Source of the DNA: a virus
Lineage: Duplodnaviria; Heunggongvirae; Uroviricota; Caudoviricetes; Schitoviridae
Reading direction: 5' to 3' (one strand)
Virus record (IMG/VR): IMGVR_UViG_2595698411_000001
Coordinates: 37,241-101,240 of that record
Length of the DNA stretch: 64,000 bases
Part shown: in pieces, positions 1 to 64,000 of the stretch
How positions within the stretch are numbered: the first letter of the stretch is position 1
Layout: each line of letters opens with the position of its first letter
The notes under the pieces: model-generated
What the model was told of the DNA's origin: nothing
The model's input: the letters and a program-made list of their open reading frames with translations, nothing else
Databases searched by the model: none
Translations under genes and position numbers: made by a program

Positions 1-1
1 A

Positions 2-137
2 GCACTGAAAGGCTTGACCAGTGTGTTTACGCCATTCTTACCTCTTGACAACGCGTCTAAAGCTCTTGTGCCGGCAGAAGCATTGTTGCGTATTAACGAG
101 CTCAAGTCGCCTAAGAAAGGCAAAAAGAAAGCGTAAG
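2..137 (+). CDS. 3' end of an upstream gene (partial, C-terminal Lys-rich tail)
   Basis: Open frame from the window edge to TAA at 135-137. Translation is ...ELKSPKKGKKKA*. Confidence 0.3.
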
Positions 138-219
138 CTATGCGCAATCGTGAACTAGTGAGATTGGTTGTGCTAGGCATTATCGCCTGCACAATCTTAA
201 CAATATTAGGATACTAAAC

Positions 220-597
220 ATGGCAATAGCATCTTACGACGCAATAAAAATGTCTCTTGAAATTGAGAACGCAGCTAGGGAAGAACTTAGAAAGCAGCGT
301 AGCTACACGCTTTACTTCTTCGCCAAAGCGATAGCAGACAAAGAAGCTACTGTCATGTACCAATCTAAAGGTATTGGTATCCTTGGAGCGAAACTGGTGT
401 GGAAGGACGGCACGACTATGCTGATCGACCACAAAACTTACAAAGCCCTGTTTAAAGACAAGATGATAGGGCTGATGGGGCTTACTTTAAGACATCGAGA
501 ACTGAAGCTGTGGAATACCCAAGATTTGCCTTGGAAACCGGCTTCAGACCGACTAACTGTTGAACAAAAACTATTGGAGATACCAAACGGATCGTAA
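220..597 (+). CDS. hypothetical early protein
   Basis: 125-aa ORF with ATG start, co-oriented in a gene-dense array. Confidence 0.5.
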   Translation: MAIASYDAIKMSLEIENAAREELRKQRSYTLYFFAKAIADKEATVMYQSKGIGILGAKLVWKDGTTMLIDHKTYKALFKDKMIGLMGLTLRHRELKLWNTQDLPWKPASDRLTVEQKLLEIPNGS

Positions 598-853
598 CTC
601 AGAAATATTAAGACTACTAAGACGTGTAGACGCTCAGAAGAACTACCTTGTTAACCTAAAGCGTAATCCTTTAACTCGAAGCGAGCCTGTTGCGTGTAAG
701 CACGACTGTGACATGGCCTACATGAAGGAATTTGAAGACCTTAAGCGAAACTTTGTCGATGCTTGCACAGCTATCGTTAAAAAGCAACTAGCGGAAGACG
801 AGAAAAAGCTCGAAGCTATTAACGTTCTTTTGTCAGACAATCCAGACGTCTGA
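560..853 (+). CDS. hypothetical early protein (start uncertain)
   Basis: 97-aa ORF that overlaps the end of the previous ORF. Confidence 0.4.
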   Translation: MNKNYWRYQTDRNSEILRLLRRVDAQKNYLVNLKRNPLTRSEPVACKHDCDMAYMKEFEDLKRNFVDACTAIVKKQLAEDEKKLEAINVLLSDNPDV

Positions 854-994
854 CCTGCATCAAAATAACGTTGGCATAGTGCATGCTATCCTTTAAGTGA
901 GGTCTGGCTTAAACGTATAATAAAGACACTAAAGTATAAGTTACAGCTTATGAATTTAAGTAGATACTTGGCTTTAACATCTAAATAAATACGT

Positions 995-1023
995 TTGCCA
1001 AACAAATCTAAACAGACTAATAT
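995..1023 (+). promoter_or_regulatory. sigma70-like promoter (TTGCCA, 17-nt spacer, TAATAT)
   Basis: -35 TTGCCA at 995-1000 and -10 TAATAT at 1018-1023 with a 17-nt spacer, in a 285-nt AT-rich intergenic region upstream of ORF 1137. Confidence 0.35.
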
Positions 1024-1136
1024 TTGTACAGACCTCAACTTTGAGTGATACACCGTTAGTCTTATAAGAACTGGGCAGATTGTTAATGGTTATCAATGAC
1101 TTACAACAAGTAATGCTATTTGCTATAGGATAAACA

Positions 1137-1436
1137 ATGAAACAACCAATGTTTGTATGCATAGGCGGTGAAATAAAAAGTAGTGACGGCACCCAACGTT
1201 ATGTTGAGCCTGAGCGCTTGTCGGCACTATACAACGTCAAGCAAGAAAATTGTGTCTTCGTGGAAAACGAGGAAGAATACCAAAAGCACTATGCTCATAT
1301 GCATCTGGTGCCGTTAAGAGCCAGTACTTCTAACAATTACAGTACTGACGACTCCTTTACTTCACTTGTTCATCAAATCGACACGATGAACACAGTCCTC
1401 CAAGAAACCAAAGGCTTGCTTGCCAAGCTAGGTTAA
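1137..1436 (+). CDS. hypothetical protein
   Basis: 99-aa ORF. Confidence 0.5.
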   Translation: MKQPMFVCIGGEIKSSDGTQRYVEPERLSALYNVKQENCVFVENEEEYQKHYAHMHLVPLRASTSNNYSTDDSFTSLVHQIDTMNTVLQETKGLLAKLG

Positions 1437-1514
1437 AACCCTTTTAACACAAACTTATGCTGGTCATGAAAGTGACCGGCAGCTTTTGCGTATCTGAAAC
1501 AAAATAGGATCAAC

Positions 1515-1874
1515 ATGAAAAACTTACTTATGGCTGTAGCCCTTACAGCAGGATTAACTGTGCCTGCAGCAGCAGAAGAAGAGACTACCTTTATGGCGCC
1601 TTTAGGACTTGAATCTTGCGCTTATGTAAAGAACAAATCAAAGGAACTAGGGGAAGTATACCGCTTAGGGACTGAGATCTTTGCAATAGGCTATCTTAAC
1701 GCAGTATCAATTATGCTTTATGCCGACAAAGGCTCAGTAAACCACGTACCTGAAGGCGACAATACAGCTAACGTGTATCTAGCAGCTATAAAACTCTATT
1801 GCGAAAGAAACCCTAGTGCTTCTTATATAGAGGCAGTAGCAAACAGCTTAGACGCTGTCAGTGTGAGCAAGTAG
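1515..1874 (+). CDS. secreted protein (N-terminal signal peptide)
   Basis: N-terminus MKNLLMAVALTAGLTVPAAA is a typical Sec signal peptide; 119 aa. Confidence 0.55.
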   Translation: MKNLLMAVALTAGLTVPAAAEEETTFMAPLGLESCAYVKNKSKELGEVYRLGTEIFAIGYLNAVSIMLYADKGSVNHVPEGDNTANVYLAAIKLYCERNPSASYIEAVANSLDAVSVSK

Positions 1875-2031
1875 GTATGGAGCATTTGCTACTACTTTTA
1901 ATCATAGCTGCAGTATCGTATGTCTGCTTTATGGCAGGCTTAACCGTAACTAGGGCCTTACTAGATGTAATCCATGCCCTAATCAAATCAATCAAACATC
2001 GTAAATTCAACAAATAGTAGGAATCAACAAA

Positions 2032-2682
2032 ATGACTAAAATCGAACAACTTAAAGCACAAGTTAAAGCAATCGCAGAAGCAAACGCAGCTAAAATTCAA
2101 GAAGCTGCAGAAGTAGCGCGTCTAGAAGCGACTATCAAGCTAGAAAGCAGCCCAGAGCTTATGCAAGCTAAGGTACGTCTGATGAGCTCTCAGCAGCAGA
2201 CAGAGAAGCTTCAGCAACTAGTCAATGAATGTGAGCAAATCGTAGCTAGCGTGCCTGTATTCAACTCTAAGACGCGTCAAAACCGTGTATGGGCTGGTGG
2301 CCACCGTTATGGCTTCGGTACTCAGGTTGATCTGATGTATCAACTAGCGACAGGTATCCTGTATGCGTGCCAGGAACACAAACAACTGTTAGTGGCGCAT
2401 ACCGGGCTTAACACTGAACTCCTAGAGCAAATTGTGACAGCATTCGGTACGCCAACTTACTACAACCGCAACTATCATACGATTGTGGAGCCAAAAACAT
2501 ACGACTTGGAAACCCTAAAGTCTGCCTTGGCTGTGATGCAATCTGACCTTGGTGTGGTAGTAGACATATCTCAAATCACTAACACTCATCTAGAAGCAGA
2601 GTTCGCTCGTGCTGAGGTAACCGCGCAGAACAACTTTGAACTAGCGAAAGAAGCGATAGCAGAAGCGGACTTCAAACTATAG
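2032..2682 (+). CDS. hypothetical protein (coiled-coil N-terminus)
   Basis: 216-aa ORF with an Ala/Glu-rich helical N-terminus. Confidence 0.55.
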   Translation: MTKIEQLKAQVKAIAEANAAKIQEAAEVARLEATIKLESSPELMQAKVRLMSSQQQTEKLQQLVNECEQIVASVPVFNSKTRQNRVWAGGHRYGFGTQVDLMYQLATGILYACQEHKQLLVAHTGLNTELLEQIVTAFGTPTYYNRNYHTIVEPKTYDLETLKSALAVMQSDLGVVVDISQITNTHLEAEFARAEVTAQNNFELAKEAIAEADFKL

Positions 2683-2727
2683 GTGTAACGACAGGGCGGC
2701 TTAGGCTGCCCTATCCAAGGAGACAAC

Positions 2728-2952
2728 ATGAAAGTTTTAGTAACACTGCTATCCCTAGCTCTGTTAGCGGCTTGCACTCCTCGTACTGGCCTGAATAAAG
2801 CCAAAGGAGAGTACCTGTGCCGTAACAACGGAGGAATATATTTCTTTTACAGCTTTAGCGAATACCCGGTTGTGTGTAACGACGGTACAGCATTTACCAT
2901 CAAGCAGCTAGAAACCATCATTATTAAAGATCCAGAGTATTTACCGGAGTAA
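2728..2952 (+). CDS. putative lipoprotein
   Basis: N-terminus MKVLVTLLSLALLAAC carries a lipobox LAAC; 74 aa. Confidence 0.5.
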   Translation: MKVLVTLLSLALLAACTPRTGLNKAKGEYLCRNNGGIYFFYSFSEYPVVCNDGTAFTIKQLETIIIKDPEYLPE

Positions 2953-2956
2953 AGCA

Positions 2957-3208
2957 ATGCTTAATTACGAAGCGAAAGAACTGATAGGCCAAACCGTTTA
3001 CCTTATCTCAGTTCAGTACATGGAAAACTACGGCAGTAGGTGGAAGTTCAAGCTGGGGGACACTCACGTTATCCCTGCAAGCGAAAAAACCCCAGAGACA
3101 ATGATAGCAGCCGTTGACTCTCTGGACTTGATTAACAACTCACAAGCGAGAGAAGTAATAATTTCAGTACAGTTTAAAGTACTGACAGCCGAAGACTGCG
3201 AATATTAA
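2957..3208 (+). CDS. hypothetical protein
   Basis: 83-aa ORF. Confidence 0.45.
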   Translation: MLNYEAKELIGQTVYLISVQYMENYGSRWKFKLGDTHVIPASEKTPETMIAAVDSLDLINNSQAREVIISVQFKVLTAEDCEY

Positions 3209-3231
3209 TAACGTTTTAAGCGGAGGTCACC

Positions 3232-3975
3232 ATGCGTGATGCAATACTTGAAGGTAACTTGCCTTTTCCAGGTACAGCCTTGTTCTCACTATACCCTCAA
3301 CAGAAAGATGACATAGAGCGCTTTTGGAAAGCAATCTGGCTCAACTTTCTGAATGACAGTGATACTAACGGTGTCTATTGGTACTCAGAACTAGGCTCTA
3401 AGCTTTACAACGAAGTAGTACGGCGCTTATCGCACCACGGCTGGGTAACTAGTCATGCGATTACAGCACGACGTTGGGCATGCGTTGAGCTGAATGAAGA
3501 AAAGCTCTTTGAGTTCATAACTCCTGACGAACTGTTGGATGTTAAGACAGAAAACAAGTACCAGAAGTATGTGCTTGAACTCAGAGAAGCAACAGCTTCA
3601 ACCCTTGTAAGACAGAACGGCGAAACTAAGCGCACAGGCCTTGTTAGAAAAGGCTTTCGTGACTCAGGCAATACTCAGTTTGGGTACGACATGGACGCAC
3701 TTCATCAATATGAGGAAGCAGTTAAGCTGAACCTAACTAAATCAATGGACAAGATCCGACAGGACTATCCAGAGATGAAGACAACTAGCGACTCTTATGA
3801 CAACGTCAGTGTAGGTATTTATGACTGGCACTACGAAAATAAGAACGAAGTGTTTACGACAGGCAATAACATCAATGATAGCCGAGGCAGGGCTATCAGT
3901 AGTTGCCTAAAGAAAGTGGCCAACCCTATTAGCAGTAAAGATTTCAGGGCAGCCCTAGTAATAACTTACGATTAA
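3232..3975 (+). CDS. T7-like phage RNA polymerase (N4 RNAPII-type), N-terminal piece carrying motif T (DxxGR)
   Basis: ...YDWHYENKNEVFTTGNNINDSRGRAISS aligns to T7 RNAP FPYNMDWRGRVYAVS (DxxGR). The ORF ends 26 aa after the motif. The next RNAP piece continues the T7 alignment with no residues missing. Confidence 0.6.
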   Translation: MRDAILEGNLPFPGTALFSLYPQQKDDIERFWKAIWLNFLNDSDTNGVYWYSELGSKLYNEVVRRLSHHGWVTSHAITARRWACVELNEEKLFEFITPDELLDVKTENKYQKYVLELREATASTLVRQNGETKRTGLVRKGFRDSGNTQFGYDMDALHQYEEAVKLNLTKSMDKIRQDYPEMKTTSDSYDNVSVGIYDWHYENKNEVFTTGNNINDSRGRAISSCLKKVANPISSKDFRAALVITYD

Positions 3976-3989
3976 TCGGAGACAAAGAC

Positions 3990-4244
3990 ATGCAATTCAA
4001 CAAAACAGAATTTGAGCAACAACAAGCGCAAGTAAGTGCAGAACTGGCGCAGATGGACGTGGACTTTGAGCGCAAAGTTCAGCGCGAGTACGGAATGACG
4101 GCGGAGCAATTGTCAGAAGTAAACAAAGAGTTCCTTGCCGAGGTTAAAGAACAAATGCATCAAGAGCGTAAAGAAGCTGAAGCGCGTTATCGCAACAATA
4201 TTATTGACGACCCTATCGCAATGTTTGTGCACGGATACGCTTAA
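3990..4244 (+). CDS. hypothetical 84-aa protein inserted between RNAPII pieces
   Basis: ORF with ATG start, followed by the stable hairpin GCCCGtcgaaagGCGGGC at about 4250-4270. Confidence 0.45.
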   Translation: MQFNKTEFEQQQAQVSAELAQMDVDFERKVQREYGMTAEQLSEVNKEFLAEVKEQMHQERKEAEARYRNNIIDDPIAMFVHGYA

Positions 4245-4301
4245 TACCTCAGCCCGTCGAAAGGCGGGCAACCTCTTTATCAACAAAATTAGGATTTCAT
4301 C

Positions 4302-5132
4302 ATGCTAGCAGAATGTAACGCAGTATTCTTATTCATCGCAGAACTAACAGGCAGCTTTCAGCCAGGTTCAGGTACAGAACAAGACAAGATTGAGTGCGGT
4401 AAGCAAGACTACATCAGAAACTTCCAGCTAGATCTCAACCTTCATGACGAAGACGACAGAAAAGATATGCACGAAAATGTGTGGCTATCAAGACTGTACC
4501 GAGAACTAGACACTTATTTCAACGTGCCTTCAGACAAAACCGCTAGAGCCTTGGCAGTAGACCCTGAGAGCAATCGCTACAGGTACTCAACGTTCCAGTG
4601 GCAAGTACCTATTGAACTAGATGCAAGTGCATCGATGCTTCAGTACGAAGGCTTACTTACTGGCGACAAACGACTGTTAGAAATGACAAACGTTATCGGT
4701 GACACCCTACAAGACCCTTGGAAACTAGAGGGAATGTCACGCCAAATGCTAAAGAAAGCGGCAACTCCAATGCTATACGGTTCTAGCCAAGCATGTCATG
4801 AGTTGTGGCAAGATAACAATATCCCTTATACGACTGATGACATAGCTTTGTACAATAAAGAAATGGCAGAAGGGCCCTTTGGTGTAGCAAACTTACTTAA
4901 AGAGTTCATCATCAATAACGCGGCGCCTAAGTCAGAAATGGAAGTTCATATCTGGGGAGAGAAGTTCAAGATATCGTGTAACCGTTTCCGTAACGTAGGT
5001 GAACAGACTAAAGCGTACAAGATATGGGATACGTTGGATGAGCGTTACAACATCATCCTACATACTGACACTAAGCGTGTGCCTGACCTAGAGCAGTTCA
5101 AACGGTACTTTATGACGTTACTCATTTTCTGA
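4302..5132 (+). CDS. T7-like RNA polymerase II catalytic piece (motifs A and B); 5' exon or N-terminal segment
   Basis: Motif A QVPIELDASASMLQYEGLL matches T7 PLAFDGSCSGIQHFSAML. Motif B RQMLKKAATPMLYGSS is an exact R-x3-K-x7-YG. The ORF reads into the intervening element and stops at 5133. Confidence 0.75.
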   Translation: MLAECNAVFLFIAELTGSFQPGSGTEQDKIECGKQDYIRNFQLDLNLHDEDDRKDMHENVWLSRLYRELDTYFNVPSDKTARALAVDPESNRYRYSTFQWQVPIELDASASMLQYEGLLTGDKRLLEMTNVIGDTLQDPWKLEGMSRQMLKKAATPMLYGSSQACHELWQDNNIPYTTDDIALYNKEMAEGPFGVANLLKEFIINNAAPKSEMEVHIWGEKFKISCNRFRNVGEQTKAYKIWDTLDERYNIILHTDTKRVPDLEQFKRYFMTLLIF

Positions 5133-6285
5133 TTGTGGGTGAGTATAAACATGGTGAATTCGGTGGACGCTAAGGGAGAAATCCTATGCCAATACCGAGC
5201 CAAGCTTAGCTAGGAATAGCTTTGAAGGTGTAGAGACTAGTACGAGAGGCCAGAACGGTCAATAATGTACGTAGGATACTCAAGTGAGATCCGAAGCGCC
5301 ATGCCCTACTTAGGTAGGTGAAGATATAGTCCCATACTCCGTGGAAATGCGGAGACTAGTGTTGATTATCTACATAGTAGAGTCTATAATATGTATTGTT
5401 ATGTATAATAAGGATTCTAATATGAATAGATATTACGTGTACTGGTATAGGCTGATTGAGTTTAATAATCCACATTGTGAAGGATACATAGGTATAACAA
5501 ACAATATGGAGCGTAGACATAAAGAACATTGTAGAAGTAAAGGTACTCACTTTGCTAATGCAATAAGTAAGTATGGGTTAGACAAAATCAGTTATGAGGT
5601 ACTGCATGAAACTGACAGCAGACAGGAAGCTTTAGACCTAGAAGCTTATTACCGTCCAGACGTAGGATTAGGATGGAATACTGCAAAAGGCGGTGAAGAT
5701 ACCTTAGCGTCAGTAAAATGTAGGAAAGTAAAGCTATACCATAAAGACAATCCTGAAAAACTTAGATGTTTTGATTCTATAGATCAAGCTTCTAAAGAAC
5801 TAGGGATTACCGCTTCAAGAATAGCTCAAGCATTATGCCGTAATACTAAGTATTATGGGTTTGATGGGTGGGCTGTATTGATAGATGAGAGTACAGAAAG
5901 AGGTAAGACTCTAAGTATTCAGGAAGTAATATCTATCAGAGTAAGTGGCGCTAAACGTAATAAACCAAGCCATTTTAAAGGTATGACTAATCGCTGGTCC
6001 GAAGAGGATAAAAAGCGAATTAGTGATCAACATAGAGGTAAGGTTATCTCAGATGAGCAAAAAGAAGTAGTAAGAAACAAGAATAGAGCTGCCCATAGTT
6101 CTTGTAAATCTATAACTTTAGTTCATCAGGATAATCCTGAAGTTGAGCATACTTACCATAGCATAGCAGAAGCCTCTAGGGAATTAAGTATACCTTTGAG
6201 TAGACTTAAGTCTAAAGCACAGAGAAAGCTGAATGTGTATGGTAAAGATGGCTGGAAGATAATTAAACTAGGTGCAGAGTAACGT
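5133..6285 (+). mobile_element. intervening element in the RNAPII gene: putative group I intron carrying a GIY-YIG homing endonuclease ORF
   Basis: It separates the motif-B piece from the motif-C piece of one T7-like RNAP. About 290 nt of relatively GC-rich, non-coding-looking sequence (5133-5421) precedes the homing-endonuclease ORF. That ORF is AT-rich with atypical codon usage. The downstream RNAP piece has no ATG. Confidence 0.45.
5422..6282 (+). CDS. GIY-YIG homing endonuclease with NUMOD-like repeats
   Basis: MNRYYVYWYRLIEFNNPHCEGYIGITNNMERRHKEH is a GIY-x10-YIG...R..H..E motif. Repeated Lys/Arg-rich modules follow. An AAGGAT ribosome-binding site precedes ATG 5422. An upstream in-frame ATG at 5341 is also possible. 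Confidence 0.75.
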   Translation: MNRYYVYWYRLIEFNNPHCEGYIGITNNMERRHKEHCRSKGTHFANAISKYGLDKISYEVLHETDSRQEALDLEAYYRPDVGLGWNTAKGGEDTLASVKCRKVKLYHKDNPEKLRCFDSIDQASKELGITASRIAQALCRNTKYYGFDGWAVLIDESTERGKTLSIQEVISIRVSGAKRNKPSHFKGMTNRWSEEDKKRISDQHRGKVISDEQKEVVRNKNRAAHSSCKSITLVHQDNPEVEHTYHSIAEASRELSIPLSRLKSKAQRKLNVYGKDGWKIIKLGAE

Positions 6286-6595
6286 CTGCATTAAGGTAAA
6301 GCACAACCTAGATAGCCAAGTAGCAGATACTGTAATCGGCAAAGTGTACAACAAGTACGGTTGGGGTATCCCTATCCATGATGCGTTTATCATTAGCCCT
6401 GCAGCAGCAGCTGACGCTCGTAAGTGGTATGCAGAAGAATTGACCAAGATCTACGAAGATCGACAGCTAATTCTAAACAACTACTTCAAGAGTATCGGTA
6501 TCACTAGCGCAGCTCAGCAACAGTGGAAAGATCTAGTAAGCAAGATCCACCCGCTTGAAGGCGACATCAACGTAAACCACATGGCACTTAAGTAA
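6272..6595 (+). CDS. T7-like RNA polymerase II C-terminal piece (motif C, catalytic HD); 3' exon or separate subunit
   Basis: KVYNKYGWGIPIHDAFIISP aligns to T7 HEKYGIESFALIHDSFGT (motif C). About 70 aa follow to the C-terminus, as in T7. The listed start is GTG and there is no in-frame ATG, so the true 5' boundary is probably just after the homing-endonuclease stop (6283-6290). Confidence 0.7.
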   Translation: MQSNVCIKVKHNLDSQVADTVIGKVYNKYGWGIPIHDAFIISPAAAADARKWYAEELTKIYEDRQLILNNYFKSIGITSAAQQQWKDLVSKIHPLEGDINVNHMALK

Positions 6596-6652
6596 CAGTA
6601 ATAGGGCAGGCGAAAGCTTGCCCAATTTTTTGACGAGGATAAAACTACGGCA

Positions 6653-7081
6653 ATGACAAGTAAAAAAGCACCTTTACTAAAACAAGTACGACTAATCGTA
6701 GCAGGAGGCAGAGACTTTAACGATGCAACGCTTATGCGTGACTCTATTGAAGAGTTTCTAGCAGAGCTTGACTTCAATGACCTAGAGTTTGTTCTAGGTG
6801 GAGCACCCGGAGCAGACAAGCAAGCGCAAGAACTAGCGGAAGAAGAAGCTTTACCGCACCTAGTTATACCTGCAGCCTGGTACGATATGACTTCACCTTG
6901 TGTACGCAGACAGAACAGCCATGGCGAATACAACGCACTGGCGGGCATGAAGCGTAACATCAAGATGGCAGAAAAAGGTACCCACTTGATAGCCTTCTGG
7001 GATGGCAAGTCCAAAGGAACCAAAGACATGATCGACCAAGCCAAGAAGCGTAACTTGGTGGTGAAAATCATCAACTACTAA
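6653..7081 (+). CDS. SLOG/DprA-like Rossmann-fold protein (YpsA/DUF2493-like)
   Basis: VRLIVAGGRDFND...FVLGGAPGADKQAQELA...HLVIP resembles the GGxxGxD nucleotide-binding signature of DprA/LOG/SLOG proteins; 142 aa. Confidence 0.4.
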   Translation: MTSKKAPLLKQVRLIVAGGRDFNDATLMRDSIEEFLAELDFNDLEFVLGGAPGADKQAQELAEEEALPHLVIPAAWYDMTSPCVRRQNSHGEYNALAGMKRNIKMAEKGTHLIAFWDGKSKGTKDMIDQAKKRNLVVKIINY

Positions 7082-7087
7082 AAAAAT

Positions 7088-7121
7088 AAACCAATACTAT
7101 TAAGTATTGGTTTATTTTTTT
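7088..7121 (+). terminator. rho-independent terminator (11-bp stem, ATTA loop, T8 run)
   Basis: AAACCAATACT-atta-AGTATTGGTTT followed by ATTTTTTT. An A-run on the 5' side suggests it may work in both directions. Confidence 0.75.
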
Positions 7122-7127
7122 CTTCCT

Positions 7128-7357
7128 CTACTAAAATGGCGGAAATTATTGTTTTTTAATAATTTTTTAAGTAAAAAAAGATAACCTCAAAAGATAAAAG
7201 ATGAATTTTTCACCCTAACCTAGGAGGATATTATGTTTTCTCAGCTGTAATGGCTGAATACCTTAATCTGTATGCTCTAACGACATACCTTTATTTTTTA
7301 ATAAGATAGAATAAAAAATGAACAGTCTGTTTTTACACATTCTGTTCTTTTTTATTT
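7128..7357 (+). promoter_or_regulatory. AT-rich intergenic region, candidate promoter cluster (early/middle switch)
   Basis: About 230 nt at over 75% AT with no ORF. It lies between a strong terminator and the next co-oriented gene block. Confidence 0.3.
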
Positions 7358-7885
7358 TTGTTTTTTAAAAGCGCGACCAATCAACAAAAGGTATTTATTG
7401 TGCAAACTCAAAAACAACTTCGCCTAAAGCGTTACAACGACATTATTGCCAAAAACAAAAAGCTTTTTGCTGCAGGCTCTACACTAACTAGAGACAAATT
7501 TGTTTCTCTTTTCGCTGTTCCTGACGTGGTTACTGCCGGTAATTACGTAGATGTACAACGTTCTAATCTGCGCCTTGTTACTGCTCAGACCGAAATTAAC
7601 ATGCTTATGAGAGAGAATGGTTTGTATATCCGATCTAAGGACTACTATTCCTCTTTTCATGTTGTCGAGAAAAAGCAGACTAAAAATGTTATTGCTCGGT
7701 ACAGCTCTGAAGTTGATGTTAACCGACATTGTGTAAGCCGTTTAGAAATGAGCTTTGCAAACAAAGTCAAAAGCAACAACTGGGGTCAATATGACCAGCT
7801 AACCGAACAACAAATCCTAAACCTTGATACAGCCTTTGTATCGCGTCGTCACGAAAGTGTTATTAAACGCTTGCAATCGTATTAA
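7358..7885 (+). CDS. hypothetical protein
   Basis: 175-aa ORF. Confidence 0.5.
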   Translation: MFFKSATNQQKVFIVQTQKQLRLKRYNDIIAKNKKLFAAGSTLTRDKFVSLFAVPDVVTAGNYVDVQRSNLRLVTAQTEINMLMRENGLYIRSKDYYSSFHVVEKKQTKNVIARYSSEVDVNRHCVSRLEMSFANKVKSNNWGQYDQLTEQQILNLDTAFVSRRHESVIKRLQSY

Positions 7886-7896
7886 TAGGAAGTGTT

Positions 7897-9219
7897 ATGA
7901 ACCGTATAGAGCAAAGAAAAGCCTTTGATGAAGCCTTGGCCGCCATGTCGGTCAGTTCCAGTCCTTACTTTAAAGACTATGTGTACTACCTGCACTTAAT
8001 TGCTCTATGCAAAGTGAATTTTAGAGAAGACCTGCAAGCACCTGCAGGTGTCTCTTTTTCAGGCTATGGGTACATTCTTCACATAAACCCTTTGCAGTTT
8101 AATAAACTAGGGATTCCTCATACTCTGGGTGTCTTAAAACATGAAATGGAACATATTTCTCTAGGGCATTTAATCAGGGTAGAAGAACGAGACTTTCGTA
8201 AATTTAATTACGCTGCTGATTGTGCGTTAAATCAGTATATTCAAAAAGACCATTTACCTACATGGGTAATACGACCAGAAAACTACCCTAACAAAGAAGC
8301 CATAAAACATCCTCTCCAAACCGCAGAATTTTACTACGACATGCTAGAAAACGAGGATATGGAAGATGAACAAGAACCACAAGCCGGTAGTGGACAAAGC
8401 GGTGAGCAAGAAGGAGAGAATGACGGCACTGACGGTGATACAAGTCAAGGGCAAAAGCAAGGCCAGTCCGGTAACTCCTCTGAAGATGCTTCTGGTAACG
8501 GTAAACTGGTAGACGACCATGATGTCTGGAAAGAGGGGCAAAATGCAGATCCCGACGCTGTAAGAGAAGTCACTAAAAAAATGGTAGAGAAGGCAGCAGA
8601 AGCTACTACCAAATCTAGAGGTAATTTACCTGCCAATTACAATCAGATAATTGACAACTTATCCCGAGGAAAAGAAGTATCTTGGCAAAAGGTCGTAAAA
8701 AACATTATCGGCAGTAAAAGAGCTAATCGTCGTCGCACTATTAAAAGACGTGACAGACGTAACCCTGGCGCTGAGTGGATAAAAGGCAAAATCGTTAATC
8801 GAATATTTGAACTAGGTGTTATCTCCGACGTTTCTGGTTCAGTAAATGACAACAACCAAAAAGAACTTTGGGGAGAGGTGATCAACGTAGCAAAAACGTT
8901 TGAAACGTCTTTATCCCTAGTTCAAGTGGACACCCAACCTTGTCCGGTTGAAACCTTAACACCTTCTACCACTATGATAAAAAGAAAGGCTTGTGGCGGT
9001 ACCATTCTTCATCCTGCTATTGAGCAGTTTGCCCGCGATAAAATAAAGCCTGACTGTTACCTAGTCACCACTGATGGTTATCTTTCAACCCACGACGTAA
9101 ACAAATTCTTAGAGCCTAATGTTCCTGTTATCTGGCTAATAAACACTGGCGGACAAGTTATGCCAGAAATGAACAAAGGCAAAATGCGAGCAATTCTTTT
9201 AAAAGGCGGCAAAAAATGA
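7897..9219 (+). CDS. VWA-domain protein with N-terminal HExxH metallopeptidase-like domain (DUF2201-like)
   Basis: HEMEHISLGHL is an HExxH motif. The C-terminal DVSGSVND is a VWA MIDAS DxSGS motif. There is an acidic Gly/Gln-rich linker. Confidence 0.65.
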   Translation: MNRIEQRKAFDEALAAMSVSSSPYFKDYVYYLHLIALCKVNFREDLQAPAGVSFSGYGYILHINPLQFNKLGIPHTLGVLKHEMEHISLGHLIRVEERDFRKFNYAADCALNQYIQKDHLPTWVIRPENYPNKEAIKHPLQTAEFYYDMLENEDMEDEQEPQAGSGQSGEQEGENDGTDGDTSQGQKQGQSGNSSEDASGNGKLVDDHDVWKEGQNADPDAVREVTKKMVEKAAEATTKSRGNLPANYNQIIDNLSRGKEVSWQKVVKNIIGSKRANRRRTIKRRDRRNPGAEWIKGKIVNRIFELGVISDVSGSVNDNNQKELWGEVINVAKTFETSLSLVQVDTQPCPVETLTPSTTMIKRKACGGTILHPAIEQFARDKIKPDCYLVTTDGYLSTHDVNKFLEPNVPVIWLINTGGQVMPEMNKGKMRAILLKGGKK

Positions 9220-10523
9220 ATATAAACGAAGCAGTTGAACTTATTGAAGATGCTGATGAAGTAGGTCATGTACCTTTACTTATCGGTGTTCACGGTATCG
9301 GTAAATCTCAAGCACCTAAAGATTACGCAAAGCGTAACAACATGTATTTTGAGCCCCTTATTCTTTCTTTGATGGATACTGGCGACATGCTAGGCCTACC
9401 AAAGGAAAAGACCGTAGGGGGTTTGTCTTCTACTAACTGGTCAGCACCTACGTGGTTCACTAATATCGCAAACGCTGCTTGGCCACAGAATTTTGAACTA
9501 GTGGACCTTCAGTTTAACGACCCAGACTTCCAAAAGACTGCCCTGCAGTATATGGAAACAGAAGGCGTAAACCGAGCGGCTTTAAACGAAGTTTACTGCA
9601 AGTATTACGAAGTCCCTAACGACCGTTTAAGACTGCTCCGTCAAGACAATGTTACTTATAAGAAGGCAAAACGCAGTCTTCTTAACCTGGATGAACTAAA
9701 CCGTGCACATAAAGAAATTCTTGACGCCGGGCTGCAGCTTATCCTAGATCACCGTTTACACGCCCACGAACTTCCTATTGTTAATGGCAAAGAGACATTA
9801 ATAGTGGGTGGTGTAAACCCTGCTGGTGGCGACTACTCTGTAGGTGACTTTGACCCTGCATTTATAGACAGGATCTTAGAAGCCGTAGTAGAGCCTGATT
9901 TAAAAACCTCTATCGATTATTACCGAAACATTAACGTTGAGCCGGTCATTATCGATTTTCTTCAAGAGCACCCTTCAAAGCTGCACTTCTGTCCTGAAGA
10001 CGGTTCTAAAGGTACCTCACCAAGAACGTGGGAGCGTGTAGACCAATACTTAAAAGCAGCAAAAGCAACTAAAAAGTCAAAAGAACGCATCACTCGTTAC
10101 CTTAAAAGCAGCTTAGGTACTTCTGTAGGTATACAGTTTATGGCGTTTTACTCTGACTACGCCTCTGCTTTTAGGTACGACGATTTAGTCGCAGAGCTTA
10201 CTGATATTGTCAACAACAACCCACAACTAGGGAAGCAAGCTCAAGCAGACCTGATTTCAGAAAAAATAGCGTCTTTAGAATCCGTTAAAAGAATGGATTT
10301 TGCAGACTCCTTTATCAAAAACGCTTTCAAAGAAAAGCCCAAGACCGACCCTGAAGTAGCGCTTGTTTACTTTTATGCTCTGCCGTTAGAAAACTTGGCA
10401 GCTGTACTTAAAGCTCTACAAACAGAAGATGTAGTAACGTACGCGCAATTAGCCAAAGTGGACAAACAGCACAACAACAAAAAGCTGTTCATGAAACTAG
10501 TGGGCTATTCCGTAGACAAGTAA
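9216..10523 (+). CDS. AAA+ ATPase (MoxR/CobS-like), partner of the VWA protein
   Basis: Walker A LLIGVHGIGKSQ. The start overlaps the stop of the VWA gene. Confidence 0.6.
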   Translation: MNINEAVELIEDADEVGHVPLLIGVHGIGKSQAPKDYAKRNNMYFEPLILSLMDTGDMLGLPKEKTVGGLSSTNWSAPTWFTNIANAAWPQNFELVDLQFNDPDFQKTALQYMETEGVNRAALNEVYCKYYEVPNDRLRLLRQDNVTYKKAKRSLLNLDELNRAHKEILDAGLQLILDHRLHAHELPIVNGKETLIVGGVNPAGGDYSVGDFDPAFIDRILEAVVEPDLKTSIDYYRNINVEPVIIDFLQEHPSKLHFCPEDGSKGTSPRTWERVDQYLKAAKATKKSKERITRYLKSSLGTSVGIQFMAFYSDYASAFRYDDLVAELTDIVNNNPQLGKQAQADLISEKIASLESVKRMDFADSFIKNAFKEKPKTDPEVALVYFYALPLENLAAVLKALQTEDVVTYAQLAKVDKQHNNKKLFMKLVGYSVDK

Positions 10524-10551
10524 TTCAATCTCAACAAAGTAAGGAAATACC

Positions 10552-12561
10552 ATGCATTTTGGTGATTTTAAACAAGCGATACAACAACAGTTCAAGACTA
10601 TGAACCCTGAAGCAATGTTTGTAGTCGACGTAACAAAAGAACAGCTGTGGGATACGTATCTTGCGTCGTTCCCTGAAGGTTCTAACCCAATTTACCGTGA
10701 GCGTACCGAACACGACTGTAACTGCTGCAAACAGTTTATCCGCAACATCGGTGCACTAGTTTCTGTTGTCGACGACAAAGTAGTAAGCATCTGGGACATC
10801 GATATTGACGGTGCGTACAAAGTAGTTGCTAATGCGATGAAAGAGCTGATTCTATCAGCGCCTATCAAGCAAATTTACCTTAACGACTCTGCAAAAGTCG
10901 GTACAGACCACAACTTTGAAGATCAAGGCGACAAAGTGCGTCAGTGGGATCATTTCTTCTTAGAAATTCCTTCAAGCATGACGATGCGTAAAGACCGTAT
11001 TGCTACACGCGTAGGTCAAGTTAACACAAACTTTTCTACAACTACACGAGCTCTTACTTCTCTAAGTATGAGCGCTTGTGCGACTGTTCGTGACTTAATC
11101 ATGCAAAACAGTCTTTATCGCGGTGAAGAGCACTTAGACAAAGTAAATGCGTTTATGAACACTCTTCGCGAGTACCGCAGTCTTGAAACAGATGAAAAAC
11201 GCACTTTATTCTGCTGGGTTCACGCAAAGCAAAACGGTATTGCATCAACTTTCCGTAATTCGGTTATCGGCACTTTAATTGATGATATTTCTGAAGGCTT
11301 TGACCTAGAAGACGCTGTAGCCTCATTTGAGTCAAAAGTTGCGCCTCATAACTACAAACGCAGCAAAGCGCTTATTACCCCTGCGATGGTCAAAAAAGCA
11401 AACGAAACGATCCAAGAACTAGGTATCGAAAGTGCACTGCACCGTCGTATGGCTAAACTTAGCGACATCACAATTAACAACGTACTCTTTGCAGACGACT
11501 CTGTTAAAGAAAGTATGGGTGTTCTTGATGTGCTTAACTCTCAAGTTAAAAACAAAACGCCTAAAGAGTTTAAAAACGTAGAAGAAGTGTCTGTTGAGAA
11601 ATTTATCAAAGATATTCTTCCTAACGCGACTTCTATGGATTTATTCCTAGAAAACGAACATTTGCCAAACTTCGTTAACCTTATTACGCCTGCAGATGCC
11701 GATGCACCTAACATTCTTAAATGGGATAACAACTTCTCTTGGTCTTACGTATCGGGCACTACTGATTCGGTAAAAGAGCGAGTGAAAAAAGCTGGTGGTA
11801 ATGTTAGCGGTGACCTTCGTTTGTCTCTTGCGTGGCATAACGGCGATGATCTAGACCTTTCGTTACGTCTTCCTTCTGGCCGTATAGTGTATTACGGAAA
11901 CAGCAGAGACTCTGTTACCGGCGCAAACCTAGACGTTGACATGAACGCAGGTACAGTAGACGATGAAGTAAACCCTGTTGAAAACATCGTTATCCCTAGA
12001 GCAGCTAATATGCCTAAAGGTATTTATACAGCGGTTGTTCACAACTTTACTTCTCGTGACAGTAAAAACCCGGGCTATGAAGTAGAGTTTGAGTTCTTAG
12101 GTAAAATAATGACGTTTACTCAAGAACACCCTGTACGTCAAAACCAAAAAGACGTTGTAGTAGAGTTTGAATACAACGGTACTGACGTACGTGTATTATC
12201 ATCGTTACCGTCAACTACTCGATCAAAAGAGCAGTGGGGCGTGTCTACTCAGAACTTTGTTCCTGTAGATTCTGTAATGTTGTCTCCAAACTACTGGGAC
12301 GACCAGAAAGTCGGCAACAAGCATTACTTCTTTATGTTGAAAGAATGTGCTAATCCTAATCCTGTGCGCGGCTTGTATAACGAGTTCTTGTCTAATGAGT
12401 TACAAGAGCATCGTAAAGTATTTGAAGTCTTAGGTGCTAACCTACAGGCCGAATCAACGCCTTCACAACTAGCGGGGATTGGTTTCTCTTCTACCTTGAG
12501 AAACTCTGTCATCTGCCGTGTGAAAGGTGCCTTTAACCGTACCATCAAAATCAAGTTTTAA
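10552..12561 (+). CDS. large hypothetical protein (669 aa)
   Basis: Long uninterrupted ORF with no motif I could recognise. Confidence 0.6.
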   Translation: MHFGDFKQAIQQQFKTMNPEAMFVVDVTKEQLWDTYLASFPEGSNPIYRERTEHDCNCCKQFIRNIGALVSVVDDKVVSIWDIDIDGAYKVVANAMKELILSAPIKQIYLNDSAKVGTDHNFEDQGDKVRQWDHFFLEIPSSMTMRKDRIATRVGQVNTNFSTTTRALTSLSMSACATVRDLIMQNSLYRGEEHLDKVNAFMNTLREYRSLETDEKRTLFCWVHAKQNGIASTFRNSVIGTLIDDISEGFDLEDAVASFESKVAPHNYKRSKALITPAMVKKANETIQELGIESALHRRMAKLSDITINNVLFADDSVKESMGVLDVLNSQVKNKTPKEFKNVEEVSVEKFIKDILPNATSMDLFLENEHLPNFVNLITPADADAPNILKWDNNFSWSYVSGTTDSVKERVKKAGGNVSGDLRLSLAWHNGDDLDLSLRLPSGRIVYYGNSRDSVTGANLDVDMNAGTVDDEVNPVENIVIPRAANMPKGIYTAVVHNFTSRDSKNPGYEVEFEFLGKIMTFTQEHPVRQNQKDVVVEFEYNGTDVRVLSSLPSTTRSKEQWGVSTQNFVPVDSVMLSPNYWDDQKVGNKHYFFMLKECANPNPVRGLYNEFLSNELQEHRKVFEVLGANLQAESTPSQLAGIGFSSTLRNSVICRVKGAFNRTIKIKF

Positions 12562-12570
12562 GGAACAAAC

Positions 12571-12954
12571 ATGTTTGAAAAAGCATCTCGAATTAAACTG
12601 CGGTTCTCTACCCCAAAAGGCGAGATTACCGTAGAGCGCCTGTGGGATTTACCTCTTAAATCTCCTACAGGCATGAGCCTTGACGCTTTGGCTATCCAAA
12701 GCAACAAGAAAATTAAAGAGTCTGAAGAGTTCAGCTTTGTTGATGAAGTTCAAAAAGACTCTGTTGAGTGCCTGCGCTTAGATATTCTTAAGCACATCAT
12801 TCAAGTTAAGCAAGCTGAAAATAAAGCTGCGCGTGAAGCTAGTGAGATCAAGGCCGAGCGTCAACGTTTGTTAGAAATCATTGCTAAGAAGAAGCATGAA
12901 GCTGACGCTGACTTAAGCATTGAAGAGCTTAGCAAAAAACTAGACAGCCTGTAG
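12571..12954 (+). CDS. hypothetical protein (coiled-coil C-terminus)
   Basis: 127-aa ORF. Confidence 0.5.
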   Translation: MFEKASRIKLRFSTPKGEITVERLWDLPLKSPTGMSLDALAIQSNKKIKESEEFSFVDEVQKDSVECLRLDILKHIIQVKQAENKAAREASEIKAERQRLLEIIAKKKHEADADLSIEELSKKLDSL

Positions 12955-12961
12955 GTTTATC

Positions 12962-13249
12962 ATGACTAACGACGAGAAATTGCAGGTTGTTGATGCGTAC
13001 CTTAAAGGCGAGACTATCGAAATGATGGACTCCCGCGGTCAATGGAAAGAAGTGTGCTTTAAGCAAAACAATCCTATAATCAACAATCTTGCGGTTTTTC
13101 GCGTTAAACCTGATTTTGTAGAGGCTCTTTACGAAACTTATGTAAAACAACTAAAGCTGCAGGGTACACCACCCTTAATATTTGACGAGTTTAAACTTGT
13201 TTACGGCGTAATAGAACCTTACATCAAAATGGAGGCGAGTAATGATTAA
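12962..13249 (+). CDS. hypothetical protein
   Basis: 95-aa ORF. Confidence 0.45.
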   Translation: MTNDEKLQVVDAYLKGETIEMMDSRGQWKEVCFKQNNPIINNLAVFRVKPDFVEALYETYVKQLKLQGTPPLIFDEFKLVYGVIEPYIKMEASND

Positions 13250-13514
13250 GCAAGACTTTGGATGGGCAGTAAATGCTATCAAAAAAGGCAAAAAAGCAAC
13301 CCGATCGGTGTGGGATGATAAAGACACTTTTATCTTCCTAGTTCCGGGGTCAAGTTTTAGCGTTAACGATTCTCCATTATCTAATGTTTATCCGCAAGGC
13401 ACTAAAATTGACTATACTCCGCATATCGACATGAAAACCGGAGGTGGTCCTGTAACACCATGGTCACCAAAGCAAGTAGACCTTCTTGCAGAAGACTGGG
13501 AACTAGTGCCCTAA
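13242..13514 (+). CDS. DUF2829-family small protein (Tad2-like candidate anti-Thoeris sponge)
   Basis: FGWAVNAIKKGKKATRSVWDDKDTFIFLVPG...YTPHIDMKTGGGPVTPWSPKQVDLLAEDWELV matches the DUF2829 signature as I remember it: (A/E)xKxGKKxxRxxW ... MKT ... PW..SQ.D.LAEDW. Confidence 0.5.
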   Translation: MIKQDFGWAVNAIKKGKKATRSVWDDKDTFIFLVPGSSFSVNDSPLSNVYPQGTKIDYTPHIDMKTGGGPVTPWSPKQVDLLAEDWELVP

Positions 13515-13532
13515 CCGTTTCAGGAGGACAGC

Positions 13533-14033
13533 GTGAAAGTTGATTGGAAACAAGTAGCCAGTTCTCCTGGCTATAAAAGTCTTAAAGCTGCTCTTGTTAG
13601 AGACATTGGTGGTAACCGCCGTAACATGTCAGGACGCAGCAAAGAAGAAATGTACGCCCGGTTTAACTGGATTATTGCTCGTGCCCAGCATTACGCGCAT
13701 GTGCAGAATAGGCCTTTATCCAGCATCTTAAACGAATGGGAAGACAAAAGATCTTCTTGGTGGTTTGGGCACTACGCTGAATCATCGCACCCTAAACTAG
13801 GTTCAGGAAAGCCTAAAAACGTAAAACCTCAGTCAATGCGGAATTACTACAAAACTGATCCTTGGTTGAGGCGTAAGTCTCCTAAAGAACGTTTTAAGCA
13901 AATACGCAACACTAAGACTAGAGAGGCCAAATTTAATAGAGAGCACAGGCTAGGTAAAAAACCTAGGTGGTCTCCAGACCGTAAACGTATAAACGCTACG
14001 TACAGACGAATCAAACGACAAGAAAATCTGTAA
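13533..14033 (+). CDS. hypothetical basic protein (Arg/Lys-rich C-terminus, likely nucleic-acid binding)
   Basis: 166 aa. The C-terminal 70 residues are strongly basic. Confidence 0.5.
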   Translation: MKVDWKQVASSPGYKSLKAALVRDIGGNRRNMSGRSKEEMYARFNWIIARAQHYAHVQNRPLSSILNEWEDKRSSWWFGHYAESSHPKLGSGKPKNVKPQSMRNYYKTDPWLRRKSPKERFKQIRNTKTREAKFNREHRLGKKPRWSPDRKRINATYRRIKRQENL

Positions 14034-14426
14034 GCTGGTTGCCTGAAAGGAAAAGCATTACTAGAAGCAAGTTGTGTTGTGGAAAGTTACTTGCAAAGTA
14101 CTGGAGAGAATCGGGGAGGTTCAGCTAAACACAAATAATGCTGAAATATCCGATCAGAGGAAGACCTCATAAACATCTTATCAACATGCCTTTGAGGCTA
14201 ACGTGATAACAGTTCAACTAGCAGGGCTGATAAGATACCAATTTAACACGCCGTAAGCCTTACCCGACAAGTACACCAGCGGGATGATGTGTACAGGCTG
14301 CCGGAAGGAAAAGGGGAAATGTAGACGTGCCATGATCCGCAATGGCTGGAAACTACACTAGGTTGCTGATACACGTTATACCAGCAAAACCGGTACGGCG
14401 TACCTCACTTAATTAAGGAGTGTCTT

Positions 14427-14609
14427 ATGGACATGAAATATTTTAACTACGAGCATTTGCCTGAAAAGTTACAAAAAGTAAGTAAACCAATTGGCGACTT
14501 AGCACGTCAAATGGATAAGGATTTACCTGAAGGCGCAGAAAAAAGTGCCGGTATGCGTAAATTACTTGAAGCGAAAGACTGCATGGTGCGAGCTGCATTA
14601 AGTCAATAA
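14427..14609 (+). CDS. small hypothetical protein
   Basis: 60-aa ORF whose ATG is preceded by AAGGAG. Confidence 0.4.
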   Translation: MDMKYFNYEHLPEKLQKVSKPIGDLARQMDKDLPEGAEKSAGMRKLLEAKDCMVRAALSQ

Positions 14610-14622
14610 ATGTGTTGTTAGT

Positions 14623-14657
14623 CGACAACTTAGCCGCTGTTAGCGGAAGTCGTTTTT
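14623..14657 (+). terminator. rho-independent terminator
   Basis: Imperfect hairpin CGACAACTTAGCCGC-tgtt-AGCGGAAGTCG followed by TTTTT. Confidence 0.5.
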
Positions 14658-16225
14658 AGGTACACGGTGTACTAAGTGGGTTCAATTCCCGCCGTGTGTA
14701 ATTTGTGTGCAGGCCTGCGGGCAGATTACATACGCTTGTCTGGTGCAAGGTTAAGAGGTAAAACTACCGGTTCGAGTCCGGTCGCCTAAAAGCGCAACCC
14801 AATTAAACAAGACAACGCGGCAGCATGTCGCCGCTCCGCCCATGCTGCGTTGTTAGTGCCGGTGAGGTGACGAACTCACTGTAATAAATCGTCCCTGTGC
14901 GCAACTGCTAGCGCAAGGCACACAGGCCAATCATCCCTTTATGGGGTGTTTTGGAGATACGTTTACAGCAACTTGTTTTTAACCAGTTGTTATTATGTGG
15001 GCCATAGTCAGTAGACGTATCTGCCAAAACATATTTGAACTAGGATCAGCCATGCCTGAAAACAAAAAGCTTTATCCCGGTATACACACGCCGTGCTATC
15101 CAGGCAAGTTTGTACTATCAAAAGACGAAGTCTCAGGATACATCCTTACAAATCCTATGATGGTTTCTATAGCTGCACATCAAATTAATAGCTTTATACG
15201 TAACTGTATAGCTGTCAAAGGAGACATTAACAATGAATAAATGGATCAGCGTTAAAAATAAGCTTCCTCCAAAAAACGTTACCGTCATTGGCAAGTTTCC
15301 TAGCATGTATCGCAATGTTCCTTATCACGTATCTGACTGCCATTATGATGGTGCTTGGAAAATGCACGGCAATGACTCAGTGCACGACACGTATGCCAAT
15401 GATCCTGTTGCGTGGCAACCGATGGAAGACTCCGATGACCATACTGATTAGAGTAAAACGCAAATGCGATGGAGAAACCGGAGTCGTTAAAAACGCTAGA
15501 GGAACTAGTGACGGTTTAGAGTGGTTAACGGTCGTGTTTGACAGAAACTTGCCAATAGCCCGAAACGTACGGCTATCTCATTTTGAAATACTTTCTGTAG
15601 AACAGAGCAAATGAATAAAACACTTTAGGGTGTTTTGTAGAGGTGTCTGCATTCTATTAACCATAGTTATGCTGACAGTCACAAATAAGCCGCAGGCACT
15701 TCTAACAAAATACCTTTTACGGCGCTTGGAGAAACCGACGGGTGGATCTGGTACAGAATCGATTAACGAGGTTCGAGTCCTCGGAGCGCCAACTTTTACA
15801 ACGTATCGTTCCTGCCGATTGCCCATCTATTGAAAATGACGCAGTTAAATCTTAAATCTGTACGAGATGGGTACAGACAGCATCGTGAGAGATGCAACGA
15901 TACACCTTTTTCCATCCCCAACGTGAGCCGCGCTGTATCTAGTGGTCTTACTCCTATTCGCGATAAGGGTTTAAGAAAGCTAGAATACACGTACATGGGA
16001 AGGCTCAGGTCCAGTTAATTACTTGACTAGGAGGTTCGAATCCTTCCTTTGGGGACCACTTTTTCAAACGGGATAGTTCTCTGCAGCTTTGGTTGCTGGT
16101 GCATCAGCGCCTTAGCCAAGAAATTGGTATGAGAAGAAAACACCGTCTTATTTATTGTGAAATGCAAATAGCGTAAGTAAGCCTGTGGAGTGAGAGTCGA
16201 TATCTCCTATCCTGTCCCCTTTAAC

Positions 16226-16301
16226 GCCCCTATAGCTCAGCGTGTAGAGCAGACGACTCATAATCGTTAGGTCACTGGTTCAAATCCGGTTAGGGGCACC
16301 A
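16226..16301 (+). tRNA. tRNA-Met(CAU): tRNA-Met (anticodon CAU; could be initiator, elongator or lysidine-type Ile)
   Basis: Hand-folded cloverleaf. Acceptor GCCCCTA/TAGGGGC, D-arm GCTC-AGCGTGTA-GAGC, anticodon arm GACGA-CTCATAA-TCGTT with anticodon CAT, T-arm ACTGG-TTCAAAT-CCGGT, discriminator A, and an encoded CCA. Confidence 0.85.
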
Positions 16302-16483
16302 TTTCAATGGGGTATTAGCAGACGTCTAAAGCGCTGGGTAGACTGGTGTATGCCAATGCCCAGAACGGGTAACTACGTAGTCCCGTATACTCCACCATTT
16401 AGCTGGCCCATTGCGTAGCGCGTGGCGTCATTAAAACGTCAGTACTAAAACAAGTACCAGCCAGCAATTTTTAAGGAATCGTT

Positions 16484-16882
16484 ATGGAACAAGAATACAA
16501 CACCATTAAAAAGTTTTACGGCGATAAAACGGCAAAACGCTCTGGTGTACCTTTAATGAACCACATAGACGAAGGCCTTGAAATACTAAAAAGTCTTAAC
16601 GCCTCTCAAACAGAACTAGCGGCGTTTTGCCTCCACCCGATAGTACAGAACAGCGAAGATGTAGATTTTGTTACTTCTATGTCTGTTTTGAAATTAGCTG
16701 AAGAATACCGCGATAAAGCTAACGCTTACCTATGCCGACCAGAAAACGATAATATCCTGTTTACAGAGCAGCTTACCCCTAAACTAGATGGCGGTATGTC
16801 CTTGTCTTGTCGTCGCCTGTTATTTGCCGATAAAGTCCAAAACCAGAAAGACTTTTTTAATTTATCACGCATCTACTCATGA
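16484..16882 (+). CDS. hypothetical protein
   Basis: 132-aa ORF. Confidence 0.5.
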   Translation: MEQEYNTIKKFYGDKTAKRSGVPLMNHIDEGLEILKSLNASQTELAAFCLHPIVQNSEDVDFVTSMSVLKLAEEYRDKANAYLCRPENDNILFTEQLTPKLDGGMSLSCRRLLFADKVQNQKDFFNLSRIYS

Positions 16883-16975
16883 CCGCAGACGCAACTTGCG
16901 GCTTTACTTTAATTTATGGCTAGTTTACTTATCAAATGATCAATTCTTTGACGGGTCTTTAGTCAGGAAAGCGTT

Positions 16976-17278
16976 ATGACAGATTCTTACCACTACTGGC
17001 TGTTTACTGATGAAGGTTATAATCAACTAGTCCTTATATGCACGATTGTCTTTGCTATTATTTTTTTAGGGCTGGCCGGTTACTTTCATTACAACCGCAA
17101 TTACGTAGAAAGAAATACTTTTTTTAACTGTATATTCATATCTCCTGTTATTGGCGCCTTTTTTCCAGCAATAGCGATGATGTGCGTAGCAGCAGCGGCA
17201 ATGTATTTGTTTTATCGAATTTGCATATCTCTCTTTCTTTTTGTAATGCCCCAAAAACCGCTAAACAAGACAAAGTAG
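16976..17278 (+). CDS. small membrane protein (2-3 TM helices)
   Basis: Hydrophobic helices LVLICTIVFAIIFLGLAGYF and ISPVIGAFFPAIAMMCVAAAAMYLFY. Confidence 0.45.
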   Translation: MTDSYHYWLFTDEGYNQLVLICTIVFAIIFLGLAGYFHYNRNYVERNTFFNCIFISPVIGAFFPAIAMMCVAAAAMYLFYRICISLFLFVMPQKPLNKTK

Positions 17279-17285
17279 GACAATC

Positions 17286-17648
17286 ATGAATAAAGGCGTA
17301 AAAATAGGACTTTCTTTTTTAGCTTTGGGAGGAGTTCTCTCATTGACAGGTAATGTGCTTGAAGTCTTTAAAAAAAGAACAGCAGAGCAGCTGTATCAAG
17401 AAAAACTGGCTCAAGCGGTCTCAGAAGCCTCACATGCGCGTTTAGTTTGCCGTTTAGATCGTTCTAACCAAGAATTAAAACGTCTTAAAGAAGCGATGAA
17501 AAGCGACAACCCTGCCGCTACTTACCAAACACTAGAAATTTTTCCTTTTGACGCGTGTAGTGAAAACGTCGCTGAAAAAGAATTGGCTGTATCTAAACTA
17601 CAAGAGTTTAAAAATCACTACGTAGGGCAGATCAAAAAAAGCTTGTAA
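17286..17648 (+). CDS. secreted/periplasmic protein (signal peptide)
   Basis: MNKGVKIGLSFLALGGVLSLTGNV signal-like N-terminus; 120 aa. Confidence 0.45.
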   Translation: MNKGVKIGLSFLALGGVLSLTGNVLEVFKKRTAEQLYQEKLAQAVSEASHARLVCRLDRSNQELKRLKEAMKSDNPAATYQTLEIFPFDACSENVAEKELAVSKLQEFKNHYVGQIKKSL

Positions 17649-18067
17649 GCAAAAGTTTCAATTCCCAAGACGGCGTTTATTTCAAGGAAACTACAATGTC
17701 AGCAGGGTTACTTATTCTCGAAGCAGGTAAACGTCATGAGTAAGAAGCTTACCTTAAAACCTCATGCTCGATTACTTCGCCAAGACCGCAAGTACTATCA
17801 ACAAGTTCAATACAACAACACCTTTTGTAAGGACGTTGACGGACAGTGGTACTTTTGTTCTAAGGACGGTGAGCCACAGGAGGCAGTGAACTTCACTGTT
17901 ATCGAAGAGAAACCCAGATTTATTAAGGTCATTGAAAACCCTATCGGATAATTTGGCATCAATTTTCAACAGTCACCTTAGCAATGCCCCTCTCAAAGAC
18001 AGAGGATCAGGCGTAGGAGTGCTACGGGTTCAATTCCCAAGGTGACTACCTATTCAAGGCCCACAAA

Positions 18068-18397
18068 ATGATTACTTTTAAACAATTTTTAGAAAAACCC
18101 GTAGAAGCCGTAGCGATGGGCTATAACCCTAGCATAATCGACACTATGGCCCTTATCTGTTCTTTTATCAGCAGAAACAACGCAAAAGAAGTTTTAATGC
18201 TTTGGGTTTCCCTAGCTTCCACTCCGCTTAAACATCTGCCAAGAGATCTGTTAGTAGCAGTTTTTAACACTTTTCTGTTCGCCAGTTTTCCTTTCTTTTT
18301 CTGGCTTTACGCCATATTACTGCACTGGCAGCTAAAACCTATGGCTGAAGAGATGAAAGAAGTTATGCGTAAAATCGAAGAAGACTTAAACACGTAA
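18068..18397 (+). CDS. membrane protein
   Basis: 109 aa with two hydrophobic helices. Confidence 0.45.
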   Translation: MITFKQFLEKPVEAVAMGYNPSIIDTMALICSFISRNNAKEVLMLWVSLASTPLKHLPRDLLVAVFNTFLFASFPFFFWLYAILLHWQLKPMAEEMKEVMRKIEEDLNT

Positions 18398-18407
18398 GGA
18401 TCTTGCT

Positions 18408-18857
18408 ATGTTTATTGCCGCTACAGCGCCTAAAGAACAAAAACAGATAGTTATTGATGCTTTAAAAGAACTGGGCGCTACTAAATATCCTACAGGGATT
18501 TGCTACACCGTATTGACAGCTATTAAATCTTTTGAAGGTTTACGTGTTGATCCAGTACTTTGGGGGCAGTTCAGAAACGAAATACCTGACCTAGTAGTAG
18601 AGCACGAATACGTAGACCCTGACGTTTCTCCTTACTGGATTATAGGCGGTGACCTATACCATTTAATTTCAGCGTGCGAAGAACAGCACGACAATGAAGG
18701 TGTTTATGACGCTTACTTAGAACTAGTTACAAGCGACGGTAGTGCTATAGAGTCTTACGAAGAGTTATCTGAAGAAGTTTTAAACGATATCGAAACCTTC
18801 GCTGAACGTCGTCGCTCTATCGTAAAACTGCTTATCCAAAAACTGGAAGAGATCTAA
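18408..18857 (+). CDS. hypothetical protein
   Basis: 149-aa ORF. Confidence 0.5.
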   Translation: MFIAATAPKEQKQIVIDALKELGATKYPTGICYTVLTAIKSFEGLRVDPVLWGQFRNEIPDLVVEHEYVDPDVSPYWIIGGDLYHLISACEEQHDNEGVYDAYLELVTSDGSAIESYEELSEEVLNDIETFAERRRSIVKLLIQKLEEI

Positions 18858-18860
18858 GTT

Positions 18861-19205
18861 ATGGCCTCTTTGTACGTAATTGTCTTCAAAGGTGAAGATG
18901 ACAATACCATCTTTTTGATGGACAAGAACGAAGTAGTTATGGGATCTGACCACGGAGCTTTAGTCCAGCGTATGGCAGCTACTGTCAGTCATCTAGAGTG
19001 GTGTATAAAAGGATCTCCTGTTCGTTATCGACACTTTTTTGGCGAACGAGTTAGTACAACACCTATCTCTGACAAGACTAAAAAACTTTACCAACGTATG
19101 ATAGACACTATGCGTATCGAGCCTGTGTACAATATGATTTTAGGCAGCCCTAAAACACATTTGATAGACATGAAAAAAGACCAAAAGGAAAAACAGCATG
19201 AGTAA
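18861..19205 (+). CDS. hypothetical protein
   Basis: 114-aa ORF. Confidence 0.5.
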   Translation: MASLYVIVFKGEDDNTIFLMDKNEVVMGSDHGALVQRMAATVSHLEWCIKGSPVRYRHFFGERVSTTPISDKTKKLYQRMIDTMRIEPVYNMILGSPKTHLIDMKKDQKEKQHE

Positions 19206-19563
19206 ATATTCAGGCTTTATAAACGGCACCTGCCAGCCTTTTGTTTTTAAACCTCACGGCTCCGACGGATGGAAGAAATTTTATCTGGGGACTGAGTTCA
19301 TTGCCCTTCTAGTACCTCCTACTTATAAACCTGGTTGGTCTGTAATAGTAAATGATGTAGAAGATTCACATCAAACTCCCACGCTAGTTGAAGGTTTCGT
19401 GTCTAGACACGCAGCTATCGATTACGCATTAAAAGTATGTGTGAAGACAAGAGACACGTACAACCGTGACCGTGCAGACCACATCGCTACTAAAGCGTTT
19501 TTAGAAGAAAAGGCAAAAGCTGATGAAAAACAAAAACGTTTACGACAAAAAAAGCAGCCATGA
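19198..19563 (+). CDS. hypothetical protein
   Basis: 121-aa ORF. Confidence 0.5.
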   Translation: MSKYSGFINGTCQPFVFKPHGSDGWKKFYLGTEFIALLVPPTYKPGWSVIVNDVEDSHQTPTLVEGFVSRHAAIDYALKVCVKTRDTYNRDRADHIATKAFLEEKAKADEKQKRLRQKKQP

Positions 19564-19972
19564 CGCTCCAATAACAGACACAGAAAAACAAGTCCTTGAT
19601 CTGGTGGTCAAAGGCTTTAGCGGCAAAGAGATGGCCGATAAGCTTTTTGTCTCAGAAGCAACAATCAAATTCCATTTAAACACTATCCGTAAAAAGAAAG
19701 GGTTTACAAAAACTAGTCAACTTATTGCCTGGTACTACATGGGTACTCAGCGTTATCTAGAGTCTCGCAGTCCTTGGAACATAGGACAAGAACTTAAAGT
19801 GGTTAAGCACGACTGTACACCTTCTTCTCAAATAGACGGCGAGATTGTTACAGTGGCCCGTGCTTACCCCGACGGTATCGCAGACACCAAAAACAGGCTT
19901 TATCTTAATAAAGAGCTGAAAGAGGTAGATCATGACAGATCAAGTACAACAACTGAAGGCGCAACTGTCTAA
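19523..19972 (+). CDS. LuxR/GerE-type HTH transcriptional regulator
   Basis: TDTEKQVLDLVVKGFSGKEMADKLFVSEATIKFHLNTIRKKKGFTKTSQLIAW matches the LuxR C-terminal HTH pattern (LTxREx..L...G.S.KEIA..L.IS..TVK.H..NI..K...R.Q). Confidence 0.55.
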   Translation: MKNKNVYDKKSSHDAPITDTEKQVLDLVVKGFSGKEMADKLFVSEATIKFHLNTIRKKKGFTKTSQLIAWYYMGTQRYLESRSPWNIGQELKVVKHDCTPSSQIDGEIVTVARAYPDGIADTKNRLYLNKELKEVDHDRSSTTTEGATV

Positions 19973-20088
19973 AGATCTTTATGACCTAGGTATCGCCATG
20001 AGCAATAAACAGGCTGCAGAGAAGAGAATCGAAAGTCTTGAAAGTTCTCTTAAAAAGACACAAGCCAAACTAGCGAAAAGAGACAGAC

Positions 20089-20301
20089 ATGACCAAACAC
20101 TTTAACAACAAGCAGAACAAAAAAGCCTTTACTGAAGAAGAGTCTCGCATACTTTTTAAAGCAGGTACCGACGGTGATACCTTAGAAAGCGTGCAAAAAA
20201 AGCTGCCCAAAAGAAATCGTACCCAATTAATCAACAAGCTAAACCGTATGGGCTTTGGCGTTAACAAAGGCGTTATATACGAGCCTAAAGGAACTTTATG
20301 A
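20089..20301 (+). CDS. hypothetical protein
   Basis: 70-aa ORF. Confidence 0.4.
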   Translation: MTKHFNNKQNKKAFTEEESRILFKAGTDGDTLESVQKKLPKRNRTQLINKLNRMGFGVNKGVIYEPKGTL

Positions 20302-20564
20302 CAACAATCATACTTACTATGTCTGTTACTATTCTTCTTCTTTTCTTTGCTTGTGTGGCTCTAGTTCTCTGTTTAACGTCTCTTGACGCCAAAAAAGCTG
20401 TACTTTTTAAACGAGCAGAAGATCTAGAAAACCGAATAGAGGCTATGCAGCAATTGGTCTGGAAAAAGTTTAATTACCATCTATTTACAACTTCGCAGCG
20501 CCTAGAAATAGAGCTTATGAAAGTACAGGAAGAAAAAGATGCGCAACGACCAAAACACCCCTGA
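20298..20564 (+). CDS. small membrane protein (N-terminal TM)
   Basis: MTTIILTMSVTILLLFFACVALVLCL hydrophobic N-terminus. Confidence 0.45.
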   Translation: MTTIILTMSVTILLLFFACVALVLCLTSLDAKKAVLFKRAEDLENRIEAMQQLVWKKFNYHLFTTSQRLEIELMKVQEEKDAQRPKHP

Positions 20565-20733
20565 AGAATCACTTTAAATTGTTCTTACATAGCGTTTGCC
20601 CCTCCAGCATACAAGTGGCACGTAACCATACCGGCTAATGGGCAACTAACTATTAGCTACACCTCAGAGCTTAACTGGTGGGTCAGAATGTGGATGCGTT
20701 TTATCGGCTGGAAAGCAGTAAAGGATAAAAACC

Positions 20734-21018
20734 ATGAACGAAGAAACTGAAACAAAGTGGACACATTTTACGATTTCTCATAACCGTTGCCGTTTACTCG
20801 AAAACAGGCCTGATAAACAAGGTAATATGCCTATTGAAGTAGAGCACTACGGATATGAAGTAGTAAAATTTGACTCTCTCAGACATATTGATCCTAAACT
20901 GGGGCAGCGTGATGTCGATACGCTTCAACAATTCTATTCTTGGTGTATAAGTAACGGAAAAGCATTGAACGTACGCGTTACAGTGCAACAATACATTGAC
21001 CTACACGGTGTAAAATGA
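20734..21018 (+). CDS. hypothetical protein
   Basis: 94-aa ORF. Confidence 0.5.
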   Translation: MNEETETKWTHFTISHNRCRLLENRPDKQGNMPIEVEHYGYEVVKFDSLRHIDPKLGQRDVDTLQQFYSWCISNGKALNVRVTVQQYIDLHGVK

Positions 21019-21329
21019 ATCAAACACACTCTAGTTGCCAGATAAGCAGACTCACGCAGCAACTAAAAGAGTCCAAAAAACGGGAAGCAGAGCTGCACAA
21101 ACGGTGCTTAGAGCTCATACAAGAAGCCCAAACTAAAGACTCTATACCTGCAAAAGACTTAAACATTTTTACAGCAGAAAAACAAACCGAAGCTATAAAA
21201 GTGTTTTTAGAAGTATTCGTAGAAACATGTACAGAGCACAAAATACCAAGATCTGACCCTACCCTCAGAATACTGAAGAAAACCGCTGACAAAGTTGTAC
21301 ACACGCTGCAAAAACGTTTAGGCCACTAG
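21015..21329 (+). CDS. hypothetical protein
   Basis: 104-aa ORF. Confidence 0.5.
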   Translation: MNQTHSSCQISRLTQQLKESKKREAELHKRCLELIQEAQTKDSIPAKDLNIFTAEKQTEAIKVFLEVFVETCTEHKIPRSDPTLRILKKTADKVVHTLQKRLGH

Positions 21330-21331
21330 TT

Positions 21332-21520
21332 ATGGACTCTCTTAAACTAGAAGATCAAGTATCTGCCCTAAAAAGTTTTATTCTTAGACAAAACCCTCCC
21401 TGCCCCGACGCCCCTCAGCATCTTTCTGACTACTGCGACATGACGCATGTATGCCATGTCTGTAAAGCTCGCGTAAAAGCTGTGAAGTATATTGAAGAAA
21501 CCACAGGTAAAAACCTTTAA
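21332..21520 (+). CDS. small Cys-rich protein
   Basis: 62 aa with CPDAP...CDMTHVCHVCKARV. Confidence 0.4.
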   Translation: MDSLKLEDQVSALKSFILRQNPPCPDAPQHLSDYCDMTHVCHVCKARVKAVKYIEETTGKNL

Positions 21521-21529
21521 GGACTTTTT

Positions 21530-22018
21530 ATGAGCAACGCATACATACCAGACCAACTACACCACATGAGCAAGAAAGAATTGCTAGAATTTGCACAGAC
21601 AGCGCATGGAGAGAATGTGAAGTTAATGCAACAACTAGCAAAGGCTAATGAGCGTGTGAGGGAGTTAGAGAAAAGAAGCTCGCCACTGCTTAAAACCGAG
21701 GACGGGCTACACAGTAAAGAAAGTTGTGACGCTGCAATGATAGGGCAGTTACGCAATCAATTAGCAAAAGCTAATGAGCGTGTGAAGGAATTGACTAAAG
21801 AAAACCTATCAATTGTTAATGGGGTAAATAAATACACATTTGATGATGTGAAAGTAGATTTTGTAGCAGAATTAAACAAATTCGCCATAGAGCAGAAGAT
21901 TGAGGCGTTTAACGAGTGGCTATATGAGGTTAAATATATGGAAGGCGTTAGCGCTAGAGACCTCGTTGATTCAGCGGTTGAGTTTTTAGAACAACTACGC
22001 AAGGAGCAATTAAAGTGA
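21530..22018 (+). CDS. coiled-coil paralog 1 (C-terminal ...EQLRKEQLK; internal QLAKANERV(R/K)EL repeat)
   Basis: 162 aa. An internal ~30-nt direct repeat lies at about 21640 and 21765. Confidence 0.55.
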   Translation: MSNAYIPDQLHHMSKKELLEFAQTAHGENVKLMQQLAKANERVRELEKRSSPLLKTEDGLHSKESCDAAMIGQLRNQLAKANERVKELTKENLSIVNGVNKYTFDDVKVDFVAELNKFAIEQKIEAFNEWLYEVKYMEGVSARDLVDSAVEFLEQLRKEQLK

Positions 22019-22234
22019 AGCGCATAGCCAATCTTATAATCAGCTCATCAATTCCGCTTATGCCTGCGGCTTCATTTGAAGACATAGAGCCATTAAAGCC
22101 AGAAGAGCTGGCTGGCACTAAGTTCAGCAAAGATGGTGAAATTCGCGGTAAGCGCAGTAAGGGCGATAGAAAGCGTAACCCGCGTTGGAGTAGACAATGA
22201 GTTCCAGCGGAGCAACTACTCGAGGAGCAAGAGC

Positions 22235-22459
22235 ATGTCTAGGTTCTATAAAGTAACTAAGCGCATTTACTCAAATGACTTGAAAGTAACTGAGCATCCC
22301 GATGGTAATTGGGTAAAACGTGAGGAATACGAACAGCTAAAACAGCGCTGCGCGGAGTTAGATGAAATAGCCGACACAGCTTTTAAATACAACCATTCAA
22401 GCGCACAATGTTTACGCGCTTGGAGGAAGTTGCAACAACTACGCAAGGAGCAAGAGTAA
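22235..22459 (+). CDS. coiled-coil paralog 2 (C-terminal ...QQLRKEQE)
   Basis: Trimmed to the ATG giving MSRFYKVTK.... Ends with the shared tail motif. Confidence 0.45.
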   Translation: MSRFYKVTKRIYSNDLKVTEHPDGNWVKREEYEQLKQRCAELDEIADTAFKYNHSSAQCLRAWRKLQQLRKEQE

Positions 22460-22737
22460 TGGAATGGGAACTAGTAAAAGAACTGGTACGCCTTAACAAC
22501 CAAGGCAAAACAGAAGAAATTAATAAGTTTGTCGCAGAAACTGACTTTAAAGACATGGATCAACTAAAATCAGTAGCGATAACTTGCTTTTCATTGACAA
22601 AAGAAAATGTCGCGCAAAACTTAGAAGCAGCCGAAAAACTGGCAAGTTTTGAGTATACAGGTTTTAGGGAAATGTTTAGAGGCGGTTATGTAAAAGACCT
22701 TGTAGAGCAATTACGAAAGGAGCAATCCAGTGACTAA
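22459..22737 (+). CDS. paralog 3 (C-terminal ...EQLRKEQSSD)
   Basis: ATG at 22459 (MEWELVKEL...) preceded by AAGGAGCAAGAGTA. Confidence 0.5.
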   Translation: MEWELVKELVRLNNQGKTEEINKFVAETDFKDMDQLKSVAITCFSLTKENVAQNLEAAEKLASFEYTGFREMFRGGYVKDLVEQLRKEQSSD

Positions 22738-23500
22738 ACCAAATTTTACCCCAGATGCGCACTCTATGAAAATGGAGATCAGCAAGCTGAAAAAGCAACT
22801 GGCAAAAGCTGACGAATATGCAGCAGAATTAGAGGTTAAAAAAGATGCTCTGCAAAAGTCATTAGACGAGTGCGCTTCAAAACTAGCTGTAAAGAACACG
22901 TCTTCAAAAGAGTCTTTGGAAAACTGTACCGAAAAACTTTTAAAACTATCAGAAAATCTAGCAAAAGCTAACCAAACCATAACAGCACTAGAATCAGAGA
23001 CCGACAAACGCGAAAAAGTGTTAAAACGCAAAATCGAAGCCGAGCGGTTTAAAAAAGAAGAGTTTGTTCGATGGGTAGATACACTTATCGAAGAACAAAA
23101 AGAACTACGCGAGCAGCGTTTTCGTGCGTTTGGTAACGAAGAGTACCTAATATTCTTCGACAATGGCGAAGACTACCCAGATTCTATGGTAGCTCCTGTC
23201 GTTATGAGCGCTGATAAGTTTAGAGAGCTTCATTACGCTAGGGCGCAACTAGCAGAAACTAACGAAAAGCTGGCAGTACTTGAAAAAACGGATAGTATTT
23301 TTAGTTCCGGCGCTAATTTTGATTTTGACGATTTGACCAGTTATTTCCCTGAAGAGCTAGACAAATTTGCTAAAGACCAGCAAATAAAAGCACTTGAGTT
23401 TATCCTAGGAAGAGTTGAGTCAGTGACCGTAAGTCACGCTGTAAAAGACCACATAGTCCATCGTATAAAACAACTGCGCAAGGGTAACAGTGATGCTTAA
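22730..23500 (+). CDS. coiled-coil paralog 4 (C-terminal ...KQLRKGNSDA)
   Basis: 256 aa with a GTG start preceded by AAGGAGCAATCCA. Contains QLAKADEY and NLAKANQT repeats. Confidence 0.55.
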   Translation: MTKPNFTPDAHSMKMEISKLKKQLAKADEYAAELEVKKDALQKSLDECASKLAVKNTSSKESLENCTEKLLKLSENLAKANQTITALESETDKREKVLKRKIEAERFKKEEFVRWVDTLIEEQKELREQRFRAFGNEEYLIFFDNGEDYPDSMVAPVVMSADKFRELHYARAQLAETNEKLAVLEKTDSIFSSGANFDFDDLTSYFPEELDKFAKDQQIKALEFILGRVESVTVSHAVKDHIVHRIKQLRKGNSDA

Positions 23501-23518
23501 AGCTATATGACAAGAATG

Positions 23519-23540
23519 AACCTACTTATGTAGGTTTTGG
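23519..23540 (+). terminator. putative terminator hairpin
   Basis: AACCTAC-ttat-GTAGGTT followed by a weak TTGGGTG tract. Confidence 0.35.
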
Positions 23541-23739
23541 GTGTGGCTTTGTTAGTTTATGCGGTTAAAACGCTACGCACTGGATAGACCTAGGAAACTT
23601 CAGTGTTACGGAAAAGTTAGTTCGATACGATCACAAAGTCACACACCAAAACTTATACCTTTAAAAGGCGCAAAAGCTAACGATTTTCCTGTCTCTAAGT
23701 AAAGCTTGTTCGGGAAAAGTATAAAAATAAGGATTAGCC

Positions 23740-24015
23740 ATGAATACACGATTTTGGGAAGCTGTAAGACACCTAGCTAACGAAAAAATTAAAAAGCAGT
23801 ACATGAAAAAAACAGGACATGATCGAAAGTGCCCTAACTGCAATACATGGATTAGCGAAGTAGGTGGTGCCGCTTCTGTCGACTATGCCGACGAAGATTG
23901 GTTAGAGTTTATGAAATGCCGGCAATGCGGTTACAAGTCTCTCTGGGATTTAAGAGGCATGATACCTGACCTCTACAAACACCAAAACCCTCATACACCA
24001 AAGGTGAAAAAATGA
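23740..24015 (+). CDS. zinc-ribbon protein
   Basis: CPNC...CRQC pair of CxxC motifs; 91 aa. Confidence 0.5.
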   Translation: MNTRFWEAVRHLANEKIKKQYMKKTGHDRKCPNCNTWISEVGGAASVDYADEDWLEFMKCRQCGYKSLWDLRGMIPDLYKHQNPHTPKVKK

Positions 24016-24478
24016 AAGCTATCGATCTCAGTTTTTGGCGTTTCGTAATTATTATTTACCTGTCTCGTTCTTTTTTATGGAAAAAAGACGATGACACGTT
24101 TCTTTTTCATATAGGCACCTTTTCAAAAGGCCCTTATACAGCACTAAGATTAATACTCCTTCCTTTAAGTCTGTGTGTAGGCTACATAACCCCAAAGAGG
24201 TATTAAAATAACTATTTACCCTGCAAGCATAACGTTTGCTTTATTTCCTAAGGAACCGCAGTGATGAAAACTTTTTCTATCAAACAAGGCATCTACGAAA
24301 AGAAGTTCTTTTACATAGAAATTTCTTATCTGGGTGTCCCGTGGAGCAAAGAACGCGTGATCAGGGGCTGTATCGCAGGCTCAATTAGCGAAATATTAAG
24401 GTTTGACTCTGTTAAAGCTGCTTGTAACTATATTAAAGAGAAGTATGGTACGTCAGCCGTTATTAAGCCGAGTTTCTG

Positions 24479-24940
24479 ATGTCTGTTATAGATGATCTTC
24501 CAAGAGCTATTGAAATAGCCAAAACTCTTCCTTTTTTCAATTTTGTCCTATACGCCGTTTGCGTCATAGCATTGGCCTGCGCAGCGCTTGCAATAATTAG
24601 CTTTATTGAAGCGGCGGTAGGGCATTTCAAACAACTAGGTACTCCTATGAAGATAGAGCACACCCGAACACAAGGCTTTGATAAAAGCCCTGCAGGCACC
24701 AGTTGGTGGACGGTTTCACATAACAACCAGCAATACGTAGTAAAACAAGATGTATCTGCATCAGGCCATCCTCACGCTTATCAGTTAGTACCAGACTACA
24801 ACCCTACAGCAGTTCCTATAAAAGTACGGCTGCAAGGCAACAGCGCTATAGTAGATGCGGCTAATGCTAACTTTATTGACATTACTTTAGCTGTTTCTTT
24901 AGCCATGTTTATCAAAGAAGAGACAAGTAAATCATCATGA
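24479..24940 (+). CDS. membrane protein
   Basis: 153 aa with TM helix FFNFVLYAVCVIALACAALAIISFI. Confidence 0.5.
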   Translation: MSVIDDLPRAIEIAKTLPFFNFVLYAVCVIALACAALAIISFIEAAVGHFKQLGTPMKIEHTRTQGFDKSPAGTSWWTVSHNNQQYVVKQDVSASGHPHAYQLVPDYNPTAVPIKVRLQGNSAIVDAANANFIDITLAVSLAMFIKEETSKSS

Positions 24941-25479
24941 CATCTACTAAAGCTCAAGTCGCTATAATAGCTTTAGCAGAAAAGCACAAAATTACTGTAG
25001 AAGCCGCAGAGCAGCTTCTATACCTTAAAGCAAACAACATGACTACTGAGTATAAAAAACTTATTACTGAAGTAGCAGAGGGAAAGCACAATAAAACCTC
25101 AACGAATAGGTAAATCTTACGTTCGTAACCTTGTTCAGGCACTCGCTGTACTTACGGGAGCCACTGCGCAAACTTCTGAAGAAACAGGTTTTATAACTTA
25201 CGTCAAAAAAGAAAATGACTTAAAAACAAAAGCTAAAAAACCTGTTAACGGCTACCAAGCTAAACAGCGCAAACGTAAAAATAGAAGGAAACGATAATGT
25301 CTTGTTGCAGCAACCCTGATATTCAATCCTCTACCTACAGCGACTGGTGCGAAAACTGTGGATGGGCTTTTAGTTACTTGTATAACGAAGAGTGCGTTCA
25401 CGAAGAGATTGACACTCGCAGCATGGGTCAAATAATCGCTGAAAGTGAACAAGAAGATTAAAACAACCGGAATACTGTC

Positions 25480-25953
25480 ATGGACTTTTTAAACTATCGC
25501 AGCACTGAATTGCTACTTGTTGCAACCCTGATCTGCCTAGTCCTAAGCGTCAAACTTTTACGTTTAGGCAAAACTTCGCGCTACTGGAAAGAAAGAGCAA
25601 GAGCTCTACACGCAGAAAAAGTACTGGAATCTGCTAAAGCTGAAGACGAAATTGTACAAGCAAGAAAAGAAGCAAATGAGCTTGTAGAAAAAGTCAAAAA
25701 AGAAGCAGCAACCCAATGTTTTGTAGCCAAAGCAGAAGTTGTAAAAGCAGAACAAACAGTAGTAACTCTGCGACGGTATGAGTATTTAGAAGGTTTGACG
25801 GAATACCTAAAATTTCAGTTAGAGATTTTGGCTGACCGTGTAGAAAACTGCCCTAACAACCCAGACCTAGTCACTTACTACAAAAACCAAGTAACTGAAT
25901 ATCGTGAGTTTTGCGATGAGATGCTCTCTTTGAAAAGAAACGACGACGAGTAA
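25480..25953 (+). CDS. N-terminal TM plus coiled-coil protein (i-spanin-like architecture)
   Basis: TM helix LLLVATLICLVLSVKLL followed by about 130 aa of coiled coil. Confidence 0.4.
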   Translation: MDFLNYRSTELLLVATLICLVLSVKLLRLGKTSRYWKERARALHAEKVLESAKAEDEIVQARKEANELVEKVKKEAATQCFVAKAEVVKAEQTVVTLRRYEYLEGLTEYLKFQLEILADRVENCPNNPDLVTYYKNQVTEYREFCDEMLSLKRNDDE

Positions 25954-25958
25954 ACAGC

Positions 25959-26366
25959 ATGGACCCTACACCAACTAACGTAATTGTACTGACGTGCATA
26001 TTTACGTGCGCTTACGCATTTTTGTTGGGTGTTCTTATCTATTTTAAGAATATATCGTTTTTTGTGCTTAAGCTTTTGCCTTTAGCTCCGGCTAAAAACC
26101 CTGTTACAAGAAATACAGCCGATCAAAGAGCCAGAGAGCATTTGTGCCGCACTTTTGGTTGTGTCACTACTGCTAGGGTTCATTACCCCGGCATGCCTCA
26201 AGCTGTTTGCTGCAGGTGCGGTAAGAAGACGCATTGTGCACAACCAGGCGTAAAAGAATGGCGATCAAGTCAGAGTACACAAAAAAGAGTACCATTTGGT
26301 AGCTACAACACCTCACCTAATAAACCTGTAAGGACAGATTATGGACATATACAGAGTAAACGATAA
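25959..26366 (+). CDS. membrane-anchored Cys-rich protein
   Basis: TM helix VIVLTCIFTCAYAFLLGVLIYF followed by CRTFGC...CCRCGKKTHC. Confidence 0.4.
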   Translation: MDPTPTNVIVLTCIFTCAYAFLLGVLIYFKNISFFVLKLLPLAPAKNPVTRNTADQRAREHLCRTFGCVTTARVHYPGMPQAVCCRCGKKTHCAQPGVKEWRSSQSTQKRVPFGSYNTSPNKPVRTDYGHIQSKR

Positions 26367-26527
26367 TTACGTATTATTCGCAGAAGAAGTGCACATAACC
26401 GTTCCTTTTACTCATTACGTTCTTCATAAAGGACAAGGTAAGTACGAGTACGCTATGCTGTACTTCAATAACCACTACACAGGCGTTATAATTCACCAAC
26501 TCGGTTTACCTAATTTTTTACACTGCT

Positions 26528-27007
26528 TTGCTTACGCACAGCCAAAGGACGAACATGAACCTGCCGTATTACCTAGTAGTCACTGATGAAGTGACTTATG
26601 CAGACTCAAAACACTTTCGTATTCGCATAAACCCTAAGTACCGAGACAACGAACCGCTAATTGTGCATGAGTACGAACACATAAAACAGCAATACTTTTT
26701 TATGGCAACTATGCTGCTGACCGGTGTTATAGCCTATTTTATGGGTTACACATTAGCTGCAATATACTTTGCTATCTTTTCGGTAACTACTAAAGATCTT
26801 CTTTATACTTTTGTAAGGCCTCTTCGTTACTATTTTGAAGTAAAAGCTTATGCTGCGCAGCTCAAACAACTCGAATACGAGCACGGTTCAGCAGTAGTGC
26901 ACGACAACGCTATGACGTTCGCTGAAGCGCTTACTACTGGGTATAACCTCAACGTGACTAAAGGCAAAGCCTTTAAGGATATAGTTACCGCTTACTTGGA
27001 CCTATAG
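26528..27007 (+). CDS. membrane-embedded putative zinc metallopeptidase (HExxH)
   Basis: PLIVHEYEHIKQ (HExxH) is followed immediately by two TM helices, MATMLLTGVIAYFMGY and LAAIYFAIFSV. Confidence 0.45.
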   Translation: MLTHSQRTNMNLPYYLVVTDEVTYADSKHFRIRINPKYRDNEPLIVHEYEHIKQQYFFMATMLLTGVIAYFMGYTLAAIYFAIFSVTTKDLLYTFVRPLRYYFEVKAYAAQLKQLEYEHGSAVVHDNAMTFAEALTTGYNLNVTKGKAFKDIVTAYLDL

Positions 27008-27434
27008 AATCGGAAGCTATGTTTTTCTCTTTTTCACGCATACGCATAAGACCAAAACCTAGCATGCCGCCTAAGATGCCAATAAGCTCTGTTATGTTTA
27101 CAACAGGCGCTTCGCTGATGTCTCCGCCTTGAGAGAACAATATCCAGTTCAAAAAAGGCATTATGACAAAGTGATAAGCAAGAGCTACAACGCAAACCCA
27201 ACCTACTGCAGGACGCCAACCAGCCACAAATACCGACCTGTGAGCGGCTTCCTGCTTGTTTATCTCTAGCTGACCTACCATAAGTTGAACTTCTGCATTA
27301 AGACGCGCTAGATCGCCCTCATGCGCTAAAGTAGCTAGGTATTGCTTACGTTTACCAGCCTCGTCAGCATCTTCCCATATTTTGTCGATTATGTTGTTAC
27401 CGGTCTCTACAACCGCTTCAATGGCGTCTATCAT
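26985..27434 (-). CDS. membrane protein on the opposite strand (N-terminal coiled coil, two C-terminal TM helices; holin-like)
   Basis: 149-aa ORF with ATG start. TM helices AVGWVCVVALAYHFVIMPFLNWILF and ITELIGILGGMLGFGLM. It is the only clearly coding - strand gene between 0 and 53 kb. It is convergent with, and overlaps by 23 nt, the HExxH membrane protein. Confidence 0.45.
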   Translation of the reverse strand: MIDAIEAVVETGNNIIDKIWEDADEAGKRKQYLATLAHEGDLARLNAEVQLMVGQLEINKQEAAHRSVFVAGWRPAVGWVCVVALAYHFVIMPFLNWILFSQGGDISEAPVVNITELIGILGGMLGFGLMRMREKEKNIASDSIGPSKR

Positions 27435-27494
27435 AACTGTCTCCTCGTTTCACCCAGTTTAACTAACCCCTTACTAATAGGCAATTACACACTT

Positions 27495-28079
27495 ATGAAA
27501 CAACCAAAAACAATCATTATCGGCCTAGCAGGTAAAAAAGGCGCAGGCAAAGACTACACTGCAGACGTTATACAAAGCGTTTGTGAAAACCATTCGCTGA
27601 CCGTTTACAGAACTTCTTTTGCAGAACCTGTAAAAAACATGCTTTCCATAGGCCTTTCTGTAGATATGGACTGCTTTGTAGATCATGACAAAAAAGAGAA
27701 AGTAATACCTCATGTAGGCTGTACGCCTAGAAAGCTTATGCAGACCCTAGGAACAGGATGGGGAAGAAACCTTGTTTCTGAAAATTTGTGGGCAGACCTT
27801 TGCAAATACCGAATAGAAACAAAAATAGAAAAACGTATAAATATCGTTTTGGTCACCGACGTTCGTCATACTAACGAAGCCCAAGTAATTAAAAATCTAG
27901 GTGGGATAATAATTGATGTCCAAGCGACTGACAAAACGGCACTAGATATGCACAGTTCAGAAGCAAGAATATCTAGCGACCTTGTAACAACTGTATTTAT
28001 CAACAACAAATTACCTAGGTACCGCCCTAGCGTCGTAAAATATATAGCAGAATTGCTTGTAAAAAATGAGGTGGTCTAA
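27495..28079 (+). CDS. deoxynucleoside monophosphate kinase (T4 gp1-like)
   Basis: MKQPKTIIIGLAGKKGAGKDYTADVIQ matches T4 dNMP kinase MKLIFLSGVKRSGKDTTADFI. The start is trimmed to the internal ATG; the upstream part of the listed ORF overlaps the - strand gene. Confidence 0.6.
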   Translation: MKQPKTIIIGLAGKKGAGKDYTADVIQSVCENHSLTVYRTSFAEPVKNMLSIGLSVDMDCFVDHDKKEKVIPHVGCTPRKLMQTLGTGWGRNLVSENLWADLCKYRIETKIEKRINIVLVTDVRHTNEAQVIKNLGGIIIDVQATDKTALDMHSSEARISSDLVTTVFINNKLPRYRPSVVKYIAELLVKNEVV

Positions 28080-28444
28080 TGACTGAAAACCAAAAACTTT
28101 GGGTAGAAGCCCTGCGCAGCGGAAAATATCTGCAAGGCAAAGAACGACTAGTTCAAAAAGACGGCCCAAACATTACGTATTGCTGCTTAGGAGTAGCCTG
28201 TAAGCTTTACGAAGAAGCTACTAAAGAACAGCTGCCTTTAGACTCTTGCGGCCAGTATTGGGTAGCAGAAGAAACTTTAGCTGACCTCCCTAAAGTGCAG
28301 CAATTTTTTGGGCTTAAAACCGAAAACGGGCATATCCCGTCCATGAAAATTAGTCTGACGCAGCTTAACGACACAGGAAAAACTTTCGATGAAATCGCTA
28401 GTATCATTGAGCAACACCGTAAAGAGTTATTTGAAGAAGAATAA
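28079..28444 (+). CDS. hypothetical protein
   Basis: 121-aa ORF. Confidence 0.5.
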   Translation: MTENQKLWVEALRSGKYLQGKERLVQKDGPNITYCCLGVACKLYEEATKEQLPLDSCGQYWVAEETLADLPKVQQFFGLKTENGHIPSMKISLTQLNDTGKTFDEIASIIEQHRKELFEEE

Positions 28445-28982
28445 GTCTATAACTCGCGGAACAAGCGCCGCTCTTCCTTCTTTTGACTACGCAGAGTTTT
28501 TAAAACGCCTTAGGTACCATAACCTAGGTGATGGAACAGATCAGCATTTAACTGCCAATCCTTTGTTTGTAGTTAAAGAAAAAGTCTTTGACTGGGGATA
28601 CGACCTAGATTTTACAAACAAGATAGCTGTTATCAATGCTGTAACTGACCATATATCCTATTCTTTGGAGCAGTTTGCTCAAGACCTTACGGTTGAGCAA
28701 AGAGAGACACTAGATAGCTTGACGGAAAACGAAGTGCCTTTTTTACAGCAAAGCACTAACAATCAAATAGATATCCTTCAAAACTCTCACCGCTACAAAG
28801 TCACTGGCTATACGGAACGCCTAGAGTTCGTCAACTGCCACTTTACTAGAGAGGCAGCTCAACAGTTTATTGACCTAAAACGTCATAACTACGGACCTTT
28901 AACCATCGCAGTAACTAGTCAGAAAGACTGTGCTGAATTTAACTCCATAATTTACGCAATGTTGAATAACCGCATTGCCTGA
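28389..28982 (+). CDS. hypothetical protein (start uncertain)
   Basis: 197-aa ORF whose listed start overlaps the previous ORF by 56 nt. Confidence 0.45.
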   Translation: MKSLVSLSNTVKSYLKKNKSITRGTSAALPSFDYAEFLKRLRYHNLGDGTDQHLTANPLFVVKEKVFDWGYDLDFTNKIAVINAVTDHISYSLEQFAQDLTVEQRETLDSLTENEVPFLQQSTNNQIDILQNSHRYKVTGYTERLEFVNCHFTREAAQQFIDLKRHNYGPLTIAVTSQKDCAEFNSIIYAMLNNRIA

Positions 28983-28991
28983 GGAATTACA

Positions 28992-29249
28992 ATGAAAAAA
29001 CGACTAGCGCTTGCAACAGCTGCATTGCTGTTTGCATCAACCGCTCTTGCGACCGAAAAACCGGTACGGCACTATGAAGTAGATGCTTGGGGTTTTGACC
29101 CTGACATTTACGAATTTACCCCAATCGGCCATAACCACATGACTTGCCTGATTTTAGTATCAGGCGGTGACACTTCAGCAGGCATTACGTGCTTCCCTAA
29201 AGACCGTGTACCTAAAGTCAAAGTTGAAGAGGTAAAAAATGAAAGCTGA
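28992..29249 (+). CDS. secreted small protein
   Basis: MKKRLALATAALLFASTALA signal peptide. Confidence 0.5.
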   Translation: MKKRLALATAALLFASTALATEKPVRHYEVDAWGFDPDIYEFTPIGHNHMTCLILVSGGDTSAGITCFPKDRVPKVKVEEVKNES

Positions 29250-29775
29250 ACTAGTGCTGCACAGCAATGACGACCTCCTTTGTGTAAACGCTGCTCGTGT
29301 TTCAATGGACAAAGAGTCAAAACTATTTACTTTCCGTAAAGATAAACCAAAAGGCTCAGATGAAGGTCTGGTACATTATCTAGCGGACCATCGCCATTGG
29401 ACACCTTTCAGCCATGCGCGTTTTACAATCGAAGCTAACGACGTATTTATTAACTTACTGAACGTAAACCCAGAAGATATCGCTTCTGCAGTGTGGAGAA
29501 CTGATCCTCTAAAAGGTAGTTTTAAATTCCGTACATCGTTGTTTGGTTGGGCAAACCTGATTAAAAAAGGTTTTGTGTTCGATCATTACGTTGGTGCAGT
29601 AGTAAATGTACTTAAACAGCATGTACCGCACTCTCTTAAAGCACTACTGCCAGAGATCGGTGACAACGTTAAATCGCGGTTCCCAGTATGGGAAACTGAA
29701 GACGAAACAGATCCTGCGTTTATTGACGTAACAATGCGCGAAACTATTCCTATTTTTATCGCACGTCAACGGTAA
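29239..29775 (+). CDS. thyX: flavin-dependent thymidylate synthase ThyX, N-terminal part (5' exon) with an in-frame ~100-aa insertion
   Basis: VNAARVSMDK...DEGLVHYLADHRHWTPFSHARFTIEA aligns to ThyX ...AARVS...HRVGNIFRHSSTLEHLYYNFEI and T. maritima HETPFEHIVFTFHV. The C-terminal IPIFIARQR aligns to T. maritima APIFVARQW. The ORF stops where the RHR motif should follow. Confidence 0.65.
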   Translation: MKAELVLHSNDDLLCVNAARVSMDKESKLFTFRKDKPKGSDEGLVHYLADHRHWTPFSHARFTIEANDVFINLLNVNPEDIASAVWRTDPLKGSFKFRTSLFGWANLIKKGFVFDHYVGAVVNVLKQHVPHSLKALLPEIGDNVKSRFPVWETEDETDPAFIDVTMRETIPIFIARQR

Positions 29776-29841
29776 ACTACTGCTATTTGTCGTTAGCTAT
29801 GCTATGCTCATATATCCAGCAACAAACAAAGAAAAAACAGT

Positions 29842-30507
29842 ATGTTGAAAGATAGAGCCGGCGATCAAGTTACCCGTGTATGTGATGACTGTGGTGATGA
29901 AAAACGAGTCAGTTATTGGAACGTCTACAAGAAAGATGCCCACCGTTGTTATCGGTGCAATAACAAACTGACCAACTTGGGAAAAACGCCCTGGAATAAA
30001 GGGCACAAGCAACAACCCAAGAATGTTGGAAATATCTATACCCACTCAGACGGCTACCCGATGGTGTGGGTAGGTAAGACCAACACAAACCATGGATATA
30101 TGCCTGTTCACAGATTGGTAATGAGCGACCTTAATGGACGCTTGGTTACCAAAGAAGAAAAGGTACATCACGTAAACGGAGACAAAGAGGATTTCAGGCC
30201 TGTAAACCTGTTCCTCTGTAACAATATGTCCCACCACCGAAAAGTACATGCACAGCTTGAAACGCTGTCTATGTCTTTAGTGAAAATGGGGCTTATTGAG
30301 TTTGATCACGCTAAAGGCGAGTACAGCTTAAGCCGCCCTATGGAGAAATTCATAGAGGAAAAACTGGGTGAATTGCTGGAAACCCCTAACGAGAAAGACG
30401 AGGGCAATCAGCAGCCAAGCTCTGCAGAACTTGCAGAGAAGGTTCAACGACTATTCCGTGAGGAAGTACACCAGAAGTCTGGTGGAAGCGCCCAGCCCCT
30501 GCCGTAA
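29842..30507 (+). CDS. HNH homing endonuclease
   Basis: VHHVNGDKEDFRPVNLFLCNNMSHHRKVH is an HNH motif. The N-terminus has Zn-finger-like CDDCGD...CYRCNNK. Confidence 0.7.
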   Translation: MLKDRAGDQVTRVCDDCGDEKRVSYWNVYKKDAHRCYRCNNKLTNLGKTPWNKGHKQQPKNVGNIYTHSDGYPMVWVGKTNTNHGYMPVHRLVMSDLNGRLVTKEEKVHHVNGDKEDFRPVNLFLCNNMSHHRKVHAQLETLSMSLVKMGLIEFDHAKGEYSLSRPMEKFIEEKLGELLETPNEKDEGNQQPSSAELAEKVQRLFREEVHQKSGGSAQPLP

Positions 30508-30571
30508 GTAGGGTGATGATATAGTCTCTTCTGCATGGAAACATGCAGCAGTTCATAGTTTAGGAGACTGG

Positions 30572-31039
30572 ATGTGGTACAAAATCTACAGACACACAAG
30601 TCCTAGTGGTAAATCATATATAGGGATTACTTCTGAGGATACATATACAAGGTTCAGGAAACACTTACGTAAGGCTAGATTTGGATCTACAACCAATTTC
30701 CATAAAGCAATACGTAAGTACGGTGAAGATTGCTGGCAGTCAGAAATACTGGACGCCTTCTATACTGAGGATAAGAAAGAAGCATACGAAAAAGAGCAAT
30801 CTTGGATTGATTCTGAACAACCTGAGTATAATATGGATTGTGGTTTTGGGTGGAATATTACAGACAGGCGTGGTGACAAGAACCCGATGTATGGGAAATT
30901 GTCAGGAAACGCACACGGGGTCAGCATCAAAGGTGAAATTTTCTTATCCCTCACCTTAGCTGCTGAGCACTTTTCCGTGAATCGAGGAACAATCAGCAGG
31001 TGGATTAAGTCCAGAGAAGACTGTTTTAAACTAAACTAA
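30572..31039 (+). CDS. GIY-YIG homing endonuclease
   Basis: MWYKIYRHTSPSGKSYIGITSEDTYTRFRKHLRKAR is a GIY-YIG motif. AGGAGA ribosome-binding site upstream. Confidence 0.7.
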   Translation: MWYKIYRHTSPSGKSYIGITSEDTYTRFRKHLRKARFGSTTNFHKAIRKYGEDCWQSEILDAFYTEDKKEAYEKEQSWIDSEQPEYNMDCGFGWNITDRRGDKNPMYGKLSGNAHGVSIKGEIFLSLTLAAEHFSVNRGTISRWIKSREDCFKLN

Positions 31040-31504
31040 GTGAACGGGCGGGGAATAACGTACCCCGTCGAAGGTAAAGTTAAACACATGATTGGTACCA
31101 CCTACAATGAGGTGTCACGCAGATACGTAGATGATACACCTGAGTTCTACCATATTGACGAGTGGCGCAGTCGTCCTGACGGTTCGATCAAACAAGGTAG
31201 TGGCGGTATTCACCCTGAAAGCGCAGCAATGTCTCTGTTTGCTAGAGGCCGTGTCACAGCAATGGCTGAAGACTACGATGAAAACATTGAAGCTGGTTTT
31301 GCGCCAGAACAAGTACGCAGTTTGTTGCCACAGAACATGCTCACTAGTTACTACGTCACTGCGTCATTAAACGCGTGGAAACGTGCTTATGACCAGCGTA
31401 TCGACGGCCATGCCCAAAAAGAAATTAACGACCTGGCGCTACAGTGGGTAACAATACTAAACGACTGCCCACACGCCCAAATCTGGAAAGAAATGTTTAA
31501 GTAA
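31040..31504 (+). CDS. thyX: ThyX C-terminal part (3' exon)
   Basis: ...KHMIGTTYNEVSRRY aligns to ThyX RHRIASYNELSGRY. ARSLLPQNMLTSYYVTASLNAWKRAYDQRIDGHAQKEINDLA aligns to the conserved ThyX C-terminal region A.P..Y.T...Y..N.R.L.NF..LR....AQ.EI. Listed GTG start with no ATG. Confidence 0.65.
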   Translation: MNGRGITYPVEGKVKHMIGTTYNEVSRRYVDDTPEFYHIDEWRSRPDGSIKQGSGGIHPESAAMSLFARGRVTAMAEDYDENIEAGFAPEQVRSLLPQNMLTSYYVTASLNAWKRAYDQRIDGHAQKEINDLALQWVTILNDCPHAQIWKEMFK

Positions 31505-31621
31505 CAACTTTCTGGGCGATGACACTAGCCAAGGTCGCAAATTGTTAAGCGGCCTAAAGACCCCTCTGCTCGGTCGTGTCACCCTTTAACTCCAACAACA
31601 CTAACCTCAAGAGTAACCTTT

Positions 31622-32476
31622 ATGCCTTATAAAAAAGAAGCCACTACAGGCTTACTAACCTTTATCGTAATTATTCTATTGTTCATGTCTACTTTCATTA
31701 CAGACGAAGGCCATGTAACAATCGTTAAAAGTTTTGGTGAAGCTAAAACTCAAGTAAACCCAGGCCTGCACTTTAAAACACCTTTTGTCGAAACTACAGA
31801 AGAAATCGAAGTGCGTACTCGTCAAAACAAAGAAGTAATGTCGTCATCTACTGCAGAGCAAATGCCGGTACAAGTAGCCGTAGCAGTTAACTGGACTGTA
31901 CAACGCGATTCAGCGTTAGATCTTTACAAAGAGTATGGCGGATTAGCTCAATTTGAAAATCGTATTCTAGACCCTCGTTTACGTAGCGCAGTAAAGGCTG
32001 TTATCCCTAAATTTGAGGCTGAACAGCTTATTCAAGACCGCAGCACTGCTATCATGCAAATCGAAGCGTTGCTTATCGAAGAAATGGCTACGTTCCCTAT
32101 CAAAGTAGGTGACTTGCAAATCGAAAACATTGCTTTGCCGCCTAAGTATCTAGCGTCTATTGAGACCAAACAGACAGAGAAAAACCTAGCTGCGGCGGAA
32201 GAGCATAAACTAGCTCGTCAAAAACTAGAAGCACAGCGCGACGTTAACACAGCAAAAGCTAAAGCCGAAGGTATCGACGCTGTAGCTAGGGCTGAAGCAA
32301 ACGCGATTAAAGTTAAAGGCCTTGCAGAAGCAGAAGCCATCCAAGCCAAAGCAAAAGCACTGCGTGATAACCCTTTAATCATCAAACTTACTGAAGCCCA
32401 GAACTGGGATGGAAAACTTCCAACCACTATCATGGGTGAAGGCTCTATGCCTATCATGGACATAAGAAAACAGTAA
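31622..32476 (+). CDS. SPFH/band-7 (prohibitin/HflC-like) domain protein
   Basis: N-terminal TM helix, then a band-7 core (...NWTVQRDSALDLYKEYGG...IPKFEAEQLIQDR...), then an Ala/Lys-rich coiled-coil tail. Confidence 0.55.
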   Translation: MPYKKEATTGLLTFIVIILLFMSTFITDEGHVTIVKSFGEAKTQVNPGLHFKTPFVETTEEIEVRTRQNKEVMSSSTAEQMPVQVAVAVNWTVQRDSALDLYKEYGGLAQFENRILDPRLRSAVKAVIPKFEAEQLIQDRSTAIMQIEALLIEEMATFPIKVGDLQIENIALPPKYLASIETKQTEKNLAAAEEHKLARQKLEAQRDVNTAKAKAEGIDAVARAEANAIKVKGLAEAEAIQAKAKALRDNPLIIKLTEAQNWDGKLPTTIMGEGSMPIMDIRKQ

Positions 32477-32493
32477 CCAACTGTTTTAGCGCA

Positions 32494-32524
32494 AAGGCCG
32501 CCTAATTGGCGGCTTTTCTTTCTT
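32494..32524 (+). terminator. rho-independent terminator
   Basis: AAGGCCGCC-taatt-GGCGGCTTT followed by TCTTTCTT. Confidence 0.65.
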
Positions 32525-32542
32525 GCACGGAGTAGTTAACTA

Positions 32543-32809
32543 GTGGACATAACATTAGCCAGCTTAATAGAGACGTTTGACAAAACACGTCTCGATGACA
32601 CCGCTTCATACGAAATTCTTTCTAACCTCTACAAAACCAATTTATCAGGCTTGATGGATAATCTTATTGCCCACTCAGTTGAACCGCTCTTTGTAATAAC
32701 GAATCAAGAACAAAAAGACAAAGCAAGACGGTTGGTAGTAAAAGCAATAAACATCAGGCTTGCAGGCAGAGCCTTAAACACAGGAAAAACTCATGAACCC
32801 ATTGTTTGA
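32543..32809 (+). CDS. hypothetical protein
   Basis: 88-aa ORF. Confidence 0.45.
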   Translation: MDITLASLIETFDKTRLDDTASYEILSNLYKTNLSGLMDNLIAHSVEPLFVITNQEQKDKARRLVVKAINIRLAGRALNTGKTHEPIV

Positions 32810-33923
32810 ACAACTTCTTTATAAAACACACTCTAGCGGCAAAATCGGTACTTGGAGCGTACGTGTAAACGACGAAGGCAGTCACGCACTAATGACTGTA
32901 GCCTCAGCAAAAATAATCGGCGGCCAAAAAGTAGTAACCACAACCGAGTACAAAGAAGGCAAGAATATAGGTCGTGCGAACGAAACTACTTTCCAAGAAC
33001 AGGCAGTAGCCGAAGCGCGTAGCAAAGTCATGAAAAAGATTGACGCAGGCTACACTAGACAAAAACCTGAAGAAGGTACGGTAGCAACTAACGGCCTTGG
33101 TCTGATTAAGCCTATGCTGGCCAAACCAATAGAAAACGTAAAAAAGTGGGACTTTCCAGTACACGTTCAGCCTAAAATGGATGGACATCGTATGTTGGCC
33201 GCTATAGTAGATCACAAAGTTGTTTTGTACTCGCGACAAGGCAAAGTATTAGACGTAGAACACATCCGTAGTGCACTACAAGCCGCGTATGACCTAGATA
33301 TCTGGTCAGGTCGCACACTAGACGGCGAAGTTTATGCTCACGGAGAAACTCTGCAAACTATCAGCTCTTGGGTTAAAAAACCTAAACCAGAATCACTACA
33401 GCTGATCTACAACATTTACGATGTAGATTGGACTCATTCTTACAAAGACCGACTTGAATACATTGATAGCGTTTTAAGCAACATCGAAACAGAGTACCTT
33501 GACCGCACTACAACGACTTTAGTATCGGCTCAAGAAGAACTAGAAGAATTGCATGCTCAACACATCGGTGAAGGCTACGAAGGTACCATTGTACGTCACA
33601 GTGACGTTGGTTACGAACAAGGTAAACGCAGCGGTTCTTTGATGAAAAAGAAGGACTTTCAAGATGCAGAGTTTGAAATTATCGGAGTTCTCGAAGGGAA
33701 ACCTAATCTTCGCTGTAACACAAAAGTCGGGATCTATCGTTGTAAAACAGATACCGGAGTCGAGTTTCAAGTTACCGCCCCCGGTGATGTCCAAGAAAAG
33801 AACACTCACGCGGTCGAAGGTGAGCAGAACATTAGCAAGTATCTTACAGTCAAATTCTTTAACCTTACACCAGATGGTTGTCCATTCCATCCCGTTGCAT
33901 TACGCATTCGAGAAGACGTTTAA
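32793..33923 (+). CDS. ATP-dependent DNA ligase
   Basis: Motif I VHVQPKMDGHRML (KxDGxR adenylation lysine); 376 aa. Confidence 0.65.
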   Translation: MNPLFEQLLYKTHSSGKIGTWSVRVNDEGSHALMTVASAKIIGGQKVVTTTEYKEGKNIGRANETTFQEQAVAEARSKVMKKIDAGYTRQKPEEGTVATNGLGLIKPMLAKPIENVKKWDFPVHVQPKMDGHRMLAAIVDHKVVLYSRQGKVLDVEHIRSALQAAYDLDIWSGRTLDGEVYAHGETLQTISSWVKKPKPESLQLIYNIYDVDWTHSYKDRLEYIDSVLSNIETEYLDRTTTTLVSAQEELEELHAQHIGEGYEGTIVRHSDVGYEQGKRSGSLMKKKDFQDAEFEIIGVLEGKPNLRCNTKVGIYRCKTDTGVEFQVTAPGDVQEKNTHAVEGEQNISKYLTVKFFNLTPDGCPFHPVALRIREDV

Positions 33924-33953
33924 CTTAAAATCACCTGCTCCATAAGCTATAAT

Positions 33954-34583
33954 ATGAAAAAGTTTTCAACTATTTTGATTGGGGATGAATGCCCCATGTC
34001 AGGAGAACTAGGGCTGCGTCCAACTGACATGGCCCGAAGTGAATACCTGTCTCTTGATACCGGAGTAGGTAACCTTCTTGCTCACGATATTGTCGAGCAC
34101 ATCAACGGTATTAGTGCCATAGGCACTGTCACAGATGAACTAGAAGCATTAGCAGTTGTAATGATTGTGCGAAACAATTATGCAGCGGTTGTAACAGAAG
34201 AAGACCTAGCTTACGACGTAATTGAATGCTTTCGTTATTACAACCCTAAAACGAAAGCACCTGTAACACACAAACACAAAATTTTTGAAGACGCTATAGA
34301 GCAGATACTAGATTTAGCTACCGAAAAGGTGTCCTCAGAAATCGACGATTACTGTGCAGAAACTTGGGAGCGTTTTCGTTACCTAGCCCGAGCACATATG
34401 CGTATCGGTACTCGCAAATTTTTTAAAAAGTACCCTAGCAACTGCGCAGAAGCAGAGGCTTACGAGACTTTTTGCAGTATCCAAAAAGCAGTACAAAATA
34501 CCGAAATTTACGACGGTGCTCGATACCAATTAAACGTAGTAGACACTGTCTGTACTATTCATTCCCTTTATGAGGATTACTGA
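33954..34583 (+). CDS. hypothetical protein
   Basis: 209-aa ORF. Confidence 0.5.
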   Translation: MKKFSTILIGDECPMSGELGLRPTDMARSEYLSLDTGVGNLLAHDIVEHINGISAIGTVTDELEALAVVMIVRNNYAAVVTEEDLAYDVIECFRYYNPKTKAPVTHKHKIFEDAIEQILDLATEKVSSEIDDYCAETWERFRYLARAHMRIGTRKFFKKYPSNCAEAEAYETFCSIQKAVQNTEIYDGARYQLNVVDTVCTIHSLYEDY

Positions 34584-35071
34584 TGCATTTTACTCAGTTC
34601 AAAGAGCTAGTGGTTATCCCTACTCTAAAATATCTAGACCCAGAAATACCTTATTCTGAAACTGCTGCAGACTTGCTAATGATGACAGCCGCACATGAAA
34701 GCTTGCGATGCCGTTATATAAAGCAGTACCAAGGCCCGGCATTAGGTGTGTTCCAGATGGAACCTGCCACAGAAAAAGACATATTTGACAATTACCTGAT
34801 TTACAGAGCTCCTCTGCTTAACAAGATCAAAGCTCTTATGTCAGAGCAAGATAATCAGCTGATTGTCAATCTAGGGTACGCAACCGCTATGGCTCGTGTT
34901 CACTACTTCAGAGACCATAAAGCATTGCCTCTACAAAACGAAGATAACTACTCGGCGTACATAGAAAGTTTGGGCGATTACGCTAAACGTGTCTACAACA
35001 CTAAAGAAGGCAAAGCCACTCCAGCGCGTTACGTTACCGATTACGAAAATTGGAAGGCTGACCTCTACTAA
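34583..35071 (+). CDS. SLT-domain lytic transglycosylase
   Basis: LMMTAAHESLRCRYIKQYQGPALGVFQMEPAT matches the SLT catalytic region (ES...GA.GLMQ..P.T). Confidence 0.6.
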   Translation: MHFTQFKELVVIPTLKYLDPEIPYSETAADLLMMTAAHESLRCRYIKQYQGPALGVFQMEPATEKDIFDNYLIYRAPLLNKIKALMSEQDNQLIVNLGYATAMARVHYFRDHKALPLQNEDNYSAYIESLGDYAKRVYNTKEGKATPARYVTDYENWKADLY

Positions 35072-35085
35072 TACTAAGGACAACC

Positions 35086-35331
35086 ATGAAAATACTTAAA
35101 TTTGAAGCACCTTGGTGCCAATCATGTAAATCAGTCAGCGAAGTGCTGAAAAACGTAGAACTTCCTTGTCCTGTTACCGTCATTAACACAGACGAAGACT
35201 TTGACACTGCTGCCAAGTACCGAGTACGTGGTGTGCCTACTCTTATCATGCTAGATGATGATGGTGTACCTACTGTACGTCACGTAGGCGCTATTACAAA
35301 AGAGCAGTTTGAAGAAAAGTTTTTATCTTAA
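35086..35331 (+). CDS. thioredoxin
   Basis: EAPWCQSCK is a WCxxC active site; thioredoxin-sized at 81 aa. Confidence 0.65.
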   Translation: MKILKFEAPWCQSCKSVSEVLKNVELPCPVTVINTDEDFDTAAKYRVRGVPTLIMLDDDGVPTVRHVGAITKEQFEEKFLS

Positions 35332-35352
35332 CATCTAAACCGGAGCAAAATT

Positions 35353-37614
35353 ATGAGCATGTTGACCCAGACTAAAGAACTTCTTACTAAAGAAGGCGCT
35401 TTTTCTGGTGAGCAGAACAAACACCTTCAAAGTGTTATTGAAGCTATCAGTTTTCCTACCATCGACCCAAAGATGAAAGCCGTTATTGCAGTTTCTCAAA
35501 TTACGTCTTTCGCTAGCCAGTTTCGTAGAAACATCAAGTTGTGGGATGACCATACAGAAGTTCCTATTAATGCGATATCGTTTGTGATCACGGGCTCCGG
35601 TGCAGGTAAAGATTCTTCAGTTAAAGCCGCCAGAAAGTGCTTTACAAGCGGGTATAAAGTCTTAGAAGGCAAAGCAATGGAAGCTGCTGTAAAAGAAGCT
35701 ATTGCCCAAGCCAAAGAAGAGGGTTTACCTAACCCGCAAGACGAAGCGATTTACAAACCGTACCTTAAGCCAGTGCCTCCAGTAGACATTATGCCTACTA
35801 CAGGTCCTGGCCTTATCCAGCACATCAACGACATTGGCGACGTAGGTGTAGGCGCTGGCATCATGTACTCTGGCGAGTTTTCAGATGAACTGGCGTACAA
35901 CCAAGATATGGTCGAAAACATTAAGACCTTATCCGAAATTTATGACACTGGCGACAAAGAGGTAAAATATACCAAGTCGGCAGAGTTCCGCTCAAAAGCA
36001 ATTGCTGGCCAGCCAGTATCTGCCCTTTTCGTAGGTTCGCCAGGCCATATCCTTTACGATGAAGGTACCAAGAAAAAATTCCATATCGCTTTTATGTCAA
36101 AACTAGCTCGTCGTAGCTGGTTCTGTTACGCAGCTGACAAAATTGAAGAACAGGTTTTTGACACGCTTGAAGAATTTTGGGAGTACGAAGAAGAGATTGA
36201 AACTAGGTCTAAGCACGCTCGCCTTGCTATGGACACTCTAGTTAAAGAAATCGCTAAATACCATGCAAAGCACATCGGTAAAGAGATCGCTGTATCTAAA
36301 AGCGTTGAGCGCCTTTATAAGACATACAAGCGCTATAACAACGACCTAGCTGACTTGCTGCCAAACCAAGACTCAACGTATGCGCTTATTCGCCGCCACT
36401 TGCAGTGGAAAGCTCTTAAACTGGCAGGTGCGTTTGCTATCATGGAAAAAGAAGATGAAGTGACCCCAGAGCACTACATTGAAGCTATCCGTTTTTGCGA
36501 AATACTAGACAAAGACATGGAAGAGTTCGAGCGCGACCTAAACAAAGCGCCTCACGAATTGCTCGTAGATTTCTTCCATACTAAGACACTAGTTGACGGT
36601 AAATCAGAAATCAGTACTCATGACCTCAAAAAACAAGGTTTCATGAATAACGTTTCTAACACCAAGCTAAAAGAAATGGTAGCTCTGTGCGCAGGTTACG
36701 ACCAAAACTCAGTGTACTCTGTCATAAACGACGGTTCTGCTATTCACTACGAACCTATTGTTAAAACAGACGTTATTAACGTTACGTACAAAGAGATCGA
36801 TACGTCTCAACTTAACGCTGCAGTCGAATCAGGTGACTTTAATGCTATCCGTCAGGCTAAGCATAATATCGCCTCTACGACAAACTACGGCTTTGAAGCA
36901 GCAGACACTTCGTTTGACGAACTGCCTCAATTATTGGCAGGCGACTACGCGTTTTCTCCGTACCGTTTTAAAGACGGTGTACGCAGAAAAGAAAACTTAG
37001 AGTCTGGTACTAAATGGGTTGTTCTAGACATAGACGACTCTCCGCTTTCAGCAGAAGAAGCGCATTTTATGTTAGGTGACATTAATCACCACATAGCGCT
37101 AACAAGCGATAAAGACAACAACTTCAAGTTCCGTGTCCTTCTTGAGCTAGACTCTGAAGTTTATTTGGACCCAGCCGCGTGGAAGCATTTCTACCTCAAG
37201 ATTGCAGATGATCTAGGTCTAAGAGCCGATCCGTTGCCTCAGTCTCAGATCTTCTACTCTTACGCAGGTAGAGACGTTTACAGCAACACCGAGTCAAGCC
37301 CTCTACCAACTAGGGACTACTTGATGTACGCAAAAGACATGGCTACTGACAAAGAGACTGCCGGCCGTGTTATGACGAACGCACAACGCCGAGCCCAGCT
37401 TAACGATCCTACAACTACTTTCGAGTACGCGTTTGAGGCTAAGTTTGGTGAAGGTTCTCGTTCCATGTACCGCATGATGCGTCATGCTCAAGACTTAGGT
37501 GCAGACCTCGATGAAGTTCTTCAGTTACTTGAAGACGTTAACGACTACTGGGAGTCACCCATGCCAGAAGAACGCCTTGAAAAACTTCGTGATCAAGGTA
37601 GGCGCTTATTTTAA
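35353..37614 (+). CDS. large replication-associated protein (N-terminal P-loop-like segment; possible primase/helicase)
   Basis: 753 aa. ISFVITGSGAGKDSS is P-loop-like. The C-terminal region has acidic VVLDIDDSP-type motifs. The assignment is weak. Confidence 0.35.
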   Translation: MSMLTQTKELLTKEGAFSGEQNKHLQSVIEAISFPTIDPKMKAVIAVSQITSFASQFRRNIKLWDDHTEVPINAISFVITGSGAGKDSSVKAARKCFTSGYKVLEGKAMEAAVKEAIAQAKEEGLPNPQDEAIYKPYLKPVPPVDIMPTTGPGLIQHINDIGDVGVGAGIMYSGEFSDELAYNQDMVENIKTLSEIYDTGDKEVKYTKSAEFRSKAIAGQPVSALFVGSPGHILYDEGTKKKFHIAFMSKLARRSWFCYAADKIEEQVFDTLEEFWEYEEEIETRSKHARLAMDTLVKEIAKYHAKHIGKEIAVSKSVERLYKTYKRYNNDLADLLPNQDSTYALIRRHLQWKALKLAGAFAIMEKEDEVTPEHYIEAIRFCEILDKDMEEFERDLNKAPHELLVDFFHTKTLVDGKSEISTHDLKKQGFMNNVSNTKLKEMVALCAGYDQNSVYSVINDGSAIHYEPIVKTDVINVTYKEIDTSQLNAAVESGDFNAIRQAKHNIASTTNYGFEAADTSFDELPQLLAGDYAFSPYRFKDGVRRKENLESGTKWVVLDIDDSPLSAEEAHFMLGDINHHIALTSDKDNNFKFRVLLELDSEVYLDPAAWKHFYLKIADDLGLRADPLPQSQIFYSYAGRDVYSNTESSPLPTRDYLMYAKDMATDKETAGRVMTNAQRRAQLNDPTTTFEYAFEAKFGEGSRSMYRMMRHAQDLGADLDEVLQLLEDVNDYWESPMPEERLEKLRDQGRRLF

Positions 37615-37629
37615 CCAAGGTAACAACTT

Positions 37630-39717
37630 ATGATTCAACAAAACTATAAGAACTCCGTCCAAGAAACCAGTGATGGAGTAACTACCACATGCTTTAGCAT
37701 AGAAGTTAACGAATCTATGTTTGAAATGCTGACAGCTAAAGTCTACAACGATCCACTCCTTGCCGTAGTGCGGGAGTGGTCAACAAACGCATGCGACGCT
37801 TGTATTGCTGCCGAATTGCCTATCAAGTATGACGTCCATCTGCCTACAGCAGAAGAACTCTACTTTTCAGTACGCGACTACGGCACTGGCCTTTCGCCAG
37901 AAGACATCGTAGGCCTGTTCAGCAATCTAGGTGCTTCAACCAAGCGTAATTCAAATGCGTTTAACGGTACGTTAGGTATAGGGAGAATGGCCGGTTTAGC
38001 CGCGTCAGACTCATTCAGCGTTGACTCATACTACAACGGCACGCAGTACTCATACGTAGTATCTGTACAAAAAGGCGTGCCGGTTACCATGCACTTAGGC
38101 GAAAATCCTACTGATGAGCCTAACGGCTTGTGTCTTTCAGTAGACGTTGAGCCAGACAACGTTCATCGATACAAAGAAAAGGCAGAGGCTCTTTACCCTT
38201 ACTTTGATCATAAACCTAACCTAAACATCGAAGCAAAAACGGACCTAGTTATCGAAGAGCGGCTTTCTGATGATTGGTTTTTTAAAAGCAGAGACACGTC
38301 CAGATTTTCTCAACATAACTACGTCGTAATGTCGCAAGTTGTGTATGAAATACCAAACAACAACGCAGTAGAGAACCACGGCTTTGCTAACCTAGTTATC
38401 AAAGTACCGCCGGGCTCTGTTACGTTTAACCCTGGTCGTGAATCTTTGTCTATGGACAAAAGCACAATTGCGTTCTTAAACCAGCAATTTAAGCTTATAA
38501 AAGAAGAGTACGCCAGCTCTGCTATTCTGGCTTTATCAGAGACAGAAAACGACATAGAGCTTGTAAAAAAATACCGATACCTTAAAGAGCGTACGCCATC
38601 AGAGCTTATACAACAGATCAACTATCTGCCTTTTGCTTCTGACCCTCTTAAAGCAATGCACTCAAACAGCGGCCCTAGCTACTATGGTGTTCAACCTATT
38701 TACGCTACTCGCGAGTTTTCAGAAAAAACGAGTGGTTTGTTGACTCTTACTTACAAATCAAAACACCTAGTAACCGCTAAAAAGATAAACAACGAAAACA
38801 AAGTTAATACTGACGTTTTTCTGTTTGCTAATCATGTAGTTGTCGACGTAAAGACTCGCTTTAAAAGCACACTTACTGGCCACTACAGCGGTGATAGTTT
38901 AATAACGTGGCAAAGAGAAGGTACAGCCGATCTAAACGAAGCTGTAAAAGTAGCTAAAAACACGTTAGACGAGATGGGAGTGCCTTACAAGCTGGCGTCA
39001 GATATCCTCAGCGAGTACGAAGGTACTGAGGACGAAAATGGCAAAAAAGAGAAGCGAGTTGAGGCGCTTTACACCAGTCATGTAAGCAGCAACAACAGTA
39101 TTGCTAAAAGCTCTTTGCACCCTGCTGACCTTGTGGAAACACAAGACTATCTTTGTCTTAGGCTGAGTAATACTACTCCGGTGCTAGCCAATACAGAAGT
39201 AGATTTTGAAGAATACATGGCAGTATATCGTCACTTAAACATCATTGAAGATATGCCTAAAGTGATGGGCGTCCCCAAAAAATACCAAAACTATGTCAAC
39301 GACCTAGATAATTGGTACGATTTTGAGGCTTACATCAAAGAAAGAATCCAACAGTATTCTTTTCGCAGGCCTGCTGATTACCATGTTCCCACCACGGTAT
39401 CTCGTATTATCAATGAAGATAATTACGATAAGTTCCCAGAAGTCATACAGCTTTTTTACAAAGAGCTGAAAGGCTACAGAGAGTACATGTCAGGTCAATA
39501 CTACGTAGACAGTCCGTACACTGCCAATGCGTTCAAACGTCTAGGGGCCGAGTTTGTTCCTTACGAGCCGCAGTATGACGTAGATATGGAAGTGCTTGAT
39601 ACGTACTACTCTAATACGCAAAAACTCATCACTACGTATACTACCGATGACGTAGCTTTAGCAATTAACGTAGCTAAGTTAGAGAGATTTCATGAACTAC
39701 ATAGCACTGAACAATGA
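37630..39717 (+). CDS. rIIA: rIIA-like protein (N-terminal GHKL/HATPase_c domain)
   Basis: N-box REWSTNACDACIAAE, G1 box VRDYGTGLSPEDIVGLFSNLGASTKRNS and G2 box NGTLGIGRMAGL are GHKL ATPase motifs. The size (695 aa) and phage context match T4 rIIA. Confidence 0.55.
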   Translation: MIQQNYKNSVQETSDGVTTTCFSIEVNESMFEMLTAKVYNDPLLAVVREWSTNACDACIAAELPIKYDVHLPTAEELYFSVRDYGTGLSPEDIVGLFSNLGASTKRNSNAFNGTLGIGRMAGLAASDSFSVDSYYNGTQYSYVVSVQKGVPVTMHLGENPTDEPNGLCLSVDVEPDNVHRYKEKAEALYPYFDHKPNLNIEAKTDLVIEERLSDDWFFKSRDTSRFSQHNYVVMSQVVYEIPNNNAVENHGFANLVIKVPPGSVTFNPGRESLSMDKSTIAFLNQQFKLIKEEYASSAILALSETENDIELVKKYRYLKERTPSELIQQINYLPFASDPLKAMHSNSGPSYYGVQPIYATREFSEKTSGLLTLTYKSKHLVTAKKINNENKVNTDVFLFANHVVVDVKTRFKSTLTGHYSGDSLITWQREGTADLNEAVKVAKNTLDEMGVPYKLASDILSEYEGTEDENGKKEKRVEALYTSHVSSNNSIAKSSLHPADLVETQDYLCLRLSNTTPVLANTEVDFEEYMAVYRHLNIIEDMPKVMGVPKKYQNYVNDLDNWYDFEAYIKERIQQYSFRRPADYHVPTTVSRIINEDNYDKFPEVIQLFYKELKGYREYMSGQYYVDSPYTANAFKRLGAEFVPYEPQYDVDMEVLDTYYSNTQKLITTYTTDDVALAINVAKLERFHELHSTEQ

Positions 39718-40046
39718 TACGTATGTTCTCCGCTTTAACGGAAAAACTACACGTATCAGTAAAAACAAACTGTCGGTTTTTCCCGAATAGTTCAAATCTT
39801 AAAAGAAGGCGGCGACAAGGAAGAAATAATCGAAATTCTTTCAGAAAAGCAGATTAAGCGTCCTGTACGCCTTTATTTAAGTACCAAATCTAATCAAATG
39901 ACAGCAGTCTTCTTAAACGATGACGGGTATTTACGTTACCTAGACCTAAAAAGTGGTAAAGAGTACACGCCCCGCGCTAATTTTGAAAACGAACCTGATA
40001 CTGATTTTGTAGGTCTTTACGCCTCCTTAAACAGTGTCAAAGAAGA

Positions 40047-40883
40047 ATGGCCCGAATACTGTTTATAAGGAACTTTATGCTTAAAGATTATTTTTCATAC
40101 AACGACGGAAAAGATGTTACCAACAGCGCTTTTCGTATCAGCGCTTCAAAAGTAAGCGACTTTTTTGATCGTACATCGGCTTGGTATCACGAGCATTTGC
40201 TCGGAGAAGGTGGATTTCAAGGCAGTACTGCTAGTGAACTAGGTACTGTAGTCCACGCCGGTTTAGAGATGCAAACTCTTGAAGGTGTTGTTCATCACGA
40301 CGCTATCGAAGAGTATGTTATGAGCATCAAAAACGATGAAGTAGACAAACAAGAGATCTTGGATGCCTACCCTCCTATGTTAGCGGCAGGCCTAGAGTAT
40401 CTAGAGCGTAATCCGCAAGAAATAGTAGAAGAGTTCGTCTTTCACGAAATCTTGCCAGGAATCGGTGCAGGTGGCTCTATAGATGCCCGCAGACCTCGTA
40501 TTATTACTGACTGGAAAACTACTTCAGCCAAAACTGCGCCTACTAAATTTAGTCGCGCTTATTGGTTCCAGCAAATGACTTATGCGTGGGTCTTAAAGCA
40601 AAAAGGTGTTAATATAGAGTACCTGAAATTGGTGTACATCACCAAAGCTGACATTAACCGCGTCAGCGAAAAAACAGGCAAACCTCTTAAAGATTACCCA
40701 TCTGTCGTCACTGAGGTTATCGAAGAAGTTACAGAAGAAAAACTAGAGCTGATCGGTTCTTGTTTGAAGCTTATCGCTGAATCTGTACAGCTTTGGACAG
40801 ACCGTCCAGAACTTCGTCACATCTTGGCTCAAGACATGCGACTTCGCCCTAAACCAAAACCAATCACATTCAATAAGGAGTAG
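40047..40883 (+). CDS. PD-(D/E)xK RecB/Cas4-family nuclease
   Basis: GGSIDARRPRIITDWKTTS...YWFQQMTYAWVL contains the D..DxK and QxxxY motifs. Confidence 0.6.
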   Translation: MARILFIRNFMLKDYFSYNDGKDVTNSAFRISASKVSDFFDRTSAWYHEHLLGEGGFQGSTASELGTVVHAGLEMQTLEGVVHHDAIEEYVMSIKNDEVDKQEILDAYPPMLAAGLEYLERNPQEIVEEFVFHEILPGIGAGGSIDARRPRIITDWKTTSAKTAPTKFSRAYWFQQMTYAWVLKQKGVNIEYLKLVYITKADINRVSEKTGKPLKDYPSVVTEVIEEVTEEKLELIGSCLKLIAESVQLWTDRPELRHILAQDMRLRPKPKPITFNKE

Positions 40884-40887
40884 GACA

Positions 40888-41349
40888 TTGGCTGTAAAAA
40901 TTCTTATCTCAGCAGTAGCTAATGCAGGTAAAACTACGCTTACTAAAGAGCTAGAAAACTCATTAGTTATCAGTCACGACGGTAAAAAATATCCGTTTCC
41001 TGTACCACACGTAATGGTACCCAGTTTCGATTCTGCAGAAGAATTAGTGAACATTACTATCGAAAAAATCGAAGCGTACAACAAAAAGTTTGATGCGTAC
41101 CCAGACACAATTGTCTTTGACTCTGTGTCTAAAATTTTCGATACCATTCACACAAACTGTAACGAAAAACACACCGGTTTCAAAATCTATAGCGAACTAG
41201 ATAAAGAAATCACTGCATTCACCAGCTTCATTGAAAACTCTTTAATAGCTAGTGGCATGAACGTGGTGCTTATCTCTCACGCTATTTACGACGCCGACAC
41301 CGCTAAATACAACCTGGTCGGTAAAGGTCGAATGGGCCTTGCTGCATAG
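40888..41349 (+). CDS. P-loop ATPase (Sak4/RecA-like recombination ATPase)
   Basis: Walker A ISAVANAGKTTLTKEL and Walker-B-like TIVFDSVS. It sits next to the nuclease and the SSB-like gene. Confidence 0.5.
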   Translation: MAVKILISAVANAGKTTLTKELENSLVISHDGKKYPFPVPHVMVPSFDSAEELVNITIEKIEAYNKKFDAYPDTIVFDSVSKIFDTIHTNCNEKHTGFKIYSELDKEITAFTSFIENSLIASGMNVVLISHAIYDADTAKYNLVGKGRMGLAA

Positions 41350-41462
41350 TGATGTGCAGTTAGTACGGTGACTCGTACAACACTCCTCTAATTGACTGGG
41401 ACCCCCTTAGAGCATGTAACACTCCCTGCAACAGTAATGTATGCAGTACAGTAAAAGAGTAC

Positions 41463-41663
41463 ATGATTGGGCAATCAGCAGCCAAGCATCCTTACGGGAT
41501 GAAGGTTCAACGACTAGTGCATTGCACGTACACTCAAGTGAGTGGAAATGGGGAGCAGTCGGTATTTGCTAAACGAGGTGGTTTATGGTACTCTGTTTCT
41601 TATAAACAGAAAGAGATACGTTATGTACCATTACACGTACCTAATAAAAAGCAAAACAAGTAA
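41463..41663 (+). CDS. small ORF upstream of the homing endonuclease; carries copy 1 of the duplicated FAKRGG segment
   Basis: ATG preceded by AAAGAG. Encodes ...SVFAKRGGLW. Overlaps the homing-endonuclease start by 40 nt. Confidence 0.4.
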   Translation: MIGQSAAKHPYGMKVQRLVHCTYTQVSGNGEQSVFAKRGGLWYSVSYKQKEIRYVPLHVPNKKQNK

Positions 41664-42291
41664 AATGAAATATATAGGAGTTCGTTCCTGCGAATGTACA
41701 CCTGACAGTGATGATTACTGGAGTAGTTCAAGACATCTACCAAAGAGTGTCAAAACAACCCATAAACGTCGAGTACTGAAGGTGCATAATTCTAGAAAAG
41801 AGGCAGTAGAGCATGAGATACTTCTGCATCATAGATATGATGTAGCTAAGAATCCTGAGTTTTACAACAGAGCTAAACAAACTACTACAAGTTACGACAC
41901 TTCAGGGGTTCCAAACCCACATAGTGAAGAGACATGTAGGAAGTTAAGTGAAGTTAACAAAGGAAAGAAACGAACACCTGAGATGGTAGAGGCTATGCGT
42001 CAGAGGATGCTAGGTACTACGCAATCAGAAGAGACTTGCAAGAAGAGAGGCGAAGCAATTCGCAAGAATGGTTCTAATAAAGGAACTAGAAACTCTCAAT
42101 TCAGGCCTTGGTATATTTCAACTGAAACGTTTACGTATATTTTCAACGATGTAAGCAAGAATGAGCAATCAATTCTAGACGGGCATTATAAAAAATACTA
42201 CGCAGACATTCAGAAAAAATTTAATAAAGCAGGCACACTTACTACCAGAAAGTATGGGAAAGTAGTGGCTATGGGCTTTATTCCGACTTGA
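41623..42291 (+). CDS. GIY-YIG homing endonuclease with NUMOD3-like repeats
   Basis: MYHYTYLIKSKTSKMKYIGVRS is a GIY-YIG motif. HSEETCRKLSEVNKGKKRT and QSEETCKKRGEAIRKNGSNKG are NUMOD3-like. The start is trimmed to the ATG preceded by AAGAGA. Confidence 0.7.
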   Translation: MYHYTYLIKSKTSKMKYIGVRSCECTPDSDDYWSSSRHLPKSVKTTHKRRVLKVHNSRKEAVEHEILLHHRYDVAKNPEFYNRAKQTTTSYDTSGVPNPHSEETCRKLSEVNKGKKRTPEMVEAMRQRMLGTTQSEETCKKRGEAIRKNGSNKGTRNSQFRPWYISTETFTYIFNDVSKNEQSILDGHYKKYYADIQKKFNKAGTLTTRKYGKVVAMGFIPT

Positions 42292-42368
42292 AGATATAGT
42301 CTAATCTACACAGAGATGTGTAGCAGTACGAAAGTACGGGCTAGAAGTAACGACTCTAGCTGAATATA

Positions 42369-42593
42369 TTGTCATTCGCAAAACGTGGCGGCTTCTTGGC
42401 AGAAGTTGACGAAGCGTTATTCTTAGAACTGAAAAACAACAAACGTATTGTTCATTCTAAGTCTACTAAGTTCCCAGCGCGTTCTCTGCAAGCAGACATT
42501 CCTGACAGTGTGCCGGTAGACGATTTTAACCTTCAGCAATATATGGATCAGATCAAAGGCGTTTCTGCCGAAGTTGATTCATTCCAGCTGTAA
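42369..42593 (+). CDS. small ORF downstream of the homing endonuclease; carries copy 2 of the duplicated FAKRGG segment (TTG start)
   Basis: No ATG. Begins (TTG)SFAKRGGFL, which matches copy 1 apart from synonymous changes. Confidence 0.4.
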   Translation: MSFAKRGGFLAEVDEALFLELKNNKRIVHSKSTKFPARSLQADIPDSVPVDDFNLQQYMDQIKGVSAEVDSFQL

Positions 42594-42647
42594 CTAAACC
42601 CTAACCTTTAAAGAAGGTGTAATTCTGCACCTTCTATTTCTACTTCA

Positions 42648-43358
42648 TTGAGGATTCAACAAATGAAATTAACAGTATCAAAAAAACAAGACGCAATTAA
42701 AGACACCGGTGATGGTGGTCTAATAAACGCTTCAGGCATCTACGACGTTAACCTGAACTATGTACAACTAGCCGAAAGCAAAGGCGGTGCCCTACAAATC
42801 AACTTCAACGTTACTAATAACGGTATGGAGCAAACTATTTGGGGTCCTTACCTAACTAGCAAAGCCGGCGACGTTAACGAGATTACTCAAAATCTTCTTA
42901 ACCGTCTGTGCATCATCGCAGGCATGGAAGATGGCCAAGAGATCGAAACCGAAACAGTTGAAAACCCAGTCGGTAAAGACCAAAAAATGATGGAAATGGA
43001 AGTAATTCCAGAACTATCAGACGTTCCAGTTAAGATTCGTATTCAGATGGAATACTCTCTGTACAACGATGAAATCCAAGAGCGTAAAGTTGTTAAAGCG
43101 TTCTACCGCGAAGACGGCGCTACTGCGGCTGAAGCAGAGTCTGGTGAAAACATCGGTCGTCGCCTAGCATTAGACGAAGAGAAATACGCGTCTAACGTCA
43201 CGTACAAAGACGGTCTTACCGAAGAAGACGTTAATGCTTGGAAAGCCGAGCGTGCTAACGCACGTAGTGCAGCAAAAGGCAGCGATTCAGCGCCTAAAGC
43301 CTCTAAAGGGGCTGCAGCTAAAACTAAAGCTAAACGCCCTCTATTTGGTCAAAAATAA
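42648..43358 (+). CDS. putative single-stranded DNA-binding protein
   Basis: 236 aa with an acidic core and a C-terminal Ala/Lys-rich tail. Positioned after the nuclease and ATPase. The assignment is weak. Confidence 0.35.
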   Translation: MRIQQMKLTVSKKQDAIKDTGDGGLINASGIYDVNLNYVQLAESKGGALQINFNVTNNGMEQTIWGPYLTSKAGDVNEITQNLLNRLCIIAGMEDGQEIETETVENPVGKDQKMMEMEVIPELSDVPVKIRIQMEYSLYNDEIQERKVVKAFYREDGATAAEAESGENIGRRLALDEEKYASNVTYKDGLTEEDVNAWKAERANARSAAKGSDSAPKASKGAAAKTKAKRPLFGQK

Positions 43359-43400
43359 TAACATTTGGTCAATTTGACCAGTTATTAGTTAAACACACAC

Positions 43401-43430
43401 AGGGCCTACATCAGTAGGCTCTGTTTTTTA
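43401..43430 (+). terminator. rho-independent terminator
   Basis: AGGGCCTAC-atca-GTAGGCTCT followed by GTTTTTTA. Confidence 0.7.
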
Positions 43431-43442
43431 TGAGCAAAGAGT

Positions 43443-44336
43443 ATGAGCCTTATTCAACATGTAACCAGAACTCTTATATGGGATGATGATTACTCAGGTG
43501 TTAGGGGCAATTGCGTGCCTTCTTCCTGCCCAATTCCTGCAGAACAAAGAAAATTCGCAGTACAAACAGTCTTTTGTTTTCTAAAAGACGTTATTCCGCA
43601 CGACTCCTGGTTTATAGGCGGCAGTGCTGCACGATTAGGAACAATACCTTTTAACGACATAGACGTATTTTTTGCTGATGAAGAAAAAGCAAAAGAGGCT
43701 ATAGACGCCTTAAAAGATAAAACACCGCCAGAACCTTTGCATGATGATATTTTTGCCCCACAAACACCTATTACTTACGCAGTAAACCACGCTAAAGAAA
43801 ATACACCTGTACTTGTTACAAACATGTACCAAAACTCTTTTATGAGCATGAATGCTTCAATAAAAATAGCAAACGTGTCTGACCCGGCAACTGTCCAGTT
43901 TATTACTAAAAATACCGGAAACTACAAAGACATTTTCAGCAGGGTAGATTTAAATGTATGCAAAATAGGTATATTACCTAACGGCAGAAAAGTGTCAGAT
44001 CCTAAGGCAATGAGCGATATAAAAGTATCAAGATTGCAGCATGAAACTATGCTAAGAGTAGTTAAATACGCGTCACGTCTTTACAGAAAACCGTTTGTAG
44101 CAAACGCATATATCCGTGCAGCAAAAGATGCTATCGATTCTTTTATAGAAGACGACAGCCCTTCGCCAGACAGTCAACAATTTTACCAGTTTCAGTCTCA
44201 CATACCTGACAATAACGTGATCTTAACCAACGAGTTGCTTAAACGACAGATTTCTCAAGTCTTTACTCCTGACTCACCGGTAAACAGGTATTTCAGAGAA
44301 CAAGCCCTAAAACGAGCACCCGAATTATTACTATGA
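43443..44336 (+). CDS. Pol-beta-superfamily nucleotidyltransferase, CCA-adding enzyme / poly(A) polymerase-like head domain
   Basis: FIGGSAARLGTIPFNDIDVFF matches GGxVRDxLLGxxxxDxD of class II tRNA nucleotidyltransferases. Confidence 0.45.
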   Translation: MSLIQHVTRTLIWDDDYSGVRGNCVPSSCPIPAEQRKFAVQTVFCFLKDVIPHDSWFIGGSAARLGTIPFNDIDVFFADEEKAKEAIDALKDKTPPEPLHDDIFAPQTPITYAVNHAKENTPVLVTNMYQNSFMSMNASIKIANVSDPATVQFITKNTGNYKDIFSRVDLNVCKIGILPNGRKVSDPKAMSDIKVSRLQHETMLRVVKYASRLYRKPFVANAYIRAAKDAIDSFIEDDSPSPDSQQFYQFQSHIPDNNVILTNELLKRQISQVFTPDSPVNRYFREQALKRAPELLL

Positions 44337-45760
44337 ATTTTACAACCGAACAACAAGCAGTAATCGATTACGTTAAACAAGACGATAAAGAACCACTAGT
44401 TCTCATAGACTCTGTAGCTGGCAGCGGCAAAACAACTGTACTTAAAGGTATTGCTGACGCCGTAGGAGGCAAAAACTCTTTATACTTAGCATATAACAAA
44501 GCGATAGCCACTGAGTCAAAAAGAAAGTTTCCTAAAAACGTCAACTGCAGAACTACTCATTCTCTTGCGTACGGAGCTACTGTACGCTCTATGGGACTGT
44601 CTGTTGGCTTCTTTGGGCCTCGCGACGTTAAAGAAAAAATGCCTTACAAACAAAAACACTTGCTTGCAGAAGACATTCGCCGTTTCTGCTTGTCGTCGCA
44701 CCTGTCGTATGACGAATTTGCAGAAGAGATTGGCGCAGAAAACGCTGACCTAGCTAACAAGTACTTAAACTTAATGTCTACAGGCGCTATCGACTGTACG
44801 CATGATTTTTATTTAAAAATGTTTCATATGCTTTTAGCGTCAGACGATATAGAGTGTCCTACATATGACCTAGTCATGCTAGACGAGGCAGGTGACCTTA
44901 ACGAGGTGACGTTAGAAATCTTTATGCTGCTTCCGGCTAAGCTTAAAGTAGCTGTCGGTGACCCGCACCAAAACATTTACACGTTTAATCACACAATCAA
45001 CTGCTTTGAAAAACTTGAAGGTATGGGCAAAACATTTAAGCTACCTAAATCTTTCCGTGTACCTAAAAGCATAGCCGCGCCTGTAGAACAGTTCTGCAAA
45101 ACTTATCTAAACCCTGACATGATGTTTGAAGGCATAGAAGATAATCCTGATGCTGCTATCAAAACTAGGGGCTATATCTCTCGCACAAACAGCGCACTAG
45201 TTAATAAGATCATTGAGCTTAACGCAGAACAAACGCCTTATGGTTTAGTACGCAAAGCGCAAGAAATCTTTAAACTTCCTCTTATGGTTGCCGGTTTAAA
45301 GTACCAAGGTAAAATCTACGACCCTGCTTACACGCATGTACAAAAAGACGTGGATGACTGGACAGAAAACGTAGACAATATCAAACGTACACAACCTACT
45401 TTGTACGGCTACTTGCGGTCTATCTACGAAGACGACATAGCTCTTATTAACGCTATCAACATCGTAGCGCAGCACGGCAAAAATGCTATTTTTGAAGCTT
45501 ACGCTGAGGCTAAAAACCACGAGAGCAAGAAACAAGATTTACTTTTGCTTACAGCGCACTCTTCTAAAGGTCTGGAGTTTGACCAGGTAGTGCTTGCACC
45601 TGATATGAATGCTTCTATCGATGCAGCCAAAGCGCAAGTGCTAGAAGATCCTGAAACTGTGCTATCAGCGCAAGACAGAGAGTCTTTGAACTTGTACTAC
45701 GTGGCGTGTACTCGTGCACTGGTTAAATTAACAAACGCAAATCACCTAAGAAAGGCCTAG
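44333..45760 (+). CDS. SF1 DNA helicase (Dda/RecD-like)
   Basis: Walker A DSVAGSGKTTVL, Walker B VMLDEAGDL, and C-terminal LTAHSSKGLEFDQVVL (motifs V/VI). Confidence 0.65.
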   Translation: MNFTTEQQAVIDYVKQDDKEPLVLIDSVAGSGKTTVLKGIADAVGGKNSLYLAYNKAIATESKRKFPKNVNCRTTHSLAYGATVRSMGLSVGFFGPRDVKEKMPYKQKHLLAEDIRRFCLSSHLSYDEFAEEIGAENADLANKYLNLMSTGAIDCTHDFYLKMFHMLLASDDIECPTYDLVMLDEAGDLNEVTLEIFMLLPAKLKVAVGDPHQNIYTFNHTINCFEKLEGMGKTFKLPKSFRVPKSIAAPVEQFCKTYLNPDMMFEGIEDNPDAAIKTRGYISRTNSALVNKIIELNAEQTPYGLVRKAQEIFKLPLMVAGLKYQGKIYDPAYTHVQKDVDDWTENVDNIKRTQPTLYGYLRSIYEDDIALINAINIVAQHGKNAIFEAYAEAKNHESKKQDLLLLTAHSSKGLEFDQVVLAPDMNASIDAAKAQVLEDPETVLSAQDRESLNLYYVACTRALVKLTNANHLRKA

Positions 45761-45762
45761 TT

Positions 45763-46434
45763 ATGAAAGTTACACGAAGTATTGAAGTAAGTTACAAGCA
45801 TACTAACGATGCTGGTGTAGCCCAAAAATGGCTTAATGACACGCCAAACCTTATAGCCGCTGACTTAGAGACTGCAATACGTTATTCAGAAGAAGAAGTA
45901 ACGCAAGCTAAGCTAGACGCGGCAAACGAGGAGCTGTCTAAAGCAGATAGGATAGCCGCTACCGCAATAGCCAATGCTACTCCGTTAAACCACCCGTATC
46001 ACTGCACTATTACACACTGCAGTATTGCTACCAGTGAAAAAGACGGACTAGTTTTTATTATCGACAATCAAGACATTGCTGACGTCGTATTTGATTACCT
46101 CACCACTACTGAGGCAACACAAGTATGGCACAACTACAGTTACGATGGTCGGTTTATTAAATACTATGGAGGCGGCTACCCTAAAAACCTGCAAGACAGC
46201 CAAATACTGGCTAAAACACTTTTAAACAATGTTGAAGTGTTTAAGGCTCGTACAGGTTTGAAAGACCTTGCAGGAGGTTGGTACGGAGATTGGGGTATTG
46301 ATTCTGATAACTTTACCTTAGCGCAGCAGTACGATGAAAAAGTCCTTAAGTACGCCGCTACTGACGCCTGTGCTACTTACAAACTATGGGAATACTTAAA
46401 TGTCTTTATCGCAGATGAGTTTGCAAAAGAGTGA
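45763..46434 (+). CDS. DnaQ-like 3'-5' exonuclease domain of family A DNA polymerase (separate ORF)
   Basis: Exo I LIAADLETA (DxE), Exo II WHNYSYDGRF, Exo III KYAATDACATYKLWEYL. Confidence 0.65.
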   Translation: MKVTRSIEVSYKHTNDAGVAQKWLNDTPNLIAADLETAIRYSEEEVTQAKLDAANEELSKADRIAATAIANATPLNHPYHCTITHCSIATSEKDGLVFIIDNQDIADVVFDYLTTTEATQVWHNYSYDGRFIKYYGGGYPKNLQDSQILAKTLLNNVEVFKARTGLKDLAGGWYGDWGIDSDNFTLAQQYDEKVLKYAATDACATYKLWEYLNVFIADEFAKE

Positions 46435-48250
46435 TAAGGTTTATAGCCCTCACGATCAATTACCTGCGCCTGAACCTACAGGCCAACACTACCCGGTAGG
46501 CTACTTTTACGAGAACACCGCACGTCATCTTATTAAAGATGCTGTGCGTATTATGGATAACGGCCTAGCTATCAATATAGACAAAGTCGTGGAGCTTGAG
46601 CAAGTGCTTGAGGACCAAATAGACGAAATCGATAAAGAGCTGGAAGCTAACCCTTTAATACAAGAGTTTATAGCTGAAAAGCGTAAGTACCTTGTAGAAG
46701 AGTATATAAAAAAGTGTAAAAGCAGTTTTAGAGACCCTTCTCACTATTTGACCGAGTTTAAGCCTAAAGATATGACGCATAGAAGCTACTTCATGCACGT
46801 ATACGCAAAAGCTCAAGGTTGGGGCAACCCGTCAGATACATACCCTTCTGGAGTGTCTAAGTGGCCCGCAAAACTAGTGAAGAAGTACGCTAAAACAAAC
46901 CGTCTTCTGCAGATGCTTCTTGACGGTACTATTCCGCAAGAAACCCCTGCCGTTGTAGAAGCTATGAAGCTCTTGGCTTTACACAAAGCAGATACCTACA
47001 ACGAAAAGTACGTAGAAAAAGTCAAGAACCCTCAAGTTCCTAAACCTAAACTAAACCCAGGCTCTGCCCAACAAAAGCAGCAGCTGTTTGACTACCTAGG
47101 TATCGAATCAGAGACCATGTCCAAAAAGACAGGTCTTCCATCGTGGGATCGAGACGAGATTGAACGAGTAAACCGTATTACCAAAGACGAAAACGTAAAG
47201 AAACTTACACAGTCGTTTATTGACTACTCGTTTGCCGCTATCGTGCGAAATAACTTTATCGCGGCTTTTTATACTTTTACTGTAGAAGACCGCCTGTACG
47301 GCCAGTACAAGCTGCTAGGGGCTAAAACCGGTAGATTTACTAGTAGTAGCCCTAACATGCTCAACATGCCTTCTACACGCTCTCGTTTTGCTAAACCCGT
47401 CAAACGATGTTTTGTCGCTCCAGAAGGTAAGATTATACTGGCTGCTGATTACAGCGCACTAGAAGATCGTGTAATTGCTTGCTTATCTAGGGACGTCAAC
47501 AAGTGCAACATATTCTTAAAAGGTCTAGACGGCCACTCTCTGAATGCACTAGGTTATTTTAACGATGAGATAGCCGAAATAATGGACATAACGGGCGACA
47601 TGACTGTCGACGCTACTATGTTTAAATCCATTGTAGACGACAAGAACCCTATAGCAGACGCAATTCGACAGAAAGGTAAACCCGTGACGTTCGGCCTGTC
47701 TTATGGTGCTTATCCGCCCAAGATTGCCAAAGAACTAGGTATTAGCGTTGGTGAGGCTCAAGAAATTTTTGATAATTACCACAACGTTCTATATCCCGGC
47801 ATTACCGAGTATCGAGAAGACTATGTCTTAGCTACGGCGCTTGAAGAAGGAGAAATCCACCTAGGTTTAGGGTTTATTATTAAGTCTGATGACCCTGAAT
47901 CGCACATTAGAACGCTAGCTAACGCTACTTGTCAGTTCTGGTCAATACTTACCGCACTGACAATTAACAAGATGCACATCTTAATAGATGAAGCAGGTTA
48001 CGAAGATGACGTTAAAGTAATCTCTACAATTTATGACTCTATTTATTTTGAAGTGACCGAGAACCCTGTTATCATAAAATGGGTTAACGACAACTTGATA
48101 GATGTGATGTCGACTGACTTCATGGAAGACCAAATTATTCAAAATGAAGCAGAAAGCGACATTGGTTACAACTGGGCAGACATGCTAACTATCCCCAATA
48201 AAGCCTCAGTCGAACAAATTGCAGAGACGTTAGAAAAACTAGCGGCATAG
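46400..48250 (+). CDS. DNA polymerase I-type polymerase domain (family A)
   Basis: Motif A AADYSALEDRVIA (DYSQIELR). Motif B RQKGKPVTFGLSYGAYPPKIAKELGIS (RxxxKxxxFGxxYG). The listed start overlaps the exo ORF by 35 nt in a different frame. Confidence 0.75.
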   Translation: MSLSQMSLQKSDKVYSPHDQLPAPEPTGQHYPVGYFYENTARHLIKDAVRIMDNGLAINIDKVVELEQVLEDQIDEIDKELEANPLIQEFIAEKRKYLVEEYIKKCKSSFRDPSHYLTEFKPKDMTHRSYFMHVYAKAQGWGNPSDTYPSGVSKWPAKLVKKYAKTNRLLQMLLDGTIPQETPAVVEAMKLLALHKADTYNEKYVEKVKNPQVPKPKLNPGSAQQKQQLFDYLGIESETMSKKTGLPSWDRDEIERVNRITKDENVKKLTQSFIDYSFAAIVRNNFIAAFYTFTVEDRLYGQYKLLGAKTGRFTSSSPNMLNMPSTRSRFAKPVKRCFVAPEGKIILAADYSALEDRVIACLSRDVNKCNIFLKGLDGHSLNALGYFNDEIAEIMDITGDMTVDATMFKSIVDDKNPIADAIRQKGKPVTFGLSYGAYPPKIAKELGISVGEAQEIFDNYHNVLYPGITEYREDYVLATALEEGEIHLGLGFIIKSDDPESHIRTLANATCQFWSILTALTINKMHILIDEAGYEDDVKVISTIYDSIYFEVTENPVIIKWVNDNLIDVMSTDFMEDQIIQNEAESDIGYNWADMLTIPNKASVEQIAETLEKLAA

Positions 48251-48381
48251 CTACAAAATACGAGCAAGGCCTCCTATAGCCTGTTGAGCCTATCCGGTGG
48301 GGTGCTCGATAAACACCGGAGACCTTATTTACAGTAAAATCCTCCCTAGTGGAGGATTTATTGACTCTAGCCAGGAATAAC

Positions 48382-48792
48382 ATGATTAAAATTACTTTGC
48401 CTATCTACTGGACCCAGCACTTTAAGACTAAAAAAGATAAGACTGTGTTAGTAGGCATGAACTGGTACCGCAACGCTTTTTACATAGTACAAAATAAAAT
48501 GAAACAAAAGTTTAGCGGACTTGTTGAAGACCAGTTAGACGGTACAAGAATACAAGGGCCTTACACCCTTCACATCGACCTCTACTACAAAAACCCTACA
48601 TGCGATGGTTCCAACATTGTAGCTCTTATGGAAAAAGTGGCTCTAGATGCGCTACAGCATAACAAGGCAGTTGAGCAAGACAATGTGTTATTTCACCTTG
48701 GCACGACGTGGAATGTAGCAGGGCGAGACAAAGAAAATCCGAGATGTGAAATCTCGATTTTAGCCAAACAGACAGGAGACAATAAGTGCTAG
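48382..48792 (+). CDS. rusA: RusA-like Holliday junction resolvase
   Basis: CDGSNIVALMEKVALDALQH matches RusA DxDNxxKxxxDAL. The start is trimmed to the ATG preceded by AGGAA. Confidence 0.5.
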   Translation: MIKITLPIYWTQHFKTKKDKTVLVGMNWYRNAFYIVQNKMKQKFSGLVEDQLDGTRIQGPYTLHIDLYYKNPTCDGSNIVALMEKVALDALQHNKAVEQDNVLFHLGTTWNVAGRDKENPRCEISILAKQTGDNKC

Positions 48793-50507
48793 ATTTTGCA
48801 AAAGAGCTGCTAAAAAAGCATTACTGCCGACCGAATGAAACAATAGCCGAGGCGTTTAAGCGAGCTAGTGACTGTTTTAGTTCGGACCCCGAGCATAGCC
48901 ATAGGCTGCAAGACTACCTTCAAAAAGAGTGGTTTATGTACAGTTCGCCTATTCTCAGTAACGCGCCTGCTAAAGGTGAAACGTCAAAAGGCATGCCTAT
49001 TAGCTGCTTCTTGACTTACGTACCGGACAGTATTGACGGGTTGTGCGAACATACTTCAGAAGAGCGATGGCTATCTGTCAAAGGAGGCGGCGTAGGCGGT
49101 CACTGGTCAGACGTACGAGCTATATCTGATAAAACCCCAGGTGTTAACGGTTTCTTGCACACAGTAGACGCTGACATGCTTGCATACCGACAAGGCAAAA
49201 CACGTCGAGGGAGCTACGCGGCGTACCTGGATGTTAGCCATCCTGAGATTGTAGAATTTGTGAAAATGCGTACACCGACAGGTGACCTAAACCGCAAAAA
49301 CCTCAATCTTCACCATGGTGTAAATATTACTGACGACTTTATTGACGCAGTAAACAACAACCTTAATTGGCAGCTAAAAGACACCCACAACGGCAAAGTT
49401 GTAGAAAACCTGCCGGCTCGCCAGCTCTGGGAAGAAATTCTTACTACTCGTTTTCGTACTGGCGAGCCGTACTTAAACTTTGTAGATGAGGCTAACCGTC
49501 GTATGCACCCTGCGCTTCAGCATTTGAAGATCCACGGCAGTAACTTGTGCAACGAAATTCATTTGCCTACAGACGAAAACCGTACTGCGGTATGCTGTCT
49601 GTCTTCAGTGAATCTAGGCAAATACGATGAGTGGAAAGACGACAAGTTGTTTATTGGCGACCTTATTGAGATGCTAGATAACGTACTAGAGTATTTCATA
49701 GAAAATGCCCCGGCCCCTCTGGCCAGAGCAAAATACTCTGCCATGCGCGAGCGTTCTCTTGGCCTAGGTGCCATGGGTTTCCATGATTACCTAATGCAGA
49801 AAAACGTACCGTTTGAGTCGTCGATAGCTATATCGATTAATAAAAGTATGTTTAAAAACATCAAATCGAACGCTGTTGCCAAAACTCGTGAACTAGCGGT
49901 TACTCGCGGTCCTGCCCCTGACGCAGAAGAGTACGGAGTACGTAACACGCACTTATTGGCTATTGCCCCTAACGCAAACAGCTCTATCATACTGGGCGTA
50001 AGTGCTTCTATCGAGCCTAGAGCGTCTAACTGCTACACGCACAAAACGCGCGTAGGCAGCCACCTAGTTAAAAACCCTGCTCTAGAAAAAGTGCTGGACC
50101 AGCATGGCCAGAATAACGAAGATGTATGGAAATCTATCATGCAAAATGATGGTTCTGTAAAGCATCTAACGTTTTTGACCAAAGACGAAAAAGAGGTTTT
50201 CAAAACTGCGCCAGAACTAGATCAACACTGGGTTGTTGAGATGTCTCGTGCACGTCAAGGTGAGATCTGTCAAGGCCAGTCTGTTAACTTGCACTTCCCT
50301 GCAGGCGCCAATAAAGCGTATGTTAATGCTGTGCATCGTAGAGCATTTAAACCTGCAGACGACGTAGGCGTTCCGCTTAAAGGTCTTTATTATCTGCGTA
50401 CAGAAGCTAGTGCTAAGACAGAAAATGTCAGTGTCCAAGTAAAACGAGACGCGCTTAAAGACGGCGTACAAGGTTCACTAGATACATGCTTAGCATGTGA
50501 AGGGTAG
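48786..50507 (+). CDS. nrdA: ribonucleotide reductase large subunit (class I NrdA-type, no ATP cone)
   Basis: GSNLCNEIHLP...TAVCCLSSVNL is the active-site Cys-Asn-Glu region. The C-terminus ends ...CLACEG. Confidence 0.7.
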   Translation: MLDFAKELLKKHYCRPNETIAEAFKRASDCFSSDPEHSHRLQDYLQKEWFMYSSPILSNAPAKGETSKGMPISCFLTYVPDSIDGLCEHTSEERWLSVKGGGVGGHWSDVRAISDKTPGVNGFLHTVDADMLAYRQGKTRRGSYAAYLDVSHPEIVEFVKMRTPTGDLNRKNLNLHHGVNITDDFIDAVNNNLNWQLKDTHNGKVVENLPARQLWEEILTTRFRTGEPYLNFVDEANRRMHPALQHLKIHGSNLCNEIHLPTDENRTAVCCLSSVNLGKYDEWKDDKLFIGDLIEMLDNVLEYFIENAPAPLARAKYSAMRERSLGLGAMGFHDYLMQKNVPFESSIAISINKSMFKNIKSNAVAKTRELAVTRGPAPDAEEYGVRNTHLLAIAPNANSSIILGVSASIEPRASNCYTHKTRVGSHLVKNPALEKVLDQHGQNNEDVWKSIMQNDGSVKHLTFLTKDEKEVFKTAPELDQHWVVEMSRARQGEICQGQSVNLHFPAGANKAYVNAVHRRAFKPADDVGVPLKGLYYLRTEASAKTENVSVQVKRDALKDGVQGSLDTCLACEG

Positions 50508-50513
50508 TAAATT

Positions 50514-51443
50514 ATGTTAAACGAACTAAGCACAACCTATAAACCATTGCGATATCCCCAGGCCGAAGAGTTTCGTCTTCAGTCTGAAGATATCCATTGG
50601 ATCGTAAAAGAAGTAGAAATGACTAAAGACCTAGAGGACTTTAAAGCTGCTTCTGAAGAAGAAAAAGAGTTTATCAAGAATATCCTCTCCATCTTCACAC
50701 AATCGGACTTCAACGTAGCTAATAACTACTTACCTTTGATCCAGGAGATAAAAAACAACGAAGTCCGCGGTATGCTCACCAGCTTTATGGCGCGTGAGTT
50801 TATCCACCAAGAGGGTTATGCCCACCTTAACGAGTCGTTAGGGTTCCCTGACAGCTATTACACGGATTTCTTAAAGCACCAAGAAACGCTTGAAAAAAAT
50901 TCGTATATGGCCACAACCAAGCATAAAAGTTTTGGTCTAAAACTAGCCAAGGGCATTTTGCTCGAAGGCGTGAGTCTGTTCGGTTCGTTCGTTATGCTCA
51001 AAAACTATGAGCGTTTGGGAAAGTACTTAGGTACCTGTACAATTAACGAATGGTCGCTTAGAGATGAGTCTTTACATGTAATGGGTAACGCTTGGTTATT
51101 CCGTACATGGTGTAAAGAAAACCCGCAAGAAGTAAACGATGATTTCAAAAAAGCTATTTATGAAATGGCAAGAGAGATTACTAAACTAGAGCAAAACTTT
51201 ATTGATTTTGCTATGGAATCGTATACTCCTCCTAAGCTGAATAGGCAGGATGTTAAAAATTACATCGAGCATATTGCCGACAGGCGTCTGCTACAGTTGG
51301 GACTAAAGCCCAATTTCAACCGTATTGTCAATCCATTACCGTGGATGGACGAGTTGAATAATGGCAGTTCTTTAGCTAACTTCTTTGAGAAGCGTGTTAC
51401 AGACTACTCAGTAGCAGGTATGACGGGTAAGTTTACTTACTAG
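50514..51443 (+). CDS. nrdB: ribonucleotide reductase small subunit (NrdB)
   Basis: FMAREFIHQEGYAHL has Glu/His iron ligands. LEGVSLFGSFVMLKNY matches EG.FFSGSF. Confidence 0.65.
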   Translation: MLNELSTTYKPLRYPQAEEFRLQSEDIHWIVKEVEMTKDLEDFKAASEEEKEFIKNILSIFTQSDFNVANNYLPLIQEIKNNEVRGMLTSFMAREFIHQEGYAHLNESLGFPDSYYTDFLKHQETLEKNSYMATTKHKSFGLKLAKGILLEGVSLFGSFVMLKNYERLGKYLGTCTINEWSLRDESLHVMGNAWLFRTWCKENPQEVNDDFKKAIYEMAREITKLEQNFIDFAMESYTPPKLNRQDVKNYIEHIADRRLLQLGLKPNFNRIVNPLPWMDELNNGSSLANFFEKRVTDYSVAGMTGKFTY

Positions 51444-51468
51444 TTCATACGCGTCACCACAATATAAG

Positions 51469-51495
51469 AAGGGGCCTTTAGGCTCCTTTTTTATC
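51469..51495 (+). terminator. rho-independent terminator
   Basis: AAGGGGCC-ttta-GGCTCCTT followed by TTTTTT. Confidence 0.65.
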
Positions 51496-51514
51496 TTTCA
51501 ACAAAAGGAATATT

Positions 51515-51811
51515 ATGAACGACAACCAAAATTCTGCACAAGTTAAAGGCACGTTTCATACTCAGGCTAACCTTTCTCAAGCCTTGACTGCCGTAGTCAA
51601 AAGACACTATGAAAGTCTTAACTCGGGCAAACAAATGCCTCCGTTTATACTAGAGGCCTTGTCTTTGATGATGCACAATGTTGCATCTGTAGTAGACAAC
51701 AATCTTTACGATTTAGAAAAGTGGAACAGGATCTCAGACTTGCCAAAAGAAGTAATTAATATTATTGAGCAAGCAGTCCCGGCGCCAAAAAAGGAGGAAG
51801 GTAATGAATAG
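51515..51811 (+). CDS. hypothetical protein
   Basis: 98-aa ORF. Confidence 0.45.
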   Translation: MNDNQNSAQVKGTFHTQANLSQALTAVVKRHYESLNSGKQMPPFILEALSLMMHNVASVVDNNLYDLEKWNRISDLPKEVINIIEQAVPAPKKEEGNE

Positions 51812-52397
51812 TCTTAGCCCTGACTCGAAAGAAAAAACACAGAAACGTGTTTGGGAGTATCCCGTTCCTATTGTGAAAGGGGATAACCCGGAACAAGTCG
51901 ATGCGTACTTAACAGGCACCATTGATGAACCTAGCTACTATAACGAGCTTTGCCATGTTTTAGGTACGGCTGAAGAAGGCCACTCAGTAACGCTGCACAT
52001 CAACACCCCTGGCGGTATTGTAGATACAGCGCTGATGGTGGCTGAAGCCATCGAAAACTCCAAAGCTTCAGTAACAGCTAACATTTACGGTACAGTCGCT
52101 TCAGCGGGCACTGTTATCGCTTTGGCTTGTGATGACCTAGTGACTTCGCGTCATGTGTCATTCATGATCCACAACTACTCTGGCGGTATGCAGGGTAAAG
52201 GCCACGAAATGAAAGCGCGTCAGAAATACACTGATGCCCATTTGTCTAGTGTCTTTAATTACTACTATGGAGGCTTCTTAACAGAAGAGGAAATGGAACG
52301 CGTAATTGAAGGCAGCGACATTTGGATCGGCGCTGAAGAAGTGGCCAAACGCTGGCAGGACAAACTCAAGAAGGCGGAGGGTTCAGATAATGGCTGA
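51804..52397 (+). CDS. ClpP-family serine protease
   Basis: TLHINTPGGIVDTALMVAEAIE...ANIYGTVASAGTVIALACD...MIHNYSGG gives a ClpP-like Ser/His catalytic arrangement. Trimmed to ATG 51804, preceded by AAGGAGG. Confidence 0.55.
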   Translation: MNSLSPDSKEKTQKRVWEYPVPIVKGDNPEQVDAYLTGTIDEPSYYNELCHVLGTAEEGHSVTLHINTPGGIVDTALMVAEAIENSKASVTANIYGTVASAGTVIALACDDLVTSRHVSFMIHNYSGGMQGKGHEMKARQKYTDAHLSSVFNYYYGGFLTEEEMERVIEGSDIWIGAEEVAKRWQDKLKKAEGSDNG

Positions 52398-52962
52398 TGA
52401 ACCTACCCTTCAAGAGGACTACTTGCAAAAAATGATGGGGCAGTTTATCACACCTGATGAGCCTACCATCAAATTAACGCCTAAACGCTCTACTGCAGAA
52501 AGTGTGCAAGAAGTTATTCTAGCGCACATTTGCGGTTTACTGGACAGAGACGAGCTTACACCGCCCGAATCTGGCCTATTAGGCACGCTACTGGCCCATA
52601 GCCAACTAGAGCCTAGTGGTCGCACTTTTGTCGATGACATTGTTAAGTTCAATGAAGATCGAAACCTTAAGGTTTTCAATCCTGACAACGAACGACGCAT
52701 GATCGAAAAAGAGCTAGATGAATTTAGCGTAGGCGCTAAAACTAACGACCCTCACGAAATGGTTGACGGCCTTTGTGATGTTGTAGTCTTTGCGCTTGGT
52801 GCAATTCATAAGATGGGCTATTGTCCTACTCAGTGCATGGAAGAAACTTTGAAAGAAGTTTTAAGCCGTAAAGGTGAACTAGATCCTAGCACCGGTAAGT
52901 GGGAGAAAGACCCTAACCAAGACCCGAGTACTCTGTACAAGGCTAACTACACAAAGAGGTAG
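52390..52962 (+). CDS. MazG-like nucleoside triphosphate pyrophosphohydrolase
   Basis: IEKELDEFSVGAKTNDPHEMVDGLCDVVVFALG resembles the MazG EExxE...E..D metal-binding helix pair. Trimmed to the ATG preceded by GGAGGG. Confidence 0.45.
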   Translation: MADEPTLQEDYLQKMMGQFITPDEPTIKLTPKRSTAESVQEVILAHICGLLDRDELTPPESGLLGTLLAHSQLEPSGRTFVDDIVKFNEDRNLKVFNPDNERRMIEKELDEFSVGAKTNDPHEMVDGLCDVVVFALGAIHKMGYCPTQCMEETLKEVLSRKGELDPSTGKWEKDPNQDPSTLYKANYTKR

Positions 52963-52965
52963 CCT

Positions 52966-53241
52966 ATGGAATACCTAGTTTTAGGTTTAGTAGTAGCGGT
53001 CAACTTTATCATCGTTAAGATGAAGGCTGACCGTGGACGATGGGAAGATGCGCTGTTCGACTTGGGTACGCTCATAGTTGTTATGGCGCTGTTCTCTGGG
53101 TCATACGCAGGGCTTATTGTGGGCTCTGTCGCTTCTTTGTTCATCAGCATTTACTTCTTTGCAAGTCCCCCGACTTTCTTTAGCGGAAAGAACGGGTTCT
53201 TGCAGAAGTTTATCAGCAGAGCAAAGAGGACACGCCCATGA
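52966..53241 (+). CDS. small membrane protein (2 TM)
   Basis: 91 aa with helices LVLGLVVAVNFIIV and LIVVMALFSGSYAGLIVGSVASLFISIYFF. Confidence 0.45.
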   Translation: MEYLVLGLVVAVNFIIVKMKADRGRWEDALFDLGTLIVVMALFSGSYAGLIVGSVASLFISIYFFASPPTFFSGKNGFLQKFISRAKRTRP

Positions 53242-53408
53242 TTACCGACCTATTCCAGTCTGTAGGCATACTATTCTGCATTCTTATATGTGTAGCAATA
53301 GTAGCCGTAGTAATGTACTTATCGTACATTTTAGGAATAGGTCTAGTAATCGCTGGCCTGCTTTTTGTGATCTACCATATCGTTAGTTTAATGAAACGTC
53401 ATACGTAG
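53238..53408 (+). CDS. small membrane protein (56 aa, 2 TM; not in the supplied ORF track)
   Basis: Translated by hand: MITDLFQSVGILFCILICVAIVAVVMYLSYILGIGLVIAGLLFVIYHIVSLMKRHT*. It overlaps the 3' end of the convergent vRNAP gene by 26 nt. Confidence 0.35.
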   Translation: MITDLFQSVGILFCILICVAIVAVVMYLSYILGIGLVIAGLLFVIYHIVSLMKRHT

Positions 53409-56400
53409 ATGCTTTCAGTAATGAAGGCGTCACGACGTTCATAAAGATATCAGTTGGGCTGTATATGGGGAATACGTTCCCCGGCCCAAGTGATTCTGCA
53501 TACCAATCTTTAGCTAAGAACGACTGTTCGTGTATGCTAGGCAAACCGCCTGCAATACCAGTAGCCATCAAACCTAGTGTCGTTTTAATAAGCCCTCTAC
53601 CGCCGGTCTTAGTAATAATCCGCTGAATACGCTTCACGTATTTAGTGAACATCAAAATACCTACTTTGTTTAGGTACTCTTCAAATCTACCTGACGGCAT
53701 AGCGTAGTTGATATAGTCTTCTACCAGCTCGTATTTACGGTTCTCTTCCGCCCGCTTTAAGAACTCTGTTCTTTCCGCGCCTACCAGACGTTGTCTAGCC
53801 TTATAATCTTTAGGCTTGCCTTCCATCCACCAATTAGGCAAACGCTCTTGTCCGTTGACTTGACGCTGTTCTGACCGCTTTTCCATAACATTTTGAATGT
53901 CACGAGACATTAAGTCTGTAATTTCCAAAAACTCGTTTACCACCTGATACGGCGCAGTGCGCTTAGTCAAAAACAAATAGTCTAGACCTGTTCTAGCCAC
54001 ACTAGGCAAATTCTCTGTTTTTTCGTCAAAGAACCGGCTGATCTTATTAGTGTCACGCACTACCTCAGAAGATAAATCCTCTACCGACTGGTCTAAGCCC
54101 ATCTGTATAAGCTCATGTACGCGACTGCCTGTGATCCTAGTTTCTAGAGAGTTTAACTCTCCTTGCACACGCTTAAGCTCCAATTTAAGCTCATTTTTAC
54201 GTCGAGTGCTTACTACCTTATCGTTTGACCCTTTACGAGATCGAGGCGTATCTAGTATCTTCTTACCTAGCGCTACTTTGATTTCTCTTTCTCGGTTCTG
54301 CAGCTCTTGCTTTCGTTTGAGGTTGCTGTTGTAGGTTTTTATAGTTTTAAAACTATCCACCTGCATAGACAGCACTTCTTTCGGATTATAACCCTTCATA
54401 ACAAGATAAAGTGTATTAGAGAAGAAGTTGCTTAGCGTAACTGTAGGCATTTTCATCAAAATGTTAGTTTTCGCTATTTGAACTACTTCCATCCAAACAG
54501 TTTCAGCAATTCTCGCAGCTCTTAGCAATACGTCAGGCGTTACCTGTTTTAGCAGACCTACATCCGCAATACTGGCCTGGCTATACCCAAAATACATATT
54601 TTTCAAAGAAGTTCTGACAGCTAGTGTCTTATCTTCTCTGCTTTTAATAAACGACTGAAACTCTTTTGGCAGCATGTAGTACAGCTTCCTCATTTCTGGG
54701 TTGCTTACTTCAGGGCCTATCAATGTAAAGTCCGTAAGACCGTCCTTTCCTTTAGTACCTCTTGACCAATTTTCTTTCATGTCCGATCTAAGCGCATCTA
54801 GCACCTTAGCGTTATGCTGAGCAGTCATATCTTTATCGATCAGTGAACCAAAAGACTTGCCCATTACCTCAGAGATGCGCGTATCCTGTTTCAGCAACTG
54901 CTTCTTGGTCTTTTTGTCCATCATGTAGCGGTAGTCGACTACTACGCCTTCTTCGTTAAGCAGCGGCATTAGTCCGTACACGGTATCTTTGAAGTCGTAC
55001 TCGCCTTCTTCCATCTTCTTGATGCGCACTTTAGCTTCACGAGATATTCTGTTTATGTCTCGTGCCGCAGTTTCTCTGATCAAGCTACTAGGGAGGCCTT
55101 CGCCTTCTTTGTACTTCGCTGCAGTGACAGTGGTACCCTTAGATCTCAGCTGGTTAAATCGTACACCGCCGCGTAAACGTTCTGGCCTGCTTGCGCTATC
55201 GGTCACGTAAAGCGCCATAGTTTCGCCAATCTCAGAGCCTGTTTTCTTAACTAGAGTGCCTTTGTACTGAAAGCCTTGCTTCTCCATAGCACTGCGTTCT
55301 TTTAGCGGTGCTACCTCCATCAGGATACCATCATCAAACACTTCACGAGTGTAGCCCATAATCATGTTGCGCTGGTTCTTTTTAAACACCGTCTCTACAG
55401 TGTTTTTACGGAACCCTTCTATTATGTCAGCTACATGTTGTACTGCTTCATAGTCGCGCTTCATTAGGTCTGCTACCAGCGCACGAGGAGCTTTTTCAGT
55501 GTTCTTGATAGCTGTAAGAGTCGCCAGTTCTTCTACAGCCTTAATGACACTAGCTCTTGGGCGCTTGCGGTTACTGCTATGTATACCTTCCGCAATATTA
55601 CGAGCATTGTGATTCTGCTCTGGCGTACCTAAGTGCTTAGCCATATAAATGCCTAAACCTACAGCTTGGTTAGAGTGCCAATTGTAGTTAGTCGAGTCTG
55701 CGTCTTTAAGGGCTCTTTTAGCGGTCTGGATCGCTTTATCTAGTGCATCTTCGTCTGTAAGCAGTTTGCGTATAGTGGCGTTATCAAACACACGTTCTTT
55801 TACCAAACCGGCTTCTGATGCAGCAGTGGCTTTACCGAACAGAGACGCAAGTGCCGTGTCCGCCAATACCGCTGTCATAGCCTCTTCTTCTTCACGAGTA
55901 GGGGCTTCTTTAAACTTACTAAGCACGTTGTCTTTAGTCAGGCCGATCTGCTCGTTACGAAACTTATCAACGTAGCCTGCTTGGAGCGTAAGAAACTCTG
56001 CTACTTTTTGGACAGGCTCTGTCTGGAACAGTCCACCAACAATCTCACGTATAGTACCGTCTGGTCTTAGGCCATAAGAGCTGGCCAAAGCGCCCATTAC
56101 CTTGGTGTAGGTGGGGTTTACCATAGACAAGCCGATAAGCTTTGCACTGTACTTGACACGCCCATACAAGCTGTCAGGCATTTCTTCAAACTCTTTAGTA
56201 GCTAGTTTGCCTATCGTGCTTTCGCTCGCTTTCTGCAACTTTCCTGCTAACGCTTTGTCAGGACTATTCAGAACTAGGTCATACACTCTTGACAAGAATC
56301 CTGGCTTTTCGGACGCCTTGATAGCTGCTTTAGTGTTTATCTCACCCAGCTCAAACGCCAGCTGCACTAACGCGTCATCTACTTTTTGGTTGCGGTTTTT

Positions 56401-57612
56401 GACCGTAAGCTGGCCCGTAATGACGTCTTGTACGAATCCCCATAAATCGTATAAGCGGTCTAGTATGGTTTTAGACCCTGAGGTGTCTTTGACCTTTACT
56501 TTAGACAGTGCTTTAGCAACTAGGGGCTGAGCAATACCCTTAGCCAAAAACTCTTCACGGGTAGTGTTGCTGTTGAAGATGTAATCGTACAGCTTGTTAG
56601 CAAACTCCATTTCTTTTTCTGGGTCTACAGAGTCTTCTGGAGCAGGTAAGAAATCTTCCGGTTTAAGCTGTTTACGGCCTAACTCAACTAATGCGTCTAG
56701 GCGTCTAACTAGTTGGTCACTTTTAACAGTGCCTGCGTTAATGGCGCCAGAAGTCATAGAGTGCACCACTTCTTCCATGTAGATAGAAGCTTCTGATTGC
56801 TGGTTACCTATTGAAGCAGGGTCGCTCTTTATTTTTATATCAATACGAGTCGGACGAACAATACCTTTTGAGGTTTTTGCCTTGTCGTTGATAAACAGTT
56901 TCAAGTCTTCAAAAAACCGTGGCTTCATTTTATCTAGGAGCGCTAAGTGCCCTTGCAGTTCTTTATAGTCAGCCTTTTCGCCGCCAAGTTTATGCACCTT
57001 TTTGAGCATGGCTTTCATGTTCTCGATATTACCGTGCACGTAGCTTTTTTCTTGGTCTTTGTCTTTTAGTTTGAAGTCAGCGCCTGGGGCACTACCTAGC
57101 GCCATGCCTAGGCTTTCTTGCTCGTTTTCAGCAAGACTAAGGTTGTCCAGAAAGTCTCTAAAACCGTCTATTTGAATATAGCGGTTATTCTTAGTCATAG
57201 TGCTGCGTTCGCCGGTAGTCAGGGAGAACGTGTTACTCTTAGGGCGGCCTTTATGGATATAGTGGATACGAACACCGCCATCTACCATTTCCGCTTTTTG
57301 AAACATGGCATTATTGCGGGTGGTGCTGCTTCCGTGTCGGAAACTAAACGTGGGGCCAAAGGTGTCGCTAAACACTTTAGTAGCTAGTTCCCCGCGTTCT
57401 TTTCGAGTGTTTAAGGTAAAGCCTTGAGCTTTTATAAAGTCGTAATCTTTATTCTTGATTGCGGCTTTATAAGCGTACAAACGCTCTAAAGTCTCGTTAA
57501 TAGGGGTACTGTCAACGCCTTCCAGTGTATCGTCTTGAGCCATACGCTCGTATGTCTTGATCCACTCGTTGACAGTATCGTTGAATACTTTAGGGTTTGT
57601 ACAAATAGTCAT
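53383..57612 (-). CDS. virion RNA polymerase (vRNAP) C-terminal domain encoded as a separate ORF (1409 aa)
   Basis: Its ATG lies 7 nt after the TAG stop of the upstream ORF, in a different frame. The size and position match the ~1400-residue C-terminal encapsidation domain of N4 vRNAP, which follows the polymerase domain. Confidence 0.6.
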   Translation of the reverse strand: MTICTNPKVFNDTVNEWIKTYERMAQDDTLEGVDSTPINETLERLYAYKAAIKNKDYDFIKAQGFTLNTRKERGELATKVFSDTFGPTFSFRHGSSTTRNNAMFQKAEMVDGGVRIHYIHKGRPKSNTFSLTTGERSTMTKNNRYIQIDGFRDFLDNLSLAENEQESLGMALGSAPGADFKLKDKDQEKSYVHGNIENMKAMLKKVHKLGGEKADYKELQGHLALLDKMKPRFFEDLKLFINDKAKTSKGIVRPTRIDIKIKSDPASIGNQQSEASIYMEEVVHSMTSGAINAGTVKSDQLVRRLDALVELGRKQLKPEDFLPAPEDSVDPEKEMEFANKLYDYIFNSNTTREEFLAKGIAQPLVAKALSKVKVKDTSGSKTILDRLYDLWGFVQDVITGQLTVKNRNQKVDDALVQLAFELGEINTKAAIKASEKPGFLSRVYDLVLNSPDKALAGKLQKASESTIGKLATKEFEEMPDSLYGRVKYSAKLIGLSMVNPTYTKVMGALASSYGLRPDGTIREIVGGLFQTEPVQKVAEFLTLQAGYVDKFRNEQIGLTKDNVLSKFKEAPTREEEEAMTAVLADTALASLFGKATAASEAGLVKERVFDNATIRKLLTDEDALDKAIQTAKRALKDADSTNYNWHSNQAVGLGIYMAKHLGTPEQNHNARNIAEGIHSSNRKRPRASVIKAVEELATLTAIKNTEKAPRALVADLMKRDYEAVQHVADIIEGFRKNTVETVFKKNQRNMIMGYTREVFDDGILMEVAPLKERSAMEKQGFQYKGTLVKKTGSEIGETMALYVTDSASRPERLRGGVRFNQLRSKGTTVTAAKYKEGEGLPSSLIRETAARDINRISREAKVRIKKMEEGEYDFKDTVYGLMPLLNEEGVVVDYRYMMDKKTKKQLLKQDTRISEVMGKSFGSLIDKDMTAQHNAKVLDALRSDMKENWSRGTKGKDGLTDFTLIGPEVSNPEMRKLYYMLPKEFQSFIKSREDKTLAVRTSLKNMYFGYSQASIADVGLLKQVTPDVLLRAARIAETVWMEVVQIAKTNILMKMPTVTLSNFFSNTLYLVMKGYNPKEVLSMQVDSFKTIKTYNSNLKRKQELQNREREIKVALGKKILDTPRSRKGSNDKVVSTRRKNELKLELKRVQGELNSLETRITGSRVHELIQMGLDQSVEDLSSEVVRDTNKISRFFDEKTENLPSVARTGLDYLFLTKRTAPYQVVNEFLEITDLMSRDIQNVMEKRSEQRQVNGQERLPNWWMEGKPKDYKARQRLVGAERTEFLKRAEENRKYELVEDYINYAMPSGRFEEYLNKVGILMFTKYVKRIQRIITKTGGRGLIKTTLGLMATGIAGGLPSIHEQSFLAKDWYAESLGPGNVFPIYSPTDIFMNVVTPSLLKASTYDVSLN

Positions 57613-57619
57613 GTAGGCT

Positions 57620-60600
57620 CTACTGTTTGCAATGCTTGCTGGCTAAAGCATCTAGTTGATCGATAGTCATATTATTGACAGGTGAGTTAACTCCATTATC
57701 AGGAATTTCCTCATATAAGTCAATTTCAGCATAGTCCACAGGGTTGTCCGGGCCTACGTTGAAAACACCATCGCTAGTGCCTGCCATATGCATTACAGAC
57801 GCCCCTTCGTTCAACGAATCAAACAGTTTTTTTCGTTGTTTGTTTACCTCGTTAGCAAGTTTAGCTGCAGCGTTACGAGACTGGATCATAAAACTAGCGA
57901 CATTAACTTCTGTTTCCCTGTCTACCTTAACCGTAGCTTCTTGATAAGGCGTCTTGCCGCTTTCCGAGAATAACGGAGTGTTTTTAATGTTTCTATCCAT
58001 AGCCTTGACCAACTCGTTTACAAAGCTGTACTGGGCACTAGTTTCAAGAGTAGCTTTATTATAAGCCTCTTGAGCTTCTCCCATGCGCAGCAGATTGGGC
58101 ATAACAGCGTCGTGTATGCTTGTCATATCTCCGCCCATCGCATTGATACTAGCAGCCATAACAGCGCCATCGATGTAGTGTATAGGTACAACTGATCCGG
58201 CTGATATAGCAGCGCTAAGAGCTTTAATCATATGAGAAGTACGAATACTGTTACCTTTACCCGCATCTAGGCGTTTACCTGCCTCAGGGGTTAGGTAGCT
58301 TATAGATGCTTTACGACCTGCGTAAGCGCCGTAAGGAGACGCAGTATCCATGCTGTACACGCCGATAGCACCGTCTTGAGTAAAATCTTCTTCCATCTTA
58401 CTTAAAGGGCCCTTGATTGCTGGCCATTGGTTTAAAGTAGATGTATAGAGCTCTTTTTCCTTTTCTGCAGATACAGGGCCTTCTCTACGAGCTTCTAAAA
58501 GCTTCTCTTCGTAAGATACTTTAAACACCTCAAACATCGCTTTAAAGCCGTCGTTTATAGTGGTTTGCGCTTCAACAAAAGGTTGGAACTCCTTGTTCAG
58601 TACGTTTTCTACTTGCACGCCGTAAGATGCGTCAATCATTACATCTAGGTATTCTCCAAGACTAGCGCCTTTGTTTCCTAAACGGACTTTGTTCATAGGC
58701 ATAGTTCTGATAGCTGCCTGCAACTTACGCAAGTCGGATTTGTCGTCACTGTTAGCGTATGCCGCTAATAACTTAACTAGTGGTTTATCCTTGTCCTTTA
58801 TAACTTTTTGACCTAAGTCAATCTTAGCCAGTTTTGATGCTATGTCGTCCTGCATTGTCCCTTTAAGACGCGTTCTAATAGACTTAATAGACGAAGCGTA
58901 GTTAAACGTCATAAACGGGTACTTGAACAAGTTACGCAGTTCGCTAGATATGCCGCCTTCCGGATCAGCTGAAGGCAATACTTCAGAGACTGCAGACCAC
59001 AAGTCTTTAACGTATTTGTTATCTGACTTAAGCAAAGGAGACCCTTTAGCATTAGTCTTAAGCGCCTTAAAAGAAGTGTTTTTAACACTAGAAGCAAGGA
59101 ACTGATAACTATCTAGGAACTTCTCTAGTCCTCTTTCTTTGTTCTCTTGCAGGCTTAGTACGTTATTCATGCTCGGCACGTCTACTCTGTTAAGAATAGC
59201 GTCTGAGTGCTTGAATATTCCTACCTTACCTAGCCAAGTAAAGAGTTTTCTACCTACAACAGGCATCTGTAAGAGCTTCAGCGCAAAACCGCTAGTTACA
59301 GCATCAAATTCCGCAGTAATAGCGCTTTCAAACTGGCCAGGACTAGTTAAAGAGTCTTCGACAAACTTGAACGCTTGTATGGCGTGGCCTAAGTGTTCGA
59401 TCTCAATTTCTTGCCCGTTACTTAACTCGTAAACACCAGCGTCTAAAAAGGCTTTACGCGCTTTTTTAAGCTTCTTAGGAGTGTTTAAGTCTTTAAGTAC
59501 AGTCTCCGCAAATGTAGCTATGTCTGCGTCTGACTTTTTGTCAGTAGCAAAACCAAAACCTTGCGCAAGCGCGTAGTGAACTAGTGGTGTTACGTCTTTG
59601 CCTTCTACACTAAACCGGTTACCCGTACGCTTGTATGTATTGTTGTGCGCTTTAGGCTGTACAAAGAAACGGTGTAAGTGTTTATAGTTCTGCGGATTAA
59701 TAGTATTGCTGTCCACAAAGAAACGGCCGTTCTTAGAGAAGAAGTAGTTAAACCACATAGACACTTTATTTGTGTCTTTTTCGGTCTGCTTGTTAAGCCA
59801 CTTCAAATGCTCAATTTCTTGCTCGATGTCGCGGTTCTTTGACGCCTGTACTTGCTGCTCTTTATAAGAAAGCTTCATAAATTCGGGAGTAGGATCACCG
59901 TCCTCGTCTTCTACGGCTATGTAACCTAGCAACTTTTTAAGTTTGTCTGCATTCTTCAGCGCAAAACGTACCAAAGACATATCAGCGACCATTTCAGTGT
60001 CCATAAGCTTTTCCATAGCTTCTTTAGACTTGTCAGCAATGCTTAAGCCTAAACGCTCTTTACGGATCTTCTTAGTAGCCTTGTCTTTTTGTTTTTTGGT
60101 CGGGCGAGCAAACAGTGGTTCTTTACGACGCACATCCATATTAGGCATGCTGTTCTCTAGGATATTAGTTATAAAGCTTAAATCCTCTACAGCCTCTTTG
60201 CTTTTGATATTGACAAAGTTAACCACAGCGTCAGAGTCACTAGTTTCGTGCTCGGCCTTGCCTAGTACGTCCCTCGCGAACTGTTTGCTGCTCATTGACT
60301 CTTTAGTCAGCAGATCTTCATTTTTGCCTGCACCGACAGCTAGAGCAATCTGCCCTAGTTCGGTTGTCAACGCCGAAAACAGCTGTGCATCAACGTCGTC
60401 AGCATTCTTGGCTCTAAGGCCCATCAATTTGACGATGTCTTTACCTACGCTGTCTGTAGCAGTCTTGAACAGCAAACCTTTATCCTGCATTAAGCTGATA
60501 GCTTTTTCTGACAGCTCAGACTCGTGCTTACCCAGTATTTGCGCTATCTCTTCTGGCGTCTTGCTGTCTTTGCTCATCAAGAACGCATTATTCTTCACAA

Positions 60601-63600
60601 AGTTATACAAGCCGATCTTAATAGCTACTGCCATGTTAGGGTTAAGCTGGTTGTCTTTATCGAAAAGCAAAGCAGCCGCAGCGCTGTCCGCTAACTCTAG
60701 AGGTAGCTTAGTTTTGCTGAGGTTTATCTCGCGCAACGTCTTTTCCAAGTCTTCGACAGCTTCTTCTACAAAACTGTTAAAGATAACGTTGTCTGAGCCG
60801 TCTAGCAAAAGCTCGTCCATTTCTAACGTGTTAAGAAGTGTAGGTTCGGCTACTTCAACAAACTTCTCAGGATCTAGCTCAATAACCTGATAAGAGCCGT
60901 CTTCTGACAAGTTTTCAACGTCTTTAAAGTTAGCAGTAGTGGCGTAGTCGTCTTTACCGCGCACTTTATAGGTGTATAGCTTCTTGTCGCCGTACTCTAT
61001 GTCTGCGTTAGCTTTACCTAGTGAATTGTCAATCATTCGAGTAGCAACAGCTTTCAAGCTATCGCCGAAAGTCTCTTTCAGCCACTCGTCTAAAGACGCT
61101 TTACCTTTCTTCGCCTTTTCCTCTACTTTTTTCCATTCCTTGACTAACTTACCGCTTTTAGACAAACGCGCTATTTTTTGACGAACACGCTTGTCTGCCA
61201 TACGGCCAGCAGTGTTTCTAGCAGCACCTAAAGCTTCGCTATACTCTTTGCTTTCCAGGCCTTCTTTTAAGGCAATAGCATCTAATTTTTTCTCTAACGC
61301 ATCAGTCTCTTTTTTAAGAGCGCTGATAGCATGATCTCGCATGTTCTTTTCAGTGTCGCCTTTTGTGAAATACTCTTTAGCTGCTTCCTTGGCCTTAGCA
61401 AAAGTTGCTTTCTCTTCCTTACTAGGTTTACGTTTTTCTTCTTTGGCGGTCTGCAGTGCATCAAACGAGTCAACTAGGTTGTTTAAGATACGCGCTTTGC
61501 GTTTCTTTTTGCTTTCTTTTTCTTTGTTCTCTGCACGTACAGCGTCAGCCTTGTCTTTACGGAGTATCATAGGCACACCGTCGACAGTGATAAGACTGCC
61601 TTGGTAACTAGCGGCAAGCTTAGCAACGTTAGTTCTGTTAGCTTTTCCGTCTAGGTCCACTGCCGGGTCAATAACAAGCTTAGCGCCTGCCATTATAGCT
61701 TTGCTAAAAGCCTTGCTTGCAGTGGAGTTTTTACGAATGCCAGTAGTAGTAAGCAGAACTACATCGTCCTCTGCAAAATCTGTAGTGCCTTTTGTTATTT
61801 TACTTTCATTCAGCAGAGTGTAATCACCACCACTCTTCCACCATTTAGGACTAGTTTTCTCGTCAGTAATTACTTTAGTAGGTTTAGTCTTATCGTAGCG
61901 CGCTTTATGGTTTTCGCGGTTTTTGGCAATACCTTTATTTCCACGAGTCTCAACAGGAACGTCTACAATATTCGATTCACTTTCTTGGTCGCCGATCTTT
62001 TTAAGGGCAGCCTTACGGTGACGCACTAGGGTGGTCTCTAGGTGGTCGATAGTATCATCTAATGAATCTAGTAAGGCCTGACTGCGCTCGTCGATCTTAT
62101 ATGAGCCGTCTTCGTTAGCCATAACGTTGATGTAGTTACCAGAATCTAAATCACGGCTCTTAGGCTTTACCGCACTAACACCTTTTTTGTTTCTGTTTTT
62201 GTTGTAGTTATCGATGTCTGCCTGCAGTTCGTTGACCACAGTACGGTACATTTCTTTACGCTCTTTTTGGCTTTCTAAGAACGAGTTTATCTTGCCTAAT
62301 TGTTGACGCACGGCACTCTTACGAACCCCTGGAGTGTTGATCAACTTAACTAGGCTAGAGCGGTGTGTTACAGCACTAGATTTGCCTTTGCCCATCGACT
62401 CTTCATAGACCATTTTAGCGTCTTTACCGTTAAGCTTGGCTCTTACGTTTTTAAAGCGGAAAGGTTTTTGGCCGTTCTTTTGAAGATACGCGTTAACTAG
62501 GTCCACATCTTCTGTACCAAAGGCGTCAAGGTCACCCTCTACCGATACCTTAGAGTCGATATACATTTCAGCTACATCTTCGGGACTGAAACCTGACCCT
62601 AAAGTAACTGAGTCTTCGCTCTCCATAATCTTTTTAGCCGCTTCGATACGAGTTTTGTTCAAAACGTCTAGTGCCAAAGTGTCACCCTCAGTGGCCCTAT
62701 TGGTACCTTTACGGCCCTTGATAACCTCTTCTGCAGCTTCGATCTCAGTAACAATTTCAGAGAACGTCATGTCTTCTTGGTCAAGCGCGCTTTTCAGCTC
62801 GGTAGTGTCGACGTTTTCTTTATCGCCTTCTTCTCCAGAGCTCAGCACAATAAGACCTTTCTGACCAAACATTTTGGCGTACTTGGACGCTACTTCACTA
62901 GCTTTTTTATCCGCTTCGGTTTGTTCAGTCTTTAAGTCCTCTTCAGAGATCTCTGGGTCTACGTCACCAGTTTCCGTTTCAGCAGACGCAGGAGTATTTG
63001 CCGCTGCTTTTGCTTGGCTTTCCTTGATGATGTTAGCTGCGCCTCGTACAGAGTCTACAGTAGGTCTTATAGCGCCTATCTGCGCACCAGAACCCGCACC
63101 GGCTAAGGTGCCTGTCAGAATTTCAGCACTAGCTTCGCTTAGTACCTCTTTAACCGACTTGTCCTTAAAGTCCGCACTGTCGACTTTCTGATTAAGCTGC
63201 TCAACAATACTGTCTACAGTCTCTTGGGTACCTTCTTTTAAGCCTCCAGCAACTACACGAGCGACTGTTTCACCAGTGCCTTTTATAAGACCTTTTTTAA
63301 CCTCTTTTTTGACTTGAGCGGTAGTAGCGTTTTTGATACCAGCGATAGACTTCAAACTTGCTATTTCTGCGCTAGAAACAATACGGTTCAACAAGACCAT
63401 TTGAGCTAGCTTCTCCGGGCTTGGATCTTCACCGTTGTTGTTTTCTTTAAACGCAGTAATATCATTGTTCATACGAACCATCATATCTGCGTTGGTGTAA
63501 ACGCTGCCACGAAGCAAATCAGGGACTTTTTTAACTAGTGTATAGCTTTCTTGAAGTTGTTTTACTTTTGCAGCATCGCCGGCAGCAGAAGCTACTTTAA

Positions 63601-63991
63601 CTTCATCAGCTATTTTAGATACATTATTAGTAAGAACGCTCTTCACAGTGTCGGTAAACTTGTTGTTACCAATAAACTTAGCACCTACTTTAGCGCCTGT
63701 TTTTCCTGCAGCACCTAAAGCACCACCGCTACCTACAATTTCTGTTACCATTGAAGCGGTAAGGGACGGGTCAGTTAAAACTTCTAATGCCGCAGAACCA
63801 AGCTTTGAAAGCTTCTCTGGGTCAGAGAACGCACCTACAATAGAGTCCCAGCTAGTGATATCAATACCACTAGCATCGATGTCTTCCATCGCTTTCTGAA
63901 GAGTGATTTCGTCTACACGGCGGTCGTAACCTACAAACTTATCTACTGCGTCTATAGCAGCCTTTTTATAAGAGTCGGCAAACAAGTCCAT
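57620..63991 (-). CDS. virion RNA polymerase (vRNAP) N-terminal and polymerase domains (T7-like motifs T, A, B, C present); probably extends past the window edge
   Basis: Motif T FNYFFSKNGRFFV aligns to T7 FPYNMDWRGRVYA. Motif A ITAEFDAVTSGFALKLLQM aligns to PLAFDGSCSGIQHFSAML. Motif B RNLFKYPFMTFNYASS is R-x3-K-x7-YA. Motif C MTSIHDAVM aligns to LIHDSFGT. B-to-C spacing is about 275 aa, against about 285 in N4 mini-vRNAP. 162 aa follow motif C, against about 155 in N4. Confidence 0.75.
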   Translation of the reverse strand: MDLFADSYKKAAIDAVDKFVGYDRRVDEITLQKAMEDIDASGIDITSWDSIVGAFSDPEKLSKLGSAALEVLTDPSLTASMVTEIVGSGGALGAAGKTGAKVGAKFIGNNKFTDTVKSVLTNNVSKIADEVKVASAAGDAAKVKQLQESYTLVKKVPDLLRGSVYTNADMMVRMNNDITAFKENNNGEDPSPEKLAQMVLLNRIVSSAEIASLKSIAGIKNATTAQVKKEVKKGLIKGTGETVARVVAGGLKEGTQETVDSIVEQLNQKVDSADFKDKSVKEVLSEASAEILTGTLAGAGSGAQIGAIRPTVDSVRGAANIIKESQAKAAANTPASAETETGDVDPEISEEDLKTEQTEADKKASEVASKYAKMFGQKGLIVLSSGEEGDKENVDTTELKSALDQEDMTFSEIVTEIEAAEEVIKGRKGTNRATEGDTLALDVLNKTRIEAAKKIMESEDSVTLGSGFSPEDVAEMYIDSKVSVEGDLDAFGTEDVDLVNAYLQKNGQKPFRFKNVRAKLNGKDAKMVYEESMGKGKSSAVTHRSSLVKLINTPGVRKSAVRQQLGKINSFLESQKERKEMYRTVVNELQADIDNYNKNRNKKGVSAVKPKSRDLDSGNYINVMANEDGSYKIDERSQALLDSLDDTIDHLETTLVRHRKAALKKIGDQESESNIVDVPVETRGNKGIAKNRENHKARYDKTKPTKVITDEKTSPKWWKSGGDYTLLNESKITKGTTDFAEDDVVLLTTTGIRKNSTASKAFSKAIMAGAKLVIDPAVDLDGKANRTNVAKLAASYQGSLITVDGVPMILRKDKADAVRAENKEKESKKKRKARILNNLVDSFDALQTAKEEKRKPSKEEKATFAKAKEAAKEYFTKGDTEKNMRDHAISALKKETDALEKKLDAIALKEGLESKEYSEALGAARNTAGRMADKRVRQKIARLSKSGKLVKEWKKVEEKAKKGKASLDEWLKETFGDSLKAVATRMIDNSLGKANADIEYGDKKLYTYKVRGKDDYATTANFKDVENLSEDGSYQVIELDPEKFVEVAEPTLLNTLEMDELLLDGSDNVIFNSFVEEAVEDLEKTLREINLSKTKLPLELADSAAAALLFDKDNQLNPNMAVAIKIGLYNFVKNNAFLMSKDSKTPEEIAQILGKHESELSEKAISLMQDKGLLFKTATDSVGKDIVKLMGLRAKNADDVDAQLFSALTTELGQIALAVGAGKNEDLLTKESMSSKQFARDVLGKAEHETSDSDAVVNFVNIKSKEAVEDLSFITNILENSMPNMDVRRKEPLFARPTKKQKDKATKKIRKERLGLSIADKSKEAMEKLMDTEMVADMSLVRFALKNADKLKKLLGYIAVEDEDGDPTPEFMKLSYKEQQVQASKNRDIEQEIEHLKWLNKQTEKDTNKVSMWFNYFFSKNGRFFVDSNTINPQNYKHLHRFFVQPKAHNNTYKRTGNRFSVEGKDVTPLVHYALAQGFGFATDKKSDADIATFAETVLKDLNTPKKLKKARKAFLDAGVYELSNGQEIEIEHLGHAIQAFKFVEDSLTSPGQFESAITAEFDAVTSGFALKLLQMPVVGRKLFTWLGKVGIFKHSDAILNRVDVPSMNNVLSLQENKERGLEKFLDSYQFLASSVKNTSFKALKTNAKGSPLLKSDNKYVKDLWSAVSEVLPSADPEGGISSELRNLFKYPFMTFNYASSIKSIRTRLKGTMQDDIASKLAKIDLGQKVIKDKDKPLVKLLAAYANSDDKSDLRKLQAAIRTMPMNKVRLGNKGASLGEYLDVMIDASYGVQVENVLNKEFQPFVEAQTTINDGFKAMFEVFKVSYEEKLLEARREGPVSAEKEKELYTSTLNQWPAIKGPLSKMEEDFTQDGAIGVYSMDTASPYGAYAGRKASISYLTPEAGKRLDAGKGNSIRTSHMIKALSAAISAGSVVPIHYIDGAVMAASINAMGGDMTSIHDAVMPNLLRMGEAQEAYNKATLETSAQYSFVNELVKAMDRNIKNTPLFSESGKTPYQEATVKVDRETEVNVASFMIQSRNAAAKLANEVNKQRKKLFDSLNEGASVMHMAGTSDGVFNVGPDNPVDYAEIDLYEEIPDNGVNSPVNNMTIDQLDALASKHCKQ

Positions 63992-64000
63992 GTCGTAAGT

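Follow-up and report, generated by a model that had tools for sequence, protein, structure and literature searches.

RNAP2 locus of phage AD45-P1

The window analyzed here (the whole stretch of 64,000 nucleotides to which all coordinates refer) comes from the marine phage Alteromonas phage AD45-P1. It contains two open reading frames (ORFs), 4302-5132 and 6272-6595, separated by a homing endonuclease gene; profile searches and structure modeling identify these ORFs as the two predicted halves of a single gene for an N4 gp16-type RNAPII large subunit (RNAP2). The features of the locus are as follows.

3232-3975, + strand: candidate RNAPII small subunit (N4 gp15/RNAP1-like), from synteny and a C-terminal motif
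4302-5126, + strand: predicted exon 1 of RNAP2, residues 1-275, motifs A and B; ends ...ACG UUA CUC AUU
5127-6301, + strand: predicted group I intron, 1,175 nt, from RF00028, the homologue junction and covariation
5422-6282, + strand: homing endonuclease gene, 286 aa, GIY-YIG and NUMOD1, from Pfam and the PHROG 'homing endonuclease' families
6105-6304, + strand: 200-nt segment missing in the sister isolate AD45-P4, from pairwise alignment, with the gap unambiguous in position
6302-6595, + strand: predicted exon 2 of RNAP2, residues 276-372; stop codon 6593-6595
6604-6631, + strand: intrinsic terminator-like hairpin and T-run, just 3' of the RNAP2 stop codon

A first-pass annotation made from the sequence alone had described an ORF with polymerase motifs A and B, an ATG-less ORF with motif C and an intervening GIY-YIG/NUMOD gene, and all three are borne out by the ORF list, Pfam and PHROG. 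ORF 4302-5132 contains motif A (ELDASAS) and motif B (KKAATPMLYGSS), and ORF 6272-6595 contains motif C (IPIHDAF), with its first methionine only at ...NHMALK. The two ORFs match one polymerase profile, phrog_2051 (401 positions), in order, at positions 71-186 and then 335-375; the RNAP2 matches in the PHROG search were phrog_2051, 'RNA polymerase' (2.2e-9), and phrog_414 (1.6e-7). A profile search against PDB retrieved N4 RNAPII (6dt7_B, E = 1.9e-6) over the motif A and motif C stretches, and hhalign aligned N4 gp16 with AD45-P1 RNAP2 at 93% probability. The predicted spliced product of 372 aa was modeled at a pLDDT of 93.9, and the top Foldseek match of this model was again 6dt7_B (E = 2.7e-9), followed by POLRMT and T7 RNAP, in agreement with the initial proposal of an N4-type RNAPII catalytic subunit. 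The alignment with T7 RNAP, in which His276 corresponds to T7 H784, is weak (E = 0.018). Identification of RNAP2 required the PHROG, PDB profile and fold searches because Pfam, searched with each exon and with the spliced protein, yielded no match, RNA_pol included, and a tblastn search of cultured phages with the joined protein retrieved the AD45 isolates only.

Both exons are intact and in frame in AD45-P1. The residues invariant across 42 homologues, including D107, K151, Y159, H276, H301 and D302, are all retained, and identity to uninterrupted relatives is 72-75%. In GenBank and RefSeq, the region is annotated as separate ORFs.

The ORF located directly upstream of RNAP2, in AD45-P1 and in relatives, is a candidate for the small subunit. 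Its C-terminus contains an invariant D216-x-R218-G219-R220 motif (DSRGR) that aligns with DKRGRTYS of N4 gp15 and that we take to resemble DWRGRVYA of T7. Searches for an RNAP1 relationship with phmmer, PDB profiles, hhalign and Foldseek were all non-significant, and the AlphaFold model of this ORF has a pLDDT of 69.5.

The endonuclease ORF matches GIY-YIG (PF01541; 31.8 bits, cut-off 22.6) and NUMOD1 (24.2 bits, cut-off 22.8), whereas its match to I-HmuI_NUMOD-like (22.3 bits) is below the cut-off of 27. More than 60 full-length homologues (44-66% identity) span all 286 residues, so the start is placed at 5422, preceded by a Shine-Dalgarno sequence (AAGGA, 5410-5414), rather than at the RefSeq start (window position 5506). 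The residues invariant in 28 homologues (Y7, Y22, G24, R32, H36, E74 and N86) are all present. A phmmer search against PDB, in which the presence of an I-TevI chain among the targets is uncertain, gave no meaningful match. A sigma-70-like promoter candidate upstream of the gene (5362-5390, 10 of 12 matches) was given no weight because such matches are as frequent in this region as in shuffled sequences. The foreign-looking codon usage ascribed to this gene holds, with a GC3 of 0.26 against 0.47-0.50 in the exons. The ORF-free stretch preceding it, 5127-5421, had been described as GC-richer; at 41.7% GC, it is richer than the endonuclease gene (36.7%) but not than the exons (44-45%). The deviant composition of the gene and the sporadic distribution of the intron fit a mobile element.

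Predicted intron boundaries and ribozyme fold

The search with the group I intron model RF00028 that had been proposed for 5100-6300 was positive: cmscan reported a match of 55.7 bits covering model positions 1-253, above the curated Rfam cut-off of 50 bits, with the P3-P7 core present. The structural elements assigned are the following.

5119-5145, + strand: P1 hairpin; 5119-5126 (UACUCAUU) pairs with 5138-5145 (GGUGAGUA)
5150-5354, + strand: catalytic core (cmscan alignment, covariation)
5150-5156/5297-5303, + strand: P3 (cmscan)
5160-5165/5193-5198, + strand: P4 (cmscan); P5 and P6 also lie in the core
5235-5239/5327-5331, + strand: P7 (cmscan)
5240-5292, + strand: P7.1 and P7.2 (cmscan)
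5305-5309/5314-5318, + strand: P8 (cmscan)
5337-5354, + strand: P9, with a GAAA loop (cmscan)
5356-5371, + strand: predicted P9.1, 5' strand (duplex and MFE prediction)
6257-6271, + strand: predicted P9.1, 3' strand, within the endonuclease coding sequence (duplex and MFE prediction, covariation)
6273-6290, + strand: P9.2 hairpin, UGCAGA-GUAACG-UCUGCA (read from the sequence)
6301, + strand: terminal G (omega G), 3' splice site; invariant in nine same-site introns

The end of exon 1 at 5126 was set by alignment with uninterrupted homologues and by the U5126·G5138 pair in P1, the marker of the 5' splice site, which was read from the sequence. Joining 5126 to 6302 yields ...FKRYFMTLLI|HNLDSQ..., with the junction-spanning peptide ...FMTLLIHNLDSQ... 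in the spliced product; the insertion is in phase 0, between the codons for Ile275 and His276, such that exon 2 opens with CAC (His276) and carries H301-D302 of motif C. The junction is ungapped in 118 of the 119 aligned homologues, which are uninterrupted metagenomic proteins of 370-376 aa, and, among the best 120 RNAP2 homologues, a break at this site occurs in the AD45 cluster only. In the structure model of the spliced product, helix 269-294 runs unbroken over residues 275/276. Given the Rfam E-value of 1.9e-11 for the whole window and a junction that restores a sequence continuous in 118 homologues, the arrangement is far beyond chance.

With these boundaries, intron sequence would account for the final F and the stop of ORF 4302-5132 and for the residues VQSNVCIKVK of ORF 6272-6595. 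The motif C piece had been thought to begin 1-8 nt after the endonuclease stop; this requires correction, as exon 2 starts at 6302, 19 nt past that stop. G6301 is the sole G that yields an in-frame junction fitting the homologues. The other in-frame U/G junctions (5118+6297, 5109+6297, 5111+6296 and 5113+6289) each add or remove residues relative to the 118 homologues. The AD45-P1 Rfam score is barely over the cut-off, P2 is absent and P1 is misaligned in the model: the Rfam placement of P1, with the conserved U at 5109, involves many non-canonical pairs and implies junctions that mismatch the homologues. Protein splicing by an intein is excluded, the endonuclease ORF being in another frame and exon 1 reading into a stop codon.

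An intron at the same site is also found in eight further loci (L010-L013 and L017-L020), all in uncultured contigs from marine metagenomes, with the junction CUCAUU|...G|CAY and a homologous endonuclease (49-66% identity). In nine relatives, P3, P4, P5, P6, P7.1, P7.2, P8 and P9 are 89-100% paired with compensatory changes, and P7 is invariant in the nine same-site introns. Across these nine introns, 86.6% of the cells are paired, compared with 28-40% in slid controls, and 44 pairs are altered on both sides, a number reached in none of 500 shuffles. RNAalifold applied to nine diverse phage introns found compensatory changes in 23 of 32 pairs. P7.1 and P7.2, which appear in the cmscan alignment as a 55-nt insertion after GACUA, are 94-100% paired in the same-site introns, also with compensatory changes; with these two helices present and P2 lacking, the architecture is, by sequence comparison, IA-like. 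The core is identical in all four AD45 isolates. Within it, 42 nt (5160-5201) are 97.6% identical to Enterococcus phage records, mostly in regions unannotated there.

The P1 loop contains UGA (5130-5132), a stop codon in the exon 1 frame, followed by the P10 guide UUGUG (5133-5137). Positions -7/-8 of P1 covary between exon and intron among relatives (AU/GC/UA and GC/UA). P10 comprises 5 bp in AD45-P1, formed with CACAA at 6302-6306; it is weak in relatives (only 2-5 bp), with one CAC/GUG to CAU/AUG change. The endonuclease ORF lies in the loop of the predicted P9.1 helix, which consists of 15 bp with one bulge and one G·U. L010, L011, L012, L013 and L019 each have a counterpart of this long-range helix, with compensatory changes, and its five outermost pairs either are conserved or covary in the nine same-site introns. 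In P9.2, 3 of the 6 stem pairs covary, and the GUAACG loop is invariant in the same set. The endonuclease stop codon UAA (6280-6282) is located in this loop, and the final 26 nt of the gene overlap the 3' strand of P9.1 and P9.2. We also considered, as a regulatory pairing, a perfect and MFE-dominant 9-bp complementarity between exon 1 (5115-5123, ACGUUACUC) and the P9.2 loop region (6278-6286); it was dismissed as chance, because three of the nine exon positions are changed in L010-L012 whereas the loop is invariant.

Related introns and known systems

The same-site metagenomic introns resemble that of AD45 in the P1/P9.1/P9.2 layout and in the GUAACG loop with the endonuclease stop codon. 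Three of these loci were scanned and gave RF00028 core scores of 76-80 bits. Their RNAP2 exons have diverged further: with the AD45 exon-2 stretch as the tblastn query, identity to these loci is 37-67% (37-61% for full-length matches). Most of them differ from AD45 in having a stop codon right at the 5' splice site (AUU|UAA) and in ending with UUG or AUG, whereas the AD45 intron ends with AAG.

Among N4-like phages, RNAP2 of Pseudoalteromonas phage pYD6-A contains two unannotated group I introns and RNAP2 of Pseudomonas phage ZC08 contains one (RF00028, 74-89 bits). The paper on ZC08 describes an endonuclease insertion in RNAP2 without identifying a group I intron. Over 170 nt, the AD45 core shares 82% identity with intron 1 of pYD6-A; for the ZC08 intron, the figure is 74% over 212 nt. 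Intron 1 of pYD6-A has a P9.2-like hairpin as in AD45 but no ORF, and, in our interpretation, its site precedes that of AD45 by 9 nt (SLAA|NVIHS). The second pYD6-A intron and the ZC08 intron are inserted in motif C (HDA^/HD^), with HNH rather than GIY-YIG endonucleases. Thus, as judged from sequence, related RNAP2 genes carry group I introns in three catalytic regions, namely, motif A, at or near the His site, and motif C. An intron in RNAP2 is therefore less exceptional for an N4-type RNAPII than had been assumed. The pattern fits homing to active-site codons. We found no description of group I introns in N4-type RNAP2, or of their repeated targeting of this gene, in the literature; the kind of element, a selfish group I intron with an endonuclease, is familiar, and its location in AD45 was previously unannotated and unreported.

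The group I intron of T4 nrdD (sunY) encodes I-TevII, and its host gene is an anaerobic ribonucleotide reductase. Activation of this intron reportedly involves its 3' domain, with 5' cleavage said to depend on that remote domain. The first-pass annotation had suggested a sunY-like group I intron as one alternative for AD45, and the Rfam score, the homologue junction and the covariation in nine introns support it. As in sunY, the AD45 element is a phage IA-type group I intron with a compact catalytic core first, a GIY-YIG ORF downstream of P9, a 3' splice site hundreds of nucleotides away from the core, and an ORF end that adjoins the terminal structural elements. Unlike sunY, it resides in an RNA polymerase gene, and its endonuclease has NUMOD1 modules; a phage DNA search detected no similarity to T4.

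A different precedent is Aeromonas phage Aeh1, in which nrdA is reported to be split by the mobE endonuclease gene without an intron, with reassembly of the two polypeptides (Friedrich et al., 2007). In both phages, a homing endonuclease gene breaks up the gene for an essential enzyme at a conserved position, but AD45-P1, unlike Aeh1, has a complete ribozyme; the Aeh1 mode might apply to the AD45-P4 deletion variant only.

Proposed splicing, its alternatives and the AD45-P4 deletion

In our assessment, 5127-6301 is very likely a mobile self-splicing IA-type group I intron in the N4-type RNAPII large-subunit gene; we infer splicing and endonuclease activity from the sequence and the models. Judging from this anatomy, a single pre-mRNA would extend from 4302 to the terminator at 6604-6631. 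The 3' end of exon 1 would pair with the internal guide to form P1, placing U5126·G5138 at the cleavage site, and the P3-P9 core would fold immediately downstream, while ribosomes translating exon 1 would halt at UGA 5130-5132 in the P1 loop. The 3' domain, about 900 nt farther on, would be returned to the core by the long-range P9.1 after its transcription; P9.2 would then form, G6301 would dock, and P10 would position exon 2. Two transesterifications would ligate 5126 to 6302, producing the mRNA for the 372-aa subunit. The endonuclease presumably cuts intron-less alleles in co-infecting relatives, with repair copying the intron in. Because P9.1 and P9.2 are built from the final eight codons and the stop of the endonuclease gene, a given RNA molecule can probably either be translated into endonuclease or be spliced, but not both.

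AD45-P4 complicates this scheme. Its 200-nt deletion removes the C-terminus of the endonuclease, the 3' strand of P9.1, P9.2, the terminal G and the His276 codon, and no substitute for P9.1 or P10 was found in this isolate (-7.2 vs -14.9 and -2.8 vs -6.6 kcal/mol). The AD45-P4 genome was sequenced at 55-111x and assembled concordantly by two assemblers, and the phage is viable, grows like P3 and has a normal burst size. Given this viability, correct splicing is not strictly required for growth of AD45-P4 on the laboratory host. As a consequence of the deletion, the stop codon of the truncated endonuclease ORF overlaps, in the sequence TTGA, the TTG start of an ORF reading NLDSQ.... Of the two explanations offered initially for the ATG-less fragment, splicing or translational coupling, splicing is the one supported for AD45-P1, where coupling is not needed, although the AD45-P4 deletion provides the overlap that coupling could use.

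By analogy with Aeh1 nrdA, the polymerase could be encoded in pieces, without RNA splicing, such that a 276-aa N-terminal fragment (...LLIF), a separately translated C-terminal fragment and the small subunit would make up a three-piece polymerase. The separate ORFs in GenBank and RefSeq agree with such an arrangement, the N4 enzyme itself is, according to published work, a heterodimer that arose from a single-chain polymerase of the T7 type, AD45-P4 lives without the 3' splice site and has the TTGA overlap, and in several relatives the intron ends with an AUG or UUG that is in frame with exon 2. In AD45-P1, however, the sole in-frame start upstream of His276 is GTG 6272, at the base of P9.2; its ribosome-binding site is a weak AGG overlapping the start codon, and initiation there would add ten intron-encoded residues. 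The intact core and the covariation of exon and guide in P1 are hard to explain without selection for splicing, and the exact in-frame junction would be a coincidence. We regard translation in pieces as quite improbable. Even smaller is the probability we assign to a decaying or dispensable RNAP2, with an intron that need no longer splice. The loss of an invariant His codon and of the 3' splice site in AD45-P4 with no obvious growth defect would be explained by dispensability, as would the original 2013 genome paper, which reported RNAPII genes to be absent from AD45 and described a split virion polymerase instead; but the preserved invariant residues, the intact reading frame, the identity to uninterrupted relatives, the uniformity of the core in four isolates and the very high confidence of the spliced-protein model speak against decay. 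As for a free-standing GIY-YIG gene between two unrelated small genes, which is how the original annotation and the 2013 paper treat the endonuclease, sequence comparison already refutes it, leaving it next to no probability: the ORFs on either side align in order with a single polymerase profile, a group I ribozyme lies upstream of the endonuclease gene, and uninterrupted RNAP2 homologues exist.

Although a self-splicing intron is the preferred reading for AD45-P1, the catalytic subunit of AD45-P4 may perhaps consist of two polypeptides, given that the 3' domain, the terminal G and the His276 codon are lost and growth is normal. These would be a 276-aa fragment and a 97-aa fragment initiated at the TTG that overlaps the truncated endonuclease stop (TTGA), which, with the small subunit, would form a three-piece T7-like polymerase. 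AD45-P3 and AD45-P4 would then be a natural near-isogenic pair displaying polymerase gene fission by intron decay, a scenario that we consider unlikely.

These findings amend the record of a reference genome: the catalytic subunit of an N4-type RNAPII is present in the AD45 phages after all, and three AD45 genes listed as 'hypothetical' or 'free-standing' are, on the evidence presented, one intron-containing gene. Gene callers split such genes, so RNAP2 will be under-counted in core-gene surveys of Schitoviridae-like phages. More broadly, RNAP2 of N4-like and AD45-like marine phages has, as judged from sequence, been targeted repeatedly by mobile group I introns with GIY-YIG or HNH endonucleases. 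The AD45-P4 deletion offers a handle on how a T7-like polymerase tolerates a break or the loss of the His, which bears on the origin of the heterodimeric N4 enzyme. If its catalytic subunit is indeed in two pieces, AD45-P4 would be a living example of the way in which a single-chain ancestor is proposed to have become the two-subunit N4 RNAPII, by insertion of an endonuclease or intron followed by loss of splicing.

An intron-split RNA polymerase II gene

The window matches Alteromonas phage vB_AmaP_AD45-P1 (NC_021532/KF005317) at 100% identity, and its positions are those of the record minus 37,240. The RefSeq record lists, as unrelated genes, a hypothetical protein (4302-5132), a GIY-YIG nuclease (5506-6282) and another hypothetical protein (6272-6595), with no intron annotated at this locus. 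The 2013 genome paper reported genes similar to N4 RNA polymerase II as absent, classed the GIY-YIG ORF with free-standing homing endonucleases and does not contain the word 'intron'. The first-pass annotation, made from the sequence alone, had read the outer ORFs as parts of a T7-like polymerase gene, and the ORF layout is as it described. ORF 4302-5132 contains motifs A (ELDASAS) and B (KKAATPMLYGSS); ORF 6272-6595 contains motif C (IPIHDAF) and has its first methionine only at ...NHMALK; and ORF 5422-6282 matches Pfam GIY-YIG and NUMOD1, both above the cut-offs, as well as PHROG homing-endonuclease families. The two flanking ORFs match a single PHROG 'RNA polymerase' profile of 401 positions in order (71-186 and 335-375). 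As had been noted, the endonuclease gene is rich in AT and atypical at third codon positions (GC3 0.26 versus 0.47-0.50 in the exons), whereas the ORF-free stretch before it, described as GC-richer, is so relative to the endonuclease gene but not to the exons.

The Rfam group I intron model (RF00028), whose use had been proposed as a check, aligns in full with 5100-5354 (+ strand) at 55.7 bits, above the curated cut-off of 50, and with a whole-window E of 1.9e-11, supporting the group I intron that had been put forward as an alternative. The likeness drawn to T4 sunY is apt as a description of the layout, both introns having a core followed by an ORF that reaches almost to the 3' splice site; in sunY, cleavage at the 5' site requires the distant 3' domain. 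The conserved J3/4, P4-P6, P7 (GACUA/UAGUC) and J8/7 (GAAGAUAUAGUCC) are present in the alignment, as is a P9 hairpin with a GAAA loop, and a 55-nt insertion after P7 forms P7.1 and P7.2, the hallmark of subgroup IA. Within the core, the P4-P5 stretch 5160-5201 (42 nt) is 97.6% identical to sequences of Enterococcus phages (EFDG1, phiSHEF16 and others), located under a DNA polymerase I gene in one record and unannotated in the others; it appears to be a highly conserved group I core segment common to very distant phages. P1 of the model is poorly aligned here, and the splice sites were therefore derived from the sequence itself.

Elements of the RNAP2 intron at the splice sites and in the 3' domain
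5119-5126 with 5138-5145, + strand: P1, UACUCAUU with GGUGAGUA, end pair U5126·G5138; read from the sequence
5133-5137 with 6302-6306, + strand: P10, UUGUG directly 5' of the guide with CACAA; by complementarity
5356-5371 with 6257-6271, + strand: P9.1, CUAGU-G-UUGAUUAUCU with AGAUAAUUAA-ACUAG, 15 bp with one bulge and one G·U; by duplex and MFE prediction
6273-6278 with 6285-6290, + strand: P9.2, loop GUAACG, followed by ten bases and then G6301
6301, + strand: terminal G; read from the sequence

Joining 5126 to 6302 gives ...ACG UUA CUC AUU^CAC AAC CUA GAU..., that is, ...FKRYFMTLLI^HNLDSQVAD.... The predicted spliced RNA reads ...ACGUUACUCAUU^CACAACCUAGAU... and its junction peptide FMTLLIHNLDSQVADTVIGK, whereas the unspliced exon 1 ORF ends ...FMTLLIF; the implied intron-less site is TTTATGACGTTACTCATTCACAACCTAGATAGC. 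The joined 372-aa sequence, searched against 5.8 billion proteins, retrieved 470 relatives; of the best 120, most have lengths of 366-380 aa and 100% query coverage. Among the 119 aligned homologues, 118 are gapless over the junction (...F(K/R)RYF(M/V)TLL(I/V)HNLDSQ...), and only the AD45 cluster halts at ...LLIF. The other in-frame U/G junctions tried were rejected, as they gain or lose residues relative to the homologues. The intron is therefore 5127-6301, with a length of 1,175 nt and in phase 0.

The host gene encodes RNAP2, the large subunit of an N4 gp16-type RNA polymerase II. A family profile of 42 members matches N4 RNAP2 (PDB 6dt7 chain B) through motifs A and C (E 1.9e-6), hhalign gives 93% probability against N4 gp16, and the spliced protein matches PHROG RNA-polymerase families better than either piece does (2.2e-9, 1.6e-7). 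In the AlphaFold2 model of the spliced protein (mean pLDDT 93.9, pTM 0.88), helix 269-294 is continuous over the junction; the best solved Foldseek match is 6dt7_B (E 2.7e-9), followed by the human and yeast mitochondrial and the T7 RNA polymerases. A weak hhalign alignment to T7 RNAP (E 0.018) pairs LIHNLDSQ with 782-FVHSQDGS and IHDAF with IHDSF, by which the codon matching T7 His784 directly follows the intron and the motif C aspartate comes 26 codons further downstream; the corresponding His276 is invariant in the RNAP2 family.

Upstream of RNAP2 lies a conserved 247-aa ORF (3232-3975, + strand) with an invariant C-terminal DSRGR, which aligns with DKRGR of N4 gp15 and which we take to be at the T/DxxGR motif position of T7-like polymerases. 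This ORF probably encodes the small subunit, RNAP1; sequence, profile and fold searches for this identity all stayed below significance, and the N-terminal part of its low-confidence model weakly resembles winged-helix regulators.

The 3' domain and introns at the same site

P9.1 is a long-range helix directly 3' of P9, with the endonuclease ORF in its loop. The last eight codons of the ORF contain the 3' strand of P9.1 and the 5' strand of P9.2, and its UAA stop (6280-6282) is inside the P9.2 loop. The gene has its own Shine-Dalgarno sequence and start codon, AAGGA-N7-AUG (5410-5424), and all 286 residues from ATG 5422 are covered by homologues, of which more than 60 are full-length (44-66% identity). 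The RefSeq start at 5506 drops the N-terminal YVYWY...GYIGIT of the catalytic domain. At NCBI, an identical endonuclease (protein P0121) is recorded under Pseudorhizobium pelagicum, on a contig of 103,598 nt that is probably an AD45-type phage genome within a bacterial assembly. The best sigma-70-like match of the region (TTGATT-17-TATAAT, 10/12; 5362-5390, +) is intronic and closely precedes the endonuclease gene; such matches are as numerous in the region as expected from shuffling. In the MFE fold, P1 and P9.2 face competition from a 9-bp perfect complement between the end of exon 1 (5115-5123, ACGUUACUC) and the P9.2 loop region (6278-6286, GAGUAACGU); relatives do not conserve this pairing, which is probably due to chance.

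Eight marine metagenome loci contain introns at the same site, five of which (L013, L017-L020) were added by a metagenome scan. The other three, L010-L012, share the AD45 gene order, namely, RNAP1-like gene, exon 1 ending ...LLI, RF00028 core (76-80 bits), endonuclease and exon 2 starting HNLDSQ; in L012, the gene before the core encodes a single 488-aa product. All nine introns, including that of AD45, share ...CUCAUU^...G^CAY..., the guide GGGUGAG (GGAUGAG in L018) and P9.2 with the GUAACG loop. When the AD45-derived structure was applied to an alignment of the nine ORF-deleted introns, 86.6% of the cells were paired, versus 28-40% with the 3' partners slid by 1-3 columns; this measure favours the structure, which was derived from one of the nine. 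Two-sided changes, the count of which is free of that bias, occur in 44 of the 94 pairs, and the observed values were reached in none of 500 shuffles. Covariation links exon to intron at two pairs of P1 (AU/GC/UA; GC/UA). It is also seen in three pairs of P9.2 and in the outer pairs of P9.1, even with one strand of the latter being coding; per-sequence duplex prediction gave P9.1 helices of 9-13 bp in L011, L012, L013 and L019. Nine more diverse phage introns have the core in common, with compensatory changes in 23 of 32 pairs.

In same-site relatives (L013, L019 and L020, and also L010-L012, L017 and L018), the intron ends in AUG or UUG in frame with exon 2, and unspliced RNA could, in principle, start translation exactly at His276. 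The AD45-P1 intron ends in AAG and lacks this start; the relatives' endings may be due simply to constraints on the bases before the terminal G.

We propose that the pre-mRNA would run from exon 1 to the terminator-like hairpin at 6604-6631, with P1 and the core able to fold once transcribed, and that the 3' splice site, transcribed about 950 nt later, would be returned to the core by P9.1. Exon 1 ribosomes would halt at UGA 5130-5132 in the P1 loop; GTP would attack at U5126, and the exon 1 3'-OH would then attack after G6301, ligating the exons. The endonuclease would be translated from its own start; as P9.1 and P9.2 are built in part from its last codons, this translation should unfold the 3' domain, and any one RNA would probably be either spliced or used as endonuclease mRNA. 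The endonuclease presumably cuts intron-less alleles, with repair copying the intron in, and such homing would explain the sporadic intron distribution.

A deletion across the 3' splice site in AD45-P4

The viable sister isolate AD45-P4 (KF005319) differs in this region by one G-to-A change and an exact 200-nt deletion of 6105-6304. The endonuclease thereby loses its C-terminus, the intron loses the P9.1 3' strand, P9.2 and G6301, and exon 2 loses the CAC codon for the invariant His276. This genome was sequenced at 55-111x with two concordant assemblers, the RNAP2 locus being outside the PCR-checked loci, and its growth curve and burst size resemble those of AD45-P3. The new joint reads ...UCUUG^AACCUAGAU, and no substitute P9.1 or P10 pairing is evident in AD45-P4. 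The joint G could serve as a cryptic in-frame terminal G, yielding ...LLI^NLDSQ... without His276; introns of relatives at the natural site also end in UUG^. In a second possible reading, which the GenBank annotation follows, translation of a 97-aa C-fragment would begin at the TTG and be coupled to the truncated endonuclease ORF by a stop/start overlap (TTGA). A review expects introns at active-site codons to make imperfect deletions lethal; on either reading, plaque formation by AD45-P4 does not strictly depend on the normal splice.

Further introns in RNAP2 and thyX

The split 'RNA polymerase' genes of two other phages contain sequences similar to the AD45 core, with 82% identity across 170 nt in the N4-like Pseudoalteromonas phage pYD6-A and 74% across 212 nt in Pseudomonas phage ZC08.

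Unannotated group I introns in RNAP2 genes (RF00028, 74-89 bits)
pYD6-A: 2924-3171 and 3497-3753
ZC08: 2957-3222
contig L005: 4898-5162
contig L007: 1802-2083 and 2839-3117
contig L008: 1291-1523

These RNAP2 introns of N4-like and AD45-like phages fall into three regions: motif A, the vicinity of the His site, and motif C. As read from the sequences, the first pYD6-A intron, which lacks an ORF, appears to lie 9 nt upstream of the AD45 site (SLAA^NVIHSIDG), and the second, like that of ZC08, within motif C (IHDA^F, VHD^CF). HNH endonucleases are encoded in the latter two, and together with one from an AD45-like contig they form a homologous set (33-45% identity among these three distant phages). 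In the AD45-like family, two clusters end exactly at ...IPIHDA, and in the one looked up (L005) an intron follows; five start with MLQYEG, just past the motif A ELDASAS, and introns precede the two looked up (L007 and L008), L007 having two in the N-terminal part of the gene. More distant endonuclease relatives belong to different introns, with junctions read at the AD45 site (L024) and 5 nt upstream (L014). The ZC08 paper noted that RNAP2 contains an inserted homing endonuclease and offered speculation on how the two-subunit enzyme arose, without identifying an intron; our literature searches turned up no account of group I introns in N4-type RNAP2. [quoted passage not shown]

A second, stronger group I intron interrupts thyX of AD45-P1 at about 29773-31079 (+ strand; RF00028 105.7 bits at 30284-30548), with Pfam Thy1 on both sides (29239-29775 and 31040-31504). 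Two endonuclease ORFs appear to lie within it:
29842-30507, + strand: HNH_3 ORF, located between P1 and P3; its reading frame crosses the core and stops in the P8 loop
30572-31039, + strand: GIY-YIG ORF with an I-TevI-type DNA-binding domain, after P9

The junction, by reading, is ...CAA CGG U^UU AAA CAC..., giving ARQRFKHMIGTTYNEVSRRY, and at its 3' end the thyX intron is similar to the one in RNAP2 (a hairpin with a AAUAACGU loop, then AAGGUAAAG^). The record annotates no intron at thyX, and the 2013 paper classed both ORFs as free-standing endonucleases.

The element in RNAP2 is a mobile group I intron of an ordinary kind with a homing endonuclease, located in a host gene where such introns were previously undescribed and in a genome whose RNA polymerase II had been overlooked. 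It is part of a broader colonisation of the RNAP2 gene that had likewise gone undescribed.

Follow-up and report, generated by a model that had tools for sequence, protein, structure and literature searches.

A Tad2-family protein with rare pocket substitutions in the Alteromonas phage vB_AmaP_AD45-P1 is a probable immune-signal sponge

The 90-residue protein gp056 of the lytic Alteromonas podovirus vB_AmaP_AD45-P1 belongs, by profile, by sequence matches to solved Tad2 proteins and by predicted fold, practically certainly to the Tad2 family (PF11195/DUF2829), and by analogy with characterized homologs it is probably a functional signal sponge. The family as such and a domain label in RefSeq were already known; what appears to be new from the sequence comparison are rare substitutions in the ligand pocket of gp056, and this pocket variant is to be seen as a lead, not as a finding. 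Tad2 proteins form homotetramers, i.e. dimers of V-shaped dimers, which sequester TIR-made signals at protomer interfaces and thereby block effector activation, and the ligands reported for them comprise 3'cADPR, His-ADPR, N7-cADPR, cUMP/cCMP and cGG.

Results

The tad2-like gene and its product

The gene lies in a stretch of 64,000 nucleotides (the window) whose sequence matches Alteromonas phage vB_AmaP_AD45-P1, as well as the sister isolates P2-P4, with 100% identity. It is part of a compact, co-directional gene array, has a good ribosome-binding site, and shares its first 8 nt with the end of the preceding 95-aa ORF, including the stop codon of the latter (ATGATTAA). The product is a stand-alone protein with a single domain, which RefSeq labels "DUF2829 domain-containing protein" and which is hypothetical in the GenBank records. 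A literature search found neither a published test of gp056 nor a mention of gp056 as Tad2.

13242..13514, plus strand: tad2-like coding sequence, an ATG ORF of 90 codons and a stop codon (locus M610_gp056, protein YP_008126027.1, in Alteromonas phage vB_AmaP_AD45-P1)
13231..13235, plus strand: Shine-Dalgarno-like GGAGG, 6 nt before the tad2 ATG, as read from the sequence

The earlier note on this DNA had recognized a DUF2829 signature in this ORF, and all three motifs are indeed present, namely A9..K14.G16-K17-K18..R21..W24 as motif 1, M64-K65-T66-G67-G68-G69 as motif 2, and P73-W74-S75-P76-K77-Q78-V79-D80-L81-L82-A83-E84-D85-W86-E87-L88-V89 as motif 3.

Family membership and predicted fold

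The note's assignment of the protein to DUF2829/Tad2 held when it was checked in the two ways that the note had proposed, i.e. by a profile search and by comparison of an AlphaFold model with Tad2 structures. Pfam PF11195 "Tad2-like" matches gp056 over profile positions 2-73 of 73 with 79.5 bits (E 2.7e-22; gathering cut-off 25 bits), and PHROG 1048 (E 2.9e-23) and PHROG 872 (E 3.1e-18) match as well, while NCBIfam models gave no match to gp056 or five nearby ORFs. The phmmer matches of gp056 in the PDB are seven distinct sequences, all of them Tad2/AcrIIA7, including ModTad2 (8V3E/9EIB, E 1.3e-15), SptTad2 (8WJD, E 8.7e-12), SPO1 Tad2 (8SME, E 4.5e-9) and HgmTad2/AcrIIA7 (8KBI, E 7.6e-8; 9kzr, E 2.2e-6). 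The AlphaFold2 monomer prediction, made from an alignment of 71 homologs, has a mean pLDDT of 81.9 and consists of an N-terminal alpha1 helix, an antiparallel beta-sheet and a short C-terminal helix (helix 6-14; strands 19-21, 30-34, 37-40, 55-58, 61-65 and 86-88; helix 78-81). In a Foldseek search of the PDB, the top 24 matches of this model are all Tad2 structures (E<=5e-5, TM 0.61-0.74), with ModTad2 (9EIB) as the best match (TM 0.74, E 7e-8), and the next match follows at E 1.6. As the profile match is significant and the predicted fold is that of Tad2, neither of the two outcomes named in the note as speaking against its assignment, i.e. lack of a profile match or a different fold, was found. 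The hydrophobic core and the alpha1 helix motifs are conserved, including the F6/A9/K14/G16/R21 motif that mediates tetramerization in solved homologs.

The family is large. At E<=0.001, relatives of gp056 amount to 2,671 representative proteins in a library of 1.84 billion proteins; a set of homologs that was retrieved separately carries PF11195 throughout. Hadary et al. counted 2,783 Tad2 family members in IMG/VR, and of 50,697 phage records, 238 contain a Tad2 homolog. Among cultured phages, the branch of gp056 comprises the four AD45 isolates only, and the next-best match is 53% identical.

N-terminal extensions of at least 40 aa occur in 75 of the 219 closest Tad2 representatives. Eleven extensions, nine of them N-terminal and two C-terminal, contain a 'DGYxSWSP' motif and are Acb4-like in look, which fits the Tad2-Acb4 fusions that have been reported in the literature. 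In two representatives, P0173 (1603 aa) and P0195 (922 aa), partial Tad2-like stretches are repeated in tandem 8-12 times.

The ligand pocket

In SPO1 Tad2, W25 and W73 make van der Waals contacts with the ligand, N26 and D79 make polar contacts to phosphates and hydroxyls, T78, I63 and T65 contact the adenine, and waters are held by N26, D67, H71, W73, S76 and D79. In HgmTad2, N22 and G23 bind the diphosphate backbone of the ligand, and a W21A/N22A double mutant markedly lowers gcADPR binding. The contact-equivalents of gp056 were mapped onto SPO1 Tad2 by HMMER alignment, with the following result.

SPO1 W25: gp056 W24
SPO1 N26: gp056 D25
SPO1 I63: gp056 M64
SPO1 T65: gp056 T66
SPO1 D67: gp056 G68
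SPO1 H71: gp056 T72
SPO1 W73: gp056 W74
SPO1 S76: gp056 K77
SPO1 T78: gp056 V79
SPO1 D79: gp056 D80

The corresponding codons are found at these positions of the window:

13311..13325, plus strand: W24-D25-D26-K27-D28, the beta1-beta2 loop on one side of the pocket for ADPR signals, equivalent to SPO1 W25/N26 and HgmTad2 W21/N22/G23
13314-13316, plus strand: GAT codon of D25, which replaces a near-invariant Asn
13431..13457, plus strand: M64-K65-T66-G67-G68-G69-P70-V71-T72, a strand and loop with the contact-equivalents M64, T66, G68 and T72
13461..13481, plus strand: W74-S75-P76-K77-Q78-V79-D80, the second pocket wall, made up of a loop and a helix
13470-13472, plus strand: AAG codon of K77, a rare residue like V79, whereas W74 and D80 are canonical

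The Trp/Trp/Asp core (W24, W74, D80) is thus kept, at positions that are 94-100% conserved in a diverse family sample. The beta1-beta2 loop reads WDDKD in place of the usual WNGKG, with D25-D26 where N-G is expected. The 71 first-round homologs all have Asn at position 25. In a query-centred sample of 231 domains the residue is Asn in 200 and Asp in 3, and in a more diverse sample of 101 domains (median identity 37%) it is Asn in 85 and Asp in 2. At position 77, Ser is found in 194 of the 231 and 86 of the 101 domains, respectively, and Lys in 3 and in none. The Ser/Thr residues of the pocket helix (SPO1 S76 and T78, HgmTad2 S90 and T92) are absent from gp056, which has K77 and V79 instead. 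Altogether, gp056 agrees with the sub-family consensus at five of the ten contact positions, and only 19 of 213 members are that low.

The insertion between beta2 and beta5 is about 25 residues long in gp056 and 24 residues long in SPO1 Tad2, and the alignment with SptTad2 contains a gap of about 10 residues in this region. HgmTad2/AcrIIA7 and SptTad2 (PDB 8KBI-8KBM, 8WJC, 8WJD) belong to the same family as gp056 and share the canonical pocket architecture for ADPR signals, but they carry a 35-41-residue beta2-beta5 insertion that constitutes a second pocket for cGG/cGAMP. As gp056 lacks this longer insertion of the CDN-binding Tad2s and shows the gap against SptTad2, a pocket of the CDN type is unlikely.

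SPO1 Tad2 (Gp34.65; PDB 8SME/8SMF/8SMG, 8WJE), the founding member, binds 1''-3' and 1''-2' gcADPR but does not take up cyclic dinucleotides. It resembles gp056 in family, fold and size, its W25, T65, W73 and D79 are kept, and the I63 to M64 exchange is conservative, but gp056 differs by N26 to D25, D67 to G68, H71 to T72, S76 to K77 and T78 to V79, at an overall identity of about 30-34%. The nearest solved relative is ModTad2 (also MoTad2), the Tad2 of a Myroides odoratus prophage with structures in the apo form (8V3E) and with His-ADPR (9EIB). It is of the same length class as gp056 (88-90 aa), has a similarly short beta2-beta5 insertion, is about 33% identical, and shares the W, W and D of the pocket core as well as the C-terminal D(I/L)LAEDW motif. 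It differs in having W-N-G-K-G and Ser at the equivalents of positions 77 and 79, where gp056 has W-D-D-K-D, K77 and V79. ModTad2 binds His-ADPR, plus cUMP/cCMP in a second pocket, and leaves type I Thoeris uninhibited. That the pocket can be retuned within the family is further seen with the pan-Thoeris Tad2_71, which binds N7-cADPR and 3'cADPR, and with the anti-Pycsar Tad2_70.

Natural alleles and selection

Eight metagenomic contigs (L004-L011) carry the same gene block, and three alleles of the protein can be distinguished in this lineage by their beta1-beta2 loop, their second motif and their pocket helix.

AD45, L010 and L011: W-D-D-K-D; MKTGGG; SPKQVD
L004: W-N-D-K-D; MKTRNG; SPKHVD
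L005-L008: W-E-D-K-D; IKLAGG; SPKQTD

Amino-acid identity to the AD45 allele is 89% for L004 and 86% for L005-L008. AD45 tad2 has one and the same nucleotide sequence in the five phage records of the four isolates and in the two independent contigs L010 and L011. K77 and D26 are fixed across the three alleles, position 25 is D, N or E, and further differences occur at positions 64, 66, 67, 68, 78 and 79. A search of IMG/VR and JGI metagenomes for further alleles of the lineage retrieved only relatives of at most 56% identity, which were used as a broader family sample.

The gene is unmistakably under purifying selection. Against L004, 27 codons differ synonymously and 10 non-synonymously, and the pairwise dN/dS ratios are 0.063 (against L004), 0.119 (against L005) and 0.133, values that are approximate because dS is near 0.8-0.95. 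On this background, the alleles vary at 5 of 10 contact-equivalents versus 12 of 80 other positions (odds ratio 5.7, one-sided Fisher p = 0.019); the contact set was fixed beforehand from the SPO1 structure paper, and with three alleles the significance is nominal, so that the enrichment seen in these sequences is suggestive, not conclusive. The pattern fits a diversifying selection that retunes specificity, and it likewise fits a relaxed constraint at position 25 after K77 had taken over phosphate binding.

Genomic neighborhood

According to the original description, the AD45 phages have genes in common with N4-like viruses, but the module order is different, the N4 RNA polymerase II is absent, and about 30 kb of small hypothetical genes lie between the structural and the replication modules. 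The tad2-like gene is inside this block, about 15.9 kb downstream of the start of rightward transcription (at about 34.6 kb of the record), and the first genes for replication and nucleotide metabolism follow about 16 kb further downstream. The immediate neighbors are orphan ORFs:

12962..13249, plus strand: 95-aa orphan ORF (gp055), which adjoins tad2 in all lineage relatives
12571-12954: 127-aa orphan ORF upstream of gp055
13533..14033, plus strand: basic 166-aa orphan ORF (gp057), which starts 18 nt past the tad2 stop and belongs to phrog_24749 of unknown function

The earlier note had taken the location of the gene to be the early region, where anti-defense genes cluster in N4-like phages. 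An early region could not be established, since the module order differs from that of N4, there is no RNA polymerase II (PHROG scans of the upstream genes revealed no homologs, in agreement with the original paper), and a promoter scan was uninformative, with sigma-70 promoter and terminator sites being fewer or no more frequent than in shuffled sequence. Nor is an anti-defense cluster apparent, as none of the 23 neighboring ORFs scanned matches a family annotated as anti-defense.

The syntenic block consists of the genes for a DUF2201 vWA-like protein, an ATPase, a 669-aa DUF8224 protein, the 127-aa and 95-aa proteins, Tad2 and the 166-aa protein. The 95-, 127- and 166-aa ORFs flank tad2 on every related contig on which that flank is present, and they have no match in Pfam or NCBIfam. 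Homologs of gp055 form two clusters only among 5.8 billion proteins. The protein gp057 has a very basic C-terminal half, is co-conserved with tad2, and shows a dN/dS of 0.10 against L004. Homology of the flanking orphans to fusion partners of Tad2 was considered and rejected, as phmmer comparison of seven neighbors with 219 family proteins gave nothing. Likewise, an HMM built from the 11 Acb4-like extensions had no match among the six-frame ORFs of the window, and other domains fused to Tad2 gave nothing significant there.

The three upstream genes at 7897-12561 (plus strand) encode the DUF2201 vWA-like protein (an HNH endonuclease according to RefSeq), the ATPase, which is MoxR-like, and the DUF8224 protein, and the trio recurs on each related contig that extends to this point, namely L005, L006, L010 and L011. 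Further upstream, about 6 kb from tad2, a stand-alone 142-aa SLOG protein is encoded at 6653-7081 (plus strand; PF10686, YspA/cpYpsA-related, 40.2 bits versus a cut-off of 28.2), and it is found at the same place in metagenomic relatives (L005). SLOG domains sense nucleotide signals in ThsA of Thoeris systems, and therefore it is a speculative idea that this phage protein near tad2 could also interact with signaling immunity.

Several other features of the window may be mentioned. An ORF-free gap at 14610-14995, especially at 14655-14800 (plus strand), contains two motifs resembling tRNA T-arms, GGGTTCAATTCCCGCC (at about 14678) and ACCGGTTCGAGTCCGGT (14767-14783), which are split by a long hairpin; the 146-nt stretch at 14655-14800 folds at -50.4 kcal/mol (z = -2.0). 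An unannotated tRNA near 14770 was rejected, as neither ARAGORN nor Rfam predicts a tRNA or tmRNA in the gap, and the stretch may represent a tRNA-like element or tRNA genes that have decayed. Rfam also gives a weak match to a tRNA-like RNA (mascRNA) at 15721-15790 (E 0.066). The annotation of the gene for a ThyX-type thymidylate synthase is divided between 29239-29775 and 31088-31504 (plus strand). In between are genes for two endonucleases, one of the HNH type (29842-30507) and one of the GIY-YIG type (30572-31039), and this looks like an interruption of the homing-endonuclease or intron type. On the minus strand, two neighboring ORFs at 53383-57612 (1409 aa) and 57620-63991+ (>2123 aa) together correspond to the N4 gp50-like virion RNA polymerase, a split that RefSeq annotates as 'potential frameshift' and that the original AD45 authors described as two genes.

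Discussion

By analogy with solved homologs, the approximately 10-kDa gp056 would assemble as a homotetramer, and its inter-protomer pockets would bind and sequester a nucleotide-derived alarm molecule produced by an immune enzyme of the host, so that the captured signal could never switch on the immune effector. As the Trp/Trp/Asp core is intact and highly conserved in the family, the ligand would most likely belong to the TIR-derived ADP-ribose signals of the Thoeris type, held in a canonical pocket that is framed by W24, W74 and D80. The default candidate within this class would be 3'cADPR (1''-3' gcADPR). Sponges of this kind are often active, as 65 of 84 tested members of the Acb2, Tad1 and Tad2 families acted against at least one system, and type I Thoeris was inhibited by four of five diverse Tad2 homologs.

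The earlier note had suggested a sponge for gcADPR. The Tad2-like sponge reading stands, but gcADPR as the ligand does not follow from it, as the family is multi-specific and the pocket is unusual, with Asp for Asn, K77, V79, G68 and T72; for these reasons gcADPR is not a safe call, and we give it slightly less than an even chance. Sequence in general predicts the ligand of a Tad2 poorly, because ModTad2 is near-canonical in its contacts and yet has a different ligand. With four exchanges at contact positions (N to D at 25, S to K at 77, T to V at 79, D to G at 68), the pocket of gp056 appears to be remodeled, and in one parsimonious reading the lineage-specific Lys77 would have taken over phosphate binding, which would have relaxed the constraint on position 25.

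What other explanations exist for such a protein? Fold and sponge mechanism could be the same, and the pocket could have been retuned from gcADPR to His-ADPR, N7-cADPR, cUMP/cCMP or an uncharacterized Alteromonas signal, which we regard as a possible but somewhat doubtful outcome. The nearest solved relative both by sequence and by fold, ModTad2, binds His-ADPR and cUMP, the functional plasticity of the family is documented, and the residues D25, K77, V79 and G68, which are rare, are all at contact positions. The alleles, with D, N or E at 25 and differences at 64, 66, 67, 68, 78 and 79, point in the same direction, as does the concentration of this variation at contact-equivalents on a background of low dN/dS. 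However, the Trp/Trp/Asp core is intact, an identity of only about a third separates gp056 from ModTad2, most tested Tad2s inhibit type I Thoeris, and the nominal three-allele test is explained equally well by a constraint that was relaxed after the gain of K77. A more far-reaching version of a changed pocket, which we consider unlikely, would be that the AD45-type pocket has been rebuilt, with Lys77 replacing Asn as phosphate ligand, position 25 alternating between D, N and E, and positions 64-68, 78 and 79 changing alongside, as an arms-race tuning to an Alteromonas signal, TIR-derived or other, outside the described Tad2 ligands.

It is also conceivable, if very improbable in our view, that gp056 has the Tad2 fold but sequesters no signal any more, be it as a decaying remnant or after recruitment to an unrelated role. 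The near-invariant Asn is gone, and the WDDKD loop is acidic where the pocket would normally be expected to accept a diphosphate, with sponge pockets usually being positively charged. The strong purifying selection (dN/dS 0.06-0.13), the intact ORF with identical nucleotides in all five phage records and two metagenomic contigs, and the retained hydrophobic core and alpha1 motifs argue against such a loss, and by simple charge counting the exchanges D68 to G and S77 to K would compensate for the two acidic residues gained in the loop. Finally, gp056 can hardly be an anti-CRISPR protein of the AcrIIA7 type that inhibits Cas9. AcrIIA7 (8kbi, 9kzr) is indeed in the same Pfam family and is matched significantly, and one phage record labels a homolog (H24) 'anti-CRISPR protein', but AcrIIA7 is the most distant solved relative of gp056, Li et al. 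failed to reproduce an inhibition of Cas9 by HgmTad2/AcrIIA7 or other Tad2s in vitro and in vivo, and Yirmiya et al. hold that DUF2829 proteins are anti-Thoeris and not anti-CRISPR. A signal sponge of the Tad2 family thus is the preferred reading for gp056.

The annotation of gp056 is in itself routine, because the family has thousands of members and RefSeq already provides the domain label. A literature search for published data on Thoeris or CBASS defense systems of Alteromonas found none. If gp056 is active, a marine N4-related Alteromonas podovirus carries a counter-defense against signaling immunity, and signaling immunity would therefore matter in Alteromonas, an ecologically important host. 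For the Tad2 family, the natural allele series with D, N or E at the position of a near-invariant Asn, in combination with Lys77, would be a ready-made experiment on how the specificity of the pocket changes.

What the first reader, a model, noticed from the sequence alone, without database searches (positions are those of the whole stretch)
14040..16480. Non-coding island with one canonical tRNA-Met(CAU) and several T-arm-like motifs that do not fold into canonical tRNAs
The 2.4 kb between 14040 and 16480 has almost no convincing ORFs. It contains a well-formed tRNA-Met(CAU) at 16226-16301 with an encoded CCA. It also contains at least four GGTTCGAnTCC-type T-loop motifs, at about 14676, 14770, 15772 and 16035. 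Each sits in a correct 5-bp T-stem. I could not complete a canonical cloverleaf for any of them by hand. At 15721-15791 a 7-bp acceptor pairs (GGCGCTT/GAGCGCC) and the T-arm is perfect, but no anticodon stem forms. At 16035 the sequence ends ...TTTGGGGACCA, which is a perfect 3' end, yet no partner 5' strand lies within 95 nt. These could be tRNAs with non-canonical features or introns, tRNA-derived pseudogenes or decoys, or processing or recombination signals. The genome also encodes a CCA-adding-like nucleotidyltransferase (43443-44336). That points to functional small RNAs that need 3'-end repair, for example as a counter to host anticodon or CCA nucleases.
Basis: seen in the sequence. Interest (0 to 1): 0.6.

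Follow-up and report, generated by a model that had tools for sequence, protein, structure and literature searches.

The report
Phage array of tRNA-like small RNAs
The stray tRNA "T-arm" motifs in this marine phage are neither chance nor hidden tRNAs: they are parts of a same-strand array of conserved, structured, tRNA-like small RNAs, two of them undescribed families and one always paired with an uncharacterised phage protein.

Summary
The window is Alteromonas phage AD45-P1. GGTTCRANTCC occurs six times in the window (0.1 expected), always on the + strand, within 14679-18037. Only 16226-16301 is a canonical tRNA, and it is probably tRNA-Ile2(CAU), not Met. The other motifs are not tRNAs by ARAGORN or Rfam.

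They are not junk either. Motifs 1 and 2 are the two T-arms of one ~145-nt RNA, "F" (14651-14794), found in six divergent phages or prophages with significant covariation. TLS3 (15721-15791), a tRNA-Ala-like RNA "G" (16309-16397; G3·U70, A73, CCA) and TLS6 (17971-18050) are better conserved in a relative than the neighbouring genes, and G and TLS6 also show compensatory changes.

The left edge of the island holds a ~210-nt RNA, "E" (14031-14240). It has 53 predicted pairs, 26 of them compensatory, and no Rfam match. It follows homologues of the 166-aa ORF in 15 of 15 contexts.

Most modules end in a closing helix followed by CC or CCA. My best reading is a co-transcribed array cut out by tRNA-processing enzymes to give stable tRNA mimics. 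Their function is unknown. The island is not ORF-free, and the "CCA-adding enzyme" could not be confirmed.

The parts
13533..14033 (+). 166-aa ORF with a basic C-terminal tail and no known family. It is the invariant upstream partner of E RNA.
   Evidence: No Pfam, NCBIfam or PDB match. The AlphaFold2 model is all-helical with pLDDT 83. The family has 356 clusters at 50% identity. A homologue sits directly upstream of E in every context that has upstream sequence.
14031..14240 (+). E RNA, about 210 nt. It starts at the ORF's stop codon and ends in an 8-9-bp terminal helix followed by A-CCA.
   Evidence: nhmmer matches in 15 independent contexts. RNAalifold predicts 53 pairs, 26 with compensatory changes. 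95.4% of cells are paired. Covariation is 0.51, against 0.24 in shuffles (0 of 500 reach it) and 0.06-0.10 when slid. No Rfam match.
14427..14609 (+). A real 60-aa gene inside the 'non-coding island'.
   Evidence: phrog_1761, E=3.6e-33. Nucleotide-level homologues occur in Vibrio and Acinetobacter phages.
14651..14794 (+). F RNA, about 145 nt. It has an outer stem CGUUUUUA/UAAAAGCG, a 7-nt bulge and an invariant GGUG/CGCC helix. T-arm 1 lies at 14676-14692, long hairpin H2 at 14693-14735, hairpin H3 at 14736-14750, and T-arm 2 at 14766-14782.
   Evidence: Homologues in L010, L014, L175, L063 and L146. Covariation is 0.51, against 0.195 in shuffles (0 of 500) and 0.08-0.19 when slid. MFE z-score is -3.97.
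14995..15451 (+). Two overlapping real small genes of 81 and 72 aa. The second is DUF551-like.
   Evidence: PHROG E=1.9e-60 and 1.2e-52. Weak DUF551 hit, E=0.0035.
15617..15718 (+). Module A, a long hairpin RNA element followed by a U-run. It is shared at 92-96% identity with three unrelated Alteromonas podoviruses.
   Evidence: The 13-bp stem shows a compensatory G-C to A-U change. z=-5.0.
15721..15791 (+). TLS3, a 71-nt tRNA-like RNA. It has a 7-bp acceptor, a canonical T-arm, and a triloop hairpin in place of an anticodon arm.
   Evidence: Rfam mascRNA-like hit of 24 bits, below threshold. z=-2.3. 92.5% identical in L010, against 76-79% for its neighbours. All substitutions among P1, P4 and L010 spare the pairing.
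15803..15906 (+). Module B, a structured RNA with closing stem GUAUCGUU/AACGAUAC followed by A-CC-UUUUU.
   Evidence: 92% identical in phage R22Y, with two hairpins each carrying a compensatory double change. z=-2.6.
15915..16058 (+). TLS4, a 144-nt RNA. It has closing stem UCCCCAA/UUGGGGA, an 84-nt hairpin, a small hairpin, a canonical T-arm and CCA.
   Evidence: Fold z=-3.3. Found only in P1 and P2. It lies inside a 340-nt segment that is absent from phage PT15-A5.
16070..16219 (+). Module C, a series of hairpins upstream of the tRNA.
   Evidence: 79-81% identical in L010 and PT15-A5, with pair-preserving changes.
16226..16301 (+). The only canonical tRNA. Its anticodon is CAU and it is most likely tRNA-Ile2 (lysidine).
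   Evidence: The best E. coli matches, found in all 5426 genomes, are annotated tRNA-Ile. The tRNA is absent from L010 and from P3/P4, and its anticodon arm is deleted in PT15-A5.
16309..16397 (+). G RNA, an 89-nt tRNA-shaped RNA. Its acceptor is GGGGUAU/AUACUCC, with G3·U70, A73 and an encoded CCA. It has no anticodon loop.
   Evidence: 92.6% identical in L010. In L016 the acceptor is GGGGCUA/UAGCUCC-ACCA, with three compensatory pairs and G3·U70 kept.
16484..16882 (+). 132-aa HD_4-like ORF (RelA/SpoT-type hydrolase fold) directly after the RNA array.
   Evidence: Pfam HD_4, E=2e-4, below the cut-off. 5 of 30 homologues hit HD_4, best E=7.6e-8. The conserved doublet is H-P, not H-D.
17971..18050 (+). 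TLS6. It has a 9-bp closing helix plus a 3-bp T-stem (a 12-bp stack), no D-arm, hairpin CCUCU-CAAAGAC-AGAGG, and tail A-CC.
   Evidence: z=-2.7. The acceptor shows a compensatory A-U to G-C change in L010. The T-stem is disrupted in P3/P4.

Best explanation
Between 14031 and 18050 the phage carries a same-strand array of small structured RNAs, interleaved with a few small genes. The RNAs are E, F, A, TLS3, B, TLS4, C, one true tRNA, G and TLS6.

The T-arm motifs are working parts (T-loops) of tRNA-derived or tRNA-mimicking RNAs that selection maintains. They are neither decoding tRNAs nor dead pseudogenes.

Most modules are closed by a helix between their 5' and 3' ends, followed by a short unpaired tail ending in CC or CCA (TLS3 of P1 reads AC) and a U-rich spacer. 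That is the layout of a tRNA precursor.

Inferred mechanism: the array is transcribed with the flanking early or middle genes. Host tRNA-maturation enzymes then cut it into stable 70-210-nt RNAs: RNase P at the 5' side of the closing helices, RNase E or exonucleases in the U-rich trailers, and CCA-adding enzyme where the final A is missing.

The products would present tRNA acceptor/T-arm surfaces without anticodons. G even carries the alanine identity set. They would therefore engage or titrate factors that read tRNA ends. E would act together with the 166-aa protein encoded just upstream.

Shown: sequence, structure, conservation, covariation and gene linkage. Inferred: transcription, processing and mode of action. 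Function is not established.
For: - Motif clustering: 6 observed against 0.1 expected, all on one strand.
- Not tRNAs: ARAGORN and Rfam call none of the extra motifs.
- F has homologues in six divergent phages or prophages. Covariation is 0.51 against 0.195 in shuffles (0 of 500), and its T-stems carry 2-3 compensatory pairs each.
- E has 26 of 53 pairs with compensatory changes and 95% pairing, and the slid controls collapse. It is linked to the protein in 15 of 15 contexts.
- TLS3, G and TLS6 are 92.5%, 92.6% and 86.9% identical between P1 and L010. Module C is 79% and the neighbouring ORFs 67-76%.
- Compensatory changes occur in the TLS6 acceptor, in the G acceptor with G3·U70 retained, and in the B and A stems.
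- F, TLS3, G and TLS6 are kept in L010, which lacks the real tRNA.
- Closing helix plus CC/CCA tail, read directly from the sequence for E, F, B, TLS3, TLS4, G and TLS6.
- In other phages E is followed directly by canonical tRNA-Leu genes (L163, L229) or by acceptor-plus-T-arm RNAs with large inserts (L018, L146).
- Fold z-scores range from -2.3 to -5.0.
Against: - There are no expression or end-mapping data, and no promoter was identified.
- TLS4 has no homologue outside P1 and P2.
- The T-stem of TLS6 is broken in P3/P4 and its 5' strand is partly replaced there, so some members may be decaying.
- TLS3 shows no double compensatory change, only pair-neutral substitutions.
- A regex for the 'CC plus U-rich trailer' spacer is only mildly enriched: 6 of 33 + strand hits fall in the island.
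- The G family has only three distinct sequences.
- Module boundaries coincide with indel junctions, so part of the pattern may reflect recombination history.
Confidence: 0.6

Rival explanations
1. The extra T-arm elements are relics of a decaying phage tRNA gene cluster. They would be neutral pseudogenes noticed only because the T-arm is the most recognisable part of a tRNA.
For: - They sit beside a real tRNA, and phage tRNA clusters turn over quickly.
- The tRNA itself is lost in L010 and in P3/P4, and its anticodon arm is deleted in PT15-A5.
- The T-stem of TLS6 is disrupted in P3/P4.
- TLS4 is lineage-specific.
- G and TLS6 look tRNA-derived: G has a tRNA-Ala-type acceptor and TLS6 has a class-II-like layout.
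Against: - F is conserved across six distant phages with significant covariation, and its GGUG/CGCC helix is invariant.
- TLS3 and G are more conserved than the adjacent genes.
- Compensatory pairs occur in the F, G and TLS6 stems.
- F, TLS3, G and TLS6 persist where the real tRNA is gone.
Confidence: 0.12
2. The elements act in cis as 'tRNA punctuation'. RNase P or RNase Z sites would cut the polycistronic early transcript into separate mRNAs and leave protective structured 3' ends. The excised RNAs themselves would have no role.
For: - The elements lie between ORFs. E follows the 166-aa gene, F follows the 60-aa gene, and TLS6 sits 18 nt upstream of ORF 18068.
- They have acceptor-like helices with NCC tails.
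- E abuts its gene's stop codon in most contexts (the gap is about 300 nt in L063).
Against: - A punctuation role does not explain the ~210-nt complexity and sequence conservation of E or the two-T-loop architecture of F.
- It does not explain tandem runs of RNAs with no ORF between them (15617-16397).
- It does not explain retention of G3·U70/A73/CCA in G.
- The two roles are not mutually exclusive.
Confidence: 0.18
3. They are non-canonical but functional decoding tRNAs, for example with introns, odd arms or suppressor anticodons, that standard programs miss.
For: - Acceptor stems, T-arms and CCA are present.
- The L016 homologue of G can be drawn with a 5-bp stem and a 7-nt loop UUCUAUA, giving anticodon CUA (sequence).
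- The genome has group I introns elsewhere.
Against: - The Rfam tRNA model gives no hit at E<=10.
- Relaxed, intron and mitochondrial modes of ARAGORN give only poor or inconsistent folds.
- TLS3 has a triloop, P1's G has a 30-nt arm, TLS6 has A33 and no D-arm, and F has two T-arms.
- No group I intron hit falls in this region.
Confidence: 0.03
4. The motifs are recombination or integration signals: att-like tRNA 3' fragments or cassette-boundary repeats that drive modular gene shuffling.
For: - Indel junctions fall at module ends. The P3/P4 deletion of 15802-17984 starts right after TLS3, through CACCTT microhomology.
- P3 has a 286-bp insertion just after F.
- PT15-A5 joins module A directly to module C.
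- The tRNA is cleanly absent from L010.
- Modules A, B and D are shared at 92-96% identity among unrelated Alteromonas phages.
Against: - AD45-P1 has no integrase gene near the array.
- Whole structured units are conserved with covariation, not just short boundary repeats.
- Shuffling at the similar spacers is more simply a by-product of a repeated tail-and-spacer design.
Confidence: 0.05

Closest known systems
Phage T4 RNAC and RNAD (small RNAs from the T4 tRNA region)
   Same: Both are small non-tRNA RNAs encoded within a phage tRNA region, and their role is unknown (PMC3014915).
   Different: No sequence relationship was tested. Here there are about nine modules with only one true tRNA. Two of them (E, F) form families spread over many unrelated phages, and E is tied to a specific protein gene.
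tmRNA tRNA-like domain (SsrA)
   Same: TLS4, the L018 and L146 elements and G have an acceptor helix and an adjacent arm. The anticodon region is replaced by other structure. G carries G3·U70, A73 and CCA, like tmRNA and tRNA-Ala (the identity rules are from my own knowledge).
   Different: - No hit to any Rfam tmRNA model and none from ARAGORN.
- The elements are 80-160 nt rather than 260-400 nt.
- No tag reading frame or pseudoknots were identified.
- The arm next to the acceptor in G has a 12-nt loop, not a T-loop.
- The 166-aa protein shows no SmpB match.
Bacterial and phage YrlA (Y RNA-like) tRNA mimics
   Same: Both are non-coding RNAs with tRNA-like T-arm and acceptor modules (PMC4201824, listed).
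   Different: There is no Rfam match. No Ro60 (rsr) gene is annotated nearby in AD45-P1. In these RNAs the T-arm abuts the 3' terminal helix, as in a tRNA.
mascRNA / MALAT1-type tRNA-like elements and mitochondrial tRNA punctuation
   Same: Both are acceptor-plus-T-arm mimics that lack a decoding anticodon arm and serve as RNase P/Z processing sites. TLS3 gives a sub-threshold mascRNA-menRNA hit (24.2 bits).
   Different: Those elements are eukaryotic. The hit is below the gathering score of 42.5. Processing has not been shown here.
Large phage-associated ncRNAs that sit next to tRNAs (GOLLD, ROOL)
   Same: Both are complex structured RNAs of unknown function in phage genomes, located beside tRNA genes (from my own knowledge).
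   Different: No Rfam GOLLD or ROOL match. E and F are much smaller, and E has a dedicated protein partner.

Membership tests
tRNA (Rfam RF00005 / ARAGORN) | Cloverleaf with a D-arm and a 5-bp anticodon stem carrying a 7-nt loop, scoring above the model threshold. | tested here: not met
   Only 16226-16301 passes. F, TLS3, TLS4 and G give no tRNA hit at E<=10 in the region scan. TLS6, which lies outside that scan, gives none at the gathering score in the whole-window scan. Relaxed ARAGORN folds are poor.
tRNA (Rfam RF00005 / ARAGORN) | T-arm: a 5-bp stem with loop T-T-C-R-A-N-N and a G53-C61 closing pair. | tested here: met
   Met at 14676-14692, 14766-14782, 15765-15781 and 16030-16046. TLS6 has only a 3-bp stem.
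tRNA (Rfam RF00005 / ARAGORN) | 7-bp acceptor helix followed by a discriminator base and CCA. | tested here: met
   TLS3 has a 7-bp helix then A-AC (A-CC in P4, G-CC in L010). TLS4 has a 7-bp helix then CCA. G has a 7-bp helix then A-CCA. TLS6 has a 9-bp helix then A-CC.
tmRNA (Rfam RF00023, RF01849-51; ARAGORN) | Match to a tmRNA covariance model or to the ARAGORN tmRNA search. | tested here: not met
   No hit in the window or in related loci. The one exception is a 17-nt, 11.9-bit fragment in L063.
tmRNA (Rfam RF00023, RF01849-51; ARAGORN) | G3·U70 alanine identity with A73-CCA. | tested here: met
   Met only by G, in P1, L010 and L016. Not met by TLS3, TLS4, TLS6 or E.
tmRNA (Rfam RF00023, RF01849-51; ARAGORN) | Internal tag reading frame with a resume codon, plus pseudoknots. 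| tested here: inconclusive
   No conserved reading frame was seen in E. The candidate GCA is GUA or ACA in other members. There was no systematic pseudoknot search.
YrlA / Y RNA | Rfam model match and adjacency to an rsr (Ro60) gene. | tested here: not met
   No Rfam hit. No Ro60-like gene is annotated in AD45-P1. The proteins were not scanned for a TROVE domain.
mascRNA-menRNA (RF01684) | Score at or above the gathering threshold of 42.5 bits. | tested here: not met
   TLS3 scores 24.2 bits, E=0.069.
CCA-adding enzyme / class II nucleotidyltransferase (ORF 43443-44336) | Match to the PolyA_pol head domain, or structural similarity to CCA-adding enzymes. | tested here: inconclusive
   No Pfam hit even at E<=10. 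Only the GGS-x12-DID motif is present. The AlphaFold2 model has pLDDT 36 and is unusable. The best PDB profile hit is non-significant (uridylyltransferase, E=0.34).
tRNA-Ile2 (CAU, lysidine) for 16226-16301 | Closest similarity to tRNA-Ile(CAU) genes rather than tRNA-Met, and no initiator features. | tested here: met
   The best matches in all 5426 E. coli genomes are annotated tRNA-Ile, at 84% identity over 76 nt. The G1-C72 pair is intact and the anticodon stem lacks three G-C pairs. Lysidine modification itself cannot be tested here.
RelA/SpoT-type HD hydrolase (Pfam HD_4) for ORF 16484-16882 | HD_4 match above the cut-off, and a catalytic His-Asp doublet. | tested here: inconclusive
   E=2e-4, 21.6 bits, against a cut-off of 27.2. 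5 of 30 homologues hit, best E=7.6e-8. The conserved doublet is H-P. No PDB sequence hit.

The most novel reading that the evidence does not exclude
E RNA and the 166-aa protein form a previously unrecognised phage ribonucleoprotein. It would travel with a variable battery of anticodon-less tRNA mimics: F with its two T-loops, the alanine-identity G RNA, TLS3, TLS4 and TLS6. Together they would form a new kind of counter-defence or translation-hijack module. It would present decoy tRNA acceptor/CCA ends to host enzymes or toxins that act on tRNA 3' ends or elbows, or it would use alanylated G RNA on stalled ribosomes.
Probability: 0.2. Interest if true: 0.9.

Novelty: new variant of a known kind. 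Interest (0 to 1): 0.72.

Why it matters
Phage tRNA genes are usually read as codon-usage helpers or as replacements for tRNAs that host defences cleave. This locus shows something different. Phages also keep tRNA-shaped RNAs that cannot decode, and in a close relative they outlast the only real tRNA.

Two of these RNAs (E and F) are families with strong covariation, no Rfam entry, and a distribution across N4-like, temperate and prophage genomes of marine gammaproteobacteria. One of them is invariably coupled to an uncharacterised protein family with 356 clusters at 50% identity.

That yields concrete, testable objects:
- a candidate RNA-protein pair;
- a two-T-loop RNA;
- a minimal RNA with alanine identity.

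These can be used to ask how phages exploit the tRNA-processing, charging or tRNA-targeting machinery. The result also warns annotators that 'non-coding gaps' beside phage tRNAs can hold dense arrays of functional RNAs.

Tried and rejected
- Hidden canonical tRNAs. ARAGORN was run at default, at lowered thresholds (-ps, -ps80, -ps70), and in intron, tmRNA and mitochondrial modes. Rfam was run at gathering and at E<=10. Rejected.
- Close relatives in IMG/VR by exact patterns. The 166-aa protein peptides, the core of module A and the TLS3 3' end all gave zero hits.
- Degenerate E pattern GGCTAACGTGN{6,8}GTTCRAC on genomes and metagenomes. By my estimate most hits should be chance (about 400 expected in 596 Gb). 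They were filtered with an nhmmer profile, and only 24 of the 271 loci then held, about 16 of them distinct sequences, carried E.
- Fold of the 166-aa protein. The AlphaFold2 model is good (pLDDT 83), but Foldseek against PDB found nothing (best E=5). The afdb50 library was unavailable.
- The idea that E plus downstream elements form a permuted or two-piece tmRNA, with the 166-aa protein as an SmpB analogue. E contains a GGGGCUAACG...GUUCGAC stretch that recalls a tmRNA 5' end. However, that stretch sits inside a closed, covarying helix. No tmRNA model matches, no conserved tag frame exists, and the protein shows no SmpB similarity. Not supported.
- A local closing stem for T-arm 1 (GUACACG/CGUGUGU). 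I set it aside in favour of the F-wide architecture seen in the homologues.
- Sigma-70 promoter scan. Fewer hits than in shuffles.
- Trailer-motif regex. Only weak enrichment.
- NTase structure. The model is too poor for a fold search.
- The HD ORF as a small alarmone hydrolase. Only weak HD_4 similarity, and the doublet is H-P, so this is kept as a note only.
Full report
**Identity of the window**

The region is 100% identical to Alteromonas phage vB_AmaP_AD45-P1 (KF005317, 103.9 kb). This is a distant N4-like podovirus with a virion RNA polymerase. Window position equals record position minus 37240. GenBank annotates only three hypothetical ORFs and a 'tRNA-Met' in 14040-16480.

**Checking the observation**

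- ARAGORN finds one tRNA, at 16226-16301 with anticodon CAU. Rfam agrees at 69 bits.
- The pattern GGTTCRANTCC occurs six times in the 64-kb window: at 14679, 14769, 15770, 16033, 16277 and 18027. The expectation is 0.10, and 0 of 100 shuffles reach six.
- All six are on the + strand. There are none in the rest of the 104-kb genome.
A fifth extra motif, at 18027, was missed.
- None of them is a canonical tRNA. The Rfam tRNA and tmRNA models give nothing at E<=10. The only hit is a sub-threshold mascRNA-like match to 15721-15790 (24 bits). ARAGORN in relaxed, intron or mitochondrial modes gives only poor, inconsistent cloverleaves.
- The claim of 'almost no ORFs' is overstated. ORFs 14427-14609, 14995-15240 and 15233-15451 have strong PHROG matches, and the last is DUF551-like.

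**Comparison with sister phages**

- AD45-P3 and P4 lack 15802-17984. That segment holds TLS4, the tRNA, G and the HD-like ORF. The junction lies right after TLS3, at a CACCTT microhomology.
- P3 has a 286-bp insertion right after the second T-arm element.
- Substitutions between P1 and P4 begin only at 15693, which marks a recombination boundary.
- Segments of the island are shared at 81-96% identity with unrelated Alteromonas podoviruses, always in intergenic positions. These are module A (15617-15718; PT15-A5, PT11-V19, R22Y), module B (15803-15906; R22Y), and module C plus the tRNA (PT15-A5).
- The shared stems carry compensatory changes. The 13-bp stem of A has a G-C to A-U change. Both hairpins of B have double changes.
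- In PT15-A5 the homologue of the tRNA has lost exactly its anticodon arm but keeps the acceptor, D and T arms.

**A diverged relative**

Homologues of the upstream 166-aa ORF led to contig L010, an AD45-like phage that is about 84% identical in the left part.

- L010 keeps both T-arm elements after the 60-aa gene, and it keeps TLS3, module C, G and TLS6.
- It lacks A, B, TLS4 and the real tRNA.
- Identities between P1 and L010 are 92.5% for TLS3, 92.6% for G and 86.9% for TLS6. Module C is 79%, the HD-like ORF 76%, and the downstream ORFs 67%.
- T-stem 1 changes from GUGGG/CCCGC to UCGGG/CCCGA. T-stem 2 changes from ACCGG/CCGGU to GCUGG/CCAGC. The TLS6 acceptor changes from GUCACCU/AGGUGAC to GUCGCCU/AGGCGAC. 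All of these preserve pairing.
- Substitutions in TLS3 among P1, P4 and L010 avoid or preserve the paired positions.

**F RNA**

Its layout, from 5' to 3', is:

- outer stem CGUUUUUA/UAAAAGCG;
- a 7-nt bulge;
- an invariant GGUG/CGCC helix;
- T-arm 1;
- a long hairpin and then a short hairpin;
- a conserved UAAGRNNUARAAC stretch;
- T-arm 2, abutting CGCC.

The same architecture, with about 100 nt between the T-arms, occurs in L010 and in two metagenomic phage contigs (L014, L175). It also occurs in the genomes of Vreelandella venusta (L063) and Marinobacterium litorale (L146).

On the six-sequence alignment, 82.8% of cells pair. Covariation is 0.51, against 0.195 in shuffles (0 of 500) and 0.08-0.19 for slid controls. 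The P1 sequence folds with z=-3.97.

**E RNA**

Directly after the stop codon of the 166-aa ORF lies a ~210-nt element at 14031-14240. It is conserved in every homologous context examined.

- These contexts include N4-like contigs (L018 carries a vRNAP), temperate contigs with integrases (L014, L016), IMG/VR contigs, and the two bacterial genomes.
- RNAalifold predicts 53 pairs, 26 of them with compensatory changes.
- 95.4% of cells pair. Covariation is 0.51, against 0.24 in shuffles (0 of 500) and 0.06-0.10 when slid.
- E ends in an 8-9-bp terminal helix followed by (C/U)A-CC, with a final A in some members. That helix encloses a 6-bp helix and a highly conserved loop, GGGGCUAACGUGAYAACAGUUCGAC.
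- No Rfam family matches E, F or the other elements in any locus.
- A 166-aa homologue lies directly upstream of E in 12 of 12 contexts with enough sequence, and never occurs without E. Three more distant members (36-41% identity) also carry E.
- The protein has no Pfam, NCBIfam or PDB match. Its confident all-helical AlphaFold2 model (pLDDT 83) finds nothing with Foldseek against PDB.
- The protein family has 356 clusters at 50% identity.

**G RNA and other tRNA-like ends**

After the tRNA lies an 89-nt RNA at 16309-16397 with acceptor GGGGUAU/AUACUCC, A73 and an encoded CCA.

- It has a G3·U70 wobble pair. From my own knowledge, that is the alanine identity set.
- It has a tRNA-like four-way fold but no 7-nt anticodon loop.
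- In L016 the acceptor is GGGGCUA/UAGCUCC-ACCA. Three pairs changed on both sides, while G1-G4 and G3·U70 were kept.
- TLS4 (15915-16058) closes with UCCCCAA/UUGGGGA-CCA, 133 nt apart, z=-3.3.
- TLS6 has a 9-bp closing helix plus a 3-bp T-stem, giving a 12-bp stack as in a tRNA. It has no D-arm and ends in A-CC.
- Other phages place acceptor-plus-T-arm RNAs with large inserts right after E (L018, L146). Others place canonical tRNA-Leu genes there (L163, L229).
- Modules E, F, B, TLS3, TLS4, G and TLS6, like the tRNA, are each followed by a short tail ending in CC (AC after TLS3 in P1) and a U/A-rich spacer, often ending in CAA. I read this directly from the sequence. A regex for it is only mildly enriched.

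**Interpretation**

Clustering on one strand, wide conservation, covariation and higher identity than the neighbouring genes together exclude chance. For F, E, TLS3 and G they also argue against neutral pseudogenes. TLS4 and TLS6 are less secure.

The common layout is a closing helix, a CC or CCA tail and a U-rich trailer, all in an array that also contains a real tRNA. That is the layout of tRNA precursors. I therefore infer that the host tRNA-maturation machinery excises these RNAs and that they accumulate as stable tRNA mimics lacking anticodons.

What they do is open. Decoys or sponges for factors that read tRNA ends, alanylation of G, and an E-protein RNP are all plausible but untested. 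A cis 'punctuation' role for mRNA processing is compatible with the data and may coexist. Indel junctions at module borders suggest that the similar spacers also promote modular shuffling.

ORF 43443-44336 has a generic Pol-beta nucleotidyltransferase motif (GGS-x12-DID) and nothing more.

- It has no Pfam hit and only two homologues.
- Its AlphaFold2 model is unusable, with pLDDT 36.
- Its PDB profile hits are non-significant.

Calling it CCA-adding is unsupported.

**Known analogues**

[quoted passage not shown] Other known tRNA mimics are the tmRNA tRNA-like domain, YrlA RNAs (PMC4201824) and mascRNA. None of their models matches here. E and F appear to be undescribed families.

Noticed in passing
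window 16226-16301: The GenBank 'tRNA-Met' (CAU) best matches E. coli genes annotated tRNA-Ile, at 84% identity, in all 5426 genomes. It has a G1-C72 pair and lacks the G-C-rich anticodon stem of an initiator. It is therefore probably tRNA-Ile2, which reads AUA after lysidine modification.
   Followed up: partly
window 5100-5354 and 30284-30548: Two group I introns (Rfam 55.7 and 105.7 bits). The second splits the thyX gene, and GenBank annotates a homing endonuclease ORF between the two thyX halves.
   Followed up: no
L004 (phage PT15-A5) ~3270-3335: The homologue of the tRNA has lost 12 nt, which is exactly the anticodon arm. It keeps the acceptor, D and T arms, and ARAGORN no longer calls it. 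It looks like a tRNA caught turning into an anticodon-less mimic.
   Followed up: partly
L004 ~3345-3460; L006 ~3105-3230; L010 12380-12485: A further ~115-nt module, 'D' (GCCAAGU...ACUUGGC closing stem), is shared by PT15-A5, PT11-V19 and the AD45-like contig L010. AD45-P1 lacks it.
   Followed up: no
window 14241-14426: 186 nt of unassigned non-coding sequence lies between E and the 60-aa gene. Among the loci compared, similarity was found only in L010. It contains AAGUAC and GGAAAAG strings that recall E, and a GGUAC-GGC-GUACC hairpin. nhmmer finds no second E copy here.
   Followed up: partly
window 13242-13514: The gene just upstream of the 166-aa ORF corresponds to a Tad2-like (PF11195, anti-Thoeris) protein in the syntenic contig L010. 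The RNA array may therefore sit in a counter-defence neighbourhood.
   Followed up: no
window 16484-16882: This HD_4-like (RelA/SpoT hydrolase-type) ORF follows the RNA array. The family is widespread in phages, but the usual His-Asp doublet is His-Pro. The P1 copy (132 aa) is shorter than most homologues (150-170 aa).
   Followed up: partly
window 15802-17984 and 14804-14812: Sister phages P3 and P4 lack 2.18 kb (TLS4, tRNA, G, the HD-like ORF and three small ORFs), joined at a CACCTT microhomology. P3 has a 286-bp insertion carrying a 264-nt ORF right after F. P1 and P4 are identical up to 15692 and then about 7% diverged.
   Followed up: yes
L016 ~4964-5042: The G homologue is 79 nt long, which is tRNA-sized. 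It can be drawn with a 5-bp stem and a 7-nt loop UUCUAUA (anticodon CUA, amber). ARAGORN does not call it even at low thresholds. An RF-1-domain gene lies about 850 nt downstream.
   Followed up: partly
L005 (phage R22Y) 3085-3330: A ~124-nt tandem duplication covers the 3' end of module B and the start of the downstream gene. It could be real or an assembly artefact.
   Followed up: no
L272 3606-4151: In one distant E-bearing contig an RNA ligase (PF09414) gene lies two genes downstream of E, and a DNA ligase gene lies upstream.
   Followed up: no
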